Program-made: the position numbers and the translations under genes | Shown: one piece after another, positions 1 through 64,000 of the stretch | Numbering within the stretch: position 1 is the first letter of the stretch | Layout of the letters: each line of letters starts with the position of its first letter | From: a virus | Lineage: Duplodnaviria > Heunggongvirae > Uroviricota > Caudoviricetes | DNA: 64,000 bases | Virus record (IMG/VR): IMGVR_UViG_3300029733_000185 | Direction: 5' to 3' (one strand) | Notes under the pieces: model-generated | Told to the model about the DNA's origin: nothing | Seen by the model: only the letters and a program-made list of their open reading frames with translations | Database searches by the model: none

Positions 1-113
1 CCAAAGTTGTTTTGGATTGCCAGAATTGCTGGTAATAAAATCTTGTTCCAGACTTAGAAGTCGATTCGTTTTGCTTAAAATTGACGTGTTAAAACTCTGA
101 TTATTATTCATTT
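1..113 (-). CDS. partial CDS (N-terminal 37 aa, continues past window start)
   Basis: ATG at 113 preceded by AGGAGAG RBS; reading frame open to position 1. Confidence 0.35.
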
Positions 114-144
114 ATTTACTCTCCTCTTGCCATTGATTTTGCCT

Positions 145-696
145 TTATGATTGAATTTGAACATTGCCCAAGCCATCAATAATGGCTACAGTTTTGATAT
201 CGAAATCGTCTGACAATTGGAACTTATCGAGTCCATTTTCTGATGGAAAAACCAATGCCGTAGGAATCTTTGATTGCATTCCACCATAGTTTGTTTCGAT
301 CATTCTGGACTGAATATGCTCATCGTTTTCAGGGATATAGAACACAGAAAGATCTTCTGCATGATCGTTTTTCACACCGTAAAAGTATGCAATGCTCGGA
401 TATTTTGGCTGAAAATTACACCAGTTAAAGCGATCACTTAGATTTACGAACAGCCAAATCGCCTTGTCTAAAGTAGGCGTAAGGTGTGAATAACTGTAAC
501 CTTTTGTTGATGTCAAATACTTTTTCGTTGAGTCAAAATAAGCATCTCGACGAATGGAAAGCGTGCGTAAAACATTCTGTGCAGTTTGAGCATCGACATG
601 ATTGACATCGAACATTCGTTCTAATTGCTCTGTGCGCACAATTGATGCAGCGTCAACTAGGGACGCTGCACGTTGATAGATTTCATTAAACTTCAT
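145..696 (-). CDS. hypothetical protein in conjugation module
   Basis: 183-aa ORF, GGAGG RBS 8 nt upstream of ATG; no recognisable motif. Confidence 0.55.
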   Translation of the reverse strand: MKFNEIYQRAASLVDAASIVRTEQLERMFDVNHVDAQTAQNVLRTLSIRRDAYFDSTKKYLTSTKGYSYSHLTPTLDKAIWLFVNLSDRFNWCNFQPKYPSIAYFYGVKNDHAEDLSVFYIPENDEHIQSRMIETNYGGMQSKIPTALVFPSENGLDKFQLSDDFDIKTVAIIDGLGNVQIQS

Positions 697-810
697 AAAT
701 TTACCTCCTGTTGTCTATTAAAAACAAGTTCCTAATTTACAGATAACACAGGCATAATTCTCTTCTTATTCTCCTTCCCTTGTACCTGAAAATTATCTGA
801 AAATTATAAA

Positions 811-3342
811 TTATGCTGCCAAATCAGCAGCGGAAATTTCTTCACCGTTTTGAATTTTTTTCAACAATGCACGATCCGTCGTTACCAAAAGCGTTTCATA
901 TTTTGATGCTTTATAGTCAATGGCAAACGTGTTTGAATTTGATTTGACAAGAATCTGTCCGCGACCGAATGCCATGATTGTGTCCTTTTCGCCATCAGAT
1001 AGATCGAAAATTCTTTGAATTGTGTCAGCCTCTTTCTTCTCCAATCGAAGCAGCAGCTTGATTTTGGAGTTGTTAATGATTGATTCGCCGTATGCGCCAT
1101 TATCAAGTGCAAAGAAATCCTTGATGTCCTGCGTTGCCGCGATAGCTGCACCACCATATCCACGGATTGTTTTGAAGATTTTCTTGATGAATTTTGCTGT
1201 TAATTCATTCTCGCTGATTAGCTTCCAAGCCTCATCAATGGCAATAATCTTCTTTTGCGTTTTGTCTTCACGAACCTTGTCCCAGATGTATTCCAAAGCC
1301 ACATACATTCCGACGGGTTTTAATTCATCGCTCAAATCCGTCACGTCCATAACGATGTATTTGTTGTCCAAATCCACATTTGTTTGTCCGTTAAAGACTG
1401 ATGCAGAGCCATGCACGTACCGATTAAGGATGTTTGCAAGTCTGGTTGTCCGCTCGTTTTTGATCAGCTCATTGTAGAGATCTTCAAGAATGGGCATCTC
1501 TTTAAACACCGGATATCTGGTTTCTTTTCCGTCAATCATACGCGTCTCATAGTGATCCAAAAGGCTCTTATTATCCTTTGTAATCCCTTTTAAGGCATAC
1601 GTGTTAATGATGGCCTCGTCCAAAAGCTGACGCTCTTCAAGGGACATATCTGACAAAATCAGAGAGAAGAATGTGGATAAGTTTTCAATCTTTTGATTAA
1701 GCAATACAACCGGGCGGCGGCGTCCTCTGAACATATAAGCGCTCAAATCATCATTCTCTTCAATTATCTCATCAGCCTCTTCGAAGTTAATTGTTGGACG
1801 AATTTCCATAACATTAATTGTGTTAACAGAACCGCTGGAAATGTTGATGTATGATCCTCCAAGTGCAACAGTTGAGGAAAGAAACTCTTCTCCCTTTTCC
1901 GGAATAATTGAGAAGACCTGTACACCTTTTAATCTGTATCGCATACAAATTGTTTGAAGTGTAAATGTCTTACCTGCACCGCAAGTGCCAAGAAGCACCA
2001 TATTTGCATTTGCATATTTCTTTGTATTGAAATTATCAGAAACAACCATGGAGTTGTTGTCTTGGCTAATGCCAAGTAGTATGCCGTCATCATCAGATAC
2101 CTCAAAGGAAGTAAATGGATAGATGGAAGCAAACCCGGTTGTTGTCATATTACGCTTTGCTTTTTTCCAAAGTTTTTCAGGTAATGTACCGGCGATCATC
2201 GTCGATTGCAAGCACTCTTCAACACGATACGGCATCTCCATAGCGGCAATATCGATTGTGCTTAACTTCTCACGAAGCTGCCCCTGCTTGTACAACAAAA
2301 CATCCGGATTTTCGTCAGAAATAGTAATCAGCGTACCGACGTAGAAAAACTCCTCTCCCCCGCTCAAAGCGTTCTTTATGAAATTTGAAGCTTGAATTGA
2401 GTTCACAAGTTCGTCTTTGTTGTCTCCTTCAGCGTTGCTATGGTTGAGTCGAGCAGTGTTGATGCGAGCCTTTTGCCGAACTCTAGACTTCATTGTCGTA
2501 GTTGGCTTTTTTTCAACGAATACATCAACATCTACACCCTCACAGAAATTGAACAGGAAGTCCATCCAGGCGCCGGAAACATACTCCGGGTAATCGGATC
2601 CTGGAATAAGTAAAAACGTGTAATAAACACCGTCTACGACCGCATAATCGCGATGAATTTCGATATCTTTTGGCGAGCAAATATCGTTGTAATATCCTTT
2701 TGCCTCTACCATTTTTTCTTCGTCGTTATTGTAATACTTAAGAACACCGGGTTTACTTTCGTGAATACGATACCACATTTCTCCCAGGTCTCCGTTGCGA
2801 TTAGCAATGCGATAAACGGTCTCTACGACCCATTCCGCCTCGTTTTCGTGGCGAACTGTTTCGTTACCGCATCCACGCAGATACTGCGTTGCTGTCTGTC
2901 TGGCACGACGTAGATAGTCAACAATATCGTATTCATTATTAACCGGCATGTTTTCAGTCTCAGTAAACTCGAGAATTAAGTAGAAATGTCTTTCAATTCC
3001 CTCTCTGTTCCCCAAGTTGCGGACCAGGTTAACATACTCTTTTTGATACTCTCCGATATACTTGTTGTCCGCTTCATTTTGGAACTCCTTTTGTAGATTT
3101 GCGATGTAATGATCTACATTAGCGCGTCTTGATGTCACCTTAATGCGAAAGCGCACAGGAAGGATCTTTGAGTATGCGGCAAAAGCGCGAATGATTTTTC
3201 TCTTTTCATCGACGCTTTTGTACGAGAAGTTGATCGGGTCGATTTCGAGAATGGTCAAATATCTATTGTCTGTTGTAACGATTACTTCATCGAGCATCTT
3301 ATAAATATTGATGAAGTCATTTGTTGCTGTAATGATAAACAC
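811..3342 (-). CDS. VirB4/TrsE/TcpF-like conjugative T4SS ATPase
   Basis: 843 aa; Walker A GTCGAGKT and Walker B-like DEAWKL; size and position typical of Tn916 Orf16/TcpF family. Confidence 0.85.
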   Translation of the reverse strand: MFIITATNDFINIYKMLDEVIVTTDNRYLTILEIDPINFSYKSVDEKRKIIRAFAAYSKILPVRFRIKVTSRRANVDHYIANLQKEFQNEADNKYIGEYQKEYVNLVRNLGNREGIERHFYLILEFTETENMPVNNEYDIVDYLRRARQTATQYLRGCGNETVRHENEAEWVVETVYRIANRNGDLGEMWYRIHESKPGVLKYYNNDEEKMVEAKGYYNDICSPKDIEIHRDYAVVDGVYYTFLLIPGSDYPEYVSGAWMDFLFNFCEGVDVDVFVEKKPTTTMKSRVRQKARINTARLNHSNAEGDNKDELVNSIQASNFIKNALSGGEEFFYVGTLITISDENPDVLLYKQGQLREKLSTIDIAAMEMPYRVEECLQSTMIAGTLPEKLWKKAKRNMTTTGFASIYPFTSFEVSDDDGILLGISQDNNSMVVSDNFNTKKYANANMVLLGTCGAGKTFTLQTICMRYRLKGVQVFSIIPEKGEEFLSSTVALGGSYINISSGSVNTINVMEIRPTINFEEADEIIEENDDLSAYMFRGRRRPVVLLNQKIENLSTFFSLILSDMSLEERQLLDEAIINTYALKGITKDNKSLLDHYETRMIDGKETRYPVFKEMPILEDLYNELIKNERTTRLANILNRYVHGSASVFNGQTNVDLDNKYIVMDVTDLSDELKPVGMYVALEYIWDKVREDKTQKKIIAIDEAWKLISENELTAKFIKKIFKTIRGYGGAAIAATQDIKDFFALDNGAYGESIINNSKIKLLLRLEKKEADTIQRIFDLSDGEKDTIMAFGRGQILVKSNSNTFAIDYKASKYETLLVTTDRALLKKIQNGEEISAADLAA

Positions 3343-3347
3343 CCCCT

Positions 3348-3386
3348 ACTAAAAAAGGCAGCACGCGCAAAAGCTCGTACTGCCGA
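3348..3386 (-). terminator. hairpin + U-tract immediately upstream of VirB4 RBS
   Basis: GGCAG..CTGCC stem (3357-3384), U-run, then AGGGGGTG RBS. Confidence 0.5.
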
Positions 3387-3422
3387 ATCAGGATAACCTT
3401 TTGCGAATTTAACCTATGGGCG

Positions 3423-3608
3423 TCAATGAATTGCGCCTTGAACAACGAAATTAGCAATTGTCAGTGCGAGCATTACAACAAACGCAATACCAATCCAACG
3501 TGTACGCTTGTCTTGCCAAAATTCTTTAAACTTCTCTTTGGTAAATCCGTTTTCGCCATTTTGACGAGTGTTGTTCTTGTCTTTGTCATCAATTTTCATA
3601 ATCATACC
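3423..3608 (-). CDS. small membrane protein (conjugation-associated, unknown)
   Basis: single C-terminal TM helix; start chosen at MIMKIDD with AGAGAGG RBS. Confidence 0.45.
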   Translation of the reverse strand, partial: GMIMKIDDKDKNNTRQNGENGFTKEKFKEFWQDKRTRWIGIAFVVMLALTIANFVVQGAIH

Positions 3609-3612
3609 TCTC

Positions 3613-3996
3613 TTATTCTTGATTTGTTTGTTTTGTTTGTTGAGCATCAGAAAGTACATGTCTCATGCTGGCTTCGAGTTCGTCTTCGTCAATGAAGAGC
3701 TCTTCTCGTTTGTATTCTTTTGGCTGCGACTTAAAGTGCAACCATAGAAGCACATATTCTGTAACTGAGCACTTATGAATTCCAAAGAACCCAAAAAATG
3801 CAGCCGGGCCTCCGAAAAGGATAATCAAGACGATTCTCGCCTTGACAGAGATCGGCAAAAAGCCAAAAATCAATACGAAAATCGCAAAGAAAATAACGGC
3901 TTCGACTACGTTGCGCATGCTGCGACCCGAGCCGGTGATCATATTATCTTCGTAATTTTTAGGAATAAAATATCCGTCTTCCATATGTTCCATCAC
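3613..3996 (-). CDS. TcpE/Orf17-like two-TM membrane protein (VirB3 analogue)
   Basis: 127 aa, two hydrophobic helices, lies immediately upstream of VirB4-like gene as in Tn916/pCW3. Confidence 0.5.
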   Translation of the reverse strand: MMEHMEDGYFIPKNYEDNMITGSGRSMRNVVEAVIFFAIFVLIFGFLPISVKARIVLIILFGGPAAFFGFFGIHKCSVTEYVLLWLHFKSQPKEYKREELFIDEDELEASMRHVLSDAQQTKQTNQE

Positions 3997-4003
3997 TCCT
4001 TTG

Positions 4004-4045
4004 AAAAAAAAATAAAAAGAGAACTATCAGATGATAGTTCTCCTT
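4004..4045 (-). terminator. intrinsic terminator-like hairpin
   Basis: perfect stem GAGAACTATCA/TGATAGTTCTC plus long U-run; lies between TGTTATAAT motif (4209-4222) and gene start 3996. Confidence 0.6.
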
Positions 4046-4290
4046 AAATTGCACATTTGCCTATCTGTGCATCTATTCAGTTCATATTTTCAAAAAAAAT
4101 CCAAGAAAAGATATAACTTACGCATATCCATCACTCCGATGGATTCTTTGAGTGTGATTCAATTTACGTAGGCATTCTTTTTAAGGACTTCTTTGATTTC
4201 ATCTTCTCAATAATTATAACATAGTCAAAAAAACAGGTCAATAACACCGAAGCATTATTGACCTGGTAATATCGGGAAATTCAGGAAATA

Positions 4291-7200
4291 TTATCCATTA
4301 CCCCAAGAAAGAATTTGCAGGGTTCCGTCCTCTCTGCCGATCCGGTAGCACTCTGAGTGTCCGCCTGGTGTGAAAATATCAATGCGTCCACGATTGTTGC
4401 CTGTGGGGGCAATATCAAAATCACTACCGCCTCTGTCTGCCACTGTATACACGGTTGTCTTATTGCCAATCTTGACGCTAATTTTTGTCCCTAAAGGTAG
4501 CCAGTTGCAAGCAATGTAATGCGGATCCGACATACCATTTCGTATCTTTTTACCACTGGCCGTCGTTCCGGTTCCGCCCGTTCCGTTGCAAATAGCACAA
4601 GCGCAATAGTGTGTTGCGGTAATCTTGTATGATGTTCCGGGAGAATAAGTGCGGCCTTTGTAAGTGTGTTTTACAGTTGTAGTAAAGAGTTTTGATGGGT
4701 CTTTGTACGAACCATTCACCAAATAGCCAAAATGCAAGTGAGGACCAGTTGAGTTACCTGTATTACCAGAGTACCCGATAAGTTGCCCCCTTGTAACCTT
4801 TTGGCCTTTTTTTGCAATTCTTTTGGATAGATGGCAATATTGTGTCGTTACATTTCCGCTTCGAATATAAATATGTTCACCGAAGCTTCTATATGCCTGA
4901 CCATTTGGCGCTTTCAAGCCGTTTCCTGCAGAACCGCCTGATGTTGTATATGTTGACTCAGCAACAACGCCATCAGCTGCAGCAAACACCTTTGTGCCCA
5001 CGGGAACGGCAAAATCAACGCCATTATGGTTTGCGTAACCGTAGAATCCGGTTGTAATCTTATGGCTCTTTGTAGGCCATCCAAGCACACCAGACGTGCT
5101 ATATGTATCAATGCTTGAGGACATGGACTCCAATTGCTCTTGATACGCAGTATTGTAAGCATCAACAAATGACTGATAGTCAGGTTGCGCATATCCGGTT
5201 ACAGAGTACAAATGATAATAGTGTGATAAAGTCTTATCGATAGGCGTTACGGTTCCGGTTTTGGCATCAATTCGCACATTTGTCACGGTAAAGTTTGATC
5301 CGCGAATATTTCTCGTTACGGACCAATCTTTGTAGTCTTTATAATCCGTCAGATTTGCTTTGAATGGCTCATCGTCATAATTATAAATAGCCACATTGAT
5401 TGTTTTGTTTGTCAAATTAACACCTGTTACAATGCCAACCTGATATGCCCAGTTGTGATTGCTATATTTGGCAAAGGCTGCGTCGTAATTTTTATTATTC
5501 TTTTGCCCGAACAGAGACGCCATTGCGATGTTTGGATAATTCTTAAGTTTTTCTCCAAGCTCATTTCCCTGTTCTCCAGCTGTCCAATAGAATGCCGCAT
5601 TCATAAACAGCATATCGCCTTGCTTGATGTGCGTACTACTGTTTTTGTTAAATGCGTTTTTCCAACCTTCTTTATACGGCTTTGATTCTTTAATCAATGC
5701 ATGGTAACTGTTTTTTACTTTGGCCTGGACTGCCTTATCTTTGGAGAGATTGTGTCTGTAATATTCATAATACTCCTCTCCGGCAATCATCTTGAAATTC
5801 TGATTTGTTTTTCCGTTCTTTGTGCTATACTGTCCAGGAAACAGATACTCTCTCAGCTTTACTTTAGAATTGGATAAAGCCTTTTGGTAGATGCACGTTA
5901 CAAATAAACCATCTTCGCCTTTGGCCAACTCGCCTTTTGTAAAGGTCTCTTCGTTGTATTTAATTACATTTCCGGCAGAGTCTTTTGTGGCATAAATGCT
6001 CTTTACGCTGCCATTCATCATGTTTTCGAACATATCGTCAGTGACGAATACGCCCTTTCGGTTAGATAGCGTCGGATTACCGACATAGCTTTTTGCCATA
6101 ACTGCTACATAACGTCGTGCAGTTGCTTCGGTCAGGTTTCCGGTAAGAAGTCCATCGCCTTCTAATTGACTCAATAAACTCTCGCCGCCACAAAGCTGTA
6201 TATAAACCGTGTGTGCTGGTGTCATTTTACAATACGGATCGTATTTCTCATCGCCTTTTTCATATTCGGGCGTGTTTGTTGCTGCTTCTATAATGGCATC
6301 AGAAATAAGAGTTTTTCCGGCCACTTCTTCCATTTCTTTATCAGTCAAGTCGAAGATCTTTTGAACAAAGCGAGAACTCGTGGTACCGTCAGCATTCTTC
6401 AGCTGCTCATTTTTATTATCGTCGTTTGCAAATACCGATACATTAACAATAATGCGTTTAATGGAGTGGTAATTCGTATCTCCCTCTGTCGTATCGCTCA
6501 AATATGCTTTGTCAATATTGGAAATCAAATTTCTGCCAACATTTATCTTGTCGCTTCCCACTTGGTAGGAATAATCATACATTTTATCTGCCACGTCCGA
6601 CTGATGCATGTAGTAATAAAGCGCAGATGTGTCTGTAAGACCCCAACTGGCCATATTGGCATCCACGCTTTCAAGATCGGATTCCATTTTTGCAAAATTA
6701 TCTGCAACTTGAGTCATATTGAATCTTGACGCCGTGCTATTCCCAACCTTGCTCACGACCCTGCCGACATCGATAAAAACAGATTTTCCACCTGTTTTTA
6801 TGTATCGCTTTACAGCATCTAATCCCTCAGTGAATACAGACACAACGCCATTTTCTTCAATCAGCTTCTCGCGGTATTTAACAAACGCGTTAATAATCTC
6901 TGAGTAGGTGTAGTCATATGTTGAAGATCCGCTTCCGGAATAAGCGTTTTTATAAACGACTTCTACACAGTTGTTGTCAGGATCTACATAACGAAATACT
7001 GCATCGTTTAAATTCGCTCCCGTATAGCCGTCCATGTCTACTCCAATACTAAACTCTCCACCGTCATCAATTTGATAGGCGTATCCGGATCCACCGAAGT
7101 GTTCTTCGTCATAATATGAATTACACAGAGTGTCAAAATTTGGAATAACCTTGCTATTGCCTAAATCTTTCTTCATGTGATTAACAGTGCTCCAGGCTGC

Positions 7201-7986
7201 ATCGGATACAGCATCGTCTATGGCTACTGTTGCCTGCTTTAAGGTCCAATCAGAATAGCTTTTGTTAATATTATTCCAAATCATCGCCGGAGTGCTTAAA
7301 AATAGCACAATCATAGCACAAAGAAGAAATAAAATCGGCAAAACGATTCTAAGAATTGCAGGTATAATGCGAACTCCGTCTTTAACAGCGCCTGCATAGT
7401 CGTCTGCCATGGCTTTCGCAGCAACCTTACCGGCACCAATAGCAACATCCTTTATGTCTCCGGCTGTATTTTCAATGTCGCTTTTACCATTATCTTGATA
7501 GAGATGTGCAGTGTCTTGAGCAGCTCCGCGTGCAGCATTGGCAATCCCGACTGCATCTGCAGCACCACCAGCACCACCGGAACCACCTGAGCCCGCGTCA
7601 CCACTCTTTGCATTTTCTGCCGCTTTTCGATTGTCTTTTTGCTGCTCGTTTTTAGAGTCTGATGCATTGGACGGATTTGAATCTTGTGACTTATTTTGAT
7701 TGTCAAAAGGTTGCCTGGTTGGGTCTCCGTTTGGTTGGCGATTTTTATCACTGTTGTTTTGTGTACTTCCGGAGAACGCACTTGAAGCTGACTTCATTTT
7801 ATCAGCTGCGCCTTTGAGATCCGGTCCAGTGGCGTTAGCCGATGGGGACGGCATACTCCCCACCGGCTGATTTGTAGATTGTTTGTCTTGTTTGCTGTCA
7901 GCGGAATAGGAATTGTTTTGTTCTATTCCTGTTTCATTGCCAAGATTAGTGCTTTGCTGATTGGTTTCAAATTCTTCGTTTGCCAA
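4291..7986 (-). CDS. conjugation-associated peptidoglycan hydrolase: M23 peptidase + C-terminal 3D domain
   Basis: 1231 aa; TTG start with GGGAGG RBS; N-terminal low-complexity region then TM; M23 motif GNTGNSTGPHLHFG; C-terminal IACNWLPLGTKI...VADRGG...IDIF matches 3D (MltA-like) domain. Confidence 0.8.
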   Translation of the reverse strand: MANEEFETNQQSTNLGNETGIEQNNSYSADSKQDKQSTNQPVGSMPSPSANATGPDLKGAADKMKSASSAFSGSTQNNSDKNRQPNGDPTRQPFDNQNKSQDSNPSNASDSKNEQQKDNRKAAENAKSGDAGSGGSGGAGGAADAVGIANAARGAAQDTAHLYQDNGKSDIENTAGDIKDVAIGAGKVAAKAMADDYAGAVKDGVRIIPAILRIVLPILFLLCAMIVLFLSTPAMIWNNINKSYSDWTLKQATVAIDDAVSDAAWSTVNHMKKDLGNSKVIPNFDTLCNSYYDEEHFGGSGYAYQIDDGGEFSIGVDMDGYTGANLNDAVFRYVDPDNNCVEVVYKNAYSGSGSSTYDYTYSEIINAFVKYREKLIEENGVVSVFTEGLDAVKRYIKTGGKSVFIDVGRVVSKVGNSTASRFNMTQVADNFAKMESDLESVDANMASWGLTDTSALYYYMHQSDVADKMYDYSYQVGSDKINVGRNLISNIDKAYLSDTTEGDTNYHSIKRIIVNVSVFANDDNKNEQLKNADGTTSSRFVQKIFDLTDKEMEEVAGKTLISDAIIEAATNTPEYEKGDEKYDPYCKMTPAHTVYIQLCGGESLLSQLEGDGLLTGNLTEATARRYVAVMAKSYVGNPTLSNRKGVFVTDDMFENMMNGSVKSIYATKDSAGNVIKYNEETFTKGELAKGEDGLFVTCIYQKALSNSKVKLREYLFPGQYSTKNGKTNQNFKMIAGEEYYEYYRHNLSKDKAVQAKVKNSYHALIKESKPYKEGWKNAFNKNSSTHIKQGDMLFMNAAFYWTAGEQGNELGEKLKNYPNIAMASLFGQKNNKNYDAAFAKYSNHNWAYQVGIVTGVNLTNKTINVAIYNYDDEPFKANLTDYKDYKDWSVTRNIRGSNFTVTNVRIDAKTGTVTPIDKTLSHYYHLYSVTGYAQPDYQSFVDAYNTAYQEQLESMSSSIDTYSTSGVLGWPTKSHKITTGFYGYANHNGVDFAVPVGTKVFAAADGVVAESTYTTSGGSAGNGLKAPNGQAYRSFGEHIYIRSGNVTTQYCHLSKRIAKKGQKVTRGQLIGYSGNTGNSTGPHLHFGYLVNGSYKDPSKLFTTTVKHTYKGRTYSPGTSYKITATHYCACAICNGTGGTGTTASGKKIRNGMSDPHYIACNWLPLGTKISVKIGNKTTVYTVADRGGSDFDIAPTGNNRGRIDIFTPGGHSECYRIGREDGTLQILSWGNG

Positions 7987-8022
7987 TTCCTAAACCTCCC
8001 TTCTTCTGCCTAGTTTGGCTTA

Positions 8023-9831
8023 TTACTCATTTTCTTCGTATTGTCCTCTTGACGAGAATCCAGGATCAACAAACTTTGAACCTTTGCGATTCAAGTCGTC
8101 TGCTGTCATGCTACGGAATGAGTAAGAGCCAACAGCTCCTGCAGAATTGTAAGCCGTATTCATACTAGTGAGCACAACACCATTTTCTTTCGCATAAGTC
8201 GTTGCAGCCTTTGTTGCGTCCGCTGCAGTATTCCCTGTAAATGTAAATGTTCCGACGTTTGGATTATCGCCCTTTTGTAAACCACCGTGTGTTCTATTGT
8301 AGTTAACAGCCACAGCTTCTGGTGAGATTGCACCTGATGCACGATGACCGTCCACTTTCGCAATAACTGGTCTACCACTATTGAAGCCAACAACCGCATT
8401 TCCCTTTTTGAGTGTCTTTTGTACATCACTCATAACGCCGGATGCTTGAGCTGGCGTGATGCGTCCATTGTTAGACAGAGCATCCATAACCTGAGATGCA
8501 TCGATAGAGCCATCTTTGTCTGTTTCGTAGTTTGGAAGTCCGGCCAGGGAACCATCCATATTGCGGTCAAATTTATTTTTGTCGAGCATGCCAAGTGTAT
8601 TTTCTCCAAGTTTAACCCCTTGTTTAATTGGTGCATCTGCATTAATTGTGTTGTTTTTCTTGCCTGCAACCGGCGTGTCTGAAGCACCAGAAATGCCACT
8701 TAAAGGATTTGCATTTGAACCTGATGGCGTTTCGCCAGTTGAAGCTCCACCAGATGCTGATTTACCAGCACCGCCGCCTCTATTGAATGGGGCAGTAACA
8801 AGGCTATGCAGACCTTTTCCAGTAAGTAGCTTTGAGCCAGTCTCTAAACTCTTCATTACGCCAAGACTGCTCATCAGGAAACTTCTGTTTTGGATCGGAT
8901 TAACCTTAAACACGATTTGTGCCAATAGCTGATCTAACCGTTGAGCCATCTTGCTGATAGCAATAAGAGAAATCAGAGACAAGATTTTTGTACCAGCATC
9001 TGTTGACAAGTCGCCTGTAGAGCGTCCCCATGCAGAAAAGCAGTTGCTGAACGCAAGCAGACACAACTTATAACCAACAAGGTTGAATATGATGGTTAAT
9101 ACATTTGAAATCATCAAATTGAACCAGTTTTTGAAAATTTGGATGCTTTTTTCAGATACGATAGTCGCTGACGCAAGTGGTGCGCTCAGCACCAATAAGT
9201 TGATCGTGAAATACCGTTCTGCATTTTCAGCAACCAGCTTGAATAAGTTGATTGTTGCCGCTATAACGCAGATCAAAAATAGAAGCACTCCGAACAAAGC
9301 TTCAATCGACTTAAATGTGCCATTTGTAGAAATGACAAAATTAGAAAAAGAACCAAGAGTTCCATCTGTCAACTTATTTAACAAGTCAGTTCCGCTCACT
9401 TTTGATAGCGGGAGTTGAAGATTAAGCACCTTGTTAAAGAAAGATTGAGCAAATGGAAAAATATAGTCTGTGATTGCGGTTGCTAACCAGTAGTTACAAA
9501 AAATAGCAATAATAAACTTACCAACCAATGCATAAGGGTTCGGAATATCGTCATTTAATCTTCCGCTATACACGCGCAATAGGCCGAAAATTAAAAGCAA
9601 AATAGAAATAGATAAACCAGCCGTTGTAATGATAGTGTTGAGCTGATTCAGAAATGTTGCCCCGAACATAGACACAAACATATTGGTAGAAAAGTTAAAT
9701 GGTTTCATAAAAAATTCGCCCATTGTGTTTAACAGTGAGAGAACAAGCTGCAGCAGACCAGACAACAATGCCCAGATTACATCGCTAAGTATGCTTGTGA
9801 TTAGACTACTTCCAACCATTTGTGTATTCAC
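8023..9831 (-). CDS. VirB6/TrbL/TcpH-like polytopic membrane protein
   Basis: 602 aa, multiple N-terminal TM helices, Gly/Ser-rich soluble C-terminus; true start may be the ATG at 9819 (GGAGG RBS). Confidence 0.6.
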   Translation of the reverse strand: MNTQMVGSSLITSILSDVIWALLSGLLQLVLSLLNTMGEFFMKPFNFSTNMFVSMFGATFLNQLNTIITTAGLSISILLLIFGLLRVYSGRLNDDIPNPYALVGKFIIAIFCNYWLATAITDYIFPFAQSFFNKVLNLQLPLSKVSGTDLLNKLTDGTLGSFSNFVISTNGTFKSIEALFGVLLFLICVIAATINLFKLVAENAERYFTINLLVLSAPLASATIVSEKSIQIFKNWFNLMISNVLTIIFNLVGYKLCLLAFSNCFSAWGRSTGDLSTDAGTKILSLISLIAISKMAQRLDQLLAQIVFKVNPIQNRSFLMSSLGVMKSLETGSKLLTGKGLHSLVTAPFNRGGGAGKSASGGASTGETPSGSNANPLSGISGASDTPVAGKKNNTINADAPIKQGVKLGENTLGMLDKNKFDRNMDGSLAGLPNYETDKDGSIDASQVMDALSNNGRITPAQASGVMSDVQKTLKKGNAVVGFNSGRPVIAKVDGHRASGAISPEAVAVNYNRTHGGLQKGDNPNVGTFTFTGNTAADATKAATTYAKENGVVLTSMNTAYNSAGAVGSYSFRSMTADDLNRKGSKFVDPGFSSRGQYEENE

Positions 9832-9840
9832 CTCCGTTTC

Positions 9841-9876
9841 TAAAAAATAAGGGGCTTAAATGAATTAAGCCCCTTG
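9841..9876 (-). terminator. intrinsic terminator after pilin gene
   Basis: AAGGGGCTTAA..TTAAGCCCCTT stem plus U-run; directly precedes VirB6 RBS. Confidence 0.65.
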
Positions 9877-9897
9877 ATGAATTAACTCTTTAATGGT

Positions 9898-10314
9898 TTA
9901 GAATAATTGAGCAAAACTCATAATGTCTGCTGCTTTAGCCGCACCGAAATCGTATTGTGTTCCGGCGAACAAGCTGACACCATATGTCAAGATAGAGCCA
10001 AGCAGGAAAAACACGACAAAGCATCCAACAGCGCGTTTAGCCCAGCTAATGCCTTCATCTGCAGACTTGGAAGACTTGCCAATCATGATCGTCACGATTG
10101 AGATACCAAGCACCAGAACACAAAGTGGTGTAAACACTGTGTTTAGCAATGTACCAAGGCTCTTGATGACATTCAAAATTGCATCGCTTAAGCCGGTAGC
10201 TGCAAACGCTTGAACTGCCATTGCACTTGTTACAGCAAAAGCAGCCATAGCGGAGATGCAATTGCTTAGCTTTTTGCTGTTTTGGTTTTGACGCGTATTC
10301 TTTTTTGTCAACAT
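9898..10314 (-). CDS. VirB2/TrbC-like T4SS pilin candidate
   Basis: 138 aa; basic N-terminus, signal-like helix ending AVQAFAA, second hydrophobic helix; followed by intrinsic terminator. Confidence 0.5.
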   Translation of the reverse strand: MLTKKNTRQNQNSKKLSNCISAMAAFAVTSAMAVQAFAATGLSDAILNVIKSLGTLLNTVFTPLCVLVLGISIVTIMIGKSSKSADEGISWAKRAVGCFVVFFLLGSILTYGVSLFAGTQYDFGAAKAADIMSFAQLF

Positions 10315-10401
10315 AATACGTAATCCCCCTTTCGTAGTGTTTTGTAAGTATTTTGTTGATTATTATGAAGCGGATATATTCCGCATCTTTGCTTATTTAG
10401 T

Positions 10402-10818
10402 TTACCCATCTTTGAACAAGCCACTGCTGAAACCGCCAATACTCGGATCTTTGGCATTTGAATAGGTATAGGAGTGATTTGGCACAGCCTGACCGACAAA
10501 CTGAATGATAGCTCCGGATAAGTTGAAAATTACAAATACAGCAATAATTGTTGTTATAAATTTCAAAGCACCGGATACGACCTTTTGATCTCGACTTACC
10601 ATCACTTGAATAAGTGAGAATCCTGTCGCAAGCACACATAGTGAATTAAACCAAGGAGAGATTTGGCCAATAATGTTTTTTACTGCAGCCATACCTGCGG
10701 CTTGTGTTACTGACGGTGCTTTGGCAGCGTATGCCATGCTCGGGAAACAAAGGAAAATTCCAAGGAACATCAGAGAAAAGATTGTTCCTAAGAGAATATT
10801 TTTCGATTTTTGTGTCAC
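10402..10818 (-). CDS. VirB2/TrbC-like T4SS pilin candidate (paralogue)
   Basis: 138 aa, same architecture (signal helix ending SMAYAA, second TM); tandem with previous gene. Confidence 0.5.
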   Translation of the reverse strand: MTQKSKNILLGTIFSLMFLGIFLCFPSMAYAAKAPSVTQAAGMAAVKNIIGQISPWFNSLCVLATGFSLIQVMVSRDQKVVSGALKFITTIIAVFVIFNLSGAIIQFVGQAVPNHSYTYSNAKDPSIGGFSSGLFKDG

Positions 10819-10838
10819 AAATTCATCACCCCTTTCTA

Positions 10839-10884
10839 AGAAAAAAAGCGGGAAGGCACATCTGATAACTGTACCACTCCCGCC
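10839..10884 (-). terminator. intrinsic terminator between SpoVG-like and pilin genes
   Basis: GCGGGAG..CTCCCGC stem plus U7. Confidence 0.55.
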
Positions 10885-10909
10885 GTGTTGTTCGATTTCT
10901 TAATTTTTA

Positions 10910-11302
10910 TTACGCAGCCTGCGGAATCGTAGAGATGCGCTCATCTGTATCTTTTTGACAAGCAATCTTGTACGCTTGCATAATACCCCGATTCAATTCT
11001 TTTGAAGCTTCAGGGCTATTTGGAAAAGCAACGCTTACAAATACGTCTTTACCATTACGCTTGCTCAGTCTCTTTGATGGATATACAATCGTAATTCTAC
11101 CAAATCGCTGAAGAATACAAATGTCATTGATTACAATGTGTCCATAAGTCACCTTCGCAAATGCCTTCAGCTCCTTCCCATTAAACAAACGAATGTCTAC
11201 CTGATACGGAATGCACATATTACCATGTGAGTCTTTCTTGAGAAGGTCGCTTACATTGATCATCATTTCCGGTGAACTGTATTCGTTTTTGTGTTCCGGC
11301 AT
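10910..11302 (-). CDS. SpoVG-family protein
   Basis: start at MPEHK with AAGGAGGA RBS; core VDIRLFNGKELKAFAKVTYGHIVINDICILQ...IVYPSKRLSKRNGKDVFVSVAFP parallels SpoVG consensus. Confidence 0.6.
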   Translation of the reverse strand: MPEHKNEYSSPEMMINVSDLLKKDSHGNMCIPYQVDIRLFNGKELKAFAKVTYGHIVINDICILQRFGRITIVYPSKRLSKRNGKDVFVSVAFPNSPEASKELNRGIMQAYKIACQKDTDERISTIPQAA

Positions 11303-11365
11303 CGAAATCCTCCTTTCATCGTATTGGATTGTTTTAAGTGTCTCGTGTATTTTTGTTCTGTGAAC

Positions 11366-11425
11366 ACAAGACACAAAAAATAAAAAGAAGGAGAACGCAT
11401 TTCGTGCCAGTTATGGCAGCTGCAT
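11366..11425 (-). promoter_or_regulatory. structured leader (terminator-like hairpin + U-tract, then second 10-bp hairpin) upstream of SpoVG-like gene
   Basis: GGAGAAUGCAGCUGCCAUAACUGGCACGAAAUGCGUUCUCC followed by UUCUUUUUAUUUUUU, then GUGUCUUGUG..CACGAGACAC. Confidence 0.5.
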
Positions 11426-11440
11426 TCTCCTTGTTAAAAT

Positions 11441-11452
11441 AATTATAACACT
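11441..11452 (-). promoter_or_regulatory. extended -10 promoter (TGTTATAAT)
   Basis: TRTGnTATAAT motif on minus strand. Confidence 0.5.
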
Positions 11453-11482
11453 TTTGTGAATTTCGGACAAATTTTATTAGTG

Positions 11483-11516
11483 AACAGAAAAAAAGGCGAC
11501 AGATTTCTCTGTCACC
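11483..11516 (-). terminator. intrinsic terminator after vWA gene
   Basis: GGTGACAG..CTGTCGCC stem flanked by T/A runs (bidirectional). Confidence 0.6.
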
Positions 11517-11523
11517 TTTTTTG

Positions 11524-13734
11524 TTATAAAAGTTTTTTGATTTTCGCCAGCAAAATTCTCGCTATTTCTGTCGGCAGTTTTTGTAGATCTCGGCCATCTA
11601 CAAGTTCTTTGCCATAAATGGCTTGCAGATTATAAAAATCGTCGCCAATAGCGATAGGAATAATTGCAATATGTGATTTTTTACATATTTTATTCAAATA
11701 TTCCATATCGTGGACCATTTGTGTATGACCGTAACCGGTGCCATTCGGACGCCCATCTGACAATACGAATAAAAACTTTTGTGTTTCTGGCCGCTTAACT
11801 AGCTTAGAAATGCCAAAACGAAGTCCATAGCCATCATGATTACAAGCATTATGTGCTTTCATAGACACAAGTTTTGAAGCATTGATGTTGTTCTTGATGT
11901 CATCCATCTTCAGATACTCGTTAATCATAACACTTCCGTACTCACAGTGACCGTAAACTCCAAATGGAATTTTAAGCTCTCTGCAAAACGCTTCCAGACA
12001 CATTGCTGCTAGTCTTGCTGCTTTCTCACGATCTCCGTCCATACTGCCAGATTCATCAACCATGATTTCGACAGCACACAGCGGACGTTTTGTCGGTGCA
12101 GTGATATCCATAAATACTCTCTCTGAACCGGACGCATACGCATTGACATCCAACATAATGCCCTCATCTTGTTCATAGTAGATATTCCCTTTTCGACGTT
12201 CCTTGAGAACTTTAAGGACTTTTTTGGCCAACGTTTTCGCAATTGCCTTCTCTTTTGATGTGAAAATTGCATTATAAGCATTTACATCAGTCTCAAAATC
12301 TCTGCGAATACTGTGTGACAGATTTGCTACTCTGCCATCTTTGATAAATCTACCGAATTCCTGGTTTTCATATTGTCGATTTAGATCTTTCAGGTTTTGT
12401 TCGGCAAAGATCTTATTCAAAACTGATTCAGAAGATTTGTTTGCTTCGTTTTCGGCTTTTGCAAAAATATCCTGCAGTGCTTTGCTGAAAGCAGGATCAA
12501 TAGGCGCTTGTTTGCTTTTATCTGTTTCTTCATTCTGTTGGCTCTGGCCGTCTGCCTTCTGATTTTTATTTTCAGAACTTTTTTGTTGCTTGTTTTGGGA
12601 ACCAACGGCATTTTTGCCATTAGTATCATTTTCACCAGATTCATCATTTGGAGAGCCAGCAGAAGCGTTTTCAGCGCCGTTTTCTTTGTTTTGCGAGTCC
12701 GTGCTAGACTGTTCAACTTTACTGCCTTCCGAGTCATTCTGAGAGCCTTCAGAGCCACTCTGATTGTCCTTGCTTGAATTGTCAGAAGAAGATTGGCTTG
12801 ACTGAGCACTCTGTCTCTGATTGGCTTGACCAACCATTGTAGAACGCGATTGTCCTTGTCCATCCTCTTGCTCATTCATCTCACTCTGGTCATCAGAGAT
12901 TGCATTGTCATCTGCAAATTGAGACAGCATATTGAGTGCCTGTTGGATTCTATCAGCTTGTTCAAAGTACTCACTAAAATACTTCCACAAGATCTGCATA
13001 ATTTTTCCAACAACGTGAAGACGATCCTCATAATTTGGCATCGACTCCACAGCAAACAAAGGCTGCGTATCCTTTAATTCCGGATACAACTTCAGACTTT
13101 CATCCGCAAAGCAACCTCTTGCCTGGCAAAGAAGCAAATTAAGCAATGCATTAATATCTTTGCTTTGAGGCGTTTCTGCTGAAATATGTTGCCGTAGACG
13201 TTCTGTCAAAGCATCAACATAGCAAGCAAATCCAGGGTACTTTTGTACAGCAAGGTACTCAATTACCGGGTCCTCAACAATGTTCGCAATTTTAAAAAAT
13301 AGCTTATCAAATAACTCTTTCGAAATTCCGTAAGCCTTCTCTACTTCATCGGTTTGCTGAAAGCCGTCAAAATATTCACCATATGGGAATACTTTTTTCT
13401 CCTGCAACTCTGCAGCTCTGGCAAAATTCGTATGCAGTCCATGACCAAAAACCTCGTGAGTCAGCTTACCAAGCGCAAGTTTTTTTCGCTCCACAAAGTT
13501 CAGACCTTTATCCAGCACAGAGTCCAAATTGATGTAGCACTCTTTGTCGGAAATCCAGGCAATCTTTCCGTCAGGGGCAAAATCTGTACGAATCGGTACA
13601 GACTTGAAACTATAATAGTTTAAACTGGAATTGGCCAGCCCTTGTAGGACTGACCGAAAACCAGATGCCTCAACTATTTCCTTGAGAGAAGTGTTTTCTT
13701 TCACAAACTCTCGAAGTTGTTTTTTATCCATCAT
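11524..13734 (-). CDS. vWA-domain protein with N-terminal HExxH zincin-like motif and Q/S/N-rich linker
   Basis: 736 aa; HEVFGHGLH near N-terminus; about 200-aa low-complexity acidic/polar region; C-terminal MIDAS DESGSMDGD; 6 nt downstream of the AAA ATPase gene. Confidence 0.7.
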   Translation of the reverse strand: MMDKKQLREFVKENTSLKEIVEASGFRSVLQGLANSSLNYYSFKSVPIRTDFAPDGKIAWISDKECYINLDSVLDKGLNFVERKKLALGKLTHEVFGHGLHTNFARAAELQEKKVFPYGEYFDGFQQTDEVEKAYGISKELFDKLFFKIANIVEDPVIEYLAVQKYPGFACYVDALTERLRQHISAETPQSKDINALLNLLLCQARGCFADESLKLYPELKDTQPLFAVESMPNYEDRLHVVGKIMQILWKYFSEYFEQADRIQQALNMLSQFADDNAISDDQSEMNEQEDGQGQSRSTMVGQANQRQSAQSSQSSSDNSSKDNQSGSEGSQNDSEGSKVEQSSTDSQNKENGAENASAGSPNDESGENDTNGKNAVGSQNKQQKSSENKNQKADGQSQQNEETDKSKQAPIDPAFSKALQDIFAKAENEANKSSESVLNKIFAEQNLKDLNRQYENQEFGRFIKDGRVANLSHSIRRDFETDVNAYNAIFTSKEKAIAKTLAKKVLKVLKERRKGNIYYEQDEGIMLDVNAYASGSERVFMDITAPTKRPLCAVEIMVDESGSMDGDREKAARLAAMCLEAFCRELKIPFGVYGHCEYGSVMINEYLKMDDIKNNINASKLVSMKAHNACNHDGYGLRFGISKLVKRPETQKFLFVLSDGRPNGTGYGHTQMVHDMEYLNKICKKSHIAIIPIAIGDDFYNLQAIYGKELVDGRDLQKLPTEIARILLAKIKKLL

Positions 13735-13740
13735 TTCTCC

Positions 13741-15282
13741 TTAATTGAGACCCAAAATAGAGTCAAGTTTATCGCTGATAATTTCAGCATAACCATCCTC
13801 CAAAGAGGTCTTGTTTTCAATTGTCAGGGCAGCAGACTGTCGTAAAGTCCCACCATTAAACTGGTAATCATTGATACAATCAATTGCCCCACGAATATCA
13901 GCAATGCCCTGCGTAATGCTTTGATCGCGGATGATTTCCTGCAACTCGCCAATGGCGTGAATGACCTTGGCCACATCTTCCCTATCGCCCTGATATCCAG
14001 TAACAGACATCACACGGTCAATCTGTTCAGAAACTGTCGGTGCATCGATCTTCTTGACATAAGCGACACGGGACAGCAGGGACAGGTTAAAGGGATTGCA
14101 TCCTTCGTAATCCACATTCGTTGTAAAAATGAATGTGGTGTTCGGATGAATGGGCACCTGCGCACCATTCGGCAAGATCAAAGTGCGATTGGAGTCCAAT
14201 ACACAATTTAAAAAGCCAAGCGTACCGGCGTTGATAATCAGTGAGGGCTCCTGGATTTCAATTATCCAGCCGTAACGACAAGCCAATACCAGTTCCGTTA
14301 AGGAATACTGAATCTCATCGTTATCGATGCCAGTCACATCAACATCCTTTTTCCAAAGGCTTTTAACTGCGCGCTGAAAGAACTTAACAAGTGCTCCGTT
14401 AGAAGCAATTTTGTTAGGCTTACCACGCAGATCACTTTCGTTTGTCATTGCAGAACAACAAATGAAAGTATACGGGATTCCGGTCATCTTGCTGAAATAT
14501 TTACCCATTTCAGACTTACCAGTTCCGGCAGGTCCATAAAAGAAGAAAGCAGGTGCCTTCCCCATCTTTTGGATGCCATTATACAGACGAGACACAAACA
14601 GTTTATCGTTGTTTGTAGGAACATAACCTTCGACAAGCTGATTGGAAGCAATACGCTCCTTCTCAAACTTGTTGTAGGAATTTTCCTGTCTGATAGTCCA
14701 ATCTCGTTCGTTAAATGTGGGTACTGAATTGACAGTTTGCTTCGCATCCATCGGAAACACCTTTGCGGAGATGCCAAGACCGCTCACAGCATGCGGATAC
14801 GGAACTCCATTGGCACACAAAGTCACAAGAGGCGTTAAGTTGTTCAAAAACGCCGGCAAAATCGGGCCGCTTAATGAGAACGGACGCCAAGGAACTATCC
14901 TGGAATTGCCATCTTCAAGATTAACAATCCTTTGCTCAATTTTTTCCTTGTCGCGTGCAGATGAAGCTTCCGTCATACAAGACGCAATGACAATAAACAT
15001 TGCATCAACTGCTGACTCGCCACTAACAGTCCGTCTATCAAAATAGACTTCCCCATGATACCAACATCCGGCAACCACCCGAGACTTATAGGTGTACTGA
15101 AGTTCGACGGCCACAGCGCCTTGGTCAGATTCAGCAATAATAACACTAAGTTTTTTATCGCTGATCAAATTGAAAAAGTAATTAATCAATTTGGCAATAT
15201 TGTTTGCCCCATCGATGTTATTAGGAACCTCATTTGCTGCAGTCAATGCCGTTCGATTCCATTTCGTTCTGTTGCTTGCCAT
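13741..15282 (-). CDS. AAA_5 (MoxR/CbbQ/McrB-like) ATPase with unknown N-terminal domain
   Basis: start MASNRTKW with AAGGAGG RBS; Walker A GPAGTGKSE; C-terminal AAA lid-like region. Confidence 0.7.
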   Translation of the reverse strand: MASNRTKWNRTALTAANEVPNNIDGANNIAKLINYFFNLISDKKLSVIIAESDQGAVAVELQYTYKSRVVAGCWYHGEVYFDRRTVSGESAVDAMFIVIASCMTEASSARDKEKIEQRIVNLEDGNSRIVPWRPFSLSGPILPAFLNNLTPLVTLCANGVPYPHAVSGLGISAKVFPMDAKQTVNSVPTFNERDWTIRQENSYNKFEKERIASNQLVEGYVPTNNDKLFVSRLYNGIQKMGKAPAFFFYGPAGTGKSEMGKYFSKMTGIPYTFICCSAMTNESDLRGKPNKIASNGALVKFFQRAVKSLWKKDVDVTGIDNDEIQYSLTELVLACRYGWIIEIQEPSLIINAGTLGFLNCVLDSNRTLILPNGAQVPIHPNTTFIFTTNVDYEGCNPFNLSLLSRVAYVKKIDAPTVSEQIDRVMSVTGYQGDREDVAKVIHAIGELQEIIRDQSITQGIADIRGAIDCINDYQFNGGTLRQSAALTIENKTSLEDGYAEIISDKLDSILGLN

Positions 15283-15305
15283 AATAAATTTCCTCCTTAA
15301 TAAAA

Positions 15306-15345
15306 AAAGAGCCATCAGCAAAGAACTGACGACTCTTTTTATTTT
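15306..15345 (-). promoter_or_regulatory. terminator-like hairpin + U7 immediately upstream of AAA-ATPase RBS
   Basis: imperfect stem AGAGUCGUCAG..CUGAUGGCUCU then UUUUUUU then AAGGAGG. Confidence 0.5.
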
Positions 15346-15407
15346 TTAATGTTTATTTTTTTATAACTATAACTTCTGTGCAAATGCGCAGAATATAATT
15401 AACACCA

Positions 15408-15421
15408 TAATTATAACACAA
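15408..15421 (-). promoter_or_regulatory. extended -10 promoter (TGTGTTATAATT)
   Basis: motif on minus strand between SSB terminator and ATPase leader hairpin. Confidence 0.5.
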
Positions 15422-15430
15422 AACGAAATC

Positions 15431-15462
15431 AAAACAAAAAAAGAGACGCATAAGCGTCTCTT
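15431..15462 (-). terminator. intrinsic terminator after ssb
   Basis: AGAGACGC..GCGTCTCT perfect stem with flanking T/A runs. Confidence 0.7.
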
Positions 15463-15473
15463 TTTGTTACAGT

Positions 15474-15884
15474 TTAGAAGGGCAGATCGTCGTCCTCGTC
15501 CACCTCTTCACCAACATCTTCGGATGCAGGCTCAGGCTTAGCAGCGGGCTTGGAAGTACCACCGCCGTTCTGACCACCAAACGCAGTCAAACCGTTGACC
15601 AGCACACGGAAGTTCCGGCGCTGATGGCCCTCTTTGTCCGTAAATTCACTGAAATCAGGAGTACCGGTTACAGTGACTGACATGCCCTTTTTCAACCAAC
15701 CCAGAGCACCGCTCTGCATACAGTCGAAGAAGTTTGCCTTTTCCTTGTTATAGGTCTGACAGGCGACCGTATAAGTCACAAACTCCTTGCCGGACTTACT
15801 GGTGCGAACTTCTGCGTCTGCCACCAGTCTGCCTGTGATCATAATACTTGCAAGATCTCTGCCTCGATTTTCTTTATTTGCCAT
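15474..15884 (-). CDS. ssb: single-stranded DNA-binding protein
   Basis: OB-fold-like core, Gly-rich linker, acidic tail ending DDDLPF; start MANKENRG with AAAGGAGA RBS. Confidence 0.85.
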   Translation of the reverse strand: MANKENRGRDLASIMITGRLVADAEVRTSKSGKEFVTYTVACQTYNKEKANFFDCMQSGALGWLKKGMSVTVTGTPDFSEFTDKEGHQRRNFRVLVNGLTAFGGQNGGGTSKPAAKPEPASEDVGEEVDEDDDLPF

Positions 15885-15914
15885 AATTATTCTCCTTTCT
15901 GGCAATTCAATATA

Positions 15915-16364
15915 TTAAGAAACACCTAAATAATAATCCCTGTCATATTTCGGTGCAAACTCAAATTTTTTAAACTTTTCATTCAGTTTTTCAAATGAGT
16001 TAAATCGCACTTTGTTGTTTGGGAAATTCAAGGTGTATTCTTCTGTCAGGGGTAGATACAAGAACATGTATTTGTTTTTAATACCTTCGTTGTCCTTGTA
16101 TTTGATGCGTTGAACAATCTGATATGGATCTTCATGCTCAACGACTTTTGCCTTCAGCTGCTTGTCACGATATGTCAGCACGATCTTTGCCAACACAACA
16201 TCGTACTGTGATGGTGCATCTTTCAGCATAATGTCATCCTTATAGGACAAGACAACATACCGATCAAAGCCATCAGATAAACACTGACTAACATAAGAAT
16301 CAAGCAGAGGCCAATATTGCTCTCTCAATTCTTCGATTGGTTTGGTGAATTTTCTTAATGCCAT
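15915..16364 (-). CDS. hypothetical protein
   Basis: start MALRKF with AGGAGATAAA RBS; no motif recognised. Confidence 0.5.
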   Translation of the reverse strand: MALRKFTKPIEELREQYWPLLDSYVSQCLSDGFDRYVVLSYKDDIMLKDAPSQYDVVLAKIVLTYRDKQLKAKVVEHEDPYQIVQRIKYKDNEGIKNKYMFLYLPLTEEYTLNFPNNKVRFNSFEKLNEKFKKFEFAPKYDRDYYLGVS

Positions 16365-16485
16365 TTTATCTCCTACAATAATATGAAAAGACGGACACCA
16401 CAAGGATGACCGTCTTAAAAGCAATTTATTTTTTGTTATAACTTATAACGTCATAATTATAACACATTTTTGTAAACGAGACAAA

Positions 16486-16911
16486 TTATGCAACATTTAA
16501 GTGTTTATTGGGCAGGCTTTCCAGCCAATCAACAAAGTCCCTATCGTACACATACCGAATGTTGTCAAGCATAAAAGCACCGGGTATAACATCCATAATT
16601 TTCTCGGCCTTAGGTCTCCCTACGCTGAAAATGTCCATAATATCCTCAACCGTGTACATTGCAGGGCGTATTTTAATGACTTTTGTGTCAACGCCCTCCC
16701 CCAAGTGCGAATAGTACATTGCTTCACTTACCAGATAGCCATTTGTAAAGTAATCACTCGCCAGAATATAGCGACGGGAATTGATGTAAAAATAATCATA
16801 TTTTTTCATTTTACAATAGGCTTGAGAATATGTGCAGCCTTCGATTCTTTGAATATCAACAGCACTGATTACATACATTTGGAATTTGCCATCATTTCTT
16901 TTAATACGCAT
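16486..16911 (-). CDS. hypothetical protein, possible HTH/excisionase-like DNA-binding protein
   Basis: 141 aa; segment YTVEDIMDIFSVGRPKAEKIMDVIP resembles a short HTH. Confidence 0.45.
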   Translation of the reverse strand: MRIKRNDGKFQMYVISAVDIQRIEGCTYSQAYCKMKKYDYFYINSRRYILASDYFTNGYLVSEAMYYSHLGEGVDTKVIKIRPAMYTVEDIMDIFSVGRPKAEKIMDVIPGAFMLDNIRYVYDRDFVDWLESLPNKHLNVA

Positions 16912-16980
16912 AACTTATCTCTCCTTGATTTTTTTTTGCAAAACAAAGGAAGCCTCAAATGAGACTTCTTTATTTAATTT

Positions 16981-17253
16981 TTAAGCGTCCTTTAGAAAAC
17001 GATTGGCGGTATCACCAACCATAACTACGCAATTGATTTTACCAAACAAATCGCGAGAATTGCGAATGGACGAAATGTCCCCGTTATAGGCAAATCGTGC
17101 GCAGTCTAAAAGAATTTGATCGGTAATTCTGGCTTTATCAATAACAACAGGCAGATGTGTCTGTGTATGAAAATAGATAAATTTGCCATCGTCTTTATAA
17201 GACCTATTAATTCCGATCAGATAACTATCCAGCTTTAAGCTGTTTGTGATCAT
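16981..17253 (-). CDS. hypothetical protein
   Basis: start MITNSLKL with AAGGGGGAA RBS; overlaps primase 3' end by 29 nt. Confidence 0.4.
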   Translation of the reverse strand: MITNSLKLDSYLIGINRSYKDDGKFIYFHTQTHLPVVIDKARITDQILLDCARFAYNGDISSIRNSRDLFGKINCVVMVGDTANRFLKDA

Positions 17254-18274
17254 TTGTTTCCCCCTTTTGTTCAACGACATACTTGAGCTCGTCGTTGATG
17301 TCTTTCCCGTGTTCGGCACGTACATCAACAATTTTTCCATCCCAATGCATATCACTCAACATCTTCTTTGTGTGCGTTCTTGCATTTTCTCCGGCCTTGT
17401 CATTATCCAAGGCAAGATAAATGGTTTCGATAGACGGGTCCTTTTCCAGCCAATACTTGATGCACTTGTATTTTGAGCACCCGGTAAGTGCCAGGTAGTT
17501 GAATTTGGCGAAATCATCACCATTTAGATCAAACAAGGACATATACGCCATTGCGTCAATCACAGCTTCCGTAACAACCATTTTATTTGAATGATTGTTA
17601 ATGTAGAAGGCATGATCTACATCGCTGCCGGTCACACCGTAAGTAATACGCTCGTTCCAGTTGGTATCTCGAACACAACCAAATACAGGAACACCGTCTT
17701 CATTGTAAGACACATATATGCACTTACCGGTAAGGTCCTGATACATATAATTGTTATCAATAAAGTAGTCGTAAACATGCGGTGTAATCTTTCGAAACCC
17801 TACCAGATATGCAAACAGCCGTTTATAACCGGTGTGCGGATCATCGCAAGGATGACGCAGAGGCAGTTTAAACTCTCTGCTAACATTACGCAATGAACTT
17901 TGTCTTTTGGATTTTGCAGCAGCGGCAAATTCATTCCGATCTGGAATGCCTGCCAAAAAGCGATTTCCGTAATCGATTAAGATCTTTACCGCCTGACTGA
18001 AATCCACGTCTTCCGTATTCATGATAAAATCGATGATGCTTCCGTGCGGATTTCTACCCTTACCTGAGTTACGCCAAAAGCAATTGGCTTGCAGGTCAAT
18101 TACAAGGGACGACATGTCATTCGAGTCCGGAGCTGCAAACTCAATCTTGGGTGTTACATAAGAACGCCCAACTTGCTTCCACTCCGTAATCCCGACCATA
18201 TCCTCGGCGTATGTCTGGATAGACACATTCTGCTTGAGATATTCGATGTCTTCTTTGTTATCCTTGAACTGCAT
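17225..18274 (-). CDS. conjugative-element primase (Toprim domain, DnaG-like)
   Basis: 349 aa; C-terminal Toprim signature ALDNDKAGE; N-terminal domain as in DUF3991-Toprim primases of Gram-positive conjugative elements. Confidence 0.7.
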   Translation of the reverse strand: MQFKDNKEDIEYLKQNVSIQTYAEDMVGITEWKQVGRSYVTPKIEFAAPDSNDMSSLVIDLQANCFWRNSGKGRNPHGSIIDFIMNTEDVDFSQAVKILIDYGNRFLAGIPDRNEFAAAAKSKRQSSLRNVSREFKLPLRHPCDDPHTGYKRLFAYLVGFRKITPHVYDYFIDNNYMYQDLTGKCIYVSYNEDGVPVFGCVRDTNWNERITYGVTGSDVDHAFYINNHSNKMVVTEAVIDAMAYMSLFDLNGDDFAKFNYLALTGCSKYKCIKYWLEKDPSIETIYLALDNDKAGENARTHTKKMLSDMHWDGKIVDVRAEHGKDINDELKYVVEQKGETNDHKQLKAG

Positions 18275-18312
18275 AAGCTCATTTCCTCCTTTCTTAATTT
18301 TCGAACGCTTTC

Positions 18313-19248
18313 TTAAATGGAGCGCATTCTCTTGATTGTGTCAAGAATAGTCGCTCGATCATCAGGTGTCGGGTCATCAAGATAACGACACAGCGTTGCA
18401 ATCAGCTCATTCAGGGTCAAATCATCGCTGACCAAGTTGTTCTTGTAGTCTCTGCCTTTCATTTTCTTAACGAAAGTGATGAAGCCAGGGTTGTCGATAA
18501 CATCGATAACATTTTGCCCTCTAAACGAGCCATAAGGAAAGTTTGCCATCAGACACTTCTCAAGGTGTTTTTCGTCATCAGACAAAATAACATTCGTTGT
18601 GTCGGGCTCGCTTTCATCATCCTCTACCACAGGCGGAAACAGATGTTCCGGCTGTGCCTCATCGATTACAGGTACTTCTTGAACTTCCTCTTCTTTGGAT
18701 TTTTTTGTTTTCTTCTTTCTCGAAGTTTTTGGTTTTGCATCATCAGTTACATCAGAATCAGCTTTTACCGCACTCCGACGGTCAATGAGAGGCCCGTCAA
18801 CGGGCTTTTCTCCCTCATCAAACATCTGCTCCTCCCGAATGGAAAACCCTGCAGAACCCAAGCAGCGGGCCTTTGCAATGGTCTCACATCTTTCCAAAGC
18901 AGACGGGTCAGAGTCCTGGCAAGCACTTGCCTGCCCTGTCGCTACGGGAAACGTCATCTGATTTTCTGTTCCGGGGAACAATACCTCCGTCAAAGTGGCC
19001 TTCTGAATAATCATGTTGTTACTGAACTTTTGCAGTTCCGTTGTCAATGACATGACTTTCTTTGTTTCCTCTACATAGAGATTAAACCACAGCTGACGCG
19101 CCCAGGCCGGAAGATACTTTACCTTTTTGGTAATTTCCCGGCCAAACTCGTCTGTCACGATTTGGGTGCCTGTCTCGAGATAGTCAACCGGGTTGAAATC
19201 AGAGACTTTTCTTGTCAGCACCAATTGTTCCGTCTTCTTTTTTGCCAT
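18313..19248 (-). CDS. hypothetical protein (acidic central region)
   Basis: 311 aa, Lys/Glu-rich central linker; no motif recognised. Confidence 0.55.
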   Translation of the reverse strand: MAKKKTEQLVLTRKVSDFNPVDYLETGTQIVTDEFGREITKKVKYLPAWARQLWFNLYVEETKKVMSLTTELQKFSNNMIIQKATLTEVLFPGTENQMTFPVATGQASACQDSDPSALERCETIAKARCLGSAGFSIREEQMFDEGEKPVDGPLIDRRSAVKADSDVTDDAKPKTSRKKKTKKSKEEEVQEVPVIDEAQPEHLFPPVVEDDESEPDTTNVILSDDEKHLEKCLMANFPYGSFRGQNVIDVIDNPGFITFVKKMKGRDYKNNLVSDDLTLNELIATLCRYLDDPTPDDRATILDTIKRMRSI

Positions 19249-19389
19249 ATTTGTTTCTCCTTACTAAAAAAATAAATCATATACAAAATAAAAAAACCGG
19301 CCCTTCAAATGCAAAAAAATAACATAAGAAGAGTCGGTGACTCAATTTCATATATAACTTTATATTTAAGTTATACCACAGCAAAACAG

Positions 19390-20220
19390 TTATGTCAAGC
19401 GCGCAATTTTGCGTTTAATATGCTTTTTTGTTTTGTTTACTTCACCAATCATAATTGGAGAAGAAACGATACAATTAGTATGCTTGCCAACAAACTTATT
19501 GCCGCCTACGAAGCAGTATTGACACATTCCCTTGCAAGTATTTGGCAAACCCATATCAAAAACATCAATGTTTGCATCCTTTGAAACACCACAGTGACAC
19601 AGAATACTGCGCATAAGCTTTACAACTGAATTTTTTGTGCCTTTCGCGTAAACTGTAATTTGATATTTTTGTGCTATTTCTTGCATTTTAGAAAGCATTT
19701 TTGTTTTTGCGCCCATATCAACAACAGCAGAATACAGGCAAGCATGTATCGGTTGCTCAAAAGGTTCAACAAATTCAACGATGCACGCCCTAACCGCACC
19801 GGATAGCTTTTGACACAAACTATCGAATTTCTTGAGATGATATTTCTCGCTATATTCATTATTGATGATAATCGGAGAATACTTCCAGACGACACGGTGC
19901 GGATATTTCTTACCCAGTAATACCAGATCTTCTAAAACTTGTTTCTTATTAAGCCCCGGTTCCACATCTGCCTTATATGGCGTCAACGTAACCATCGCTA
20001 CAGATTGATATCCAAGCCTATCCAGATACTCAAAATCTTCAAAGAGATTATGCGGATCTTTAGTTTGAAAAACAACCAATTCAAAATTTTTGGGACTCAA
20101 TTCGTAGATATTGTTTAATTTCTCTGTTTCAACCGCAAAATAGCCATCGTCAAACCTTTTTTGCAACCAGCCGTTGTAAAAACGAACTAAATCAGTATTG
20201 TTACTTATATTTAAAATCAT
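19390..20220 (-). CDS. hypothetical protein with C-terminal CX3CX2C cysteine cluster (possible Fe-S)
   Basis: start MILNISNN with GAGGT RBS; motif CKGMCQYC near C-terminus. Confidence 0.5.
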   Translation of the reverse strand: MILNISNNTDLVRFYNGWLQKRFDDGYFAVETEKLNNIYELSPKNFELVVFQTKDPHNLFEDFEYLDRLGYQSVAMVTLTPYKADVEPGLNKKQVLEDLVLLGKKYPHRVVWKYSPIIINNEYSEKYHLKKFDSLCQKLSGAVRACIVEFVEPFEQPIHACLYSAVVDMGAKTKMLSKMQEIAQKYQITVYAKGTKNSVVKLMRSILCHCGVSKDANIDVFDMGLPNTCKGMCQYCFVGGNKFVGKHTNCIVSSPIMIGEVNKTKKHIKRKIARLT

Positions 20221-20396
20221 AAACAACCTCAAAATGAACTGGGACAAAGACATTGCCCTGTCCCAGGAAAACAGGAACGCATTCATAGATAAATAGTGTG
20301 TAGACAGATAACTTATGGTTGCCACTTTAAGAACATAATCTCTTTCATAGCTGACAATCCCCGCTGTGGCAAAACGGTTCTTTATGAATGCCTCGG

Positions 20397-20795
20397 TTAA
20401 TAAGCAACAGCCGAATATTGCTCATTGCCGACCTGATAGTGAACATACAATCGGTACTTCCCCGCAATATCAATAACGGGCTTTTTCTCGATTGAAAGAC
20501 TCGTTCCGGTTCCAGTCGCGGTCCAGTCACGCTTTGTAACGTAAGTTGTACCCTCTTTCTTCTGCAAATACATATTAATTGTAATTTTGCATCTCGATTT
20601 GGCGCTGACGCTTGCGAAACATGTGGCGGTAATGCCGGATTTATCTAACGACTCAGCGTGTGAGCTGATGTGTACAAAGCGCTGTTCAATGTCTGAATTA
20701 TCAACAGCTCCAGATTCTCCGGCGTATGCCGTTAGATTTACCACGCTTGTTAACATAATGAACAATGCAACTAAAAAAGAAACGATTTTTTTCAC
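20397..20795 (-). CDS. small secreted protein
   Basis: 132 aa; signal peptide MKKIVSFLVALFIMLTSVVNLTAYA. Confidence 0.5.
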   Translation of the reverse strand: MKKIVSFLVALFIMLTSVVNLTAYAGESGAVDNSDIEQRFVHISSHAESLDKSGITATCFASVSAKSRCKITINMYLQKKEGTTYVTKRDWTATGTGTSLSIEKKPVIDIAGKYRLYVHYQVGNEQYSAVAY

Positions 20796-20850
20796 TTCAA
20801 ATCCTCCGTTTTCATAATATAATATCTGTTATTTTGTAATGATTGTGAAA

Positions 20851-21498
20851 TTATTGAACACCATCAGCAATCTTGCACATTATATTCTGATCTATATGAG
20901 CGCTAACTGTACCGGTAATAATGTAGATATAATCATTTTTATACTCTACAATTCGCATAGTTTGTGGTTGCGTTGTGCTTTCTAAAACAATACGTGACCC
21001 TGTGTTCTCAATTTCTTTATATCCTTCTAAATCAATAGAAACATTTACTCTTTTACGGCATTTTTCAACCTGGAACCATTCATCGTTATCATAAACATAA
21101 TGTCTGCTGATCATTGACGACGTGTTTGTTTTATGGTCGCATACAAATCCATTGGGCGCATATTCTATCTGAATTTCGCCAACACTGTCGCCTTTTGTAT
21201 CTGAACTAAAAATTAGAATGTTTGACAAGGTGCTGCGCGTAATAAGATTTTTGCCTTCAGGAACGAACGCGATACAAGAAACAAACGCTCCTACAATTAG
21301 GATGATAGCAATTGCAATAGCAACGATGCGTTTTGTAACAAAATGTTTTTTTACACTATTTGGCTTTGTTTGGTTGAAAATAGCCTTATGCAAATGTTCA
21401 TATGTTCCATATGGAATTGGCTTTTCTGATTGTTTTTGGTGCTTAACTTCATCATATTGTGCGATGATTGCAGACTTCCGAACATCTTCATCTTTCAA
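20851..21498 (-). CDS. membrane-anchored anti-sigma-factor candidate
   Basis: 215 aa; cytoplasmic N-terminus, single TM (IVAIAIAIILIVGAFVSCIAFV), extracytoplasmic domain; start overlaps stop of sigma gene by 4 nt. Confidence 0.5.
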   Translation of the reverse strand: MKDEDVRKSAIIAQYDEVKHQKQSEKPIPYGTYEHLHKAIFNQTKPNSVKKHFVTKRIVAIAIAIILIVGAFVSCIAFVPEGKNLITRSTLSNILIFSSDTKGDSVGEIQIEYAPNGFVCDHKTNTSSMISRHYVYDNDEWFQVEKCRKRVNVSIDLEGYKEIENTGSRIVLESTTQPQTMRIVEYKNDYIYIITGTVSAHIDQNIMCKIADGVQ

Positions 21499-22010
21499 TG
21501 CTTTAACTCCTCTCTCATATTCTTTTTTGCAATTTGTAATCTTTTGCGTACATAACTACTCTTCAGTCCATACATCGCTCCGATTTCTTTACTTGTATAA
21601 CCGTAAATGTAAGACAGATATACGAAAACGCGATCTAATTCCGGTAAGCGTTTGATAATATCACTTAGTTCGCCACCATTCTCGTTTGGCATTTCCGCAA
21701 TCTCTGCACATACATCCAGTGAGATATTTTGGCTACTTTGTCTACTTACTCGATGATAGTATGTAATTGCGAACCCGTTTGCAACAGTCGCTACATAATT
21801 TTTGGTTGATTCCGACTCAACAGATTCCAGGGCGTCAATATGTTTGATAAGATACAGAAATATATCTTGCAGACAATCCTCGACATCTTCCCTGCCATTA
21901 ATTCGTCGCGTAACCACCGAGTAGATCAGACGCATGTATTTGTTGTATAAAGCGTCGAACAATTGTTCGTTTGTGCTCTCAACTTTGTTTTTGTCCACTA
22001 TATCACCCAA
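21495..22010 (-). CDS. sigma-70 family (ECF-like) RNA polymerase sigma factor
   Basis: 171 aa; region-2-like DIFLYLIKH and region-4 HTH YGYTSKEIGAMYGLKSSYVRKRL. Confidence 0.7.
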   Translation of the reverse strand: MGDIVDKNKVESTNEQLFDALYNKYMRLIYSVVTRRINGREDVEDCLQDIFLYLIKHIDALESVESESTKNYVATVANGFAITYYHRVSRQSSQNISLDVCAEIAEMPNENGGELSDIIKRLPELDRVFVYLSYIYGYTSKEIGAMYGLKSSYVRKRLQIAKKNMREELKH

Positions 22011-22030
22011 CTATTAATACCCCAATTTTT

Positions 22031-22071
22031 AGAAAAAAGAAAAAAGTCAGCATCCAAAATGGACGCTGACT
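22031..22071 (-). terminator. intrinsic terminator after helicase gene
   Basis: GTCAGC..GCTGAC stem plus U-run. Confidence 0.65.
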
Positions 22072-22078
22072 TCTATTA

Positions 22079-24247
22079 TCATGCACAAAACTCTTTTCTT
22101 ATTCTCTGCATTAGCAATCCATTCCTTTTGGATGTACGATTGTTTGCAATAGTTTTAGAAATTTGTTCAGGATCACCGACAAGATACATTTTCTTTCTCG
22201 CTCTTGTTACTGCAGTGTAAAACAAATTACGTCGTAGCATGCTTTGATTTTCCTGCGACACCGGCATAATCACAGTCTGAAATTCACTACCCTGTGATTT
22301 ATGTACAGTAATACAATACGCAAGCCCAATTCCAAGATCGATGGCATCATCCACAGTGAAATGCTCCTCACCCGTTTCAAAATCACACACCAAAGTGTTG
22401 TTGCGCGATTCCGTTACGATTCCAATATCTCCATTTCGAACCGTCTTTGTGTTCTTAGAACAAATCACTTTGTCTCCGCGCTTGAAGACAAATCCGTTTG
22501 CTCGAAAGCAACCGGCAGAATTTCCGGGATTTAATTTGTCTTGAACGATCTTATTCAGCTGATTCGTGGCCAACTCTCCCTTAATGCGCATTGGGCAGAT
22601 ACACTGAACCTCTAAAATGTTGCCTACCTTGCGAACTTCCATTTGGTAAATACCAGCGACCAGCTTGGCAATTTTTTCCGTTTCTGTCTCTTGAACAATG
22701 AAGAAGTCTTCACCGGTACTTAAATTCTGACGTCCGTGAAGAATGCGATCAGCATTCATTATAATATTAGAGTCTTTAGCCTGTCTGTAAATAAATTTTA
22801 ATTTCACAACGGGCACACAGTAGGACTCAATCATATCTGAAAGTACATTACCGGAGCCGACGCTTTCCAGCTGGTTTGGGTCTCCAATAAAGTACAGACG
22901 ACAGGACGGTTTGAGCTTCTGCAGCAGTCTATAAATAATGCTAATGTCGCACATGGATGTTTCATCAATAAACACAGCGTCTGCATCTATTTTTTCATCA
23001 TCCATATAAACATCGACAGCTTCAGTGTCCTCATCTTCAATTCCAAGGTGCAGCAGTGAGTGTAATGTTGAAGCCTCTCTTGATGTAGCTTCTGACATTC
23101 GTCTTGCCGCACGACCAGTAGGAGCTGCAAGAACAATCTTTGAACGGCCCAAATGTTCCAGTGTCTGAATTGTTGCGTTCAACACCGTTGTTTTACCTGT
23201 ACCGGCAGAGCCCGTAATAATGGCTACTGGGTTATTCACAACTGTTTCAACGGCAAGCCTTTGGCTATCTGCCAGTTTGAACGCCGAATTGGAATCGAAA
23301 AGGTCGAGTTCAGCCTGGATTTTTTCCAGACTGATTTTCTTAAAATTGCTTACAAGTTTGCGATGCAGTTCTTCGGCAATGAACTTCTCACAATCGTAAT
23401 AAAAAGCATCGTAGATCCTCAATTCATCTTTGCCTTTTTCGGCCTTGATCTTATGCTTCTTATTAAGTAAGTTCATATATCCTTTTATACACGCAGCGTC
23501 CACTAAGTAAGCATCGTCTACCACGCCATCATTGAGTGTCGCAATTGACTTTTCAAGCAGCACGTGCGCATTCACATAGGTGTGACCCCTTGAGAGCAGC
23601 TGTTGCAGCGTATACTCGACGCCATAAAACATTCTATCGTCAAGATTGAGCAACTCCGGTTTATCTGATTGCATCTGCAGCACAATCGAATTACATACTC
23701 TAAAGGGTAAATTGATTCCGGCTGTATAAATGGCCGCAAATGGATTGGAAAAGAACTCACATTCGTCAAAAGCCGAAGCGATCTTGTGAATTTTGGCCTT
23801 TTTAATTACGCCAAAACCTGCAAGTCGTTTAATAAATGCACCTTTACCATCCGCTGTTTGTTGTTTGTTGGCTATCTCGACGATTTCTGCTGCGTGAGAA
23901 GCGGAGTATCTTTGCATTATCCCTAAATCAGAAAAAACGCCATAATCTGCCCCGTATTCAGCCAGGATTTTTAACGCTTTAATTTTTCCAATTCCTGGAA
24001 ATGTGCGCGCATAAGAAACGAACACATCGTCTTGTGCCAATCTCTCATACGTCCAAGACAACACATTGAAGCCCTTACGATCCTCTGTGTATGACCCAAT
24101 AGCGTTAATTGCTACGCCCTGCGTATCTGGTAAATCACCGAATAGATACACGCGCTCTTTTAACTTAAGCGTTGTTCCGATAACCACATTTTTTCTTTTA
24201 TTGATGTATTCAATCAAGAATGTGGCAGAAACCTCTTTAGACCCCAC
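22079..24247 (-). CDS. RecD/TraA-like SF1 DNA helicase
   Basis: 722 aa; Walker A ITGSAGTGKTT, Walker B FIDETSM, C-terminal TVHKSQGSEF motif. Confidence 0.8.
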   Translation of the reverse strand: MGSKEVSATFLIEYINKRKNVVIGTTLKLKERVYLFGDLPDTQGVAINAIGSYTEDRKGFNVLSWTYERLAQDDVFVSYARTFPGIGKIKALKILAEYGADYGVFSDLGIMQRYSASHAAEIVEIANKQQTADGKGAFIKRLAGFGVIKKAKIHKIASAFDECEFFSNPFAAIYTAGINLPFRVCNSIVLQMQSDKPELLNLDDRMFYGVEYTLQQLLSRGHTYVNAHVLLEKSIATLNDGVVDDAYLVDAACIKGYMNLLNKKHKIKAEKGKDELRIYDAFYYDCEKFIAEELHRKLVSNFKKISLEKIQAELDLFDSNSAFKLADSQRLAVETVVNNPVAIITGSAGTGKTTVLNATIQTLEHLGRSKIVLAAPTGRAARRMSEATSREASTLHSLLHLGIEDEDTEAVDVYMDDEKIDADAVFIDETSMCDISIIYRLLQKLKPSCRLYFIGDPNQLESVGSGNVLSDMIESYCVPVVKLKFIYRQAKDSNIIMNADRILHGRQNLSTGEDFFIVQETETEKIAKLVAGIYQMEVRKVGNILEVQCICPMRIKGELATNQLNKIVQDKLNPGNSAGCFRANGFVFKRGDKVICSKNTKTVRNGDIGIVTESRNNTLVCDFETGEEHFTVDDAIDLGIGLAYCITVHKSQGSEFQTVIMPVSQENQSMLRRNLFYTAVTRARKKMYLVGDPEQISKTIANNRTSKRNGLLMQRIRKEFCA

Positions 24248-24285
24248 AGCAACCTCCTTTCTTTGATGTTAAAACAAAAAACAGA

Positions 24286-24507
24286 TTATGCCATGAGTTC
24301 TCGGCTCATGCGCTCGACAATTTCCTGATACTGATAGTTATCAGCAATATTACAGTCGTGATTTTCCAGAAACTCATCTGCGACCTCTGCAGGGTCAATC
24401 TGATCCGCAACAGTATCGTCAGCATACTCCTCAATGGCGCGAACTGCGTCCTCTATTGCGAAATTCTTGCGTACCTTGTAGAAAATATCAAGTTCTTCGT
24501 TATTCAT
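24286..24507 (-). CDS. small acidic hypothetical protein
   Basis: 73 aa; AGGAGG RBS. Confidence 0.4.
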   Translation of the reverse strand: MNNEELDIFYKVRKNFAIEDAVRAIEEYADDTVADQIDPAEVADEFLENHDCNIADNYQYQEIVERMSRELMA

Positions 24508-24663
24508 AAAAATTTCCTCCTAAAAAAAATTAAGTTTATACTTTAATGACAAAAAAGCAGCCACCCCATCAAAGAGATAACTGCAAGAAATAAGTATAAC
24601 ACTATAATTATATCACGATTTTACCAAAAGAAAAAACGGCGCAACAATGCGCGCCGTTTTAAG

Positions 24664-25350
24664 CTATTTTTCGTCAAAGCAAGAGACATCATGCAAATCC
24701 TGGATATATTGTTTTGCCTCAGGAGAAATCTGATCAACATCAACCGGGAGAACAGAAATTAACGATGCGTTATTAAACACAACCGGACCGCTGTGACGAA
24801 AATGGAACATGGCTACACACGGCTGACCTTCGACGTATTTCATCGTGGCGTCTCGCGTCTTTTTGCTTAATGACCGCCATTTAAAATCGTAAGCAAACTG
24901 CAAATCAATTTTGTCGTTTGCGTTTTCACTGTCATTTTCCAACACAGTTTTTGTGAGCAGCACACACTCGTCTGGTACAGAGAGATTTGTGATTTTGAAT
25001 CGATAAATTCTGCTGTTTGTAATTCCGTATCCGATATGAGAACGTTTAGAGCCTAGACAAATCATTTCCGCATAGGCAATCTCGCTCTTTTTCATCGCCA
25101 AATGCAATGTTGCGAACTGCCAGATGCAATAAGCAACAGCAACGCCAAATAAAATCAAATAGTAATAGTTTTTGGTCGTTACCGAAATTACAATCCCCGA
25201 AATAGTGAGCAGGAAGGCACCACCCAAGTGCAACCAGCACCGCAATGCCAGACGTCCGTCAAAATCGTTTTTATTGTATTTCCCATGTAAGTTTTCAAAC
25301 TGAGATTGAATCGATTGCGTCTCTGAGGCGTTTTCTTTTTTACTGTGCAT
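24664..25350 (-). CDS. membrane protein, unknown
   Basis: 228 aa; two TM helices. Confidence 0.5.
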   Translation of the reverse strand: MHSKKENASETQSIQSQFENLHGKYNKNDFDGRLALRCWLHLGGAFLLTISGIVISVTTKNYYYLILFGVAVAYCIWQFATLHLAMKKSEIAYAEMICLGSKRSHIGYGITNSRIYRFKITNLSVPDECVLLTKTVLENDSENANDKIDLQFAYDFKWRSLSKKTRDATMKYVEGQPCVAMFHFRHSGPVVFNNASLISVLPVDVDQISPEAKQYIQDLHDVSCFDEK

Positions 25351-26194
25351 CTTGTGCCCCCTTACTCAACGGTGTAACACTCAACTCTCCGTTAATTCCT
25401 GTTTGATTGTAGATCAACCGATTGGTTGTAGAATATGCAACGGCATTCATATTGTCGTTTGTTCCGGTCAAATAGATAACGAATTGTTCCAAGATGGATT
25501 CGTCTTGTAAACTTACAGAACTTCTTACCGCACTTGTTTCTGTTTCATTATCTTCTCCATCTACATGATGATGCAGAATGTCGTCGATTTTTGCTGTAAC
25601 TTTGCCGTTTTCATCATAAGAAGTCAGCGACTTCTTGTTCATTGTAAGCACAACTAAATTATTCGGATCAATAGCACCAGAATCCACAAAAAAGGCATCT
25701 GTGAATTCCTGCTTATCTTTGATATTCAGCGCTTTAAATGCGTTATTCACGCCAACTGCAATATCGTATTTCCCTGTGAACACATCTCGACATCCGGTCG
25801 TGTAATATACGGTATAAGTGTAAGTGCCATCTTTATTGATGTCAAATGTTGTTACGGTTAAAGCTTCGTTTGTGTATGAATACGTGTTGAACTTATTGAG
25901 CGGCTTATGGTATTCTACCTTGATTTGACCGTAATCTGTATCACAATACATGCCATCGGATTTAATATAATAAAGATTTCCGTCCTTATCTTTTGTGGTG
26001 TATTCTTGACCAGGCTTTGCCGTCACCGTTGTATAAGTATCGTAGTCAATTTTGATGCTTTTATTATTGTTTGTCTTAATGAATAACGTTCCGAGGATCG
26101 CTACAATTAAAACACCAACGACAATGCCAATGATTACGACATTCTTATTGCCATTGTATTTGTTGCTTCGCTGTGATTGCTTGTCATTCGCCAT
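25340..26194 (-). CDS. N-terminally anchored extracytoplasmic protein, unknown
   Basis: 284 aa; single TM after basic N-terminus. Confidence 0.5.
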   Translation of the reverse strand: MANDKQSQRSNKYNGNKNVVIIGIVVGVLIVAILGTLFIKTNNNKSIKIDYDTYTTVTAKPGQEYTTKDKDGNLYYIKSDGMYCDTDYGQIKVEYHKPLNKFNTYSYTNEALTVTTFDINKDGTYTYTVYYTTGCRDVFTGKYDIAVGVNNAFKALNIKDKQEFTDAFFVDSGAIDPNNLVVLTMNKKSLTSYDENGKVTAKIDDILHHHVDGEDNETETSAVRSSVSLQDESILEQFVIYLTGTNDNMNAVAYSTTNRLIYNQTGINGELSVTPLSKGAQDAQ

Positions 26195-26212
26195 AAATAC
26201 CTCCCCCTTTTC

Positions 26213-26806
26213 TTAGAAAAACGAATTTTCAAATTTAACGGTAGCAATATCACCAAGATAGTGTACGGCGGACACGAAGTCTTGATTCTGAGATTGCTTG
26301 AAGTAGATCAAGAAATAAAAAGCACTATCATCAGCATTTTGAATTTTACCATTATAATATTCTGTTCCGCCTTTGAAGTAATGCTCATTATAATTACAAC
26401 TGACTGCATACAAGTTGTTCGTGTTGATTTTTTTTGGATTCAAACCCGCTTTCTTAATTGTATCTTCGCCAACCGCTTGTATTGCTTCTTGTCCGCGTTT
26501 AACAACATATTTACCCGTAAATTGATAGGTTGCGTCATTACCAACCAAAACATAGTCGCCTTGTTCTGTGAGAGACAAGATAAATCCATCACCATTGTAT
26601 TCACGATACAGTTTAGTTTGCTCAACCATTGGCTCACTTGAAGCGTCCAACTGCCCAACCGATACTTGCTTGTCTGATTTCGACGATAAATGCGACTCAC
26701 CGAATGATACGGCAAAAATTGCCAGGAAAACCAAGAGCACAATGATAACAACCGAAAGCGCCTTGCTTCCCTTTGATTTTTCTTCTGCAAATTTTGTCTT
26801 TTTCAA
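26213..26806 (-). CDS. N-terminally anchored extracytoplasmic protein, unknown
   Basis: 197 aa; single TM. Confidence 0.5.
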   Translation of the reverse strand: MKKTKFAEEKSKGSKALSVVIIVLLVFLAIFAVSFGESHLSSKSDKQVSVGQLDASSEPMVEQTKLYREYNGDGFILSLTEQGDYVLVGNDATYQFTGKYVVKRGQEAIQAVGEDTIKKAGLNPKKINTNNLYAVSCNYNEHYFKGGTEYYNGKIQNADDSAFYFLIYFKQSQNQDFVSAVHYLGDIATVKFENSFF

Positions 26807-26808
26807 AA

Positions 26809-28968
26809 CTACTCCTTCTTTCTATATTTGGTAGGCGGGAAGCTGGTCGTGTAATTGGGATACTTTCCGCTGTAATCTACATGAATGATAATAGAATACT
26901 CTTTTCCGGTTTTAGATTTACACTTGTTGAGTTGGACCTCGCCTTTTTTTAACAATGACTTGGCGGTAGATGCTGTGATTTTACGCCCAAACCTTGCAAA
27001 AAACTTATCCTCTTTGTAAATGTAAAACTCACAATCTTTATTTGAACATTGGAAAGACCTGTTGCGTTCGACTACATCACACCCACAACGAGGACATTTC
27101 CCCACAACTTTCGCATCATCCTGATTAACCGTAATTTGCACATTGGCAATACGCGAGAAAATCGCATCAAGTTCTTTTTTCATCTCACGCTTATTTTCGT
27201 CGAGCGTGTATGTACGATTGCCAATCGCAACAATCGTTTTGTTCATCTCAATGTTCTTTTCTTTGTAAAGGTTAATGCCAAAGGCATCCAGTAGTTGAAT
27301 GAGCGCCACGCCCTTTTCCTGGATAGAATAGCTTCTACCTTTGAGCGCAATATATCCATATTTTTGTGCGTTCTTGACTATCAACGCCGTTGTTGACTCG
27401 GTGCCAAGTGTAGCGCCCTCTTTTAGGAGTTTGTAATACTCCTCGTCGTCTTCTTTGTTTAATGTTTTAATCTCATCCGCATACGGGTTCTTTAAGAAAT
27501 CCAACAATGCAGGTGGCGTGATTTTTGGAGGCGGTGTGCTCTCTCGTTCGGCCACAGAGAAGGACATGTTTACCTTTTCACCGACAGAAAATGCCGGTAG
27601 CGGGTCTTTAATACTTCTCGGTTCAAATTCCATAAAGCCTTTATCAAGTAATTCATTACCGACAACATGAAATTGATATTCCCCTGCTTTTATATATAGA
27701 TGCGTTTCTCTAATCTTCGCGTTGTGAGAGAAATTACTCAGGGTTCGATTAAAAATTAACGCATAAGCCTTTTGCTCGTCCTCGTCCATTGCATCCAACT
27801 CTTCTTTTGTTGGAATTTGTTTGGTGATTGTCAGAGCGGTATGTCCCCCTACGCACTTGCTGTCATCAAAGACACTTTTCTTTTCGTGAAATTGCAGGTC
27901 ATAACCAGACGCAACGAGTTTAGCGATTATGAATTCCATCGCACGAATTTCTTTTGTGCTTAAGTATTCAACCGATGTTCTCGGATATGTTAAAAATCCA
28001 CGCTCATACAGCTTCTGAATCGTTTGCAAACCTTGGTCAAGTGTGTACCCGTATTTCTTAAAGAAATCGCTCTGAAAGGACGACAGACAGTATAGACGCT
28101 TTGGAGTTAAAGACTTCTCCTTTGTTTCTATCTTCTCAACAACTTTATCTGCAGCCGCCAGTTGTGTACATATTTTTTCAACAATTGTCTTCTGGTCCTC
28201 TGGCATAGAGATGGCTGGTTTTGATGTTGTAATCTTGACCTTCCAGTCACCTTTTTTAAGAAGCGCATCTATGCCATAACTTTTGGTTGATTTAAAGTTC
28301 TGGATGGCTAAATCTCTGTCATAAACACACTTTACAATTGGGACTAAAACACGACCAGCCGGAAAATTCATTCCTGCTTTTTTAGTCAGAAATCTTGAAA
28401 TGTTAATTCCCCAAGCAAAATCAAACTGTTGGCGAGCCATTGCTTGGTAGTACATACCAGTGTATTTCTTATCATCTTCTGCATTATAATAAGCTTCAGC
28501 GACCACATCTGGGACCATCGAATTGCACCAAAGTCTCTTTACGGGTTTGGCATATCCGAAATATGACAAAATTTCCCTGACAATCAATTCCCCTTCATTG
28601 TCCGGATCACCATAATGTATCACTTGCCCAATGTCTTTACGCTTTAATAGCTTCTCAATAATAGCAAATTGTGTTTTGCTCCAGTCATCGTCGCTGACTG
28701 TTTGTTCAAACTGATCTGGCACAAACGGCAAGCAATCATAATTTCGTGGACTTGCAGGCAAGCCTAGATATTCTTCAATGGTTTTGAGTCTTAAAATATG
28801 CCCACACGCATATGTTACAATCACATTGTCCGACTCAAAATAGCCAGCCTTACTCTTCGGCGGCTTGTATTTCTTTCCAGGCTCAACAAATTTAAAATTC
28901 TCTTTATAAAGTCCTTTTACAAGCGCTTTGGCAGCTTTTGTCTTTTCGGCAATTACTAATGTTTTGAT
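26809..28968 (-). CDS. topB: DNA topoisomerase III (type IA) with C-terminal zinc ribbon
   Basis: type IA active-site region LTYPRTSV, Toprim N-terminus, C-terminal CPRCGC...C...C. The ORF track starts at GTG 28824, but the Toprim N-terminus (KTLVIAEK...) continues in frame upstream to an AGGAGG RBS at 28976-28981, implying a non-ATG (ATC) start near 28968. Confidence 0.75.
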   Translation of the reverse strand: MKTLVIAEKTKAAKALVKGLYKENFKFVEPGKKYKPPKSKAGYFESDNVIVTYACGHILRLKTIEEYLGLPASPRNYDCLPFVPDQFEQTVSDDDWSKTQFAIIEKLLKRKDIGQVIHYGDPDNEGELIVREILSYFGYAKPVKRLWCNSMVPDVVAEAYYNAEDDKKYTGMYYQAMARQQFDFAWGINISRFLTKKAGMNFPAGRVLVPIVKCVYDRDLAIQNFKSTKSYGIDALLKKGDWKVKITTSKPAISMPEDQKTIVEKICTQLAAADKVVEKIETKEKSLTPKRLYCLSSFQSDFFKKYGYTLDQGLQTIQKLYERGFLTYPRTSVEYLSTKEIRAMEFIIAKLVASGYDLQFHEKKSVFDDSKCVGGHTALTITKQIPTKEELDAMDEDEQKAYALIFNRTLSNFSHNAKIRETHLYIKAGEYQFHVVGNELLDKGFMEFEPRSIKDPLPAFSVGEKVNMSFSVAERESTPPPKITPPALLDFLKNPYADEIKTLNKEDDEEYYKLLKEGATLGTESTTALIVKNAQKYGYIALKGRSYSIQEKGVALIQLLDAFGINLYKEKNIEMNKTIVAIGNRTYTLDENKREMKKELDAIFSRIANVQITVNQDDAKVVGKCPRCGCDVVERNRSFQCSNKDCEFYIYKEDKFFARFGRKITASTAKSLLKKGEVQLNKCKSKTGKEYSIIIHVDYSGKYPNYTTSFPPTKYRKKE

Positions 28969-29057
28969 ACTAAAACCTCCTATACGGAAAAAGAGAGGAC
29001 AAAAGTCCTCTCTTCCTAAATTAAATTACATTATAATTATGCCATACTTGCTTAAAA

Positions 29058-29633
29058 TTAAGAAATCGACATTTGGTAATAAGATCTGGTGCTCATTTCT
29101 TCCAATGAATATCCATCCATACCATCGGATACACCCATGAAGATGCGATTTTCAATGTTCTTTCCAGTCTCATCTTTAAGATTGGACAACTGCAAATAAA
29201 CGACATGTGTCGTGTCTTTTGCCAATTGCGCGTCTACCATGGAATCCACTGCTTCTTTAACTGTTTTGATGTCGCTATAAGACAGTCCATCTGTGGATTT
29301 GTTCTCTTTATACAGCTTGGCAATGTCGTCACCCGTGTATACTGCATACACCCCTGTTACCTTATTAGTTGAATAGGTTGCGTCATCTGCATATGCAACT
29401 GAGCCATCATCGGAAAAAGTAAGATAAATGTCAGATCCTTCTGTGCCCTTTTGTGGCTTCATCACAAATGATTTGTTACTAAGCAGGGTTTGCTGCTTTT
29501 CCGGTGTACCATGCACGCCTCCGGTCACGCCGTAATAAATACCGCCAGCTACAGATGCAAGGACGATTGCAACAACTAAAATAATTGAAACGATTTTCTT
29601 CTGAGTTAATTTCAAAACAAACCTCCGGCTCAT
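29058..29633 (-). CDS. N-terminally anchored extracytoplasmic protein, unknown
   Basis: 191 aa; single TM; GGAGG RBS. Confidence 0.5.
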   Translation of the reverse strand: MSRRFVLKLTQKKIVSIILVVAIVLASVAGGIYYGVTGGVHGTPEKQQTLLSNKSFVMKPQKGTEGSDIYLTFSDDGSVAYADDATYSTNKVTGVYAVYTGDDIAKLYKENKSTDGLSYSDIKTVKEAVDSMVDAQLAKDTTHVVYLQLSNLKDETGKNIENRIFMGVSDGMDGYSLEEMSTRSYYQMSIS

Positions 29634-29641
29634 GAAAAAAT

Positions 29642-29717
29642 TGGTGGAAGCAGAGGGACTCGAACCCTCGACCTTCTGCTTGCAAAGCAGATGCTCTCCC
29701 AGTTGAGCTATGCCCCC
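29642..29717 (-). tRNA. tRNA-Ala(TGC)
   Basis: cloverleaf on minus strand; G3:U70 pair; anticodon loop CTTTGCAAG; CCA encoded. Confidence 0.8.
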
Positions 29718-29737
29718 AAATGAGAATCTTACCGAAA

Positions 29738-29813
29738 TGGTGGGAATAGTAGGTCTCGAACCTACGACCTCCTGCTTGTAAGGCAGGCGCTCTCCCAGCT
29801 GAGCTATATTCCC
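29738..29813 (-). tRNA. tRNA-Val(TAC)
   Basis: anticodon loop CCTTACAAG; T-loop TTCGAGA. Confidence 0.75.
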
Positions 29814-29816
29814 AAA

Positions 29817-29892
29817 TGGTGCCGGATCTCGGACTTGAACCGAACACCTCTGCGTTACGAAGGCAGCGCTCTACCAGATGAGCTAATCCAGC
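29817..29892 (-). tRNA. tRNA-Thr(CGT)
   Basis: anticodon loop TTCGTAA; C31-C39 mismatch. Confidence 0.6.
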
Positions 29893-29900
29893 GAAATGAG

Positions 29901-29976
29901 TGGTGCCACAGGCTGGAGTCGAACCAGCGACGCTCGGTTCTTCAGACCGACGCTCTACCTGCTGAGCTACCGTGGC
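29901..29976 (-). tRNA. tRNA-Phe(GAA)
   Basis: anticodon loop CTGAAGA. Confidence 0.8.
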
Positions 29977-29979
29977 ATA

Positions 29980-30055
29980 TGGTGCGAAATGCAGGACTTG
30001 AACCTACAACCTACGGCTTATCGAGCCGTTGCTCTGCCAATTGAGCTAATTTCGC
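29980..30055 (-). tRNA. tRNA-Ile(GAT)
   Basis: anticodon loop CTCGATAA. Confidence 0.75.
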
Positions 30056-30056
30056 A

Positions 30057-30132
30057 TGGTGATCGCAGTGGGATTCGAACCCACGATACAGGTTAGAAAG
30101 ACCTGCGGCTTAGACCGCTTGCCGATGCGACC
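30057..30132 (-). tRNA. tRNA-Glu(TTC)
   Basis: Glu-type D-loop AAGCGGTCTAAG; anticodon loop CTTTCTA with unusual U37. Confidence 0.55.
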
Positions 30133-30137
30133 GAAAA

Positions 30138-30214
30138 TGGTGAACGCACTGAGATTCGAACTCAGACTCTGCGGTTAGAGAGACCGCCATGTTAGCCTAT
30201 TACACTATGCGTCC
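30138..30214 (-). tRNA. tRNA-Glu(CTC)-like, isotype uncertain
   Basis: D-stem GTGT/ACAT; anticodon loop CTCTCTA (CTC with U37; alternative register would give TCT). Confidence 0.45.
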
Positions 30215-30217
30215 AAA

Positions 30218-30293
30218 TGGAGCAGGTGATCAGATTCGAACTGATGAATAATGGGTTTGCAGCCCACACCGTTAGCCTCTTCGGCACACCCGC
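30218..30293 (-). tRNA. tRNA-Cys(GCA)
   Basis: anticodon loop CTGCAAA; discriminator U73. Confidence 0.75.
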
Positions 30294-30300
30294 AAAAATA

Positions 30301-30376
30301 TGGCTCCCACGGCCAGACTTGAACTGACAACTTCCTGATTAACAGTCAGGCGCTCTACCGATTGAACTACGTGGGA
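30301..30376 (-). tRNA. tRNA-Asn(GTT)
   Basis: anticodon loop CTGTTAA; discriminator G73. Confidence 0.75.
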
Positions 30377-30380
30377 ATGT

Positions 30381-30457
30381 TGGCAGGGGCGGAGCGACTT
30401 GAACACTCGTGCCATGGTTTTGGAGACCAGGCGATTTCCTGTTATCTTTACGCCCCT
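30381..30457 (-). tRNA. tRNA-Trp(CCA), atypical D-arm
   Basis: acceptor AGGGGCG/CGCCCCT, anticodon loop CTCCAAA as in Bacillus tRNA-Trp; D-arm has an extra nucleotide. Confidence 0.55.
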
Positions 30458-30464
30458 GTATGTT

Positions 30465-30539
30465 TGGGTGGAATCCCGGGAGTCGAACCCAGATTACTTG
30501 TACCACAAACAAGCGTGCTACCGTTACACCAGAAACCAC
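30465..30539 (-). tRNA. tRNA-His(GTG)-like, possibly degenerate
   Basis: G-1:C73 feature and anticodon loop TTGTGGT, but two U-U mismatches in acceptor stem. Confidence 0.45.
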
Positions 30540-30617
30540 AAATGAGAAAGCGTATGTTTTGATTTTGCAACTATAATATAGAGCTGGGCTAAACATACAA
30601 AACAACTTCTACCCTTA

Positions 30618-30712
30618 TGGTGGTCGGAGATGAGGGAATCGAACCCACTCGAATGCCTAAGCACACCAGTTTTACAGACTGGGGTATCTACCTTAATACT
30701 TTAACCTCCGAT
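30618..30712 (-). tRNA. tRNA-Tyr(GTA)-like, long variable arm, irregular acceptor
   Basis: anticodon loop CTGTAAA, discriminator A73, long variable arm; A1-C72 mismatch. Confidence 0.45.
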
Positions 30713-30771
30713 TTATTAAATTGTCGCAGAATACCACGCCTGAACAACGGTTCAGACGTGGATAAATACAA

Positions 30772-32115
30772 CTATGCCGCGTTGTAAATTGTTTTTGCGT
30801 ATTTAAATGGTTGTAATTGCTTAACGCTTACAATTTTTTTGAATTCGTTATTTTTGATAGACACGTAAGTACCGCGGTTTTGTGTGCCAACCACTTCAAA
30901 TGTTCTGTTACGCCAAAGCACCGTATCATGTGGTTGGTACGGATATCGTTGTCTTCTGATAGATACTCTACCTTTGGAAATCTTTTGCTGTCTGTATGGA
31001 TGCAAGTTCTCACCATTCAGGTTTTTGTTACGAGTTGTTCTACCGCTAAATAATTCTTTACCGGTAGCCTTTTGACCCGTCCTTGCATCCACATATTTGG
31101 CATCGTGAAACTTTGCAAGACAACGATTATTTTTACGTTTCTCTTGCCAGAACACCGGTTCACACCGGTGCTTTGGCTGTTTGTCGCCGACACAATACGC
31201 ATCGTTGTAATGCGTTTTGTCTAACTGCAAATCTATCCGTTTGGATTTTGTCAAATAGCCAAAAGTCTCTACAACCGGAATCGTGTATTCATCACGCAGC
31301 TGTGTGATCAGCATTCGTCTGACCGTAGACATAAATGTCTCCGGTTTGAAAGACTTTTGCTTTGGTTGCAGACCATACAAAATCTGCCCCTTTTGATGAT
31401 TACGTGACGTATGACACTTGCTACACAGCGTTAATGTATTTGCAGGCGTATTTGAATGATCGTTTTTCCAATATCCGATATGATGCATGCGAAGCACTGC
31501 ACCATCTCGGAAAGCATTTTTACCACAGATCTGGCAAGTGTATCCGTCTCTGTAGAAAGTGTGCTCACGCAAATTTCGGAAGTCGTACATCTCGCCCTTT
31601 TGATATCCCTCACCGGAGATATCCGGGGTCTTTAATGCTTGAATATCGAAATTTGCGGTCTCTACATAGATCTTTGTAATCGGCAGAAGGCGCATCAACT
31701 TTCGAATGACCTTTTTGTGGCTGTCCAGCTTATGCTGAATGCTGGGTGCCAACCATTGGTCCGGTCTTCTGCGATTATCAAATCTTGGCTTGCGATGTCT
31801 CAAACGATTGCGACGCTTGCGACGATACGCTCGCCGGTCGTCTAATCGTTTGGACTGGTTTTCTAAAAGTTTTAATTCACCGGAAAACAACTCTTTGTTA
31901 TCAGTACAAGCAGAAATGCCAATATGCTGATAACCAGCATCGATTTTCAGATTAATGTCTTGTGTATTGTTTTCCGTCTCATAAAGCCATTGGATTGTAA
32001 ACGGATTGCCACTTACGACTTGAGCTTTATTGCTCTTCAACAGTTTGCGTACATAGCCACATCTTTCTGTTGGCATCAGTGGCTGGCCGTTTACATCTAA
32101 GACATACACCATCAT
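30772..32115 (-). CDS. iscB: IscB RNA-guided nuclease (PLMP, split RuvC, bridge helix, HNH, TI domains)
   Basis: 447 aa; N-terminus MVYVLDVNGQPLMPTERCGYVRKLLK (PLMP domain); RuvC-I LKIDAGYQHIGIS; Arg-rich bridge helix RRAYRRKRRNRLRHRK; HNH CQICG..HHI..N..CSKCH; RuvC-III HYNDAYCVG. Confidence 0.9.
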   Translation of the reverse strand: MMVYVLDVNGQPLMPTERCGYVRKLLKSNKAQVVSGNPFTIQWLYETENNTQDINLKIDAGYQHIGISACTDNKELFSGELKLLENQSKRLDDRRAYRRKRRNRLRHRKPRFDNRRRPDQWLAPSIQHKLDSHKKVIRKLMRLLPITKIYVETANFDIQALKTPDISGEGYQKGEMYDFRNLREHTFYRDGYTCQICGKNAFRDGAVLRMHHIGYWKNDHSNTPANTLTLCSKCHTSRNHQKGQILYGLQPKQKSFKPETFMSTVRRMLITQLRDEYTIPVVETFGYLTKSKRIDLQLDKTHYNDAYCVGDKQPKHRCEPVFWQEKRKNNRCLAKFHDAKYVDARTGQKATGKELFSGRTTRNKNLNGENLHPYRQQKISKGRVSIRRQRYPYQPHDTVLWRNRTFEVVGTQNRGTYVSIKNNEFKKIVSVKQLQPFKYAKTIYNAA

Positions 32116-32474
32116 AAGATATGGCTCCTTTCAATAAATTTGGTCTGGAATGACCAGCGCACAGACGGAGCCAAAGGCCCGGTCTGTGGTAAACCCACAT
32201 CGTCAATGTTATGAATTGTTTGTTGTGTACTGCACGTCTCCGACCCCATCAGAGATTTTTAACAACACACCGTAGTGCAAGGGGCTTGTGGAGCACCCCT
32301 TGGTACCTATTTGGCAGCCGAAGCTGCCATTAAAACATAACGTAGCACTCGAAGTGCTTAGACTAATCAACTATGGGCTTGTGATTTCTTACAAGCCCCA
32401 ACTGACTGTTTCACGGTTAGTCTGGGGTAATTGACAGTCAGGACCGCTACCGTTACGGAATATCGACGCATATA
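32116..32474 (-). ncRNA. omega-RNA of IscB (scaffold plus 5' guide region)
   Basis: about 360 nt non-coding region immediately upstream of iscB on the same strand; several stable stem-loops (GGGCTTGTGATTTCTTACAAGCCC, AAGGGGCTTGTGGAGCACCCCTT, CTGACTGT..ACAGTCAG). Confidence 0.65.
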
Positions 32475-32564
32475 CTGGTGCTGATAGTGGGAGTCGAACC
32501 CACACGGTGTTGCCACCATCGGGGCTTAAACCCGATGCGTGCTGCCAATTTCGCCATATCAGCA
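32475..32564 (-). tRNA. tRNA-Leu(TAA)
   Basis: 90 nt incl. CCA; anticodon loop TTTAAGC, long variable arm. Confidence 0.75.
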
Positions 32565-32629
32565 CATATAAATAGCCACACCTGATAGCCATACACACCA
32601 TTCAGTGTGGCTTTTTGCATTTATCGTTA

Positions 32630-33124
32630 TTATTTGGTAATCCGATCCGCAATTGTACTGGCCACAAAGGAATTTGGCTTGGTTTCAACATCGTAGCCGC
32701 AAGAGCGGATCCAACTTACCAACCCTGGGATAAGATCCTTTGTTTTCCCGTTAACCGAATTGCCCGCATCAATATGAATTGACAATGGATATTCTGCAAA
32801 CATCTCTCTATATATTGCATTACCCTCAAACATGTCTACCAGTTCCCCAGCCAAAGTTAACCTGGCAGCAGTTTCAGTTTGCAATTTGAGTTTTACATTT
32901 TGGATTAAGTCCTCACGAGAAACTTCGTAAAAGAAGATACCTCCATGTCCATGGGCAACAACCGCAATAACAGATACCATTTTTGTATTATTGAAATTTT
33001 GACTATCTGTGCCGACGATGATACTGATTTGATCTGTTTGTGCTTTATTACGCCGGTAATAAGCCAAGATAGCATCTGGAATTTCTGTAAGCTGTATTGA
33101 ATTCCCTGAACCGGTACAAAACAT
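32630..33124 (-). CDS. hypothetical protein embedded in tRNA array (possible RNase H-like fold)
   Basis: 164 aa, AAGGAGGG RBS; no secure motif; weak resemblance to YkuK/DUF458-like proteins. Confidence 0.45.
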   Translation of the reverse strand: MFCTGSGNSIQLTEIPDAILAYYRRNKAQTDQISIIVGTDSQNFNNTKMVSVIAVVAHGHGGIFFYEVSREDLIQNVKLKLQTETAARLTLAGELVDMFEGNAIYREMFAEYPLSIHIDAGNSVNGKTKDLIPGLVSWIRSCGYDVETKPNSFVASTIADRITK

Positions 33125-33148
33125 TGGACATACCCTCCTTGTAATTTT

Positions 33149-33236
33149 TGGCGGCGATGGAAGGATTCGAACCTTCGAGCCTTTTACAGCTAACGCGTTA
33201 GCAGTGCGCCGGTTTCAACCACTCACCCACATCGCC
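33149..33236 (-). tRNA. tRNA-Ser(GCT)
   Basis: 88 nt, long variable arm, anticodon loop CTGCTAA. Confidence 0.65.
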
Positions 33237-33240
33237 AAAA

Positions 33241-33316
33241 TGGTGCGCCGTTTGGGGTTCGAACCCAAGACCTCCAGATTAAGAGTCTGTTGCTCTACCG
33301 ACTGAGCTAACGGCGC
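33241..33316 (-). tRNA. tRNA-Lys(CTT)
   Basis: anticodon loop CTCTTAA. Confidence 0.7.
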
Positions 33317-33320
33317 ATAA

Positions 33321-33397
33321 TGGTCTGGACAACAGGATTCGAACCTGCGGTCTCCGGATCCCAAATCCGGCGCTTTACCAAACTAAGCTACGTCCAG
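33321..33397 (-). tRNA. tRNA-Pro(TGG)
   Basis: anticodon loop TTTGGGA. Confidence 0.75.
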
Positions 33398-33484
33398 ATA
33401 ACCAAATACATGCAGACAGATCAGATTTGCCGTGAAATATGTGCTCGACCACAGCAAGAATTCGATCTGATTTTGTCTGCATAT

Positions 33485-33559
33485 TGGCACCGCCTGCAGG
33501 ATTTGAACCCGCATTACAAGGTCCGTAGCCCTGTGTTCTGTCCTTTGAACTAAAGCGGT
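33485..33559 (-). tRNA. tRNA-Arg(ACG)
   Basis: anticodon loop CTACGGA. Confidence 0.75.
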
Positions 33560-33564
33560 GTATA

Positions 33565-33641
33565 TGGTGCCCCTACGAAGATTTGAACTCCGAATTGGGG
33601 ATTAGAAGTCCCCTGTTTTATCCAGATTAGACTATGGGGGC
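33565..33641 (-). tRNA. tRNA-Arg(TCT)
   Basis: anticodon loop CTTCTAA. Confidence 0.75.
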
Positions 33642-33644
33642 ATA

Positions 33645-33719
33645 TGGAAGCGATGCCGGGGATCGAACCCAGAATGCAAGAGTCAAAGTCTCGTGTTTTG
33701 CCGATTAGACTACATCGCC
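33645..33719 (-). tRNA. tRNA-Gln(TTG)
   Basis: anticodon loop CTTTGAC. Confidence 0.7.
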
Positions 33720-33838
33720 ATATAAGAGCAGGTTTTTCATTGACTGGGACACACACCAAAAATCTGGTGGAGGTGCGCAACGCTTCTCGTACTGCTATCT
33801 CGGCAATACCGAACGAGGCGAGTCCGGAACTCGCAAAT

Positions 33839-33924
33839 TGGTACTGGATAAGGGACTTGAACCCTTACGATCTAAATCAACGGATTTTGAATCCGTCGCG
33901 TCTGCCAAATTCCGCCAATCCAGT
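33839..33924 (-). tRNA. tRNA-Leu(CAA)
   Basis: 86 nt, long variable arm, anticodon loop TTCAAAA. Confidence 0.75.
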
Positions 33925-33939
33925 ATTTACATGAAAAAG

Positions 33940-34026
33940 TGGCGGGGCGTCAGGGACTCGAACCCTGAAGGCTGTTACACCCAACGGTTTTCAAGACCGC
34001 ACGACTACCAATTATCACAACGCCCC
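33940..34026 (-). tRNA. tRNA-Ser(TGA)
   Basis: 87 nt, long variable arm, anticodon loop CTTGAAA. Confidence 0.6.
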
Positions 34027-34120
34027 ACATATGCGGCAGACCGATATCGATCTGTTATAAGAACATTGGGAGAGGTGAATCACCCCTCTTATGCAGGAAC
34101 TCCTAAGTTACCTTGTTACA

Positions 34121-34197
34121 TGGCGACTCCGACCAGGCTCGAACTGGCAACCTCCAGCGTGACAGGCTGGCGCTCTACTCTTTTGAACTACGGAGCC
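34121..34197 (-). tRNA. tRNA-Asp(GTC)
   Basis: anticodon loop CTGTCAC. Confidence 0.8.
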
Positions 34198-34200
34198 ATA

Positions 34201-34286
34201 TGGTGCTCGATAAGAGATTCGAACTCTTACATCTTTCGATACCAGATCCTAAATCTGGCGCGTCTGCCAAATTCCGCCAATCGAGC
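34201..34286 (-). tRNA. tRNA-Leu(TAG)
   Basis: 86 nt, long variable arm, anticodon loop TTTAGGA. Confidence 0.75.
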
Positions 34287-34299
34287 AAATGAATAATAA

Positions 34300-34375
34300 T
34301 GGTGCGCCGTCAGAGAATTGAACTCTGGACCTTTAGATTATGAGTCTACTGCTCTAACCACTAAGCTAACGGCAC
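34300..34375 (-). tRNA. tRNA-Met or tRNA-Ile2 (CAT), elongator type
   Basis: anticodon loop CTCATAA; no initiator features. Confidence 0.65.
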
Positions 34376-34388
34376 AAACAACACAAAA

Positions 34389-34464
34389 TGGTGCGCGCAC
34401 GGGGACTCGAACCCCGGACCAATGGATTAAAAGCCCACTGCTCTACCAACTGAGCTATGCGCAC
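34389..34464 (-). tRNA. tRNA-Lys(TTT)
   Basis: anticodon loop CTTTTAA. Confidence 0.75.
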
Positions 34465-34477
34465 ATATTGGTTACAT

Positions 34478-34494
34478 CTATTAATACCACAAAT
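34478..34494 (-). promoter_or_regulatory. extended -10 promoter (TGTGGTATTAATA) driving tRNA sub-operon
   Basis: same TRTGnTATTAAT motif recurs at 22011-22026, 35941-35956, 38032-38046, 61755-61772. Confidence 0.45.
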
Positions 34495-34581
34495 TACAAA
34501 AAAACAAAAAAATGACCGGCTCAACAACGAAAGTTTTGATCGCGTTGAAACCGGCCAAGGTGCAATGAAAAAAATCCAAAG

Positions 34582-34658
34582 TGGAGCAGATAAGGGGATT
34601 TGAACCCCCACCACCGGTTTGGAAGACCGGGATGCTGACCATTGAACACCATATCTGC
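34582..34658 (-). tRNA. tRNA-Gly(TCC)
   Basis: anticodon loop CTTCCAA. Confidence 0.8.
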
Positions 34659-34663
34659 ATAAG

Positions 34664-34739
34664 TGGTGCTGGATATCTGACTCGAACAGATTACCTTCGG
34701 GTTACAAAGCCGACGTTCTACCAGGTGAACTAATCCAGC
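34664..34739 (-). tRNA. tRNA-Thr(TGT)
   Basis: anticodon loop TTTGTAA; C31-C39 mismatch as in the other Thr gene. Confidence 0.65.
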
Positions 34740-34768
34740 ATTTATGCGCCTTTGAAGGCGCTTGGATT

Positions 34769-35086
34769 TCAGGGCAAAATACACTCCAAAAAATGATGCA
34801 AATCAGGCATCGGAATGTATTCCCGCCGCACCTCAGCAATGTCCTTGCCGTCGCGATCATGCGGCAAGGCGTTATATTCTTTGACATAATTTTGCACAAG
34901 AGTATTGAGCAATTCTTGCTTCTTTTCTACCAGCTGCTTGCACTGGCGCAGAGACTCAACCGCAGAGACAATCTCATTTTCCTTTTCTCTGCGAACGTTT
35001 TCTCTGTCCTGTAAAGCGTTCTCAGCTGTTTTTAGCTGCTCTTCAGTGTCATATAGTTCTTTAGTCAATTCTGAAAAATATTTCAT
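34769..35086 (-). CDS. coiled-coil hypothetical protein
   Basis: 105 aa, heptad-rich, charged. Confidence 0.45.
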   Translation of the reverse strand: MKYFSELTKELYDTEEQLKTAENALQDRENVRREKENEIVSAVESLRQCKQLVEKKQELLNTLVQNYVKEYNALPHDRDGKDIAEVRREYIPMPDLHHFLECILP

Positions 35087-35253
35087 ATTTGTACCTCTCT
35101 TAAAAATAATTCAAACCTTTGAGTATTACGATAGCAGTTATCAGTAAAATGATAATCCTACTTAGCCATAAAACCCACTGTCTACTCGAAACACGCAGTG
35201 CATAAACGCACACAGATGTTGTTAGCGTAATGGCTATAAGCCAAATGAGACGA

Positions 35254-35409
35254 TTAGTCTCCAAACCACATCGTGCACCACTTCAAGATGCCCTCAACGT
35301 CTGGATCTACATGCTCTTTATTCTTGCAGGCGTTAACGATTAAATCAAACGCCTTTGCCTTATCGGCTGGCTTCATTTCAGTCAATGTTTCAAAATCTTT
35401 TTCAATCAA
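35254..35409 (-). CDS. small protein candidate (51 aa, TTG start) not in ORF track
   Basis: GAGGT RBS 8 nt upstream of TTG; balanced composition; coordinates +/-1. Confidence 0.25.
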   Translation of the reverse strand: MIEKDFETLTEMKPADKAKAFDLIVNACKNKEHVDPDVEGILKWCTMWFGD

Positions 35410-35462
35410 TGTTTATTACCTCTTTTGACAAATATTGTTGCACATTTGCCCGTGCCAGGCTT

Positions 35463-35538
35463 TGGGCCCGGGAGTGGGATTCGAACCCACGACTGTTGGC
35501 GTATGAGGCCAACCTGCTAACCGCTGCATTATCCCGGT
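35463..35538 (-). tRNA. tRNA-Met(CAT)-like, A1-G72 mismatch
   Basis: anticodon loop CTCATAC, T-loop TTCGAAT; mismatched first acceptor pair; not initiator-like (no GGG/CCC anticodon stem). Confidence 0.5.
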
Positions 35539-35562
35539 ATATAAGCCGCAGAAGCGGCTGTA

Positions 35563-35925
35563 TTAAAGTTTTCTATCCATATTGAGTTCTCTATCGATCT
35601 CTTGCTTAATCGTTACCATACGAGACAGAGTGTCGTATCGTAATTTAACGGCACTGACAATCTTGTCGATAACATAAATTTTATCAATGGCGTCTTCCTT
35701 TCTTTGTTTGTCACCGTCTCTTGCACAAAGACGCTTTTGAACAGTCGCAAGCGCAGACAGTTGCATCAAAAAGGAATACTGGTTTGTAGTCGTTGAGAGA
35801 TAAGTCGCAACCAACGACAAATCGTCCGGACTTTCTACCCCGAAGGGAACGTCATACACAAAGTCTTTTTCAAGTTCTTCCAAAAGACGTTCAGGGGCCA
35901 ATTCAAGATATTCTCTGCAGTTCAA
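35563..35925 (-). CDS. hypothetical protein
   Basis: 120 aa; TTG start 7 nt after GAGGTGG RBS. Confidence 0.5.
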   Translation of the reverse strand: MNCREYLELAPERLLEELEKDFVYDVPFGVESPDDLSLVATYLSTTTNQYSFLMQLSALATVQKRLCARDGDKQRKEDAIDKIYVIDKIVSAVKLRYDTLSRMVTIKQEIDRELNMDRKL

Positions 35926-35967
35926 TTAACCACCTCACATCTATTAATACCACACATTTCAAAAATA

Positions 35968-36537
35968 CTAAAAAATTAAGGAAAAAAGACAAAAAAGAAT
36001 AAGACTTAATGTACCAAAACGCAAGAAATGCCGGACTATCCAAAGCCACTGCACTTTTCCAATCCACCCAGCAATTGAATACGCACCACTACTCGTTCCC
36101 TTACGCGAATTACAAGTTCGACAAGCTGCAGCTAAATTCTTTTCGCAGTTGATGTTTTCAATCCCGGCCCTTTTAAGCAACCATTGTTTAAATTTGCTGC
36201 TTTTTACAGGCGCAATGGGAACAATATGATCTACTGTTACTTGGGCTTTTGGCAAAAGACGTCCACAGTACGCACAGAAGTAATGTCCGTCTATGCCTTT
36301 ATTGCATGAAAAAAAGGTTCGTCTATAAGATGAACCTCTTGTGAATGCTTGATTAACTAAACTATATCGCAAATGATGGCGCTTACAGTATTTTTCAACC
36401 TGTCGCTCCATCGACTCATCAAGCCCGTCAATAGATGTACATCTTTTTTGTTCATTTAAGAAGGGCTTAAACTCGTGTAAATCATTTCTGACGTATCTTT
36501 TCGTTGACCAGATGTCAACCACATAACTGTCTCCCAT
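35968..36537 (-). CDS. HNH endonuclease
   Basis: 189 aa; CAYCG...DHIVP...N..C..CNSRKG motif. Confidence 0.65.
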   Translation of the reverse strand: MGDSYVVDIWSTKRYVRNDLHEFKPFLNEQKRCTSIDGLDESMERQVEKYCKRHHLRYSLVNQAFTRGSSYRRTFFSCNKGIDGHYFCAYCGRLLPKAQVTVDHIVPIAPVKSSKFKQWLLKRAGIENINCEKNLAAACRTCNSRKGTSSGAYSIAGWIGKVQWLWIVRHFLRFGTLSLILFCLFSLIF

Positions 36538-36540
36538 AGA

Positions 36541-36771
36541 TTAACTCAAGAAAAACAAGCCCTGCATATATGCTGTCGCTTTCGTACCGGTAACGGATGT
36601 AATAGAATCACGCAATGCACGAATGATCTCGTTAAGCCACTGCACGAACAGATCAATACCAACTTTACAGAAGTCGATAATATACTGCCACATATCAGTT
36701 GCAGAAACGCCAATAATGAGACCTGCAAGCACCAAAACAATAATTGCAAAGAGCCACGGATGTTTTCCCAC
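36541..36771 (-). CDS. small membrane protein
   Basis: 76 aa; GTG start after AAGGGGG RBS; one TM. Confidence 0.45.
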   Translation of the reverse strand: MGKHPWLFAIIVLVLAGLIIGVSATDMWQYIIDFCKVGIDLFVQWLNEIIRALRDSITSVTGTKATAYMQGLFFLS

Positions 36772-36841
36772 GAGACTGCCCCCTTTCGTTAAATTTGTTA
36801 CAAAATAATTATAACATACTCAACGAAATGAACAAAATTGA

Positions 36842-37120
36842 TTATGCTTCAGGCTCGTCTTTAAGCAACTCTTCCGCTACCTCTTCAGGCTTAAACTTGT
36901 CTTCATCATCAGCTAAAAGTGAATTAAGCAAATTACAGAATTCGCCCACACTCACAGAAGAATCTTTATTCATTTGATACCTCTCCACATCGTCCTCTGT
37001 GATGACGTTTTTATTTAAAATTTCACTAACCTCAGCGTGCAAATTCTCACTGTTTGTCATGTCAAAGACTGCATCATCGAGTACCGGCACACCGGAATTG
37101 TTTTCTGCCATTACAACCAA
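36842..37120 (-). CDS. small acidic hypothetical protein
   Basis: 92 aa. Confidence 0.4.
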   Translation of the reverse strand: MVVMAENNSGVPVLDDAVFDMTNSENLHAEVSEILNKNVITEDDVERYQMNKDSSVSVGEFCNLLNSLLADDEDKFKPEEVAEELLKDEPEA

Positions 37121-37205
37121 CCTTTACTATAGAATTCGGTCAAAAACCGTTATTAAAATTATACCATTTTTGCATTTGTGAGTGAAGTTTTGTTCAATGT
37201 GAAAC

Positions 37206-37937
37206 TTACAGCTTCTTGAAGCCTGCCGTTACATCACAAAAAACCTTTCCAACGATCTTCTCCTTGACAACATAATGATTGGCCCAGTAGCGAGAATCCA
37301 AGCTGTTGTTTCGGTTATCGCCCATGCAGAAGTAGCAATCAGCCTTCACATAGTAGTCGTTGTCCTTCTTTTCACAATAGGTTTCCAGAAAACCAGGCTC
37401 TCCGCCGTCCAACATTTTGTCTGCATCATACTGCTTAACCGTCTCTACATCACCGACACAATAGATACCAATGTAGCACTGACCGCTAATCCAATTCCCC
37501 TCTTTGTCTTTTTCACCGTCAACAATCCGAACTTTATCCCCGGCTTTGGGTACATAGTAAGGACCACAAGTGCTGGAATGATCGTTTACAACATAGGACT
37601 CTGTTTTTGCCTTTCCATTCACATATAAAGTCCCGTTAATTTCAGAAATGACTTCCCCGGGCATACCAACTACACGCTTGGTGAACTTTTTCTTTTCATT
37701 GTCCGGATAACGAAAAATGATAATATCATTGCGCTTTACATTCTTGTCGCCGGAATAGGCGATACGATTTGCAATCAGGCGATCACCGACCTTAATAGTC
37801 GGATCCATCGATCCAGACGGAACGCTTACATTGGCCAGAAAACAGCCAAACAAAATAGCGGTCAATACAATCGTAGTAACAAACACACGAATAACGGAAC
37901 CATTTTCGTTAATTTTCTGAATGAATTTTTCTTTCAT
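37206..37937 (-). CDS. signal peptidase I
   Basis: 243 aa; N-terminal TM; box B SGSMDPT (Ser), box D KRVVGMPGE (Lys), box E GDNRNNSLDSR. Confidence 0.8.
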   Translation of the reverse strand: MKEKFIQKINENGSVIRVFVTTIVLTAILFGCFLANVSVPSGSMDPTIKVGDRLIANRIAYSGDKNVKRNDIIIFRYPDNEKKKFTKRVVGMPGEVISEINGTLYVNGKAKTESYVVNDHSSTCGPYYVPKAGDKVRIVDGEKDKEGNWISGQCYIGIYCVGDVETVKQYDADKMLDGGEPGFLETYCEKKDNDYYVKADCYFCMGDNRNNSLDSRYWANHYVVKEKIVGKVFCDVTAGFKKL

Positions 37938-38071
37938 AGCCTTTTGTTAAATACTCGTTTGCGCTGTTTTTTGATTAGAAAATACAGCGAAAAAAGATAT
38001 TTTTTAACCTCGATTCTCTAATGTTTTTTCTAATTATTAATACCTCAAAAACAAAAAAAGACAAAAAATCT

Positions 38072-38386
38072 TTAAGAAACATCAAAAAAAATATACTCAT
38101 CTGGGTAGCAATAGCCATCTTCATACGCCTTTTGTTCTGCAAAGTCTTTAATTTCTTTTTTGGAATATTCAGCATATTTTTGCTCTTCTTTGAGCGCTTG
38201 TTCATATCTTACTGACTCGGTGTTATAGTTTTTAGATAGGCTAACCAGTTTTGGTAGTCCGGACGCAATGGAAACCAGCGCAAAAATCAAAGAACACAAC
38301 GCTCCAATCCACATAATCCGGATTGCATAGTCAAGCGGTGTCTTTTTCTTTGTCTGTGATAAATGTTGAATATTATTCTTTCTCAT
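38072..38386 (-). CDS. small membrane protein
   Basis: 104 aa, one TM. Confidence 0.45.
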   Translation of the reverse strand: MRKNNIQHLSQTKKKTPLDYAIRIMWIGALCSLIFALVSIASGLPKLVSLSKNYNTESVRYEQALKEEQKYAEYSKKEIKDFAEQKAYEDGYCYPDEYIFFDVS

Positions 38387-38430
38387 AGCATAAAAAAAAG
38401 GAGCGCCAAAATGACGCTCCTCAACCCTTC

Positions 38431-39351
38431 TTACTTCTTAATCGTCTCCACAACACCTTCCGCTAAACCAGCCATACCCTGAATTTCGGAAGGAATAATA
38501 ATTTTTGTCGCCTGGCCATCTGCTGCTTTTGCAAATGCTTCCAAGGCTTTAAGTTTCAGCACCGCATCGTTTGCATTTGCTTCGTTTAACAGACGAATTG
38601 CATCTGCAGATGCCTTTTGCACGGTCTCGATTGCAGCAGCCTCACCTTCAGCTTCTCTGATCTTCGCCTCTTTAACAGCCTCTGCATGAAGAATAGCGGA
38701 CTGTTTGTCAGCCTCCGCCTCCAAAATCTTTGATTCTTTGTGTCCTTCTGCAACCAAAATCTTACTTTGTTTTTCGCCTTCTGCGCGAAGAATAGACTCA
38801 CGACGCTCACGTTCTGCCTTCATCTGCTTTTCCATCGCGTTTTGAATTTCTCTTGGTGGAATAATGTTCTTAAGCTCTACGCGGTTCACCTTGATTCCCC
38901 AGGCATCAGTAGCCTCATCCAAGATAACTCTGATTTTAGCATTGATTGTGTCTCTGGATGTTAAGGTGTTATCCAGTTCCAACTCGCCGATGATGTTTCT
39001 CAATGTCGTAGCTGACAGATTCTCAATAGCAACAATCGGATTTTCTACGCCGTAGGTGTACAGTTTCGGATCGGTGATTTGATAAAATACCACTGTGTCA
39101 ATCTGAATGGTTACGTTATCCTTTGTGATGACAGCCTGTGGTTCAAAATCCACTACCTGCTCTTTCAAAGAGATTTTCTTAGCAACCCGTTCGATAAACG
39201 GAATCTTAATGTGCAACCCAGTCTGCCAGGTTGTACTGTATACACCCAGCCGTTCAATCACATAAGCAAACGACTGTGGGACAATTCGAATGTTTTTAGC
39301 AATAGCAATGGCAATCAACGCCACCACAACAATAGTAATAGCAATTTTCAT
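38431..39351 (-). CDS. SPFH/Band-7 (stomatin/flotillin-like) membrane protein
   Basis: 306 aa; N-terminal TM; SPFH core and E/A/K-rich coiled-coil tail. Confidence 0.8.
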   Translation of the reverse strand: MKIAITIVVVALIAIAIAKNIRIVPQSFAYVIERLGVYSTTWQTGLHIKIPFIERVAKKISLKEQVVDFEPQAVITKDNVTIQIDTVVFYQITDPKLYTYGVENPIVAIENLSATTLRNIIGELELDNTLTSRDTINAKIRVILDEATDAWGIKVNRVELKNIIPPREIQNAMEKQMKAERERRESILRAEGEKQSKILVAEGHKESKILEAEADKQSAILHAEAVKEAKIREAEGEAAAIETVQKASADAIRLLNEANANDAVLKLKALEAFAKAADGQATKIIIPSEIQGMAGLAEGVVETIKK

Positions 39352-39355
39352 GTTT

Positions 39356-39793
39356 TTACTCCTTCTCAGTAATTTTAATGACAGCCTTAACGCCTTCTAT
39401 TGATACGACCTCAATAGGCGTCCCGGCCCTGATGTATTTGACCTCCGGATCTTCCGGTTTCGCACTCCAGATCTCTCCCAGAACTTTAATTTGTCCTATT
39501 CCATCGTTTGCAACAATGTCTTCAGACACAATACCGGATTCTCCGATGATACGATTTGCGTTTAGGTTTTGCGTTCGCTTCTTAATGGATTTCGCTATTG
39601 GTGGGTATATGAACGCCAAACAAAGACCTGATACAGCCACAAACAAAATGATTTGTACCGATGACTGTATGCCACACCAACTGGCAATTAATGCTACAGC
39701 CGCTCCAACACAAAACCAAATGCTGATTAGCTGAACAGTGACAATTTCGATTAGCAACGAAAACAGCAAAACGCATAACCAAACCTTGTCCAA
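39356..39793 (-). CDS. NfeD-like membrane protein (partner of SPFH protein)
   Basis: 145 aa; N-terminal TM helices plus C-terminal OB-like domain; immediately upstream of SPFH gene. Confidence 0.7.
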   Translation of the reverse strand: MDKVWLCVLLFSLLIEIVTVQLISIWFCVGAAVALIASWCGIQSSVQIILFVAVSGLCLAFIYPPIAKSIKKRTQNLNANRIIGESGIVSEDIVANDGIGQIKVLGEIWSAKPEDPEVKYIRAGTPIEVVSIEGVKAVIKITEKE

Positions 39794-39889
39794 AACTTAC
39801 ATCACTCCTATAAAGAAATAAATCTCCCGCACGCATTGGTGCGATACTAAAAATATACCACACTTTTGCATACGAGAGAAATTTTTGGA

Positions 39890-41242
39890 TTATTTTGTTT
39901 TTACACTCTTCGTTGAAGACCAAACGCTATAATAGTTTTTTCCTCCAGCCTTCTTGTACGATCTAACACGCACATAGTATTTTTTCTTTGCTGAAAGACC
40001 GGTTACTTTCCCGGAAACAGTTGAGCAACCACTGTATGTTTTTGTCTTTGCATCTTTGAAATCGCTGCGTAGTGCATACTGAAGTTGATAGCCCGTAACC
40101 TGCACTGCCTTCTTTGCCCATTTTGCTGTAAAGCCCTTACTTGCAGCGGTCACAGAACTTAAAGATGTTCCAATCGGATTAATGACAAATGTTGTTGATT
40201 TTGTACCGCTATATGGCGACTTAAATGTAACCTTGACTGTGTAAGTCCCAACATTCATTCTGCCCGACGGCATCGTTACTTTATAATATGAAGATGATAC
40301 GGTATTGCCGAAGTTGTCCTTAACCGATACGGATGGATTCTTTGTTTTGCCACTATAGCCGAATACCGTCTGGCTAAGCATAATTTTATCCGCACGTGGC
40401 AGCACCTTAAATGTACAGTTAATGTCGCTGGTCTTCTTAGTCGTTTTGTGATCGTTACCGGTATATTTCGCATATGGCCGCTTAAAGCTTACTGTTGCTA
40501 AATAGTTGCCAACTTTAGTTCTTCCCGCAGAATATTTTATCGTGTAGTAATTTGAACTCACGACAGCCCCTCTGTTGTCCTTAACAACGACTTTTGGCGT
40601 TTTTGCTTTTCCGTCATAAACATATTGTGTCGTTGAGCAATAGGCTTGTGCAATTTTACCGTAGCTCTTGACGTAATCACAGCCAGCCGCCGCACAAGTC
40701 TCATTGATACTTCGTCCGTCAGAGGACTCATTGTACATAAAAACATGCTGATGAGCTGCAATGTTTAATGTGTGTTGAACAGTAGACGCCTTGGGTTCAA
40801 CCTTGTAATCATACACAGAACTGATGCAGTAAACATAGTAGTTCTTGGCTGCCGAAAGTTCATAACTTAGATACGCAGCGCAGTTAGCACCATTACTTGA
40901 GATATTGGAGCCAATCGCTTCTGAAGCAGGCTGTCCATTCTTTTCTTCAAAGATTACCAAGGACAAAGTTCTGTTCGTGTTTGTTGTTGAAAGGCGAAGA
41001 CTGTACCACCCGGATTTAGCGGGTTTAAATTTAAACCACTTTTCCGAGTCCGTGAAGTAATTGCCCTTTCTGTCATTGCCACGGCACATAATATAGCTGT
41101 ATGTAGCCGGAGCCTTGATTTCGATTGCCGTGTCTGCAGCGTTCTCATGTGGAAAAATAACTCCGGCAAATGCCGGTGTTGTACTCAAAAGCACACAAAG
41201 AACAGCGAACATTGCAACAATCGTCTGTACTTGTTTTCGCAT
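39890..41242 (-). CDS. secreted protein with two tandem ~50-aa beta repeats and Fn3-like C-terminus
   Basis: start MRKQVQ with AAGGGGGAT RBS; signal peptide ..TPAFA; internal repeats KVVVKDNRGAVVSSNYY / VSVKDNFGNTVSSSYY. Confidence 0.6.
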   Translation of the reverse strand: MRKQVQTIVAMFAVLCVLLSTTPAFAGVIFPHENAADTAIEIKAPATYSYIMCRGNDRKGNYFTDSEKWFKFKPAKSGWYSLRLSTTNTNRTLSLVIFEEKNGQPASEAIGSNISSNGANCAAYLSYELSAAKNYYVYCISSVYDYKVEPKASTVQHTLNIAAHQHVFMYNESSDGRSINETCAAAGCDYVKSYGKIAQAYCSTTQYVYDGKAKTPKVVVKDNRGAVVSSNYYTIKYSAGRTKVGNYLATVSFKRPYAKYTGNDHKTTKKTSDINCTFKVLPRADKIMLSQTVFGYSGKTKNPSVSVKDNFGNTVSSSYYKVTMPSGRMNVGTYTVKVTFKSPYSGTKSTTFVINPIGTSLSSVTAASKGFTAKWAKKAVQVTGYQLQYALRSDFKDAKTKTYSGCSTVSGKVTGLSAKKKYYVRVRSYKKAGGKNYYSVWSSTKSVKTK

Positions 41243-41256
41243 ATATATATCCCCCT

Positions 41257-41871
41257 TTACCAAACAAAGTTTTGTTCGTGTGACCAAAACCCGACTTGAT
41301 TGTTTTGTGCTTGTTGTTTAATAAGTTCGAAAGACAAGGCATATTTGACATTCGGCTCAATTTCCATTGTATTTGCGAACCCTTTTGCCAACAACATTGC
41401 GTTGAACATATGACTGCTCAACTCGTTAAGTGATGTTGTGTTCGTCGAATTGTCAAGCCACACATAAGCAAGCGTTCTGCCGTATTTGTCTGTTCGTCCT
41501 GCATCATATTCCAGATACACCGTCTTCCCCGGCGTCAGTACGGATTTCGTATAAGCCAAAGCTTCTCTCCCCTCAGCACAATTTTTTGATTCACTGTTGC
41601 TTACGGACTCCGGCGTGTTAACGCCAATGAGTCTAACCTTTTGCTCTTGGCCTGAAGTGTTACTGGTCACCAGTGTGTCTCCATCCACCACGCGCACAAC
41701 TGTAGCTTTTTCTGTTTGTGCAGAATTCTGTGATGTTTGCTGTGAAACAGTCGCGGTGACAGTGGTTGATTCCACAGGTTTGGATTCGTGTAAATTTCTA
41801 CACGCAAGACCAATTCCAACAATTAAAGCCACACATAGCAAAAATGTCAATACTCTTTTCAAGATAACCAC
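41257..41871 (-). CDS. secreted SNase-like (thermonuclease family) nuclease
   Basis: 204 aa; N-terminal TM/signal; VDGDT, RLIGVNTPE, DKYGRTLAYV motifs. Confidence 0.7.
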   Translation of the reverse strand: MVILKRVLTFLLCVALIVGIGLACRNLHESKPVESTTVTATVSQQTSQNSAQTEKATVVRVVDGDTLVTSNTSGQEQKVRLIGVNTPESVSNSESKNCAEGREALAYTKSVLTPGKTVYLEYDAGRTDKYGRTLAYVWLDNSTNTTSLNELSSHMFNAMLLAKGFANTMEIEPNVKYALSFELIKQQAQNNQVGFWSHEQNFVW

Positions 41872-41886
41872 ATCCTTCCGATATAG

Positions 41887-42477
41887 TTATACCATACTGA
41901 GCACCAGCGCGAAAAGAGTACCAATCGAAATAAACGGAACGAACGCCGCCATTTTTAGTTTTTCTTTCTTTCTGATTCGATAAATAAGCGCGTGCAGAAG
42001 ATACGAAACGCAGGTTCCGATTAGCATGTATGGCAAATATGTAAACCCTGTCACTAAAGACACAGCAGCGAATACCCAAATATCAGCGCCACCGATTGCA
42101 TTCTTGCCCTTGATTTTAATCATAGCCAAAGCCAGAATAAAGACAAAGACAATCAAACCCGTCAATCCGTGATTGATTAAATATTGCTTCCACGGGATCT
42201 CTGCAGCGTGAACGGAACGCAAATACGTATTTTCAGCTAAAGCACATAATACCACATTCACAATTGCAAGTGGATACAAACACCCCGTCTGCCAATATTC
42301 AAGCTGATGCTTCTTGATGTCAACAACTGATAAATATGTCAGATATCCTAAAAGTCCGAGAGTCAGAATGAAATAAATCACTCCAACCGCGCCGGTATGA
42401 AACATGACTGTCAAAATTAAATTCCTCCTATTTTTAGTTTCCCTGGTCAGCATACCCGCCAGTGTTTCCAGATACAT
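41887..42477 (-). CDS. A24-family prepilin peptidase-like membrane protein (TadV/CpaA-like)
   Basis: polytopic; candidate catalytic Asp in SVVDIKK and in AIGGADIW (GGGD-like); start uncertain (42477 or 42531). Confidence 0.5.
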   Translation of the reverse strand: MYLETLAGMLTRETKNRRNLILTVMFHTGAVGVIYFILTLGLLGYLTYLSVVDIKKHQLEYWQTGCLYPLAIVNVVLCALAENTYLRSVHAAEIPWKQYLINHGLTGLIVFVFILALAMIKIKGKNAIGGADIWVFAAVSLVTGFTYLPYMLIGTCVSYLLHALIYRIRKKEKLKMAAFVPFISIGTLFALVLSMV

Positions 42478-43030
42478 TATTGGAATCTTCTCCAACATTC
42501 TGTACAAATTCGTAACTGGAAGTAAAATCAATTTTTCCGGTTGAAATTTTTGTTGGCTTATCGGCCAATGCCAATTTAGTTGTGTATGAGATCTTTGCTG
42601 TTACAGTGAAGTCAACCTTAAAGCTGTGATCTGTTGAATCTTTTGTAACGGACTTGATGTTAATGTCATCAAGACTAATTGTGAACCCGTTGCCAACAAG
42701 CTGATTGTTCTCTTCATCCGTTTTAAAGTTCGGGTTCTTCTCGAGAAAATACAGATATTTGTTTTTAAGGGTTGTCCCCTGCTCTTCCAGCTTTGCCTCA
42801 AGATCGCCCTGATACGACCCGCTCTGGAAATCAGAGAGTGAGTCATATGTTTCTCTTTGCAGTGTCGTTTCTAACATTGTAAGAGAATGTTCAAATGCGC
42901 GCGTCACAGTATAATGCGTGTTAAGCATATATACAACTTGAATCATTGTAAATGCCACGAGAATGATCATAACGCAAATTGCGCTTCCGCCAATAATGGA
43001 TGCACGCTTGTTTTTTAGAGTAGATTGCAT
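42434..43030 (-). CDS. TadE/TadG-like N-terminally anchored protein
   Basis: 198 aa; basic N-terminus then TM; beta-rich remainder. Confidence 0.4.
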   Translation of the reverse strand: MQSTLKNKRASIIGGSAICVMIILVAFTMIQVVYMLNTHYTVTRAFEHSLTMLETTLQRETYDSLSDFQSGSYQGDLEAKLEEQGTTLKNKYLYFLEKNPNFKTDEENNQLVGNGFTISLDDINIKSVTKDSTDHSFKVDFTVTAKISYTTKLALADKPTKISTGKIDFTSSYEFVQNVGEDSNNVSGNTGGYADQGN

Positions 43031-43042
43031 AATACAGCCCCC

Positions 43043-43537
43043 TTACTCCGACTTGAAGTAAACTTCACCAACGCCGGAAGAAGTGGCCGACAGCGTTGTT
43101 TTTACGGCCTTGCCGCCCACATGGAACAAGACCACCTGTGCTGAAGTGTGTACAGTAAATTCATCACCCAGGTTCACACCATATTGCCCGGCTTTGGAGT
43201 CACTTGTTAGCAGTAAGTCATCATAATGATAATAACTTGTATTCTCAGACTCTGTGTGAAAGCGAATCTCCAGCGAACCCGTCTCAATCCGTTTTCCAAG
43301 CTGTTTTGCCGCAGTGTCATAAATTTCTTCGCTTTTTGCATTATCGATTTCGCCACACACCGACACAGTTCTGGCAACATTATTTGCCACGATGTTCATG
43401 GTGTAAATGGAGAACACGTTGATAGTTAATTCAATGAGAATAACCACCAAGATAACTGCAATCGAGAAGAAAATTATAAAATCCGTTGATTGAGCAAAAG
43501 CCCTTTTCTCTTTTAGCTTCTGCTTGATTTGTGTCAA
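43043..43537 (-). CDS. TadE/TadG-like N-terminally anchored protein
   Basis: 164 aa; same architecture. Confidence 0.4.
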   Translation of the reverse strand: MTQIKQKLKEKRAFAQSTDFIIFFSIAVILVVILIELTINVFSIYTMNIVANNVARTVSVCGEIDNAKSEEIYDTAAKQLGKRIETGSLEIRFHTESENTSYYHYDDLLLTSDSKAGQYGVNLGDEFTVHTSAQVVLFHVGGKAVKTTLSATSSGVGEVYFKSE

Positions 43538-43556
43538 TATAGTAAACCACCTCTTT

Positions 43557-44267
43557 CTAAGCTACTTGCAAACAAATATTTGTATCGGCATTGTCTGTGT
43601 CGTAGTAATAATCTGTAAAGAAAGTTGGGCTCTTTTTTTTGAACGCCTGAACAACTTTTTCAATACGCGTTCTCACTTGCTTTTCAGACAACCCGTATTT
43701 TACGCCGACGGCTTTATCTGATTTCACTTTATCCGGATCTGAAAACTTATATAACAGCAGCTCCCCATCATCAATAGCAGCCACATCATGCAGCAAAGTC
43801 TTATTCATTATTTCCTGTTCTGTTTCGTTATGGTCTTTGCTCTTTCGACCCAGCACATAGTTCTGAACGGTGACTGATTTCATCTCATCGCGTCGTTCTT
43901 TTGGAATGTTACCCGTCACTTTTAAAAAGCCGGATTTTTTTTCATTCTTAAATGCGATATCCAGGGCTTTATTTAAATAATTCAAAAACGGACCATCCGG
44001 CTCACGATAATTGCTCACACATTTCTGTATTGTTACAAAATATAGAGAATTAAAATCATCCACCGAACAGTATGGCAAATATGCATTCTTCATTGCTACT
44101 TGAATTTTGCTTTTCACTTTACACTGTCGATAACACACCGCAATCAACTCTTGTGAGGCTTTGCCGACTTCGTGATCACGAGCAGCCATCGCCGTCACGT
44201 CAACGCTTTTTGCGGACGTATATGCCTTTGTATTGACCACATTTGCCAAATTGTATCCGTTTACCAT
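43557..44267 (-). CDS. hypothetical protein, possible sigma-factor-like regulator
   Basis: 236 aa; C-terminal segment YGLSEKQVRTRIEKVVQAFKK resembles sigma region 4 HTH. Confidence 0.4.
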   Translation of the reverse strand: MVNGYNLANVVNTKAYTSAKSVDVTAMAARDHEVGKASQELIAVCYRQCKVKSKIQVAMKNAYLPYCSVDDFNSLYFVTIQKCVSNYREPDGPFLNYLNKALDIAFKNEKKSGFLKVTGNIPKERRDEMKSVTVQNYVLGRKSKDHNETEQEIMNKTLLHDVAAIDDGELLLYKFSDPDKVKSDKAVGVKYGLSEKQVRTRIEKVVQAFKKKSPTFFTDYYYDTDNADTNICLQVA

Positions 44268-44346
44268 AAAATTTTACCTACCTTTGAAAAAATAAAGGAG
44301 AACCGTGCAGACGGTCCTCCTGATTGACTACTTGTGAATATTACTG

Positions 44347-44706
44347 CTACTTTGCGTAACGCTCAATAGCTTCCTGGGTTGGCTCCAAGGTACCAACGAT
44401 GTATTTCCTCATTGCCTCCTCAAAATAATGCTTAAAGACAACATATTGATTGGAGTCGCATTTCATTAATATACAGTACGTTCTTTTCGCATAGCTTTTC
44501 TTTGTGACCTCTGAAATATCCAAAATATTGATATTTTTCAGCCTGTTGTCCTTCATCTTTGCGAACATAATCATTGGTTTTACATTTACTTCCTGATTAT
44601 CTTTCAAGCAGTAATAAATCGTTAGATTATGTGGTTTGGTATCTTGCAGTGACTTCGGCAGTTGTTTGCTCGGCCCCTTGCTTCTCATGGTTATTTTTTG
44701 TTTCAA
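44347..44706 (-). CDS. hypothetical protein
   Basis: 119 aa. Confidence 0.5.
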   Translation of the reverse strand: MKQKITMRSKGPSKQLPKSLQDTKPHNLTIYYCLKDNQEVNVKPMIMFAKMKDNRLKNINILDISEVTKKSYAKRTYCILMKCDSNQYVVFKHYFEEAMRKYIVGTLEPTQEAIERYAK

Positions 44707-45623
44707 GCTTTTCCCTCCTGTTTTTGTTTTGGTGCTTCGTTTGCACTATTTGTTGCATCAACTTTGGCGCTCTTTGCTGTCTTCCTAGTCTTGATCAACT
44801 GTACAATTGTGTTAATCAGGTTCCATGTGTAAGTTACGATAAAATAGAAACTAATCACGATTGGCGTATTAAACACAATCGTTGCAGTCAACGCCAAAAA
44901 TGCCGTGTTCAAAATTGGCTGCGTTAACATCATAGCCTTACCCGCTGGTTTGAGTTTCTTAAAGCTTAATCGCATTTTTTCAATGCTCTGCCACAACCCA
45001 ATAATGTATTGTAAAACATACAAAACCATAGCCAATGTGGGGATAGACATCAACTGAGGATTATCCTTTACCGGTGGCACCAAATAGGTTTTTAATGAGC
45101 CCAAAGAAAAAGAGTCTCTTAAATCATAAAGCTTTTGAATGTCCGCTTTAGACACTCCGCCCTTTTCAAAGTCCGACTCATACTTTTCCAGATCCTTTAA
45201 CACACGGATTTCCGTGTATGGTGTGGACTTCTCTTCTTTGTCCATATATATTTGTGTAATGGTAGTTGCCGTGTCCTTTTCAACCACATGAAAATTAGAA
45301 ATGGGCTTAAATGTTGTAACCATTACTGCCACAATAGCAAAGTCAATAATGATTAATGCCGCTTTGGATAGAAATGTTAAATATGGATTGTAATTGGATT
45401 CCTTGTAGTATTCGTAAATCTTATCAGAGAGCACATCTCTGTCCCCGCCTGCTTCTTTTTGAAGCTGTGCGATTTTTTCGTCTCTAACAGCCTTTTCTTC
45501 ACTTTGCTTTTTGCTGTATTTATTCAAGAATATACGAATGATTTTAGTCACCAAACAAAGACCGATGATAAAAGCGGGATAACAAGTAATGGGAATGCCT
45601 AAAAGCCGAACTGTGGCTAACAT
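44703..45623 (-). CDS. polytopic membrane protein, possibly YidC/Oxa1-like insertase
   Basis: 306 aa; first TM followed by K/E-rich amphipathic segment ending ESNYNPY, reminiscent of YidC C1 loop. Confidence 0.45.
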   Translation of the reverse strand: MLATVRLLGIPITCYPAFIIGLCLVTKIIRIFLNKYSKKQSEEKAVRDEKIAQLQKEAGGDRDVLSDKIYEYYKESNYNPYLTFLSKAALIIIDFAIVAVMVTTFKPISNFHVVEKDTATTITQIYMDKEEKSTPYTEIRVLKDLEKYESDFEKGGVSKADIQKLYDLRDSFSLGSLKTYLVPPVKDNPQLMSIPTLAMVLYVLQYIIGLWQSIEKMRLSFKKLKPAGKAMMLTQPILNTAFLALTATIVFNTPIVISFYFIVTYTWNLINTIVQLIKTRKTAKSAKVDATNSANEAPKQKQEGKA

Positions 45624-45821
45624 AAAAAACCTCCTGACAAAAGAAAAAAGGAATACTCGCGTACTCCTTTCAAAAATATTAAGTTAAATGAAAGCAGTCA
45701 CTGACCGCCATTGTTGACCTATGGATAATTATAACACAAAAAGAAAAACTTGCCAAACCACGTTCATTTTAAGCAGAATAAAACTTTTTGATTCCAAAGT
45801 TACTGAAAGGGAAAATTAATT

Positions 45822-45962
45822 ATGGGATTATTCAACAACAAAAATCCAAATGAAATTACATATGGATCTGGTAAAAAGCGTTTTACCGATGTAATTAAAA
45901 AGCAAATAAAGGCATCCTTTGCTGGTGCTTTTCCTTTATTTCTAAAAATATGTTATAATTAA
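45822..45962 (+). CDS. small protein candidate (46 aa)
   Basis: AAGGGA RBS; followed by plus-strand intrinsic terminator at 45983-46024. Confidence 0.3.
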   Translation: MGLFNNKNPNEITYGSGKKRFTDVIKKQIKASFAGAFPLFLKICYN

Positions 45963-45982
45963 ATTAATAAGTTAATGCAAAC

Positions 45983-46024
45983 GAGGCAGTTATTCGTGTA
46001 GGCGGGTATCTGCCTCTTTTTTGT
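45983..46024 (+). terminator. rho-independent terminator
   Basis: GAGGCAG..CTGCCTC stem followed by TTTTTTG. Confidence 0.6.
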
Positions 46025-46086
46025 TAATTCAAAAAATATAAAGATAAAAAGCCCTCGTTATTGCGAGGCGGAAAGGAAACAAAACA

Positions 46087-46395
46087 ATGAAAGAAAAATT
46101 CATGAATGCACATATTAGCGGTTTAAAATGTGATAACCCCAACTGCAATTGGGCGGACCCTTCGATCCAACTGAACGAATACCCTGATTGGGTTGGAAGA
46201 GGATGTCCACTTTGCGGCGAAGTTGTTCTTACAAATGAGGCTTGGCAAACAGTACAAAAAATCATTTGTATTGAAAACGCTGTGAATAGATTTTCAGGAT
46301 TGTTAAAGCCTTCATCAAAAAATGGGCAAGCTAAGGTCGGAGTAAGACTCACTCTTGATAAAAAAGGAAAAATTCATTTTAAAGGAGAAAAATAA
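46087..46395 (+). CDS. small zinc-ribbon protein (CxxC..CxxC)
   Basis: 102 aa; CDNPNC...CPLCG; RBS GGAAAGGAAA. Confidence 0.5.
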   Translation: MKEKFMNAHISGLKCDNPNCNWADPSIQLNEYPDWVGRGCPLCGEVVLTNEAWQTVQKIICIENAVNRFSGLLKPSSKNGQAKVGVRLTLDKKGKIHFKGEK

Positions 46396-46749
46396 AGATG
46401 GCAAGCCTTTGAAATATAAAGAATTTTGTAAAAACTTTATTTTAAATAAGAAAAAAGCACTCTTATAGGGTACTTTTTCTTTTTTTGCTAAAGATGGCAT
46501 TAATAAATAAGAATATTCAAAGAGGCGTGATTGTGATTAGTTTTAAATGTGGTCTGACAAAATTCTAATTTGTCACAATTGGCATATTTCACACGAAAAC
46601 AGGCATCGACCTATACGGCGACGATTAACGCTTAAATAGCAAAGTGGAGTATCTTGTTCTTCATTGGATCTCAACCGCCCTTCTTGAGGCATCTCCGTCA
46701 ATAATTATAACATAATTGTCAGTGTCTCTAAAATATAGTTTACATTACA

Positions 46750-46792
46750 AAGAAAGCCGCCGATGCAGATTGCAAAGGCGGCTTTTGTATTG
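46750..46792. terminator. bidirectional intrinsic terminator
   Basis: AAAGCCGCC..GGCGGCTTT hairpin flanked by T-runs on both strands. Confidence 0.55.
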
Positions 46793-46817
46793 ACAACACG
46801 GAATGCGTGTTCTAAAA
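46789..46817 (+). promoter_or_regulatory. sigma-A promoter (TTGACA-17-TAAAAT) with operator-like palindrome AACACGgaatgCGTGTT in spacer
   Basis: consensus -35, 17-nt spacer, -10; drives 46866..47051. Confidence 0.6.
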
Positions 46818-46865
46818 TGCTATTGGACGAAAGTCCCCAGAGACGCTCCGGAAAGGAGCGTTCGA

Positions 46866-47051
46866 ATGATTGACAATTCAACTTTGTTGCGGTTAGTTAA
46901 GGCCGTTATCGCCTTGCTGCTTGTAGCTAGTGGAGTTGTGTTCGTCGTACTCGGTGTGCTCAAAGTGTGCACAAAGAGAGAAAGCAAAGCCTTGCTTAGT
47001 CTCGGTTTGCTTTTCTTGGAGTGTGGGCTACAGGCGTACTTCGATGATTGA
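46866..47051 (+). CDS. small membrane protein
   Basis: start MIDNSTLL with AAGGAG RBS; single TM. Confidence 0.45.
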   Translation: MIDNSTLLRLVKAVIALLLVASGVVFVVLGVLKVCTKRESKALLSLGLLFLECGLQAYFDD

Positions 47052-47224
47052 CGTAGCATCCGACGCTTCATTGGAATCTTCTAACTCCCTAAATGGTTTA
47101 TAATTTCAAACAACAAAGGAGCGTCTCTGTGTATGAAAATTATAGCACATTTGCTTTCCACGGCAAAATATAATATACTGCAAAACAAACTAAAAAGGAC
47201 TGTCCTCTCGGACAGCCTTTTTTT

Positions 47225-47518
47225 CTACTTTAACGTTACGCCTCGTAATTCGTGATCCGGATATTTAGCCGTATCTTCGGTGTAGTTATTTGCAGTATAT
47301 TCTTCACTCCAACCGGACGCTTCCGGTTGAGTAGTTAAATCGACATCAGAGTCAGATTTATGTGCAAACAAAATGCCCAAAATAACGGATACGATACAGA
47401 TCACGATAATCACAACGACGATGATTTTATTCTTCCGTTTATCGCCTTTCGGCTGATCCACAACATCATCCGCGTCTGCGTCAATGATGCTGCGGTCTTT
47501 TTTCTCTTTTTGTTTCAT
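47225..47518 (-). CDS. small membrane protein
   Basis: start MKQKEKKD with GGAGGG RBS; acidic N-terminus, one TM. Confidence 0.45.
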   Translation of the reverse strand: MKQKEKKDRSIIDADADDVVDQPKGDKRKNKIIVVVIIVICIVSVILGILFAHKSDSDVDLTTQPEASGWSEEYTANNYTEDTAKYPDHELRGVTLK

Positions 47519-47561
47519 AATACCCTCCACAGGGGCGCTAAATGCGCCCCTGTCTTTGTTT

Positions 47562-50500
47562 TTACCACGGAGAAGTCTCACGTGTCTTGAAGTCGTCAAA
47601 CAGGCTTCCGTTGATCTTTACGGCGTTTGAATCACCAACATAGCTTAACATACCACTTGGCGTCCAGCAATCAGCAACACGAACCTGGATCTTGTAGTCC
47701 GTATCGTTTGGATACCATACCGGGACATGGTGCAGTGAACGTGCGCTGCTGTCCTCATCCTCATATTCCATAAACTTAAACCAATATGGGTTTTCGTTCG
47801 TGTTGGCACCAGTAGGACGCAATGATGCATAAGGTCCAAAATACTTTCTGTCAGTTGGAACCGATTTGAGTCCATACATCGCATACAACGCCGAGTATTT
47901 ACCATTGATTGTCTGGTAATTGTACTCTGGATAATATGCCAATGCAGATTGCGCGTTTACGCAACTATCATCTGGTAAAACAGGATCCGTCTTACGCTGT
48001 GGCGTTAAGTCCGCTGTTACTCGACTCTCAAGACTGTAACCGCTTTTGGTTTCCCAGTAATTCTCGTCGTTATTGTTTTCGACTTTTTTGCTTGGGTTCT
48101 GAGCACTGCCTGCACCGGTAGATGCCAGAGGTTTTAACAGATTCTCTTGGAAGCCAAGTCTTGCTGTGTAAGTATGCAGTTTAAACACTCCATTTTCGCA
48201 GGTGTATTCCTGCCATGAAGTCGTGTTCGCATACGGCTTGTCATTTGTCGGGTCTTTATAAGAATATCCATCTCCACCATTCAGGTTATAACCTTCATAA
48301 TTTGTGAAACTGGTATCGTCAAGATCGTTTAGCTGCACAAGGTTTTTGTCTTGCAGCCCTGAGTCGCAATACACAAACTGTCCATTCCCCTCGTCATTAT
48401 AACGTACCTGAACCCACGGTACGACACCATAGAACTTGTATCCCAATGATTCATAAGAGTCGTCAATTGAACTAACAGCAGGCGTTCTAACAGTATAATA
48501 AATCAGATTGTTCTTTGCAGCCGGTACTACAGCGGTTCTGGCGGCGTACTGACAGTTGTATCGACCAATCAATTTCTTATCGTATTTGACTTCCACATTT
48601 TCAATGGCTTCATACTGCCACTCTCCTGTGTTTAAATTATACAATTTGGCATACAGACCACCGGTCGCATTCAAAGCATTTTGATCGGTAAAGTTTTTCG
48701 TGCTGTGGTTATCCACTATAAAGGACGTTACAACATCCGTGCCATATGAATACTTTGCATTTGGATATTGGAATTTAACATCCACGGGCAGATACTTTTC
48801 ATTGACATAACAACCGACATTGTAAGTAGCACCTTTACTTCCGTCTGTCGGAACACCGCCAAACAAACCGATGTGCTTTTTTTCTGAATCTTTATGTCCT
48901 GGTGCTTCATAGCACAATTGATACTTTAAATTTGCTGTACCACTTGGTCCACACCCGAACCACATTGTTGATGGCTCTGAATAATACGCTGTCATAGAAT
49001 CCAAAAGCTCTTTCGGGAAGTAATAGCTAAATACAAACGGGAAATCTTCTTTGTTATAGTAAGAAGAAAGCTTTGTGTTTGCTTGTACTCCGCTTGAAAT
49101 AGCAAATCCCATATTTTCAATTTGCTCTTCTGGACTTAATGCAAAGACCTCTCCAAACTGCGCTGCCCAAGAGTTTTCATCGATCGTATCGCGATTTGTT
49201 TCCGGTCCGTACAGCATTTTCGCAAACTCTAATTCCGTCATAGTGTCGGAGCTAACATTTTTCTCTTTTACAGCACTGTCTGGGATTGCATACGGCAATA
49301 GATCCACCTGTCTCTTTAATGGGTCAATCGGATCCGTAGAGCCACCAGCGGCTTCATATGCTTCTTTTGACAGATAGGTGTTGACGACTATGCCAGCCGT
49401 ACACTCAACGTCAAATGAATGGTCTGCAGTAATATTTTCAAAGGTATAGCTACCACCACTCCAGTACTTATAAACGTCGCTGACTGTCTTTTCAGTGTCG
49501 AGTCCTTTATCAATCACAATCTTATTTACCATAAATCCGTCATTTGGCGTAAACTCAATGGTTTTTGTTTCGCCATACTGTATTTCGGTAATTGTATCTG
49601 TAATTGTGCCGTTTGTAATACTGGTAGTAATTGTAAACGCAGGCACACAAACCACCTCAATAGACTTATCACCTACAAGCATTTGCAATAAGTCAACACG
49701 ATATTCTTGCTTATTTGCATCCCAATTCCAAATCAACGGACGAGTTGGGGTAGCCTTGCCACCTTGTGTAACCTTCTTTCCGTCAATCAAGACGGTATCA
49801 ACACGATAGCCTGGATCTGGTTTGAACGTAACAATACCATATGCCTTTGCTTGACTATAGTTACCATAGCGCAATCCCGTTACCGTATCAGAAATCGTTC
49901 CGTGTTGAATGCTGGTCGTGATTTTACAAGTATTCAAATCCATTTCAGCAGTATAATGTTCAGTTCCCTCATATTGCAACAATGGAGCTCCTTGTATATC
50001 GCTTTTGAATTTAAATACCAGGTTTGCAGTTGCATTACCTACATTCCCATTATAATTGGTTGACGTTTTTCTGCCATACAAACCAAACAAACGACGCTCA
50101 TCTTCTTGAATCGAAGATTCAATACTTGACAATATCCGCACGCTCATTTTATAAGGGTGCGTGCTTACAGGATAACGAGAGTCAGAACCATCATTTTTTT
50201 CAATTTTATAACCAGTATAGAAAAAATTCGATTTTCCAAACCCTTCGTTTGTTCCAGCAGCGCCACCACACCAAGTATAGGAATAACCGTCATTGTCTTT
50301 TAATACATCTCCATTTTCAAGTGTAATAGGTGTCGTGTAATTTGGACGTGCATCCCACTGATTTAACCTTGTTAATGGAAGCTCAGTATCATCATTTGAC
50401 TCCCCAAGCGTATGAAGCGTATTGCCTAATGTAACCTTATTTCCTTTGTTTGCACCGGCTGTGACAACCGTATTCTGTAATTTGTTAATATTATCGACTT

Positions 50501-53500
50501 TTTGCTTTAACCGGTCAGATTGGAATTCGTATGCGCTTATACCAACAAAATCGCTTGGGCGAACACCGGTTTTAGTAAGCATTTCAAATGGATTTACAAC
50601 AATGTCTGGATTTTCTTTTAAGCTGTTTTTGATATTATACTTTGTTGCGGCATCAGTTGCGTATATATCAATCGTTGTTGTAGAACAAAGCACCTTCAGA
50701 ATAACAATAAATGAACCATCGCGAGGCAGATTGTGCAACTTAAAATCACTTAACATATTATATAACGCATCAGAAGATATAGTAGTATCCGAATTTCCAA
50801 AGTAAAAGACTTCTGAATTCTCGTAATCAATATCCTTACCCCGGTATGTCACATCATCCGGAGACTGCGGATAAAGAGACTTTAAAGCGGTATATTTAAT
50901 AAAAGCGTCATCGTCATCCTCGTGAATAGCGTTATATGCATTATCTGGTATATTTCCTAATGGATAATACTCCAAGGCGAAGCCATATGCGTTCAAGCCT
51001 TCCATACCTTGTTGTAATTGATTCACATAATCTTTATCATCAAAGCTTGTCACTGTACACGATTGACCGAGCGAAAGGTACTTGGCAGACTTCTTAACCG
51101 CAGTACCGTCTACGCTAATTGGCAAACCATTCGACGTTACTGCGTAGAATTCACCGTATACTGATGATGCATCCACGAAGTTCAGCAAAATATTATTTCC
51201 GTTTTTAAAAGGCATTTTAGACACATCAGACAAGCTTTCAAAGGCTGCACTGCTTTCTCGTCCTATTTCTGCCTTTAAATCAGAAACGGGTGTATAGCCA
51301 GACAAAGATTTTACAGTAGCGCTCAAATCTTCGTTGTCAGATTTTGAAAAATCGTCGCACAAAACATTGTAATACAAGTCTTCGCTTGATTTTACAGTTA
51401 CAGAAATCCGATATTTTTTAATCAACTTAAAGTTTGATTTAGCTTTGCTGAACGCAGTTGTGTAAAAGCTGATACCCTTTGTTAACAAGCCGGCATTGTC
51501 ATCAGAATTCAAATTCCAGCCGTTGGCAAATTCTGTGACCTGCATAGCATTGTTGGACTCTTTTTCAGCTTTATAATCATCATAGCTAACAGAAAAATCA
51601 AACTCCGACTTCGTTTTTTCATCACGATATTGATAAGTCTTATTGTAATTTAATACTCTTGGAAGATCAGCTGCCGTTGGCTTGGTGTCGCGGCCATTGA
51701 TTAACATTTCGACAGCATTTGCCGTATCTGCCATAAGATTTGTGTCTGCCGTCTTGCCGACATCTCTCAGATTCACAGAAGTGTAAGGAGTGAATTTTCC
51801 GGAATTATTTTTTGTATAAAATCGAATGGTTGGCTCTGCATTTTTAAAAAACGAAAGCCCATCGTAAGACTTCATATCAATGGCGTCAAAATACATTGTA
51901 ATGGTTTGTTCATGCAATTTATCTGACTTCAGATAATAATCGGCCTTTGCATATTTTCCTGTATATGTAACCTTTTGAGACGGCTCATCAAACCATACGG
52001 AGCTTTTTTTGTTTTCCCAAACATTGACTGCTTTCCCATTTTGAATAAATGAAAAATCAAAACGATAGTTGCCAGGTTCCTTAGGATAGTACGCATAATT
52101 AAAATACACAGAACCATCATTTCCTAAAGACATATCTTTACTAACATCGATTTCTTTATCCAATTCTACAGCCTGATATTCACCTGTTTCGTCCTGCTTA
52201 TACACACTCAGCGACAATTTCTCGATCGGCGAATTACCATCTTCATCCGGATTTAAATTCATGGAATTAAGATGCGTATGCACACGCAAATCCACATAAG
52301 CCGCACTGTACAAATCAACTTCTGTTAGATAATTTTTCCCGATAACCGATTTTTGACCTGTAACCTTCGCGCCTGCAAAAGCCTTCAAAGATGAAACAAC
52401 CGTCTTTTCCTCGACCGTCTCAAAAGGCTTACCAACCTGTGCGTCAGCGTTATTAACGGCATCGTATGAGTAATAACTTAGTTTAACAGATTGATAATCC
52501 TGAATATTCTTATCGTCTTGTCCCACTCTAAAATCATGATCAGGAAGAATCAAAAATTTATAAGAATCAGCATCACCTTTAAACTCGACCATTCCGTTTT
52601 CATCGGTCTTGTACACCTTTACGTCTGGATCAGAATTTGGCTCACCGCAAACAGAACAATACAAGTCAGAATATTTGTTGTAGACGTAAAATGTACTCGC
52701 ATGGTTGAATATATTGTTTTCATCTAACCAGTCCAGTACCTCACCACATGCCGGGCATTTGATTGCACCCAAAGAACAATGTTCACCGCAAACGCTACAC
52801 TCACGATAAGAACACCCAGCGCAAACCCATTTTAAATCTTCCGGGTTTTCTGATTTTGCAAAGTCATCAAACTTATCGTTTGAAAGTACCAAAATTGAAG
52901 CGTTTTGTGCGGGCTTGCGTGTGCCGTCTGAAGAATCATAAATAACCAACCGGTTAAATTGGTCTCCGACATAACACTCTGCATCATATTCTCTTACTTG
53001 TCCTGTATATCGTATGCCACCGCCGGTCACTTCATCTTGATAATAATATCGATCAGTTGTGTTGTCACGAATAACAAAGTAATAGTAATAACCGACTTGC
53101 AGTTCGCTACTTTCCAGTCTCACCTGTGCATAAGACGGATAAAGTACAGTAGAGCACTGCGTTGTGCCTGGTGCTTGTAAGGTGCCACACTCATAGCACT
53201 GCCATCTCTTTGCTTGATCTTTGCACAGCCACTTCGTGCTGTTTCCGATTTTTACTTCATAAAATGTTTTTACAATCAGATCTTCTGGCGCTACTTCTAC
53301 AGAAGAACTACATAGATTGATAGGCATCGCAGATAAAAAGCCGTCACTGCTCATTTGATATGGAGTCGTTTTGTGAATAATTTTGTTGCTTTTTTGTAAC
53401 GCTTCAACATTATTTCCTTCAACCCAGTGACCGCCCGGGCAATATACAAAGGATTTTGATTTACCAGTGTATTCATAGCCAGCAACACCATACTGCTTAC

Positions 53501-56500
53501 CAGTGCATCTCTCCGGGTATTGAGGATTATTGAGTGTGTTTGGCGTTGCGGTCGTCAATTTATCGGTTACATCCTTTACGTACTCCACATCATACATTGA
53601 ACCTTGACAAGTCAGCGTAGAGTTAGAATGGCCACAGGTAGAGCACTTCCAAGTCTTGGACGAAGCCGTTTGTTGCATATAGGTATTTGTGCATGTTTCT
53701 CCATCGCATTCAAAACCACTATTTGTAGTTCCGCACTTTGAACATTGCCATGCTTCCGGAACAACCCAAAACTCAGGGACACTTCCCTGGTCGTCGATAG
53801 ATTTACCGCAGTCTGGACAAATAGAAGCATTCTCTACGATACTACCGCATGAGCACTTCCAAGCATAGTCGTTTTGAGCCGTCAAATAATCAGTGAAATT
53901 TGAACCACACTTTTCATTGATGTTGTTGAACAATTCATCCGCATTGACCGGCAGCGAAGAAAGTGACTTGGATCGATACAAAAGCAGCTGAGAACCGGTT
54001 TTAAGCAGATTTAAAGCCCCAACAGCTTCGTCTCCGCGAGCAAACAAATTATACTCAATACCGCCTTCACCATCGCCCTTAGGCATATAATACAGATACA
54101 CATTCAGAGTGCCGTGCATTTCATCAACAGTAAAATCAGGCTCCGCTGCTACTTCTTTATGTTGGTAGTTACCAAACACATCTATGTAACCATAAGCACC
54201 AACATAATCGCATGTGCTTCCACCATATTCTACAGATTCTTTGAAATATGGAACGTTTTCTGTAGTCGTTGTTGTATTGCCGTCAGCGTCCGTCTGTTCA
54301 ACGGTATCTTCATAATAACCGCCTTTAAATGTAAACGCTTTAGCTGCGTCCCAATCCAGAACCTTCGATGACACAATAGCGTTGTCTTCATAGATAGAAG
54401 AACTATTGTAATCAAAGCTGTCTGTCAATGCCACATAGTTCAGAATGACTTTAGAATCACTGACCGGAGCAAATGTAACATGGATATCAGAAGCCTTCAA
54501 AGATGCAACATTCGTGTTGAAGGACATTTTATAGAACTGCTCACTGTTTTGTGGATAAAGTGTTCTGGAACCAACAGGGCTGCCGTCTTTATTTACTGCA
54601 CCATCGTCTACAACAATGCTCACAATCTTAAAGCCAGTTGATTTTGGAATCGAAACCGTAACTACCTTGCCCAATGAGTTATTGTCCGTTACATACATAT
54701 CTGTTTCCACAGAATTTTCGTATTCAGTTGAAGCTCCGGCCTGCCCGGAAGGCTTAATCGCCTTGTTGCTCCCCTCTTGAAGCGTCCAGTTATCTGATAC
54801 GCTTACCCATTTGGAGATTTTCTTTTGTGCCTCATCTGCAGCTTCTTTTGCATCAGCCGCAGCTGCCACCGCCTGATCATCACTTGGATCAATTGTTACA
54901 TCTTTATAATTGGACTCATAATAATTGATGGCATTTAGCAAATCATCAATTCCGGACAAAGAACCGGCTGCTGAAATATTGTTTTGCAGCTGCCACTGCG
55001 CATAATAGGTTACTTCACCTTCAGCAGGCGTCTTGATCGTCGTTACCTGATCTTTAGCATAATCATAGTTATCTGCCGTAGCGCCCCAGCCCTTGAATGT
55101 CCTGTTCAGATCTTCCAAATCGCCGTTCAGCCCGGCTATTGCAGCTGTGCCCGTACAATCATGCCCCTTTACTGAAGGCGCATTGATCGTCTGTCCAACG
55201 TTAGCAGTTGTTGAACTGATCGTTGCACCACACAGCGCACAAGCGAAGTTTACCGTAGACTGCAGCGTGAATGTGTACTTTGCATAATACACTGTCACTT
55301 TAGCACTTGGCATTGTAATGTCATTGCCGACAGTCAATGAAGCATTATCCGACTTATCATTCACCGTATAATCAGGATTTGTTCCCCAATAGCTGAATGC
55401 AATTTTATAATCACTCAGCGGATGACCTTTGTATTGCAAATTACTTAAATTGCTGGAGTCATTATGAGACTCGCCTGCAGGCACAGGACCCTGTGTTGAG
55501 CCTGGTGCACCACGCAGCAGCGCAATCTCATTTTCATCAATGGAACACTTAAATAAAACTTTGTTTTCATTCGTCAACTTGAGGGTGTACTTTGCATAAT
55601 ACTTTTGCGTGCTGCTTGGCACAGTTGTTTGAGAACCGGCCTTATGGTTGCTCAACACGCTCAAGCTATCGTTCAGTGTGCCGGTAGCCAGCTTATCATT
55701 TGCATTGCTGTCTTGCCCCCAACCTTGGAATGTGATTGAATAATCTCCAACATCAATGGTCTTGCCATTGTATGTAATCTTTCCACCGTTGACAGAGCAC
55801 ACATGTTTTGAACCGGTTGGGATAGTGTACTTTTCTCCGGCGTAATGTTCTCTGTCATTTTTACTGGTTGAAGTATCATACAGTTGTGCTCCGCACAAAC
55901 CGCAGTAATACACTGCTCTGCCCTTTGCGTTCTCTTTCTTATCCAGGCACATCCAGAATGTGGTATCGCCATAAATCTTTTTCTGACTTGGCGTCGGATT
56001 GGTCATTTTTGAGCCATTCTTTGACGCGCTCCAATGTTTATAGCTATAAGTATATTTGTAGTTGTTGTGCTTTTGAGGATGCGTCTTTTCTTGGTCGTTG
56101 AAGTAGCTTCCGGAAACTGTCTCACCATGTGCCACAGCAATCATCTTTAAGGTCGCTCCATCTTCAGAACATTTTAAATAAGCCTTATGTGCCACGGTCT
56201 TTAGATTAAACAGCACACGCACGGTATCATAACGACCACCACAGATATAGCCCTTAACACCGGCAGTTTTATCTTTGCCCTGGAAATACGTTGCTTTGTT
56301 ATAAATATCAGGTGCATTCATATGCCAAGCCAAATTGACAGACACATTGGACCGGCGGGATGTGTAGAATGTCAGCTTATTACCGCTCACTTCTACCTTC
56401 ATAAACGGTTCTGCAGGTTTTGTTTTCAGCTTAGCGGAGCTTACTGGAACATAGCCATAATAGCTGCTATCCTTTTTTTGCTTGTTACCAAAATACACGC

Positions 56501-57713
56501 AATAATATTTACCGTTTCTTGTCTTTCCAAGAATTGTAACTCCAGATTTCTGTCCATTTTTGGTAGTTACCAAGCCAGGGCGCACTGCGCTGTTCACATC
56601 ACAAATCACCTTAGACTGTGTAGTTGCTTGCGAATAGACTTTAACATCACCGGTAAAAGTGGTGGTAAATACTGAGCCATCACTGTTTCGAATAGGAAGC
56701 ACAATCTTATTTGGATCATACTTGCCATACTCAGTACCCAAAAACTTTTTGGAAACATAGTAAGTAGATTCATAACGCTTTTTGCTGTCATTCCATGCCA
56801 TCTGTGTATAATCATTACTACCCAGATCGCTGAAGTTACGCCATTGACTTCCACTCTTATACTGGAACTGCTGCCCATTCATCTGCATCTCGGCAGCTTC
56901 CAAAATTTCGTTATAGTAATCAGGACAATCTTTTACATTATTGAAATACTTATTCTTTACAGTGTAATAGAAGTCATGCCAATAATAACGATAAGAAGCG
57001 TCAATGCTCTTGCTGTAAGATCCTACGATATCCTGACTGCGCTCTTTATGCTTAGCATTAGCCTTATACGATTTAGAACGCACATCCGTCCACTTCGTAT
57101 CATTGCCAAAGCCAACACGCTTGCCCTCATCCAGCTCCCACAGAATACACTGTGTAGCAATAAAATACAGCTGCTCACGATAAAACTGATCACCGGAGTT
57201 AGTGGTGAATTGTTTAAAACCGTTGAGGAGGACATAATAAATTCTCCGCGCCCTCTTTTCTGGAAGTTTAATACCGTCACTTTTTGCAGCATTAATAAAA
57301 TCAGTAATCTTGTTTGGATCTACATTGATTGTCGTTACCGCACTGGCTCCGCTCTCATCACTGGTATAACCGTAAGATCTGGAAAGACGGAAAATCGGCA
57401 CTTCATCTTTTCCAGCATTCTTTTCACTGCCGGACAAATCTGATGAAACATACTTTCTCAGAAGATTGGTCGTACCAGCACCGGCTTTGTTCCCGGCAAT
57501 TTCTCTACTGTATTCCGGAATGCGAATTTTACCATTCTCATTCTTACCATAGTTGTAGTTCCAGGCAACTTTGTATTTCTTACCATTGGAAATGGTAATC
57601 TGCCCAGATGCTACGTTGGCAAATGCCTGAATGGCTCCGACCGGAAATGTTGTAAAGAACATTAGCAATGCCAAGAACACAGATAAAATTCTTTTTGGAA
57701 TAGATTTTTTCAT
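47562..57713 (-). CDS. giant secreted protein (3383 aa) with Listeria-Bacteroides-type repeats and multiple CxxC zinc-ribbon motifs
   Basis: signal peptide MKKSIPKRILSVFLALLMFFTTFPVGAIQAFA; repeats with FKGWG...YYAQW signature; at least 8 CxxC...CxxC clusters; no LPXTG. Confidence 0.85.
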   Translation of the reverse strand: MKKSIPKRILSVFLALLMFFTTFPVGAIQAFANVASGQITISNGKKYKVAWNYNYGKNENGKIRIPEYSREIAGNKAGAGTTNLLRKYVSSDLSGSEKNAGKDEVPIFRLSRSYGYTSDESGASAVTTINVDPNKITDFINAAKSDGIKLPEKRARRIYYVLLNGFKQFTTNSGDQFYREQLYFIATQCILWELDEGKRVGFGNDTKWTDVRSKSYKANAKHKERSQDIVGSYSKSIDASYRYYWHDFYYTVKNKYFNNVKDCPDYYNEILEAAEMQMNGQQFQYKSGSQWRNFSDLGSNDYTQMAWNDSKKRYESTYYVSKKFLGTEYGKYDPNKIVLPIRNSDGSVFTTTFTGDVKVYSQATTQSKVICDVNSAVRPGLVTTKNGQKSGVTILGKTRNGKYYCVYFGNKQKKDSSYYGYVPVSSAKLKTKPAEPFMKVEVSGNKLTFYTSRRSNVSVNLAWHMNAPDIYNKATYFQGKDKTAGVKGYICGGRYDTVRVLFNLKTVAHKAYLKCSEDGATLKMIAVAHGETVSGSYFNDQEKTHPQKHNNYKYTYSYKHWSASKNGSKMTNPTPSQKKIYGDTTFWMCLDKKENAKGRAVYYCGLCGAQLYDTSTSKNDREHYAGEKYTIPTGSKHVCSVNGGKITYNGKTIDVGDYSITFQGWGQDSNANDKLATGTLNDSLSVLSNHKAGSQTTVPSSTQKYYAKYTLKLTNENKVLFKCSIDENEIALLRGAPGSTQGPVPAGESHNDSSNLSNLQYKGHPLSDYKIAFSYWGTNPDYTVNDKSDNASLTVGNDITMPSAKVTVYYAKYTFTLQSTVNFACALCGATISSTTANVGQTINAPSVKGHDCTGTAAIAGLNGDLEDLNRTFKGWGATADNYDYAKDQVTTIKTPAEGEVTYYAQWQLQNNISAAGSLSGIDDLLNAINYYESNYKDVTIDPSDDQAVAAAADAKEAADEAQKKISKWVSVSDNWTLQEGSNKAIKPSGQAGASTEYENSVETDMYVTDNNSLGKVVTVSIPKSTGFKIVSIVVDDGAVNKDGSPVGSRTLYPQNSEQFYKMSFNTNVASLKASDIHVTFAPVSDSKVILNYVALTDSFDYNSSSIYEDNAIVSSKVLDWDAAKAFTFKGGYYEDTVEQTDADGNTTTTTENVPYFKESVEYGGSTCDYVGAYGYIDVFGNYQHKEVAAEPDFTVDEMHGTLNVYLYYMPKGDGEGGIEYNLFARGDEAVGALNLLKTGSQLLLYRSKSLSSLPVNADELFNNINEKCGSNFTDYLTAQNDYAWKCSCGSIVENASICPDCGKSIDDQGSVPEFWVVPEAWQCSKCGTTNSGFECDGETCTNTYMQQTASSKTWKCSTCGHSNSTLTCQGSMYDVEYVKDVTDKLTTATPNTLNNPQYPERCTGKQYGVAGYEYTGKSKSFVYCPGGHWVEGNNVEALQKSNKIIHKTTPYQMSSDGFLSAMPINLCSSSVEVAPEDLIVKTFYEVKIGNSTKWLCKDQAKRWQCYECGTLQAPGTTQCSTVLYPSYAQVRLESSELQVGYYYYFVIRDNTTDRYYYQDEVTGGGIRYTGQVREYDAECYVGDQFNRLVIYDSSDGTRKPAQNASILVLSNDKFDDFAKSENPEDLKWVCAGCSYRECSVCGEHCSLGAIKCPACGEVLDWLDENNIFNHASTFYVYNKYSDLYCSVCGEPNSDPDVKVYKTDENGMVEFKGDADSYKFLILPDHDFRVGQDDKNIQDYQSVKLSYYSYDAVNNADAQVGKPFETVEEKTVVSSLKAFAGAKVTGQKSVIGKNYLTEVDLYSAAYVDLRVHTHLNSMNLNPDEDGNSPIEKLSLSVYKQDETGEYQAVELDKEIDVSKDMSLGNDGSVYFNYAYYPKEPGNYRFDFSFIQNGKAVNVWENKKSSVWFDEPSQKVTYTGKYAKADYYLKSDKLHEQTITMYFDAIDMKSYDGLSFFKNAEPTIRFYTKNNSGKFTPYTSVNLRDVGKTADTNLMADTANAVEMLINGRDTKPTAADLPRVLNYNKTYQYRDEKTKSEFDFSVSYDDYKAEKESNNAMQVTEFANGWNLNSDDNAGLLTKGISFYTTAFSKAKSNFKLIKKYRISVTVKSSEDLYYNVLCDDFSKSDNEDLSATVKSLSGYTPVSDLKAEIGRESSAAFESLSDVSKMPFKNGNNILLNFVDASSVYGEFYAVTSNGLPISVDGTAVKKSAKYLSLGQSCTVTSFDDKDYVNQLQQGMEGLNAYGFALEYYPLGNIPDNAYNAIHEDDDDAFIKYTALKSLYPQSPDDVTYRGKDIDYENSEVFYFGNSDTTISSDALYNMLSDFKLHNLPRDGSFIVILKVLCSTTTIDIYATDAATKYNIKNSLKENPDIVVNPFEMLTKTGVRPSDFVGISAYEFQSDRLKQKVDNINKLQNTVVTAGANKGNKVTLGNTLHTLGESNDDTELPLTRLNQWDARPNYTTPITLENGDVLKDNDGYSYTWCGGAAGTNEGFGKSNFFYTGYKIEKNDGSDSRYPVSTHPYKMSVRILSSIESSIQEDERRLFGLYGRKTSTNYNGNVGNATANLVFKFKSDIQGAPLLQYEGTEHYTAEMDLNTCKITTSIQHGTISDTVTGLRYGNYSQAKAYGIVTFKPDPGYRVDTVLIDGKKVTQGGKATPTRPLIWNWDANKQEYRVDLLQMLVGDKSIEVVCVPAFTITTSITNGTITDTITEIQYGETKTIEFTPNDGFMVNKIVIDKGLDTEKTVSDVYKYWSGGSYTFENITADHSFDVECTAGIVVNTYLSKEAYEAAGGSTDPIDPLKRQVDLLPYAIPDSAVKEKNVSSDTMTELEFAKMLYGPETNRDTIDENSWAAQFGEVFALSPEEQIENMGFAISSGVQANTKLSSYYNKEDFPFVFSYYFPKELLDSMTAYYSEPSTMWFGCGPSGTANLKYQLCYEAPGHKDSEKKHIGLFGGVPTDGSKGATYNVGCYVNEKYLPVDVKFQYPNAKYSYGTDVVTSFIVDNHSTKNFTDQNALNATGGLYAKLYNLNTGEWQYEAIENVEVKYDKKLIGRYNCQYAARTAVVPAAKNNLIYYTVRTPAVSSIDDSYESLGYKFYGVVPWVQVRYNDEGNGQFVYCDSGLQDKNLVQLNDLDDTSFTNYEGYNLNGGDGYSYKDPTNDKPYANTTSWQEYTCENGVFKLHTYTARLGFQENLLKPLASTGAGSAQNPSKKVENNNDENYWETKSGYSLESRVTADLTPQRKTDPVLPDDSCVNAQSALAYYPEYNYQTINGKYSALYAMYGLKSVPTDRKYFGPYASLRPTGANTNENPYWFKFMEYEDEDSSARSLHHVPVWYPNDTDYKIQVRVADCWTPSGMLSYVGDSNAVKINGSLFDDFKTRETSPW

Positions 57714-57807
57714 TGGACTTCCCCCTTACGGATAAAAAATAGATTGAATGTGAAAAAAGAAAAGGAACACCCTTGGTGCTCCTTTCAAAAAAAAATTCAT
57801 ATATAGA

Positions 57808-57821
57808 GAATTATAACACAC
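57808..57821 (-). promoter_or_regulatory. extended -10 promoter upstream of giant gene
   Basis: TGTGTTATAATT on minus strand; followed by hairpin AAAGGAGCACC..GGTGTTCCTTTT plus U-run at 57740-57775. Confidence 0.5.
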
Positions 57822-58154
57822 TCTCCACAAAAAGGAAAACAGCGCAAGCATAATGCTTGCGCTGCAAGTTACTTAAAACAGCGTTGATTCTACATATGCA
57901 ACTCCGTGCTAATTAAGAAACACGCATTCAAACAATCTTAATACTTAATAAAAGCGCATCTCTGCAATGCATTTTTCAACCGCGGAAATTGATGCCGACC
58001 TTCTCTTTTCAAACATAAGCCTTTCTTTATACCCTTCTGTTGATAAGATATTTCTTTCACCTTTCCGAGGAGATAATTTGATTTTTTGATCAGTATATAC
58101 TCTCTTTTTGTTTACCATAATTACACCAAACATATTATTATTGTTAAGAAGAAA

Positions 58155-58946
58155 TTAGTTACTCTTTTTTTGCAAATGAAATGTCACGACATCACATAGT
58201 CGAAACTCAGATTGTCCTACGCTTTCAATTATACCAAAATCTAGAAATATACCAAGTGATGTTTCAGTAGTTGCCTTTGTGGTTGCTTTTGTCGTTGCTT
58301 TTGCATCATTATTTGTAGATAAGCTGCTTTCATCAAAGGTTTCCGCTGCTTCCACGGCCTCATCCGTTGAAAATGGTGACTGAACATATCCACGAGTAAT
58401 TATCCATCTTAACAATTTGCGATCGAACTCATTGAGTTTCTTGATACAAATATGATTCTCAAATAACAACAATATAATATCTATCACAAAAGCAGAGACA
58501 TTTAAAATTATTTTTTTGCTATCATCTTGAACATCTTGTAGAGCGAGTCTTAACACAACTGCTCTGGAAAATGCCGACAAACAGAACGAGGTTACATCGT
58601 TATCTGTATGGACCAGTCCACTTCCAACAACATATGCTCTGGCATATCGAGACTCTCCTGTCGTTGGTTGAGTGACAGAAATCGCATTTTTTAGTGCGGA
58701 TTTAATCACATTAGCGTTACTCTCTATTAGTTTATTGTTTTCTTCATTTTCATCATTTCTGAGATCCTGATAGATAAGCTCTACAATTTTTAGGACGTCA
58801 TCATTTGATGAGGCGCCTGCGGCTGTGGTATAACCGCTGAACTGCATTTGCCTGGCAATGCTTGCGCTTCGCTCGCGCCGAGCATCTTCAATTTGAATAT
58901 TTTTTAATCTGTTTTTATAAACTTCTCTTTCGTGTTTTTGTGCCAT
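58155..58946 (-). CDS. hypothetical protein
   Basis: start MAQKHERE with GGAGG RBS (ORF track extends to 59120 but would overlap upstream gene). Confidence 0.5.
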   Translation of the reverse strand: MAQKHEREVYKNRLKNIQIEDARRERSASIARQMQFSGYTTAAGASSNDDVLKIVELIYQDLRNDENEENNKLIESNANVIKSALKNAISVTQPTTGESRYARAYVVGSGLVHTDNDVTSFCLSAFSRAVVLRLALQDVQDDSKKIILNVSAFVIDIILLLFENHICIKKLNEFDRKLLRWIITRGYVQSPFSTDEAVEAAETFDESSLSTNNDAKATTKATTKATTETSLGIFLDFGIIESVGQSEFRLCDVVTFHLQKKSN

Positions 58947-58977
58947 AATACCTCCATTAAGATAGATAAGACTGCAT

Positions 58978-60486
58978 TTATTGGAATTTAGGATAAATAA
59001 CATCTCCTGAAGCTCCTTCGTTAGAGCATGTTGGAACATTGCCATCGTTAAATATTGCCTCTTTTTGACCGAGTAGCGCACAATATACATCCTGTTCCAT
59101 GTTGAAGGCCGTTGTATCAAGCAGCATTACACCACTAACTCTCTTTTCTTTAGTTAAGCGCTCTTTCGAAGTTAAACATTTATCCGAAATTTGAATGAGC
59201 CAAACCAACTTCGGTAATTCCATAGCAAGAACACAACTAGCATATGGATATGTATTAATATTTTTTCTCACGAATTCTTTATACGTGTTACTTGAAGCAA
59301 TTACAATCGAAATTTCAACCATCTCACAATCCAAGTCAAAGAATCCAATGTCGGCATTTTGTTCGCATAAATAAGATAGAGCGAATTGTTTAGCTGATAC
59401 ATAATTCAGCTTGATTTTTGAATATAATGGCGCTATAAAGCCACATATTTTTCCATAAGACACGTTTTTATCAGCATCCGATAAGTCAGAAATAGGTAAT
59501 TGTCCATATGCAAACTCTGAATCATCAAGAACAACAAGTGTATTAACTAGTGCTGATGTAAAAGCGACCCGAACCGGCTTTTCCTCTGAAACTTGCAAAT
59601 CTTGGTAAGCGACACACAATGGAGCAGAATCGTGTGTCAAACCATAGAACGCCATTCTTTGATATCCAACACAAAGTATTGCATGATTAAATTCCCCATC
59701 ATTCGTAAGAAGTATTACAGGAATTTTAGATTGGACGTAAGCAGACAATTCTTCAATCAAATCGAAATAAGAATAACAATCAGAAGCTGTCCACCTCAAA
59801 ACAGGCAAACAACCAGCACGTGTAAGCACTAAAGACATCTGTTTTTCGCTTATCCCATCGGTTACAGACAATGTGTTTTCAGGATCATCCATCACTTCTG
59901 CAAATCGCGTAGCTGCATAATCATGAAATTTTGGAAAATAATTCAAGATTCCCCAAAGAGAGTCGTGTCCGCAACACAAACCATATGGAAGTTGTTTTAT
60001 ACATGGGAAAGCATCTAACGTTAGTTCGTACCCCAAGTGATGAATTTTGCCCGGGTACGATATCACCGAATAATTATCATTCAGTAAAGCAGACGGATCA
60101 ATCGACACCCTTCCCAGCTTATACGGAGAATTTACTGGGAATAGCGTGCAAAATCCAAGAAATTTATAGTCATTTGGAAAGGAAGGCTCTTCTATTGATT
60201 TCGATTCTTGTTTTGAAAAAAATATAACACGGAGACAACGTTTGTCAATATTGGTGTATTTCATACCGTGCTTATAAACGCAACTCAAATATTCACGATC
60301 ATAATACGGGTATTCCATAACAACCAGGTCTGTTCTTTCTATTAATCCGGTCTGTCCGTTCATTCGGCATATCACTTCATCCGTGAAAAAAGAACGTATA
60401 ATTTGGTTGTCGATTATCTTGTCGTCTTGTAAAAAACCAAAGCTTGTTTCACCGCTGACATCAATACTTATGGTTTCTATCATCAT
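58978..60486 (-). CDS. hypothetical protein, possible Cys-peptidase-like fold
   Basis: 502 aa; conserved-looking Cys/His positions (NHAILCVGYQ); no secure assignment. Confidence 0.5.
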   Translation of the reverse strand: MMIETISIDVSGETSFGFLQDDKIIDNQIIRSFFTDEVICRMNGQTGLIERTDLVVMEYPYYDREYLSCVYKHGMKYTNIDKRCLRVIFFSKQESKSIEEPSFPNDYKFLGFCTLFPVNSPYKLGRVSIDPSALLNDNYSVISYPGKIHHLGYELTLDAFPCIKQLPYGLCCGHDSLWGILNYFPKFHDYAATRFAEVMDDPENTLSVTDGISEKQMSLVLTRAGCLPVLRWTASDCYSYFDLIEELSAYVQSKIPVILLTNDGEFNHAILCVGYQRMAFYGLTHDSAPLCVAYQDLQVSEEKPVRVAFTSALVNTLVVLDDSEFAYGQLPISDLSDADKNVSYGKICGFIAPLYSKIKLNYVSAKQFALSYLCEQNADIGFFDLDCEMVEISIVIASSNTYKEFVRKNINTYPYASCVLAMELPKLVWLIQISDKCLTSKERLTKEKRVSGVMLLDTTAFNMEQDVYCALLGQKEAIFNDGNVPTCSNEGASGDVIYPKFQ

Positions 60487-60997
60487 TTACTCCTCTTTTC
60501 TACCGACTTCTTGCCACAATGCGCTTGCTTCTAAAGAATCACGTCATTCTCTGTTCGGCAAACCTGCACATTGATGCCCATTTTCACTTCTCAGTTTCAT
60601 TTATAATATATGAGTAAATAGATTTTGTCAATATAAAAACTAAAATCATTTATAATTTTTTATATTTTTGACCTTCGAATATAAAATAATACCATTTATT
60701 TTAAGGTTCTAATGACATTGTAGCGCAAGCGCATTTGATATATAATATGGTATCTATCGCAGTGGGTTTGCCTGCGCATCATGCGTAAGAACAAGATTGA
60801 AGACCGAGCCTTGAATGTAAACACATTAATATTAATTAAGAAATGGGAGTTCCTAATGAAACTCCCATTTTTGCGTTGTGTTCAAATAACAACACAATAT
60901 CGATTTAACAATTTCAGCACCACAACACTTTGTTAAGCAGAGGTTATATTAAACATCAATAAGCCCCATGAACGCACCTCCTCAAGCAATAATATGT

Positions 60998-61291
60998 TTA
61001 ATAAAATCGAATATTACGCGCGCAATCTGCTGAAATTGATCGCTTACGTTCCTCTTCGCTAATCTGATTAAGATGCTTAATATAATTCTTATCAGAAAGA
61101 ATTGGGCCGGTACATCTCACCAAACTGCCGACATCAGGATTAGGCACGCTCGGCTTTTTCTTTGAATAGTTATCGTTCATTTTTTCACCTCTCATGGTTA
61201 TGCCCGCCATAACGAAAACGTTGCCAAGTACATATACAGGTGTGCCATTGATGGCAAGACTATTCACTACCAAACGCAGCGTATTGGTCAT
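60998..61291 (-). CDS. hypothetical protein
   Basis: 97 aa. Confidence 0.35.
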   Translation of the reverse strand: MTNTLRLVVNSLAINGTPVYVLGNVFVMAGITMRGEKMNDNYSKKKPSVPNPDVGSLVRCTGPILSDKNYIKHLNQISEEERKRSISADCARNIRFY

Positions 61292-61372
61292 CTTCGTTTG
61301 GCCACTTCAATTGACGGAGCAAACTATCTTTCAGCATCACTATCATGAATTTCTGCGTTGGAGATGGGATAA

Positions 61373-61645
61373 CTACAACGGAATGTGATTGCTTTCGTTG
61401 GAAATATTGGAGCAAAAGAATTGATATGCTGCTGATGCTGCTGATTCAATGTTTTTTGCCCACCCGTGACCACAATTGAGCAAAGCATTGTTTTCTTTTT
61501 TTAAAATGCACCAAAAGTAATGTTCAGTATTATTAAATGTTTCGCTTTCTAAATTAATTTGAATGGTATAAATATATATCACCTCACTCGAAAGAAGTAT
61601 GTACAATATGACAACTTTTACTTGATTGGCCATTTCCAATATCAA
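61373..61645 (-). CDS. hypothetical protein
   Basis: 90 aa; extended -10 promoter at 61755-61772. Confidence 0.35.
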   Translation of the reverse strand: MILEMANQVKVVILYILLSSEVIYIYTIQINLESETFNNTEHYFWCILKKENNALLNCGHGWAKNIESAASAAYQFFCSNISNESNHIPL

Positions 61646-61775
61646 AGTCTTTCATTGATTGAGCGTCTTGAAATGCTTGTGCATCAATTCTATCAATAGT
61701 ATCATACCAACTCATGTTATTTTATTTGTAACCTCTACTTTGCATTTATTCTTCAATATATTAATACCACACATG

Positions 61776-61818
61776 CAAAAAAGCAAAAAGCCTCCGAGCC
61801 AAAAGGACATCGGAGGGC
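61776..61818 (-). terminator. intrinsic terminator after SecB-like gene
   Basis: CCTCCG..CGGAGG stem plus U-run. Confidence 0.55.
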
Positions 61819-61856
61819 AAAATTGAATTTTCCATCAAGGTGAAGTCACACCACAA

Positions 61857-62309
61857 CTATTCGACATACGTGACTTCACAATTTTCTAATGTATTAGCAT
61901 GCAAATCCACCAGTGGCAAATAGTATGCCGGATATTTGCTTTGCCCTGTAATGGACGAAACAACTGGTCGCATATAAGATAGTAATGCAGCTGCTGTATC
62001 AATAGACAAAAAATGATTTAAAGTCTCCTTATCTACATCTTCCCATTCTACTGTGGTACACATTGTGAAATCAACACAAAAAGGAGACCCGTTTTTTGTA
62101 CCAATGACCCAACGCAGCGCAGCGAACGCCTGATGCTTCCTATTATTGATTTCCAATGATAATGAAAATGCGTTATTTAAGGTAACTTGTTTATCTGTAC
62201 ATTCAAAATTTTCGTTTTCTTTGAACACAAGCTCTTTAATGAACGGATTATGCATCGTCAACTTACTCTTAGCCATATTCATAGTTCCACCTTCTGTTAC
62301 TGAAATCAC
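61857..62309 (-). CDS. SecB-like chaperone-fold protein
   Basis: 150 aa; pattern IKELVFKENENFE...FAALRWVIGT...FCVDF..C..VEW...LNHFLSIDTAAALLSYMRPVVSS...PAYYLPLVDL parallels SecB fold. Confidence 0.45.
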   Translation of the reverse strand: MISVTEGGTMNMAKSKLTMHNPFIKELVFKENENFECTDKQVTLNNAFSLSLEINNRKHQAFAALRWVIGTKNGSPFCVDFTMCTTVEWEDVDKETLNHFLSIDTAAALLSYMRPVVSSITGQSKYPAYYLPLVDLHANTLENCEVTYVE

Positions 62310-62310
62310 G

Positions 62311-62862
62311 TTAAGTTTGCTTCATGGAATATTTTTTTGATTTGACATCAGCATCATATCCGCGCTTTTTATCAGGATATATTTGATGATTGGTATCAAT
62401 GAAAAGAGGAAAAATCACGCTATCATCAACTAAATAGAATACCAAACGAGCAGGTGCCTCACCACTTGCAAGTTGTACTTGATATATATTTTCGGCTGTT
62501 AATTCACGAACTCTCTCATCTCGAAACCCATAACCGCCTAAAATTTTCTTAACAAACTCAACCCGATTTTTGTCAATACTATGACAGTGTAGTGATCCAT
62601 CTCCCATAAACGCACTGAGACTTTTGTACTGCGATATATGTCTTAATTTTTCAAACCCACTGTCTAATACAAACACGCACTCTTCTGCATTCTTAAAATG
62701 GTTGTTAAAGCCTGATATGGTTATTGAGTGTTTTTGAAAATCTTTTAAGCTAATTGTCAGTCCGTTTGCACTTTTGGGAGACGGGTTGGCAATAAGTGAA
62801 GAATTATCCAAGTTGCCAGGACGAATTCGTCCATTTCCTTTGTTATTTTTATTCTTACTCAT
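62311..62862 (-). CDS. toxin candidate of Panacea-type TA module (unknown family)
   Basis: 183 aa; overlaps Panacea gene by 8 nt and SecB-like gene start by 1 nt. Confidence 0.45.
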   Translation of the reverse strand: MSKNKNNKGNGRIRPGNLDNSSLIANPSPKSANGLTISLKDFQKHSITISGFNNHFKNAEECVFVLDSGFEKLRHISQYKSLSAFMGDGSLHCHSIDKNRVEFVKKILGGYGFRDERVRELTAENIYQVQLASGEAPARLVFYLVDDSVIFPLFIDTNHQIYPDKKRGYDADVKSKKYSMKQT

Positions 62863-63412
62863 CTACAAGCTGATTGATATAGAAGCCACGAATAACATTC
62901 GGATCGATTTTTGCACTTGATGGAATATCATAATTGAGTCTTTTTCTTGCTTTGATCCACGGATCTTCACTGTGTGTTAAGCGTTCCAATTGGCCAGCAG
63001 TAAAGCTACCATAAGCATCCCAAACTTGATTTAAAACATCAAGCACGTCGCCGGGTAAAGAGATCTTCTGCTTGTAAAGTGGAATATCCTCCCACCCATA
63101 CTTTTTATATTTATAGTAGAGCTTTCTGCAAACGGGGCCATGAATCCACGCCTCAAACCCCTCGCGACAAATTTCGGTATCAATCTTATCGCAGTCTTCG
63201 TCCTCTGCATCTTCCAGCAATATAATGCACCAGCAGTAAGCATAATAACACAACTTTTGCAGTTTTTTATTCGACATGCTTTCTTTAGACAAAAACCAAT
63301 TAGCAATCTGAAAGATCAGATCCTGCGGTTCGTTATCGAACATAAGGGACGCAGTAGAATATCCACTCACCTTTGAGCAATCATAATTGTCATTAAATCC
63401 ACTTTGATTCAT
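62855..63412 (-). CDS. Panacea-domain (DUF4065, PanA/SocA-like) antitoxin
   Basis: KLQKLCYYAYCW...FEAWIHGPVCRKLYYKYKKYG matches Panacea core (KLQKLLYYAQGW...EAWxxGPV..VY..YK.YG). Confidence 0.7.
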   Translation of the reverse strand: MNQSGFNDNYDCSKVSGYSTASLMFDNEPQDLIFQIANWFLSKESMSNKKLQKLCYYAYCWCIILLEDAEDEDCDKIDTEICREGFEAWIHGPVCRKLYYKYKKYGWEDIPLYKQKISLPGDVLDVLNQVWDAYGSFTAGQLERLTHSEDPWIKARKRLNYDIPSSAKIDPNVIRGFYINQLVDE

Positions 63413-64000
63413 ATGTCACACCCCTCCGTATTCATAATATACCACACAAGACATATTAACTCAATAGCAAATTGCGCCTGTCATATTATTATATGGAAAT
63501 TATATCACACGCTACGAGCCGTAAAAATCAGACATTGACATCTCATATTTTTTAATCGTTGAAAGACAATGAAACTCTGTCTACAAATTAATACCGAAAA
63601 AAATATAAAACAAAAAGCCACACTTGGCACTCAGAATGATCTGCGCCCAGTTGTGGCAACCGATAAATATAAAGGGGTCGAATTGCTCCAACCCCTTAGG
63701 TATGAGTCCGCAAACACATACCCCGATTAATATAATTATACATCAAACAGGAAATAAAGACAAGACTTGTCAAAACAAGAGTGCAAAGCAAAAAAAAGCA
63801 GTGAAAGCGCCAACAACGACGCCTTCACTAGCTATTACTCCGCATATCCTATCCGGAGTTTTTGCCATGAGTTATCAAATTCAAATGGTGAAGTGCTTAT
63901 CGTAACACTCCGCCGAAAGCCTAACCGGTTTGAGCAATATGCTTGGTTAGGTCTGTTTTATTATATTATGCAGTTTTACTGTATTGATACACTTAAATGC

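What the first reader, a model, noticed from the sequence alone, without database searches (positions are those of the whole stretch)
47562..57713. 3383-aa secreted giant protein combining Listeria-Bacteroides repeats with many zinc-ribbon-like CxxC pairs
This is a single uninterrupted ORF of 10.15 kb with a classic signal peptide and no LPXTG or TM anchor. It contains repeated units with the FKGWG...YYAQW signature of Listeria-Bacteroides (Flg_new) repeats. It also has at least eight CxxC...CxxC clusters (CGLCGAQ, CALCGAT, CPDCGKS, CSKCGTT...CDGETC, CSTCGHS, CYECGTL, CAGCSYRECSVCGEHC...CPACGEV, CSVCGEP), which are unusual in an extracellular protein. A TGTGTTATAATT promoter and a leader hairpin lie upstream. 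It may be a host-cell adhesin or mating-aggregate factor of the element, or a receptor-binding protein.
Basis: seen in the sequence. Interest (0 to 1): 0.6.

Follow-up and report, generated by a model that had tools for sequence, protein, structure and literature searches.

The report
Giant secreted adhesin of conjugative element
This 3383-residue gene is real and most likely encodes a huge secreted surface protein that helps a gut Clostridia conjugative element stick donor cells to recipient cells; it is unusual for rows of zinc-finger-like cysteine pairs outside the cell, a thioester-type head that has lost its reactive cysteine, and a swappable middle section.

Summary
The ORF (47562-57713, minus strand, 3383 aa) is intact and recurs in independent assemblies at 97% and 74% identity. 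The signal peptide, the absence of LPXTG or a C-terminal TM segment, ten CxxC motifs (about 1 expected), the extended -10 promoter and the leader hairpin are all confirmed. The Flg_new label is only weakly supported: there are three internally related units, plus a possible fourth seen by eye, and all are sub-threshold.

- The C-terminal ~400 aa is DUF8195 (PF26615). It always sits at the extreme C-terminus, in 256 representative protein clusters. It marks a conserved Clostridia gene cluster: T2SSE ATPase, T2SSF, DUF4320, DUF6550, DUF8195 protein, VirB4. Typical members are about 590 aa, so this one is a six-fold expansion.
- The N-terminus is a thioester-domain-like module with the Gln motif (ATQCILW) but Arg where the Cys should be, followed by an SH3b-like domain.
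- The Cys ligands are conserved in a homologue that is only 27% identical overall.
- Residues ~1381-2693 form a replaced cassette (no DNA similarity, 25-57% aa identity) between elements that are otherwise 94-100% identical.

Best reading: a sortase-independent mating or contact adhesin of a conjugative element. This is a new variant of a known kind. A phage receptor-binding protein is not supported.

The parts
57839..57865 (-). Terminator-like hairpin (12-bp stem plus T-run) that closes the upstream transcription unit
   Evidence: sequence; identical in relatives L001 and L083
57809..57820 (-). Extended -10 promoter element TGTGTTATAATT (TG-n-TATAAT at 57818-57810). No good -35 hexamer, so it was not picked up by the two-hexamer scan.
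   Evidence: sequence; not listed; TATAAT conserved in L001 and L083, but the TG is TA there, so the extension is not conserved
57750..57786 (-). Leader hairpin (12 pairs, GAAAGGAGCACC...GGTGTTCCTTTT) followed by a T-run. Terminator-like, so a possible attenuator; its function was not tested.
   Evidence: whole-leader MFE -20.4 kcal/mol, z -1.5
57721..57727 (-). Ribosome-binding site AAGGGGG, 7 nt before the ATG
47562..57713 (-). Giant ORF, 3383 aa plus stop
57618..57713 (-). Sec-type signal peptide, aa 1-32 (KK/KR n-region, hydrophobic core, AFA|N cleavage motif)
   Evidence: conserved in homologues
56724..57608 (-). Conserved N-terminal module, aa 36-330. It is thioester-domain (TED)-like, with the Gln motif ATQCILW (aa 186-192). 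It has FRLS (aa 108-111) where TEDs have [YFL]C-phi-pi, and there is no Cys in aa 33-188.
56424..56696 (-). SH3b-like (bacterial SH3, cell-wall-binding type) domain, aa ~340-430
54993..56201 (-). Divergent InlB-B-repeat / Flg_new-like units, aa ~505-907: three internally related units at aa ~598-907, plus a possible fourth seen by eye at aa ~505-595. Units 1 and 3 of the three related ones carry a CxxC...HxC knuckle (C604/C607/H637/C639 and C825/C828/H851/C853).
   Evidence: C825 invariant, C828 and H851 at least 90% conserved in the family
52614..53909 (-). Cys-rich region, aa 1269-1700: about seven zinc-ribbon-like knuckle sets, five with a W-x-C-x(1-2)-C start and three with the RanBP2/NZF-like Asn. 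They flank a conserved beta-rich core (aa ~1525-1630). W1629, C1631, C1634, C1653 and C1656 are invariant in all 11 family members.
   Evidence: sub-threshold Pfam hits to Zn_ribbon_3, zf-Sec23_Sec24, DZR, Zn_Ribbon_TF and RanBP
49635..53573 (-). Central replaced (hypervariable) cassette, aa ~1381-2693. It has no nucleotide similarity and 25-57% aa identity to the allele in L001/P0002, while both flanks of the gene are 94-100% identical.
   Evidence: flanking genes 94-100% identical
49134..49649 (-). Two tandem ~85-aa beta units, aa ~2689-2860 (TTSIxxGTIxD...G...F.P..G..V..v.iD). They look like divergent InlB-B-repeat (Flg_new_2) units.
   Evidence: seen in the translation; no profile hit; not tested further
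47565..48791 (-). C-terminal DUF8195 (PF26615) domain, aa ~2975-3383. The model shows at least two beta-sandwiches plus a terminal beta unit. Motifs: PNAxY..GT.V..SF.V.N; W.TKSGY; YYPEY.Y; H.VPVWYP; CWTPSGM; INGSLFDD.
47529..47553 (.). Perfect GC-rich palindromic hairpin (10 pairs) between the giant gene's stop codon and the next ORF
47225..47518 (-). Co-oriented 97-aa ORF (GGAGGG ribosome-binding site, ATG at 47518) encoding a bitopic membrane protein: Lys-rich N-terminus, one TM segment, ~45-aa exterior tail. It is conserved next to the giant gene in L001, L083 and L094 and is a candidate membrane partner (inference).
47198..47217 (-). Terminator-like hairpin plus T-run that ends the two-gene unit
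37206..45623 (-). Conserved downstream module: YidC-like insertase (44703-45623), DUF4320 pseudopilin-like protein (43043-43537), a 198-aa protein with an N-terminal TM segment (42434-43030), A24 prepilin peptidase (41887-42531), SNase, fn3 protein, NfeD, Band_7, and S26 signal peptidase (37206-37937)
811..3342 (-). VirB4/TraG-P-loop type conjugation ATPase of the same element
   Evidence: homologues lie within 10 kb of DUF8195 genes in 34 of 93 loci with this query and 52 of 93 with the L012 query

Best explanation
The gene encodes a giant, Sec-exported, sortase-independent surface protein of a Clostridia conjugative element. It is an expanded member of the DUF8195 family, and its most likely job is donor-to-recipient (or donor-to-surface) contact during mating.

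Proposed mechanism:
1. Transcription starts at an extended -10 promoter and passes a terminator-like leader hairpin (shown in sequence; regulation inferred).
2. The ~370-kDa preprotein is exported through Sec and cleaved after AFA. The element's own SecB-like, YidC-like and S26 signal-peptidase genes may help (inferred).
3. The conserved C-terminal DUF8195 beta-sandwich module holds the protein at the donor surface, next to the Tad-like/T4SS machinery with which this domain is almost always co-encoded (inferred from synteny and from its fixed C-terminal position).
4. A long stalk is built from Flg_new-like units, zinc-knuckle modules that would fold around Zn2+ after export in an anoxic habitat, and other beta-rich segments (inferred).
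5. The distal N-terminal head is a thioester-domain-like fold that has lost the reactive Cys, followed by an SH3b-like peptidoglycan-binding domain. It would bind the partner cell wall non-covalently. The centrally located replaced cassette tunes target specificity (inferred).
For: Conjugative context: the window holds a VirB4/TraG P-loop ATPase, an M23 cell-wall hydrolase of 1231 aa, topoisomerase III, a RecD-like helicase, a DUF3991+Toprim primase, DUF4320 and an A24 prepilin peptidase. No phage hallmark was found.

Family: the C-terminal ~400 aa is DUF8195. An exhaustive search finds 256 representative clusters with this domain, always at the extreme C-terminus. Many have signal peptides, and some carry Flg_new repeats, TED-like heads or SpaA domains.

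Synteny: in 85 loci from Clostridia genomes and IMG/VR the order is T2SSE, T2SSF, DUF4320, DUF6550, DUF8195 protein (median 590 aa), VirB4, all on one strand. The hosts include non-gut genera (Desulfosporosinus, Desulfitobacterium, Pseudobacteroides), which argues for a role in the transfer apparatus rather than in animal-host adhesion.

Experimental precedent: the TED adhesin of pLS20 lies in the conjugation operon, is needed for efficient mating in liquid, and also lacks LPXTG (PMC8092201).

Specificity cassette: sharp recombination breakpoints sit inside the gene while the flanks are nearly identical.

Cys ligands: almost all are conserved at 27% overall identity, and five positions are invariant family-wide.
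Against: There is no experimental data of any kind.

The window lacks the T2SSE/T2SSF genes of the canonical cluster, and its gene order differs: DUF4320 lies downstream of the giant gene.

Which end is anchored is not shown. SH3b domains usually anchor proteins to the producer's own wall, so the polarity could be reversed.

Typical DUF8195 proteins are small (~590 aa) with a different N-terminal domain, so the family's core role may be structural rather than adhesive.

A 97% identical copy lies on a 148-kb contig in IMG/VR, a collection of contigs called viral.
Confidence: 0.6

Rival explanations
1. It is a cargo adhesin that benefits the bacterial host (binding gut mucus, extracellular matrix, dietary particles or other microbes) and has no role in DNA transfer.
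For: The building blocks (TED-like head, Flg_new-like units, SH3b, Ig-like sandwiches) are typical of host- or matrix-binding fibrillar adhesins. The close homologues come from metagenome assemblies (Logan and ENA) whose habitat was not established here; gut origin is suggested only by the human-gut taxa among DUF8195 loci and by faecal phage records that hit the domain. The genes immediately upstream are variable accessory genes.
Against: The defining C-terminal domain is a near-constant member of a Tad-like/VirB4 gene cluster, including in environmental, non-host-associated Clostridia. The gene heads a module conserved at 94-100% identity between elements.
Confidence: 0.2
2. It is a structural part of the envelope-spanning Tad-like/T4SS apparatus (a scaffold, sheath or cell-wall channel component) rather than an adhesin. 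The extra domains would only lengthen or stiffen it.
For: Typical DUF8195 proteins are ~590 aa and sit between pseudopilin-like genes (DUF4320, DUF6550) and a VirB2/TrbC-like gene plus VirB4. That position suggests a core machine component.
Against: The domain is joined to highly variable N-terminal passenger regions of 64-3596 aa, with adhesin-type modules. A replaced central cassette is expected for a specificity determinant, not a scaffold.
Confidence: 0.12
3. It is a phage receptor-binding or tail-fibre protein of a large phage or phage-plasmid.
For: A 97% identical copy lies on a 148-kb IMG/VR contig. The window carries a 26-tRNA array, which is common in large phages. The protein has a mosaic central cassette, like tail fibres.
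Against: It has a classic Sec signal peptide and no PHROG hit. No capsid, portal, terminase or tail genes were found among the scanned ORFs; the only 'tail' hits come from the M23 domain. IMG/VR loci carrying DUF8195 also carry VirB4 and Tad-like genes, so they look like misfiled conjugative elements.
Confidence: 0.03
4. Sub-claim rival: the CxxC clusters form disulfide knots, not zinc sites.
For: The protein is extracellular, where Cys4 zinc sites are unusual. No zinc-ribbon profile reaches its curated cut-off (best 18.1 bits against 27).
Against: The spacing is that of zinc ribbons: W-x-C-x2-C-x3-N...C-x2-4-C, as in RanBP2/NZF fingers, and CxxC...HxC with a conserved His. All weak profile hits across 11 relatives are to zinc-ribbon families. 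Other secreted DUF8195 proteins carry classic DnaJ-type CxxCxGxG zinc-finger arrays. From general knowledge, the hosts are strict anaerobes that usually lack Dsb oxidases.
Confidence: 0.2

Closest known systems
TIE-pLS20 (gene 34 product of Bacillus subtilis plasmid pLS20), a class II thioester-domain adhesin required for efficient conjugation (PMC8092201)
   Same: It is encoded inside a Gram-positive conjugation gene set. It has an N-terminal signal peptide, then a TED-type head, then a beta-sandwich stalk. It lacks both LPXTG and a C-terminal TM anchor, and its proposed role is mating-pair formation.
   Different: pLS20 TIE has the reactive Cys (YCID), and that Cys is essential; here the position is Arg (FRLS), so no thioester can form. 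The stalk here is not CnaB but Flg_new-like units plus zinc knuckles. This protein also has a DUF8195 C-terminus and a replaced central cassette. No sequence homology between the two was demonstrated here.
DUF8195 (PF26615) proteins of the Clostridia T2SSE-T2SSF-DUF4320-DUF6550-DUF8195-VirB4 cluster
   Same: The C-terminal ~400 aa is homologous, with all hallmark motifs. It sits at the extreme C-terminus. The protein has a signal peptide and is co-encoded with DUF4320, a prepilin peptidase and VirB4.
   Different: It is about six times longer (3383 aa against a median of 590). It has a different N-terminal domain, a different gene order, and no T2SSE/T2SSF within the 64 kb. The family itself has no known function, and no paper in the searchable library mentions it.
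Sortase-anchored TIE / MSCRAMM fibrillar adhesins (SfbI, Cpa, BaTIE, Cpe0147; CD411-type proteins of MPF-FATA elements)
   Same: The overall logic is the same: signal peptide, reactive or binding head, repetitive Ig-like stalk, and a C-terminal attachment module.
   Different: There is no LPXTG, TM segment or charged tail. There is no thioester Cys. No isopeptide or ester domains were recognised. Cys-rich zinc-knuckle modules are not a feature of those families.
PrgB / aggregation substance of Enterococcus pCF10-type plasmids
   Same: It is a conjugative-element-encoded surface adhesin that promotes donor-recipient aggregation (general knowledge).
   Different: No sequence or domain similarity was found. 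PrgB is LPXTG-anchored and about 1300 aa.
Giant secreted proteins of 'Hodor' gut conjugative megaplasmids (PMC12934698)
   Same: These are large gut elements first collected among huge phage genomes. They are conjugative, encode giant signal-peptide proteins, and carry their own secretion helpers.
   Different: Hodor proteins are >7300 and ~2640 aa with S-layer/MBG domains. They are predicted to be sortase-anchored, and they come with SecYEG and trigger factor. Here the domains are DUF8195, TED-like and zinc knuckles, and the helpers are SecB-like, YidC-like, S26 and A24.
RanBP2/NZF, DZR and Zn_ribbon_3-type zinc ribbons
   Same: Two-knuckle CxxC...CxxC units, several with the W-x-C-x2-C-x3-N signature.
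   Different: All profile scores are below the curated cut-offs. The known examples are overwhelmingly cytoplasmic or nuclear, whereas these lie inside a Sec-exported protein.

Membership tests
DUF8195 (PF26615) | Match to the Pfam model | tested here: inconclusive
   The model is not in the local Pfam copy, so it could not be run on this protein. The precomputed PF26615 hit is recorded for the 97%-identical P0001, for P0002/3 and P0005-10, and for P0147, which shares only the C-terminal domain. Membership is therefore by proxy.
DUF8195 (PF26615) | Homologous domain located at the extreme C-terminus of a secreted protein | tested here: met
   phmmer of aa 2930-3383 finds 256 representative clusters at E<=1e-3, and the match ends within a few residues of the C-terminus in all those inspected.
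DUF8195 (PF26615) | Location in the T2SSE-T2SSF-DUF4320-DUF6550-(DUF8195)-VirB4 cluster | tested here: inconclusive
   The window has DUF4320, an A24 peptidase and VirB4. It has no T2SSE, T2SSF or DUF6550 homologue within the 64 kb, and the gene order differs.
Flg_new / Listeria-Bacteroides repeat (PF09479, TIGR02543) | Profile match at or above the curated cut-off | tested here: not met
   No hit at E<=10 for aa 481-920 or for the whole protein. An HMM built from 23 bona fide repeats scores about 0 bits. The homologue P0010 reaches 25.1 bits against 27.
Flg_new / Listeria-Bacteroides repeat (PF09479, TIGR02543) | Tandem ~70-aa units with ...nGG...GYxFxGW...LYAxW | tested here: inconclusive
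   Three internally related units have F.GW/F.YW...YYA.[YW], and a possible fourth was seen by eye. The first half is replaced by a CxxCG/HxC knuckle and long inserts. hhalign against true repeats gives P 1e-4 and probability 58%, over the second half only.
Zinc ribbon (Zn_ribbon_3, DZR, RanBP2/NZF-type) | Paired knuckles CxxC...CxxC (or CxxC...HxC) at ribbon spacing | tested here: met
   There are 10 CxxC motifs against 1.0 expected, and none of 20000 shuffles reaches 10. Five have a W-x-C-x(1-2)-C start.
Zinc ribbon (Zn_ribbon_3, DZR, RanBP2/NZF-type) | Ligand residues conserved across divergent relatives | tested here: met
   Nearly all Cys of aa 1269-1656 are conserved in P0004, which is 27% identical overall. 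C825, C1631, C1634, C1653 and C1656 are invariant in 11 members.
Zinc ribbon (Zn_ribbon_3, DZR, RanBP2/NZF-type) | Profile match above the cut-off | tested here: not met
   Best scores are 18.1 bits (Zn_ribbon_3 and zf-Sec23_Sec24) against cut-offs of 27 and 25. All family-wide hits are weak.
Zinc ribbon (Zn_ribbon_3, DZR, RanBP2/NZF-type) | Zinc actually bound | not testable with these tools
   This needs metal analysis of the purified fragment.
Thioester domain (TED, PF08341) | Thioester Cys in a [YFL]C-phi-pi motif | tested here: not met
   No Cys lies between the signal peptide and Q188. The invariant F/Y-R-L/V-S (aa 108-111) fits the motif with Arg in place of Cys (motif from PMC8092201). 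The register of this equivalence is inferred, not aligned.
Thioester domain (TED, PF08341) | Gln in a TQxx[IV]W motif | tested here: met
   A-T-Q-C-I-L-W at aa 186-192. Q188 and W192 are invariant in the family.
Thioester domain (TED, PF08341) | Profile or fold match | tested here: inconclusive
Sortase-anchored (LPXTG) surface proteins | C-terminal LPXTG-type motif, hydrophobic segment and charged tail | tested here: not met
   No [LNS]Px[TAS][GANS] motif occurs anywhere, there is no C-terminal hydrophobic window, and the protein ends ...DDFKTRETSPW.
SH3b (bacterial SH3, cell-wall binding) | SH3-like beta-barrel fold | tested here: met
Phage tail fibre / receptor-binding protein | Homology to virion proteins and location in a tail-gene module | tested here: not met
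   The protein has no PHROG hit. No structural genes were found among the neighbours scanned. It also has a Sec signal peptide.

The most novel reading that the evidence does not exclude
DUF8195 proteins are the exposed adhesin or tip component of a so far undescribed Tad-like 'conjugative pilus plus VirB4 T4SS' apparatus that is widespread in Clostridia. This 3383-aa version would be a hyper-extended form with three properties: its stalk is built partly from extracellular zinc-ribbon modules, its thioester head has been converted to a non-covalent (Cys-to-Arg) binder, and its exchangeable 1300-aa central cassette sets recipient range.
Probability: 0.25. Interest if true: 0.8.

Novelty: new variant of a known kind. 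Interest (0 to 1): 0.55.

Why it matters
How Gram-positive conjugative elements find and hold recipient cells is poorly understood; only a few adhesins (PrgB, pLS20 TIE) have been tested. This locus links an uncharacterised Pfam family (DUF8195) to a highly conserved Tad-like/VirB4 gene cluster across Clostridia, the main carriers of mobile DNA in the gut. That gives a concrete candidate for the contact factor.

Its allelic central cassette offers a testable handle on recipient specificity. The conserved zinc-knuckle arrays in a Sec-exported protein, and DnaJ-type arrays in relatives, suggest that anaerobes use zinc fingers as extracellular building blocks. The Cys-less thioester-like head would be a natural 'dead' variant of a covalent adhesin.

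It also illustrates that large conjugative elements are filed as viruses in viral contig collections.

Tried and rejected
- Whole-protein scans against Pfam, PHROGs, NCBIfam and PDB sequences gave only one faint zinc-finger hit.
- Megablast of the gene against plasmids found nothing. tblastn of the C-terminus found only 2 plasmid and 4 unannotated phage-collection records.
- The search for homologous proteins with aa 1-480 alone found nothing, although the full-length query had found near-identical proteins. This is apparently a limit of the word index for giant proteins. The search with the C-terminal profile returned one protein.
- Whole-protein self-BLAST found no repeats. Fragment-against-fragment BLAST found only the aa 600-880 units.
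- A profile of the N-terminus against PDB sequences found no TED, only weak SH3b hits. hhalign of the N-terminal profile against the canonical-TED protein of L003 aligned only a downstream segment (probability 12%). The Cys-to-Arg equivalence therefore remains motif-based.
- Foldseek of the N-terminal model gave weak papain/cathepsin hits (probability <=0.06). I reject these as noise; C189 is Val or Met in three relatives.
- Upstream regions of relatives are nearly identical, so they give no covariation evidence for the leader hairpin.
- No Rfam family lies in the leader.
- An attempt to extend the element beyond the window through the SocA-like gene failed.
- Literature searches for DUF8195, DUF4320 and Tad-plus-VirB4 in Firmicutes found nothing relevant.
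Full report
A single ORF runs from 57713 down to 47562 on the minus strand (3383 codons, ATG start). Full-length homologues of 3385, 3357 and 3358 aa exist in independent public assemblies at 97% and 74% identity, each representing 82-230 member sequences. A frameshift or mis-assembly is therefore excluded. The N-terminus is a textbook Sec signal peptide ending in AFA|N. It is the only hydrophobic stretch typical of a TM segment: other 19-aa windows above 1.4 occur only at aa 1017 and 2334-2335, and none lies at the C-terminus. No LPXTG-like motif is present.

There are 10 CxxC motifs, against a mean of 1.0 and a maximum of 6 in 20000 shuffles. Of the 59 cysteines, 29 lie in aa 1287-1689.

Upstream of the gene lie a terminator-like hairpin (57865-57839), an extended -10 element (TG-n-TATAAT, 57818-57810), a second 12-bp hairpin with a T-run in the leader (57786-57760) and a strong ribosome-binding site. 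These elements are conserved in the relatives, except that the TG of the extended -10 is TA in L001 and L083. The sequences are too similar to give covariation evidence.

2. Domain anatomy.
No curated profile library recognises the protein, apart from a faint zinc-finger hit. Comparison with its ten homologues shows conserved ends (aa ~1-640 and ~2975-3383) and a variable middle.

(c) aa ~505-907 holds the repeat units: three internally related ones at aa ~598-907, with a possible fourth seen by eye at aa ~505-595. Their first halves are different and carry CxxC...HxC knuckles. Against true Flg_new repeats the similarity is marginal: about 0 bits with an HMM built from 23 real repeats, and hhalign P 1e-4 over the second half only. 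One homologue's unit reaches 25.1 bits against the Pfam cut-off of 27. I call them Flg_new-like, not Flg_new.

(d) aa 1269-1700 is the Cys-rich region. Five knuckle sets start W-x-C-x(1-2)-C, and three have the RanBP2/NZF-type Asn. Nearly all these cysteines are retained in P0004, which is only 27% identical overall. W1629, C1631, C1634, C1653 and C1656 are invariant in all 11 relatives. Every weak profile hit across the family is to a zinc-ribbon family (Zn_ribbon_3, Zn_Ribbon_TF, DZR, zf-Sec23_Sec24, RanBP, NZF). Other signal-peptide-bearing DUF8195 proteins carry classic DnaJ-type CxxCxGxG arrays. Zinc knuckles are thus the best reading. Disulfides cannot be excluded by computation.

(e) aa ~2975-3383 is DUF8195. 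PF26615 is not in the local Pfam copy. It is precomputed for the near-identical homologues and for P0147, which shares only this domain.

3. The C-terminal domain is the key to the context.
An exhaustive phmmer search of 1.84 billion representatives finds 256 clusters with this domain. It is always at the very C-terminus of proteins 64-3596 aa long. Many of these have signal peptides, and some carry 3-8 true Flg_new repeats, TED-like heads or SpaA domains. The AF2 model (pLDDT 64, with well-predicted sandwiches) matches only generic beta-sandwiches: macroglobulin domains, transglutaminase barrels, CARDB and the Cpe0147 repeat.

In 85 loci from GTDB genomes and IMG/VR the gene order is strikingly constant on one strand:
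- T2SSE ATPase at about -6 kb
- T2SSF at about -4 kb
- DUF4320 at about -3 kb
- DUF6550 at about -1.7 kb
- the DUF8195 protein (median 590 aa, maximum 992)
- VirB4-like ATPase at +2 to +9 kb

Of 93 loci, many of them truncated, 73-78 hold the T2SSE, T2SSF and DUF4320 homologues and 52 hold VirB4. In several of the 16 clusters inspected, a VirB2/TrbC-like small protein follows directly (the VirB2/TrbC label rests on sequence inspection and recall, not on a profile match). The hosts span Lachnospiraceae, Oscillospiraceae, Enterocloster, Clostridium, Desulfosporosinus, Desulfitobacterium and Pseudobacteroides. No paper in the searchable library mentions DUF8195 or DUF4320.

4. The window itself is a conjugative-type element.
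It has a VirB4/TraG-P-loop ATPase, a 1231-aa M23 hydrolase, topoisomerase III, a RecD-like helicase and a DUF3991/Toprim primase. Directly downstream of the giant gene lies a module of YidC-like insertase, DUF4320, a pseudopilin-like 198-aa protein, A24 prepilin peptidase, SNase, fn3 protein, NfeD/Band_7 and S26 signal peptidase. A SecB-like gene lies upstream. No phage hallmark was found. A 97% identical copy nevertheless sits on a 148-kb IMG/VR contig. The canonical T2SSE and T2SSF genes were not found in the 64 kb, and the order differs from the canonical cluster.

5. A replaced cassette lies inside the gene.
Against the P0002/L001 allele the gene is 93.7% identical at the DNA level up to aa ~1381. 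It has essentially no detectable nucleotide similarity from aa ~1381 to ~2693 (a single 104-nt match at 75%), where the proteins are 25-57% identical. It is 96% identical again to the end. The downstream genes are 94-100% identical, while the upstream genes are variable or different. This is the pattern expected of a specificity determinant exchanged by recombination.

6. Mechanism.
Shown by the analysis: the protein has a Sec signal, it has no sortase signal, it is modular, its Cys ligands are conserved, it carries the DUF8195 domain, and that domain is syntenic with the Tad-like/VirB4 cluster. The rest is inferred.
- After Sec export, possibly helped by the element's own SecB-like, YidC-like and S26 genes, the DUF8195 module would keep the protein at the donor surface near the Tad-like/T4SS machinery. 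The co-transcribed 97-aa bitopic membrane protein (47225-47518) is a candidate partner.
- The stalk would be stiffened by zinc knuckles.
- The Cys-less TED-like head and the SH3b-like domain would bind the partner cell wall non-covalently, and the central cassette would tune specificity.
- The polarity could be the reverse, because SH3b domains usually bind the producer's own wall.
- The best experimental precedent is the pLS20 TED adhesin. It is required for efficient mating in liquid and also lacks LPXTG.

7. Rivals.
- A cargo adhesin for gut surfaces (0.2) is weakened by the domain's constant association with the transfer cluster, including in environmental anaerobes.
- A purely structural machine component (0.12) is weakened by the variable passenger regions and the cassette.
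- A phage receptor-binding protein (0.03) conflicts with the signal peptide and the gene context.
- Whether the Cys clusters bind zinc or form disulfides is a separate open point; I put zinc at about 0.8 and disulfides at about 0.2.

8. Novelty and verdict.
Conjugative-element-encoded surface adhesins with TED-type heads are a known kind. This one differs in several respects at once: a DUF8195 C-terminus instead of a sorting signal, a thioester-less head, extracellular zinc-knuckle arrays, a six-fold size expansion and an allelic cassette. It belongs to a family with no assigned function. I therefore rate it a new variant of a known kind, with interest 0.55.

The most novel reading not excluded is that DUF8195 proteins are the adhesin or tip of an undescribed Tad-like conjugative apparatus of Clostridia (probability about 0.25).

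Noticed in passing
window 29645-30538 and 32479-35538 (minus strand): An array of 26 tRNA genes on a conjugative-looking element. It is split by an IscB-like RRXRR+HNH gene (30772-32115) with its HEARO/omega RNA (32189-32435, 129 bits).
   Followed up: partly
window 61857-62309, 44703-45623, 41887-42531, 37206-37937 (minus strand): The element carries its own export helpers: a SecB-like chaperone, a YidC-like insertase, an A24 prepilin peptidase and an S26 signal peptidase, plus an NfeD/Band_7 pair (38431-39793). They may serve export of the giant protein, but this was not tested.
   Followed up: partly
loci L003-L093 (for example L012 3666-18229): A highly conserved Clostridia cluster: T2SSE ATPase, TadB/C-like T2SSF, DUF4320, a 183-aa protein, DUF6550, a DUF8195 protein, then (in several of the 16 clusters inspected) a small protein that looks VirB2/TrbC-like by eye, and a VirB4-like ATPase. 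This Tad-like module fused to a T4SS module appears in no paper of the searchable library.
   Followed up: partly
proteins P0021, P0029, P0034, P0061, P0118 (other DUF8195 proteins): Signal-peptide-bearing DUF8195 proteins carry arrays of DnaJ-type CxxCxGxG zinc-finger motifs. Extracellular zinc-finger modules therefore seem to recur in this class.
   Followed up: no
L003 8498-10975: An 825-aa DUF8195 protein from a Clostridiales MAG has a canonical thioester domain (YAYCIE ... ATQVVMWE) and SpaA-like domains. Reactive and Cys-less heads therefore coexist in the family.
   Followed up: partly
window 58155-60486 compared with L094 1-4399 and L001 1-1425: The genes immediately upstream of the giant gene differ between otherwise near-identical elements. 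The window has a weak C39-like 502-aa protein; L094 has a caspase-like Peptidase_C14. This looks like a variable accessory hotspot that ends at the terminator at 57865-57839.
   Followed up: partly
window 47225-47518 (minus strand): A 97-aa bitopic membrane protein gene follows the giant gene after a perfect GC-rich hairpin. It is conserved in L001, L083 and L094 and ends at a terminator (47217-47198). It is a possible membrane tether.
   Followed up: partly
window 11524-15321 (minus strand): An adjacent AAA_5 (MoxR/dynein-like) ATPase and a VWA/CobT_C-like protein pair sits inside the transfer region. Its role is unknown.
   Followed up: no
window 62855-63412 (minus strand): A SocA/Panacea-domain antitoxin-like gene lies next to a 183-aa ORF (62311-62862). 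This may be a toxin-antitoxin pair. The gene is not present on the related IMG/VR contig.
   Followed up: no
L083 (IMGVR_UViG_3300029365_000474, 147,778 bp) and L084-L093: IMG/VR 'viral' contigs carrying DUF8195 genes also carry VirB4 and Tad-like genes. They look like conjugative elements filed as viruses, the same situation reported for the 'Hodor' megaplasmids (PMC12934698).
   Followed up: partly
window 49134-49649 (aa ~2689-2860 of the giant protein): Two tandem ~85-aa units (TTSIxxGTIxD...F.P..G..V..v.iD...) resemble divergent InlB B-repeat (Flg_new_2) domains. No profile hit was obtained.
   Followed up: no

Follow-up and report, generated by a model that had tools for sequence, protein, structure and literature searches.

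A putative tripartite module pairing a Panacea-domain protein and a predicted HigB-fold toxin with a SecB-like chaperone

Three open reading frames, here called A, B and C, lie co-oriented on the minus strand at positions 61857–63412 of the window, i.e., the whole 64,000-nucleotide stretch of DNA that we analysed. Gene A encodes a Panacea-domain protein, gene B a protein with the predicted fold of the HigB toxins and gene C a SecB-like protein. We think it probable that the cassette is a module of the toxin–antitoxin–chaperone (TAC) type, predicted to reside in the defence island of a large conjugative element and departing from known systems in having a swapped antitoxin, an antitoxin–toxin–chaperone (A-T-C) gene order and no C-terminal addiction tail. 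The features of the region are as follows.

62855–63412, minus strand: gene A, Panacea-domain (PanA-type) predicted antitoxin, 185 aa, PF13274
62311–62862, minus strand: gene B, predicted toxin with a RelE/ParE-superfamily (HigB-like) fold, 183 aa
61857–62282, minus strand: gene C, SecB-like chaperone, 141 aa when read from the ATG at 62282, PF02556
61777–61819, minus strand: terminator-like hairpin GCCCTCCGATGTCCTTTTGGCTCGGAGGC with a T-run behind it, 38 nt past the stop codon of C; –22.8 kcal/mol, z –2.2
63423–63427, minus strand: ribosome-binding site GGAGG before gene A
63436–63464, minus strand: proximal promoter-like site TTGAGT-17-TATATT (extended TG), 24 nt before the start codon of A
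63465–63763, minus strand: conserved non-coding leader, about 95% column identity among the window, L005, L006 and L042
63763–63735, minus strand: distal promoter-like site TTGTCT-17-TATAAT, in the leader
63697–63672 and 63657–63617, minus strand: two terminator-like hairpins with a T-run, in the leader
63586–63559, minus strand: third leader hairpin

The three gene products

The Panacea/DUF4065 core that the initial annotation had recognised in the first gene was borne out by a match of PF13274 (SocA_Panacea) to residues 51–152, with 50.1 bits against a cut-off of 25.7 (E = 6e-13); PHROG 1281 also matched gene A (E = 3e-38). The conserved core starts at about residue 31 and is preceded by a polar N-terminal extension (residues 1–30) containing the aromatic residues F6, Y10, Y18 and F25, all of which are kept in the diverged lineage L042. 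Identity to the homologue in L010, the nearest relative of gene A among the loci of the X type described below, reaches 65% over residues 31–185 only, the N-terminal segment being the sole part that does not align. The extension is also missing in the homologues from two-gene loci L016 and L019. No C-terminal extension of the ChAD type was found on gene A, the C-termini aligning end to end in all forms, two-gene homologues included. Judging from these alignments, the N-terminal extension is the only candidate addiction element that we could see on this protein.

Gene B overlaps gene A by 8 nt, as annotated, and had been described as lacking any recognisable family, in a manner fitting a toxin. 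At the level of sequence this description stood. Gene B had no match in Pfam, NCBIfam or PADLOC, Pfam families matched none of 48 members of its family, and sequence and profile searches against the PDB returned noise only; word-index homologue searches with B and C yielded near-identical proteins only. Searching 1.8 billion cluster representatives exhaustively with HMMER brought in 54 relatives of gene B, in whose alignment R139, D156 and H159 are invariant and F52, N54 and H94 nearly so. The conserved C-terminal motif of the family reads LFxDxNHxIY.

At the level of fold, gene B could be recognised after all. The AF2 model built from the single sequence had a pLDDT of 40; the model built with the family alignment had a pLDDT of 86.4 and a pTM of 0.79, and showed about 35 basic, disordered residues at the N-terminus ahead of a core of helices and sheet. 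Fold comparison placed this model in the RelE/ParE superfamily, with HigB as the best match. Foldseek gave nothing significant (best E = 0.3), its top hits being again HigB of S. pneumoniae. According to model and alignment, the invariant R139, D156 and H159 and the near-invariant H94 sit in core strands; together, these four residues may correspond to the active-site set of HigB (H54, R73, D90, H92), a resemblance that serves as a lead only. We conclude that gene B is predicted to encode a divergent toxin of the HigB/RelE type at the fold level.

The resemblance of the third gene to SecB, also proposed at the outset, was confirmed by PF02556 (SecB), which matched gene C with 33.5 bits against a cut-off of 26 (E = 4.5e-8), so that A and C both exceed the curated cut-offs of Pfam. 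The PADLOC model PD-T4-9_C, representing the CmdC chaperone of CmdTAC, matched as well (E = 9e-6), and a profile made of C and two relatives found H. influenzae SecB (1fx3; E = 1e-5) across β3-β4-α1. Against the NCBIfam equivalogs for the export chaperone SecB, gene C scored below all cut-offs (at best 32.5 bits versus 143). Because it falls so far short of these cut-offs, we regard it as a SecB-like paralogue and not as a housekeeping SecB. L005 contains a second cassette whose SecB-like protein shares 32% identity with gene C; no relatives of gene C were found in IMG/VR.

One detail of the initial annotation had to be revised, namely that the third gene starts 1 nt after the stop codon of the second. 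That position corresponds to the GTG at 62309, from which the open reading frame has 150 aa, but this codon is not conserved in L042, whereas the ATG at 62282 and its Shine–Dalgarno sequence are. The ATG at 62282 is preceded by GAAGGTGG. The start of gene C is therefore likely the ATG at 62282 (or 62276), and with the former a gap of 28 nt separates it from the stop codon of B.

Leader, flanks and genomic setting

A block of 330 nt upstream of the genes accompanies the cassette wherever the cassette occurs, and is at least as conserved as the genes themselves. It must be non-coding, because indels break every reading frame in it; a 41-aa leader ORF (63505–63630) was discarded as a gene on the same grounds, its frame being broken in L042 and L006. 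The leader alignment contained one compensatory pair, and no Rfam family matched the leader. Nor did we find any trace of a degraded X gene in the leader of the window. We also considered whether the hairpin at 63697–63672 might simply terminate an upstream gene of 165 aa, an explanation that is insufficient, given that L006 and L042 lack that gene yet retain the hairpin and the whole leader.

The cassette had been credited with promoters of its own and a leader hairpin. The corresponding elements are there, with hexamers at 63464–63436 and 63763–63735 and the hairpin at 63697–63672, and the proximal promoter-like site is identical in all four lineage variants aligned. However, the region as a whole contained five promoter-like sites, fewer than the 9.5 expected from shuffles, so that such matches prove nothing alone. 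The hairpin after gene C, a putative terminator shared by the three genes, is present in the window, L004 and L006 and is replaced in L042.

The exact protein encoded by B was found on contigs of 92–619 kb from many human metagenome samples. Upstream genes differ between these contigs and A-B-C stays constant. The variable spot upstream holds AbiLi/AbiLii, a PD-T4-10_B-like gene and a DUF4325/DrmA-like gene adjoining another Panacea gene, and in L005 it also holds the second cassette, which likewise ends in a SecB-like gene. These neighbours give the cassette a defence-island context; the large conjugative element that carries it comes from human metagenomes. Genes of the type IV secretion system (T4SS) type occur in the same window. 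No near-identical DNA was detected in E. coli genome, plasmid or phage collections, and the element is absent from the GTDB species representatives. Its identification as an 'Inocle' was rejected on GC content (about 40% versus 24–32%).

The lineage variant L042 has 90–93% nucleotide identity to the window (about 8% divergence) and keeps all three genes under purifying selection, with dN/dS values of 0.08 (A), 0.15 (B) and 0.20 (C). The homologous block that L042 and the window have in common runs from the TATAAT box (63740) to about 20 nt past the stop codon of C, with unrelated sequence on both sides. Within the block, the 28-nt spacer between B and C has a conserved Shine–Dalgarno sequence, and no terminator was seen between these two genes. 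Sequence comparison thus indicates that A, B, C and the leader are one discrete, selected module.

Panacea partners and third genes among relatives

We collected loci with relatives of gene B from GTDB genomes (two Oscillospiraceae or Ruminococcus-type MAGs), IMG/VR and metagenomes, and scanned their open reading frames with HMMs built for this analysis. Wherever the upstream DNA of such a locus was long enough, a Panacea gene lay directly upstream of B, usually overlapping it; this covers about 15 lineages. Since this adjacency holds in all testable loci, A and B constitute a conserved pair of the PanAT type, one that falls within the operational PanAT definition (Kurata et al. 2022, PMC8832971). 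The supplementary table of that work (PMC8832971) already includes, as a two-gene combination, Panacea with partners of RelE/HigB/YoeB-like fold.

A SecB gene was found in none of the other members of the A-B family, occurring only in the lineage of the window. The association with SecB rests on one lineage of closely related elements plus the variant that is about 8% diverged.

Most relatives of the A-B pair carry, instead, a small gene X (108–153 aa) upstream of the Panacea gene and overlapping it. The X family has more than 200 proteins; DUF3467 was matched by 104 of the 121 members scanned, mostly below the Pfam threshold. We rejected the idea that X is a divergent SecB, because X is DUF3467-like and an hhalign profile comparison with SecB-like proteins showed no relation; against the PDB, the X profile gave one insignificant hit only. 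Some prophage-like regions also carry X-Panacea-B cassettes, at their lysis end and remote from secretion genes, and the X-Panacea-B cassettes of gut Firmicutes are apparently undescribed. Five loci (L016, L019, L021, L025 and L026) have the Panacea and B genes as a two-gene arrangement.

The number of genes in a locus goes along with the length of the Panacea N-terminus. The KK[LI]QK motif of the Panacea partner lies at residue 48–94 when X or SecB is present, as opposed to residue 21–58 in two-gene loci (Mann–Whitney p = 0.004, on lineages that are related and with some start codons uncertain); in two further X loci the motif is at residues 65 and 91. The extra residues form a polar, low-complexity stretch interspersed with aromatics, whereas the two-gene forms have a shorter extension or none. 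The termini of gene B are alike in two-gene and three-gene forms. These alignments are suggestive of an N-terminal extension on the Panacea protein that tracks with the presence of a third gene.

A broader reading may be drawn from this pattern, which we put forward as possible, though on balance doubtful: the Panacea-B family could be inherently tripartite, with a disordered N-terminal segment guarded by an exchangeable third protein, usually X but, in the present lineage, a SecB-like chaperone acquired through non-orthologous displacement.

Proposed mechanism and relation to known systems

Recent work has established that TAC systems sense phages, the SecB-like chaperone reading out newly made capsid or tail proteins. 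The SecB-like chaperones of these systems protect unstable antitoxins by binding aromatic residues of a disordered addiction element, and the toxin is released when capsid or tail proteins of a phage draw the chaperone away by competition (PMC11618068; bioRxiv 10.1101/2024.02.24.581848). A SecB export chaperone is of no general use to elements of the Firmicute type (PMC3581621). This fact, together with the TAC precedent, makes it the most economical reading that C guards A and that its loss would free a translation-targeting B.

In the scheme that we favour, one transcript would give rise to the Panacea antitoxin, the toxin of HigB/RelE fold and the SecB-like chaperone. The toxin would most likely be a ribosome-dependent mRNA endonuclease, and the Panacea protein would bind and neutralise it directly, as in PanAT pairs. 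A disordered segment of the antitoxin, most likely the N-terminal 30 residues with their aromatics, would make it unstable or aggregation-prone, and a SecB-like tetramer would shield this segment. If new phage structural proteins, for example, titrated the chaperone away, as happens in HigBAC and CmdTAC, the antitoxin would be lost, and the freed toxin would stop translation and abort the infection. The same logic would penalise loss of the conjugative element. Domains, folds, pairing, selection and context were computed here; the toxicity of B, its neutralisation, the client of the chaperone, the trigger and the target of the toxin are what we infer.

The best surviving alternative is that A and B form a self-sufficient two-gene PanAT system, to which the SecB-like protein was added for the sake of another client, folding or holding the toxin, or else acting as a sensor or adaptor only. 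The existence of two-gene loci (L016, L019, L021, L025 and L026) implies that the pair can work without a third gene, and the facts that A has no C-terminal ChAD and that C adjoins the toxin gene, not the antitoxin gene, fit this idea too. Unconventional client roles in TACs also have a precedent in CmdA, which is needed to fold CmdT (PMC11618068). Yet the feature that tracks the third gene is the N-terminal extension of the Panacea protein, and not anything on B, and C is co-selected within the module. We consider a self-sufficient pair with another client for the chaperone unlikely.

Quite improbable, in our judgement, is that the cassette is not a toxin–antitoxin system, being composed of a stand-alone Panacea protein and a non-toxic B with RNA-binding or regulatory function, or serving the conjugative element, e.g., through secretion-related chaperoning. 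Proteins with DUF4065 are common in phages without proven antitoxin roles, with PHROG families of unknown function, the catalytic residues of B are deduced from model and alignment, and the T4SS-type genes in the window would suit a service to the element. The tight, conserved and overlapping Panacea-B pairing, on the other hand, is the hallmark that defines PanAT loci (PMC8832971), the RelE/ParE fold is overwhelmingly a toxin fold, and the cassette lies in a defence-island context. In addition, the related X-Panacea-B cassettes at the lysis end of prophage-like regions are remote from secretion genes.

Least probable of all is that gene C is a leftover or neighbour of another toxin–antitoxin–chaperone cassette with no functional tie to A-B: the island is recombination-prone, its content varies between contigs, L005 has another SecB cassette in it and the closest A-B relatives lack SecB, but the short B/C spacer with its conserved Shine–Dalgarno sequence and no visible terminator, the dN/dS of 0.20 for C and a homology block with L042 that spans from the leader to just past the stop codon of C between replaced flanks imply that C travels with A-B.

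If the cassette is indeed a TAC-type module, the known system that it would work most like is HigBAC (M. tuberculosis Rv1955-57; E. coli NT1F31), by analogy between a predicted HigB-fold toxin with a SecB-like chaperone here and their counterparts there. HigBAC is likewise a three-gene operon with a SecB-like chaperone, a toxin of HigB/RelE fold and a defence or mobile-element context. However, its antitoxin is the HTH protein HigA and not a Panacea-domain protein, its genes follow the toxin–antitoxin–chaperone (T-A-C) order as opposed to A-T-C, and it has a C-terminal ChAD tail, which is missing here, where the candidate addiction segment is N-terminal. Gene B also differs from the HigBAC toxin in having no sequence-level HigB match and in carrying an extra N-terminal region. 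All TACs surveyed in 2013 had the T-A-C order, with the antitoxin downstream of the toxin (PMC3581621). Among the hallmarks of TACs, the present cassette thus has a SecB-family gene in the same operon as A-B, and lacks the T-A-C order and the C-terminal ChAD.

CmdTAC (PD-T4-9) shares the chaperone, in that gene C matches PD-T4-9_C, and a chaperone-guarded antitoxin sensing phage structural proteins is the logic that we propose for the present cassette. The other two components are different: CmdTAC has CmdA and CmdT, the latter an ADP-ribosyltransferase and no RelE-fold protein, to neither of which genes A and B show similarity or a PADLOC match.

The PanAT systems likewise have a Panacea antitoxin gene directly upstream of the toxin gene and overlapping it, as a pair conserved across lineages (Kurata et al. 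2022, PMC8832971). They are, however, two-gene systems in which third genes occur sporadically, unlike the integral and selected chaperone-family gene seen here, and a search of the text and accessible supplements of PMC8832971 turned up neither SecB nor DUF3467. The X-Panacea-B cassettes of gut Firmicutes are built of orthologous genes (in L010, B is 45% identical, next to the 65% of A) and have a similar N-terminal low-complexity extension, but their third gene is DUF3467-like and upstream, while ours belongs to the SecB family and is downstream. A Panacea-type toxin–antitoxin with a SecB-like third component had initially been presented as an undescribed variant. This agrees with our literature search, since in searchable full texts we found nothing linking Panacea/DUF4065 with SecB beyond generic citation.

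To our knowledge, few antitoxin types are wired to SecB-like chaperones (HigA, MqsA, HicB and CmdA), always through a C-terminal tail, and we know of no antitoxin domain more promiscuous than Panacea. If the proposed mechanism is true, chaperone control would extend to Panacea, and an addiction element could be N-terminal and operate under another gene order. The sister cassettes would then point to the DUF3467-like protein as a possible alternative guardian. With about 1.9 kb, the cassette is also a small and concrete system for testing the modularity of the chaperone sensor.

Should the family turn out to be inherently tripartite, DUF3467 proteins would represent a second, unrecognised class of toxin–antitoxin chaperone or phage sensor, one with a wide distribution in gut Firmicutes and their prophages, and chaperone addiction could be built into an antitoxin at either terminus, the hyperpromiscuous Panacea scaffold included. 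The mechanism proposed for the present cassette, if true, suggests that many Panacea loci in gut bacteria that now appear as 'two-gene plus hypothetical' may be tripartite defence systems.

The element carrying the cassette

Between positions 811 and 28824, the window holds a gene set typical of conjugative elements, and the contigs that bear the cassette (A, Panacea predicted antitoxin; B, predicted toxin; C, SecB-like) reach 349–619 kb. Features of this element within the window are listed below.

Features of the carrying element (window coordinates)
811-3342, VirB4/TraG-like ATPase
4291-7986, M23 peptidase protein, 1231 aa
17225-18274, DUF3991-Toprim primase-like gene
22079-24247, RecD-like helicase
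26809-28824, topoisomerase III
29645-35538, all minus strand, array of 26 tRNA genes
30772-32435, IscB-type gene (RRXRR + HNH, 447 aa), then a HEARO/omega RNA
47562-57713, minus strand, giant ORF, 3383 aa

The element was not found in the plasmid, phage, E. coli or GTDB collections searched. Identification as an 'Inocle' was ruled out, because its GC content is about 40%. The giant ORF, located downstream of the cassette and constant between contig variants, has counterparts of 3355–3367 aa in related contigs, where they are annotated with DUF8195. The tRNA array is interrupted by the inserted IscB-type gene together with its HEARO/omega RNA (Rfam RF02033, 129 bits). An array of 26 tRNA genes is uncommon in a plasmid-like or conjugative element.

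Relatives of gene B in other loci

A three-gene cassette of the order X–Panacea–B is widespread, occurring in gut Firmicutes and in prophage-like regions.

L007, L008, L010-L015, L027-L041 and L043-L046, compared loci with an X–Panacea–B cassette (example, L010:3147-4522)

In these cassettes X encodes a small DUF3467-like protein of 108–153 aa, the Panacea protein has a long, low-complexity N-terminus, and the B-family protein, with its predicted HigB fold, frequently ends in a Cys-rich C-terminal tail. A literature search gave no description of the X family, which comprises more than 200 proteins. At L043, holin and amidase genes adjoin the cassette.

Leader and upstream region

63465-63763 (window), non-coding leader, 330 nt
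63748-64000 (window), PD-T4-10_B-like gene, 165 aa, continuing past the window end, directly upstream of the cassette
L001:6421-9115, region upstream of the cassette and past the window end, with an AbiLi/AbiLii pair
L005:7383-8831 (contig variant, outside the window), second three-gene cassette, directly upstream of A-B-C

Lineages with differing flanks retain this leader alongside the cassette and share about 95% identity in it. Besides a distal promoter-like TATAAT it has three hairpins: two are terminator-like and in tandem, and the third shows one compensatory change. No Rfam family matched the leader; one possible role is that of a short RNA, another that of an attenuator.

In L005 the place of the AbiL genes is taken by the second cassette, which has the classical T-A-C gene order and encodes, successively, an unknown protein of 142 aa, a PD-T4-10_B-like protein of 201 aa and a SecB-like protein of 133 aa that is 32% identical to C. 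Farther upstream than the AbiLi/AbiLii pair are a MarR regulator and another Panacea gene, which adjoins a DUF4325/DrmA-like gene. The spot upstream of the cassette behaves as a variable defence island.
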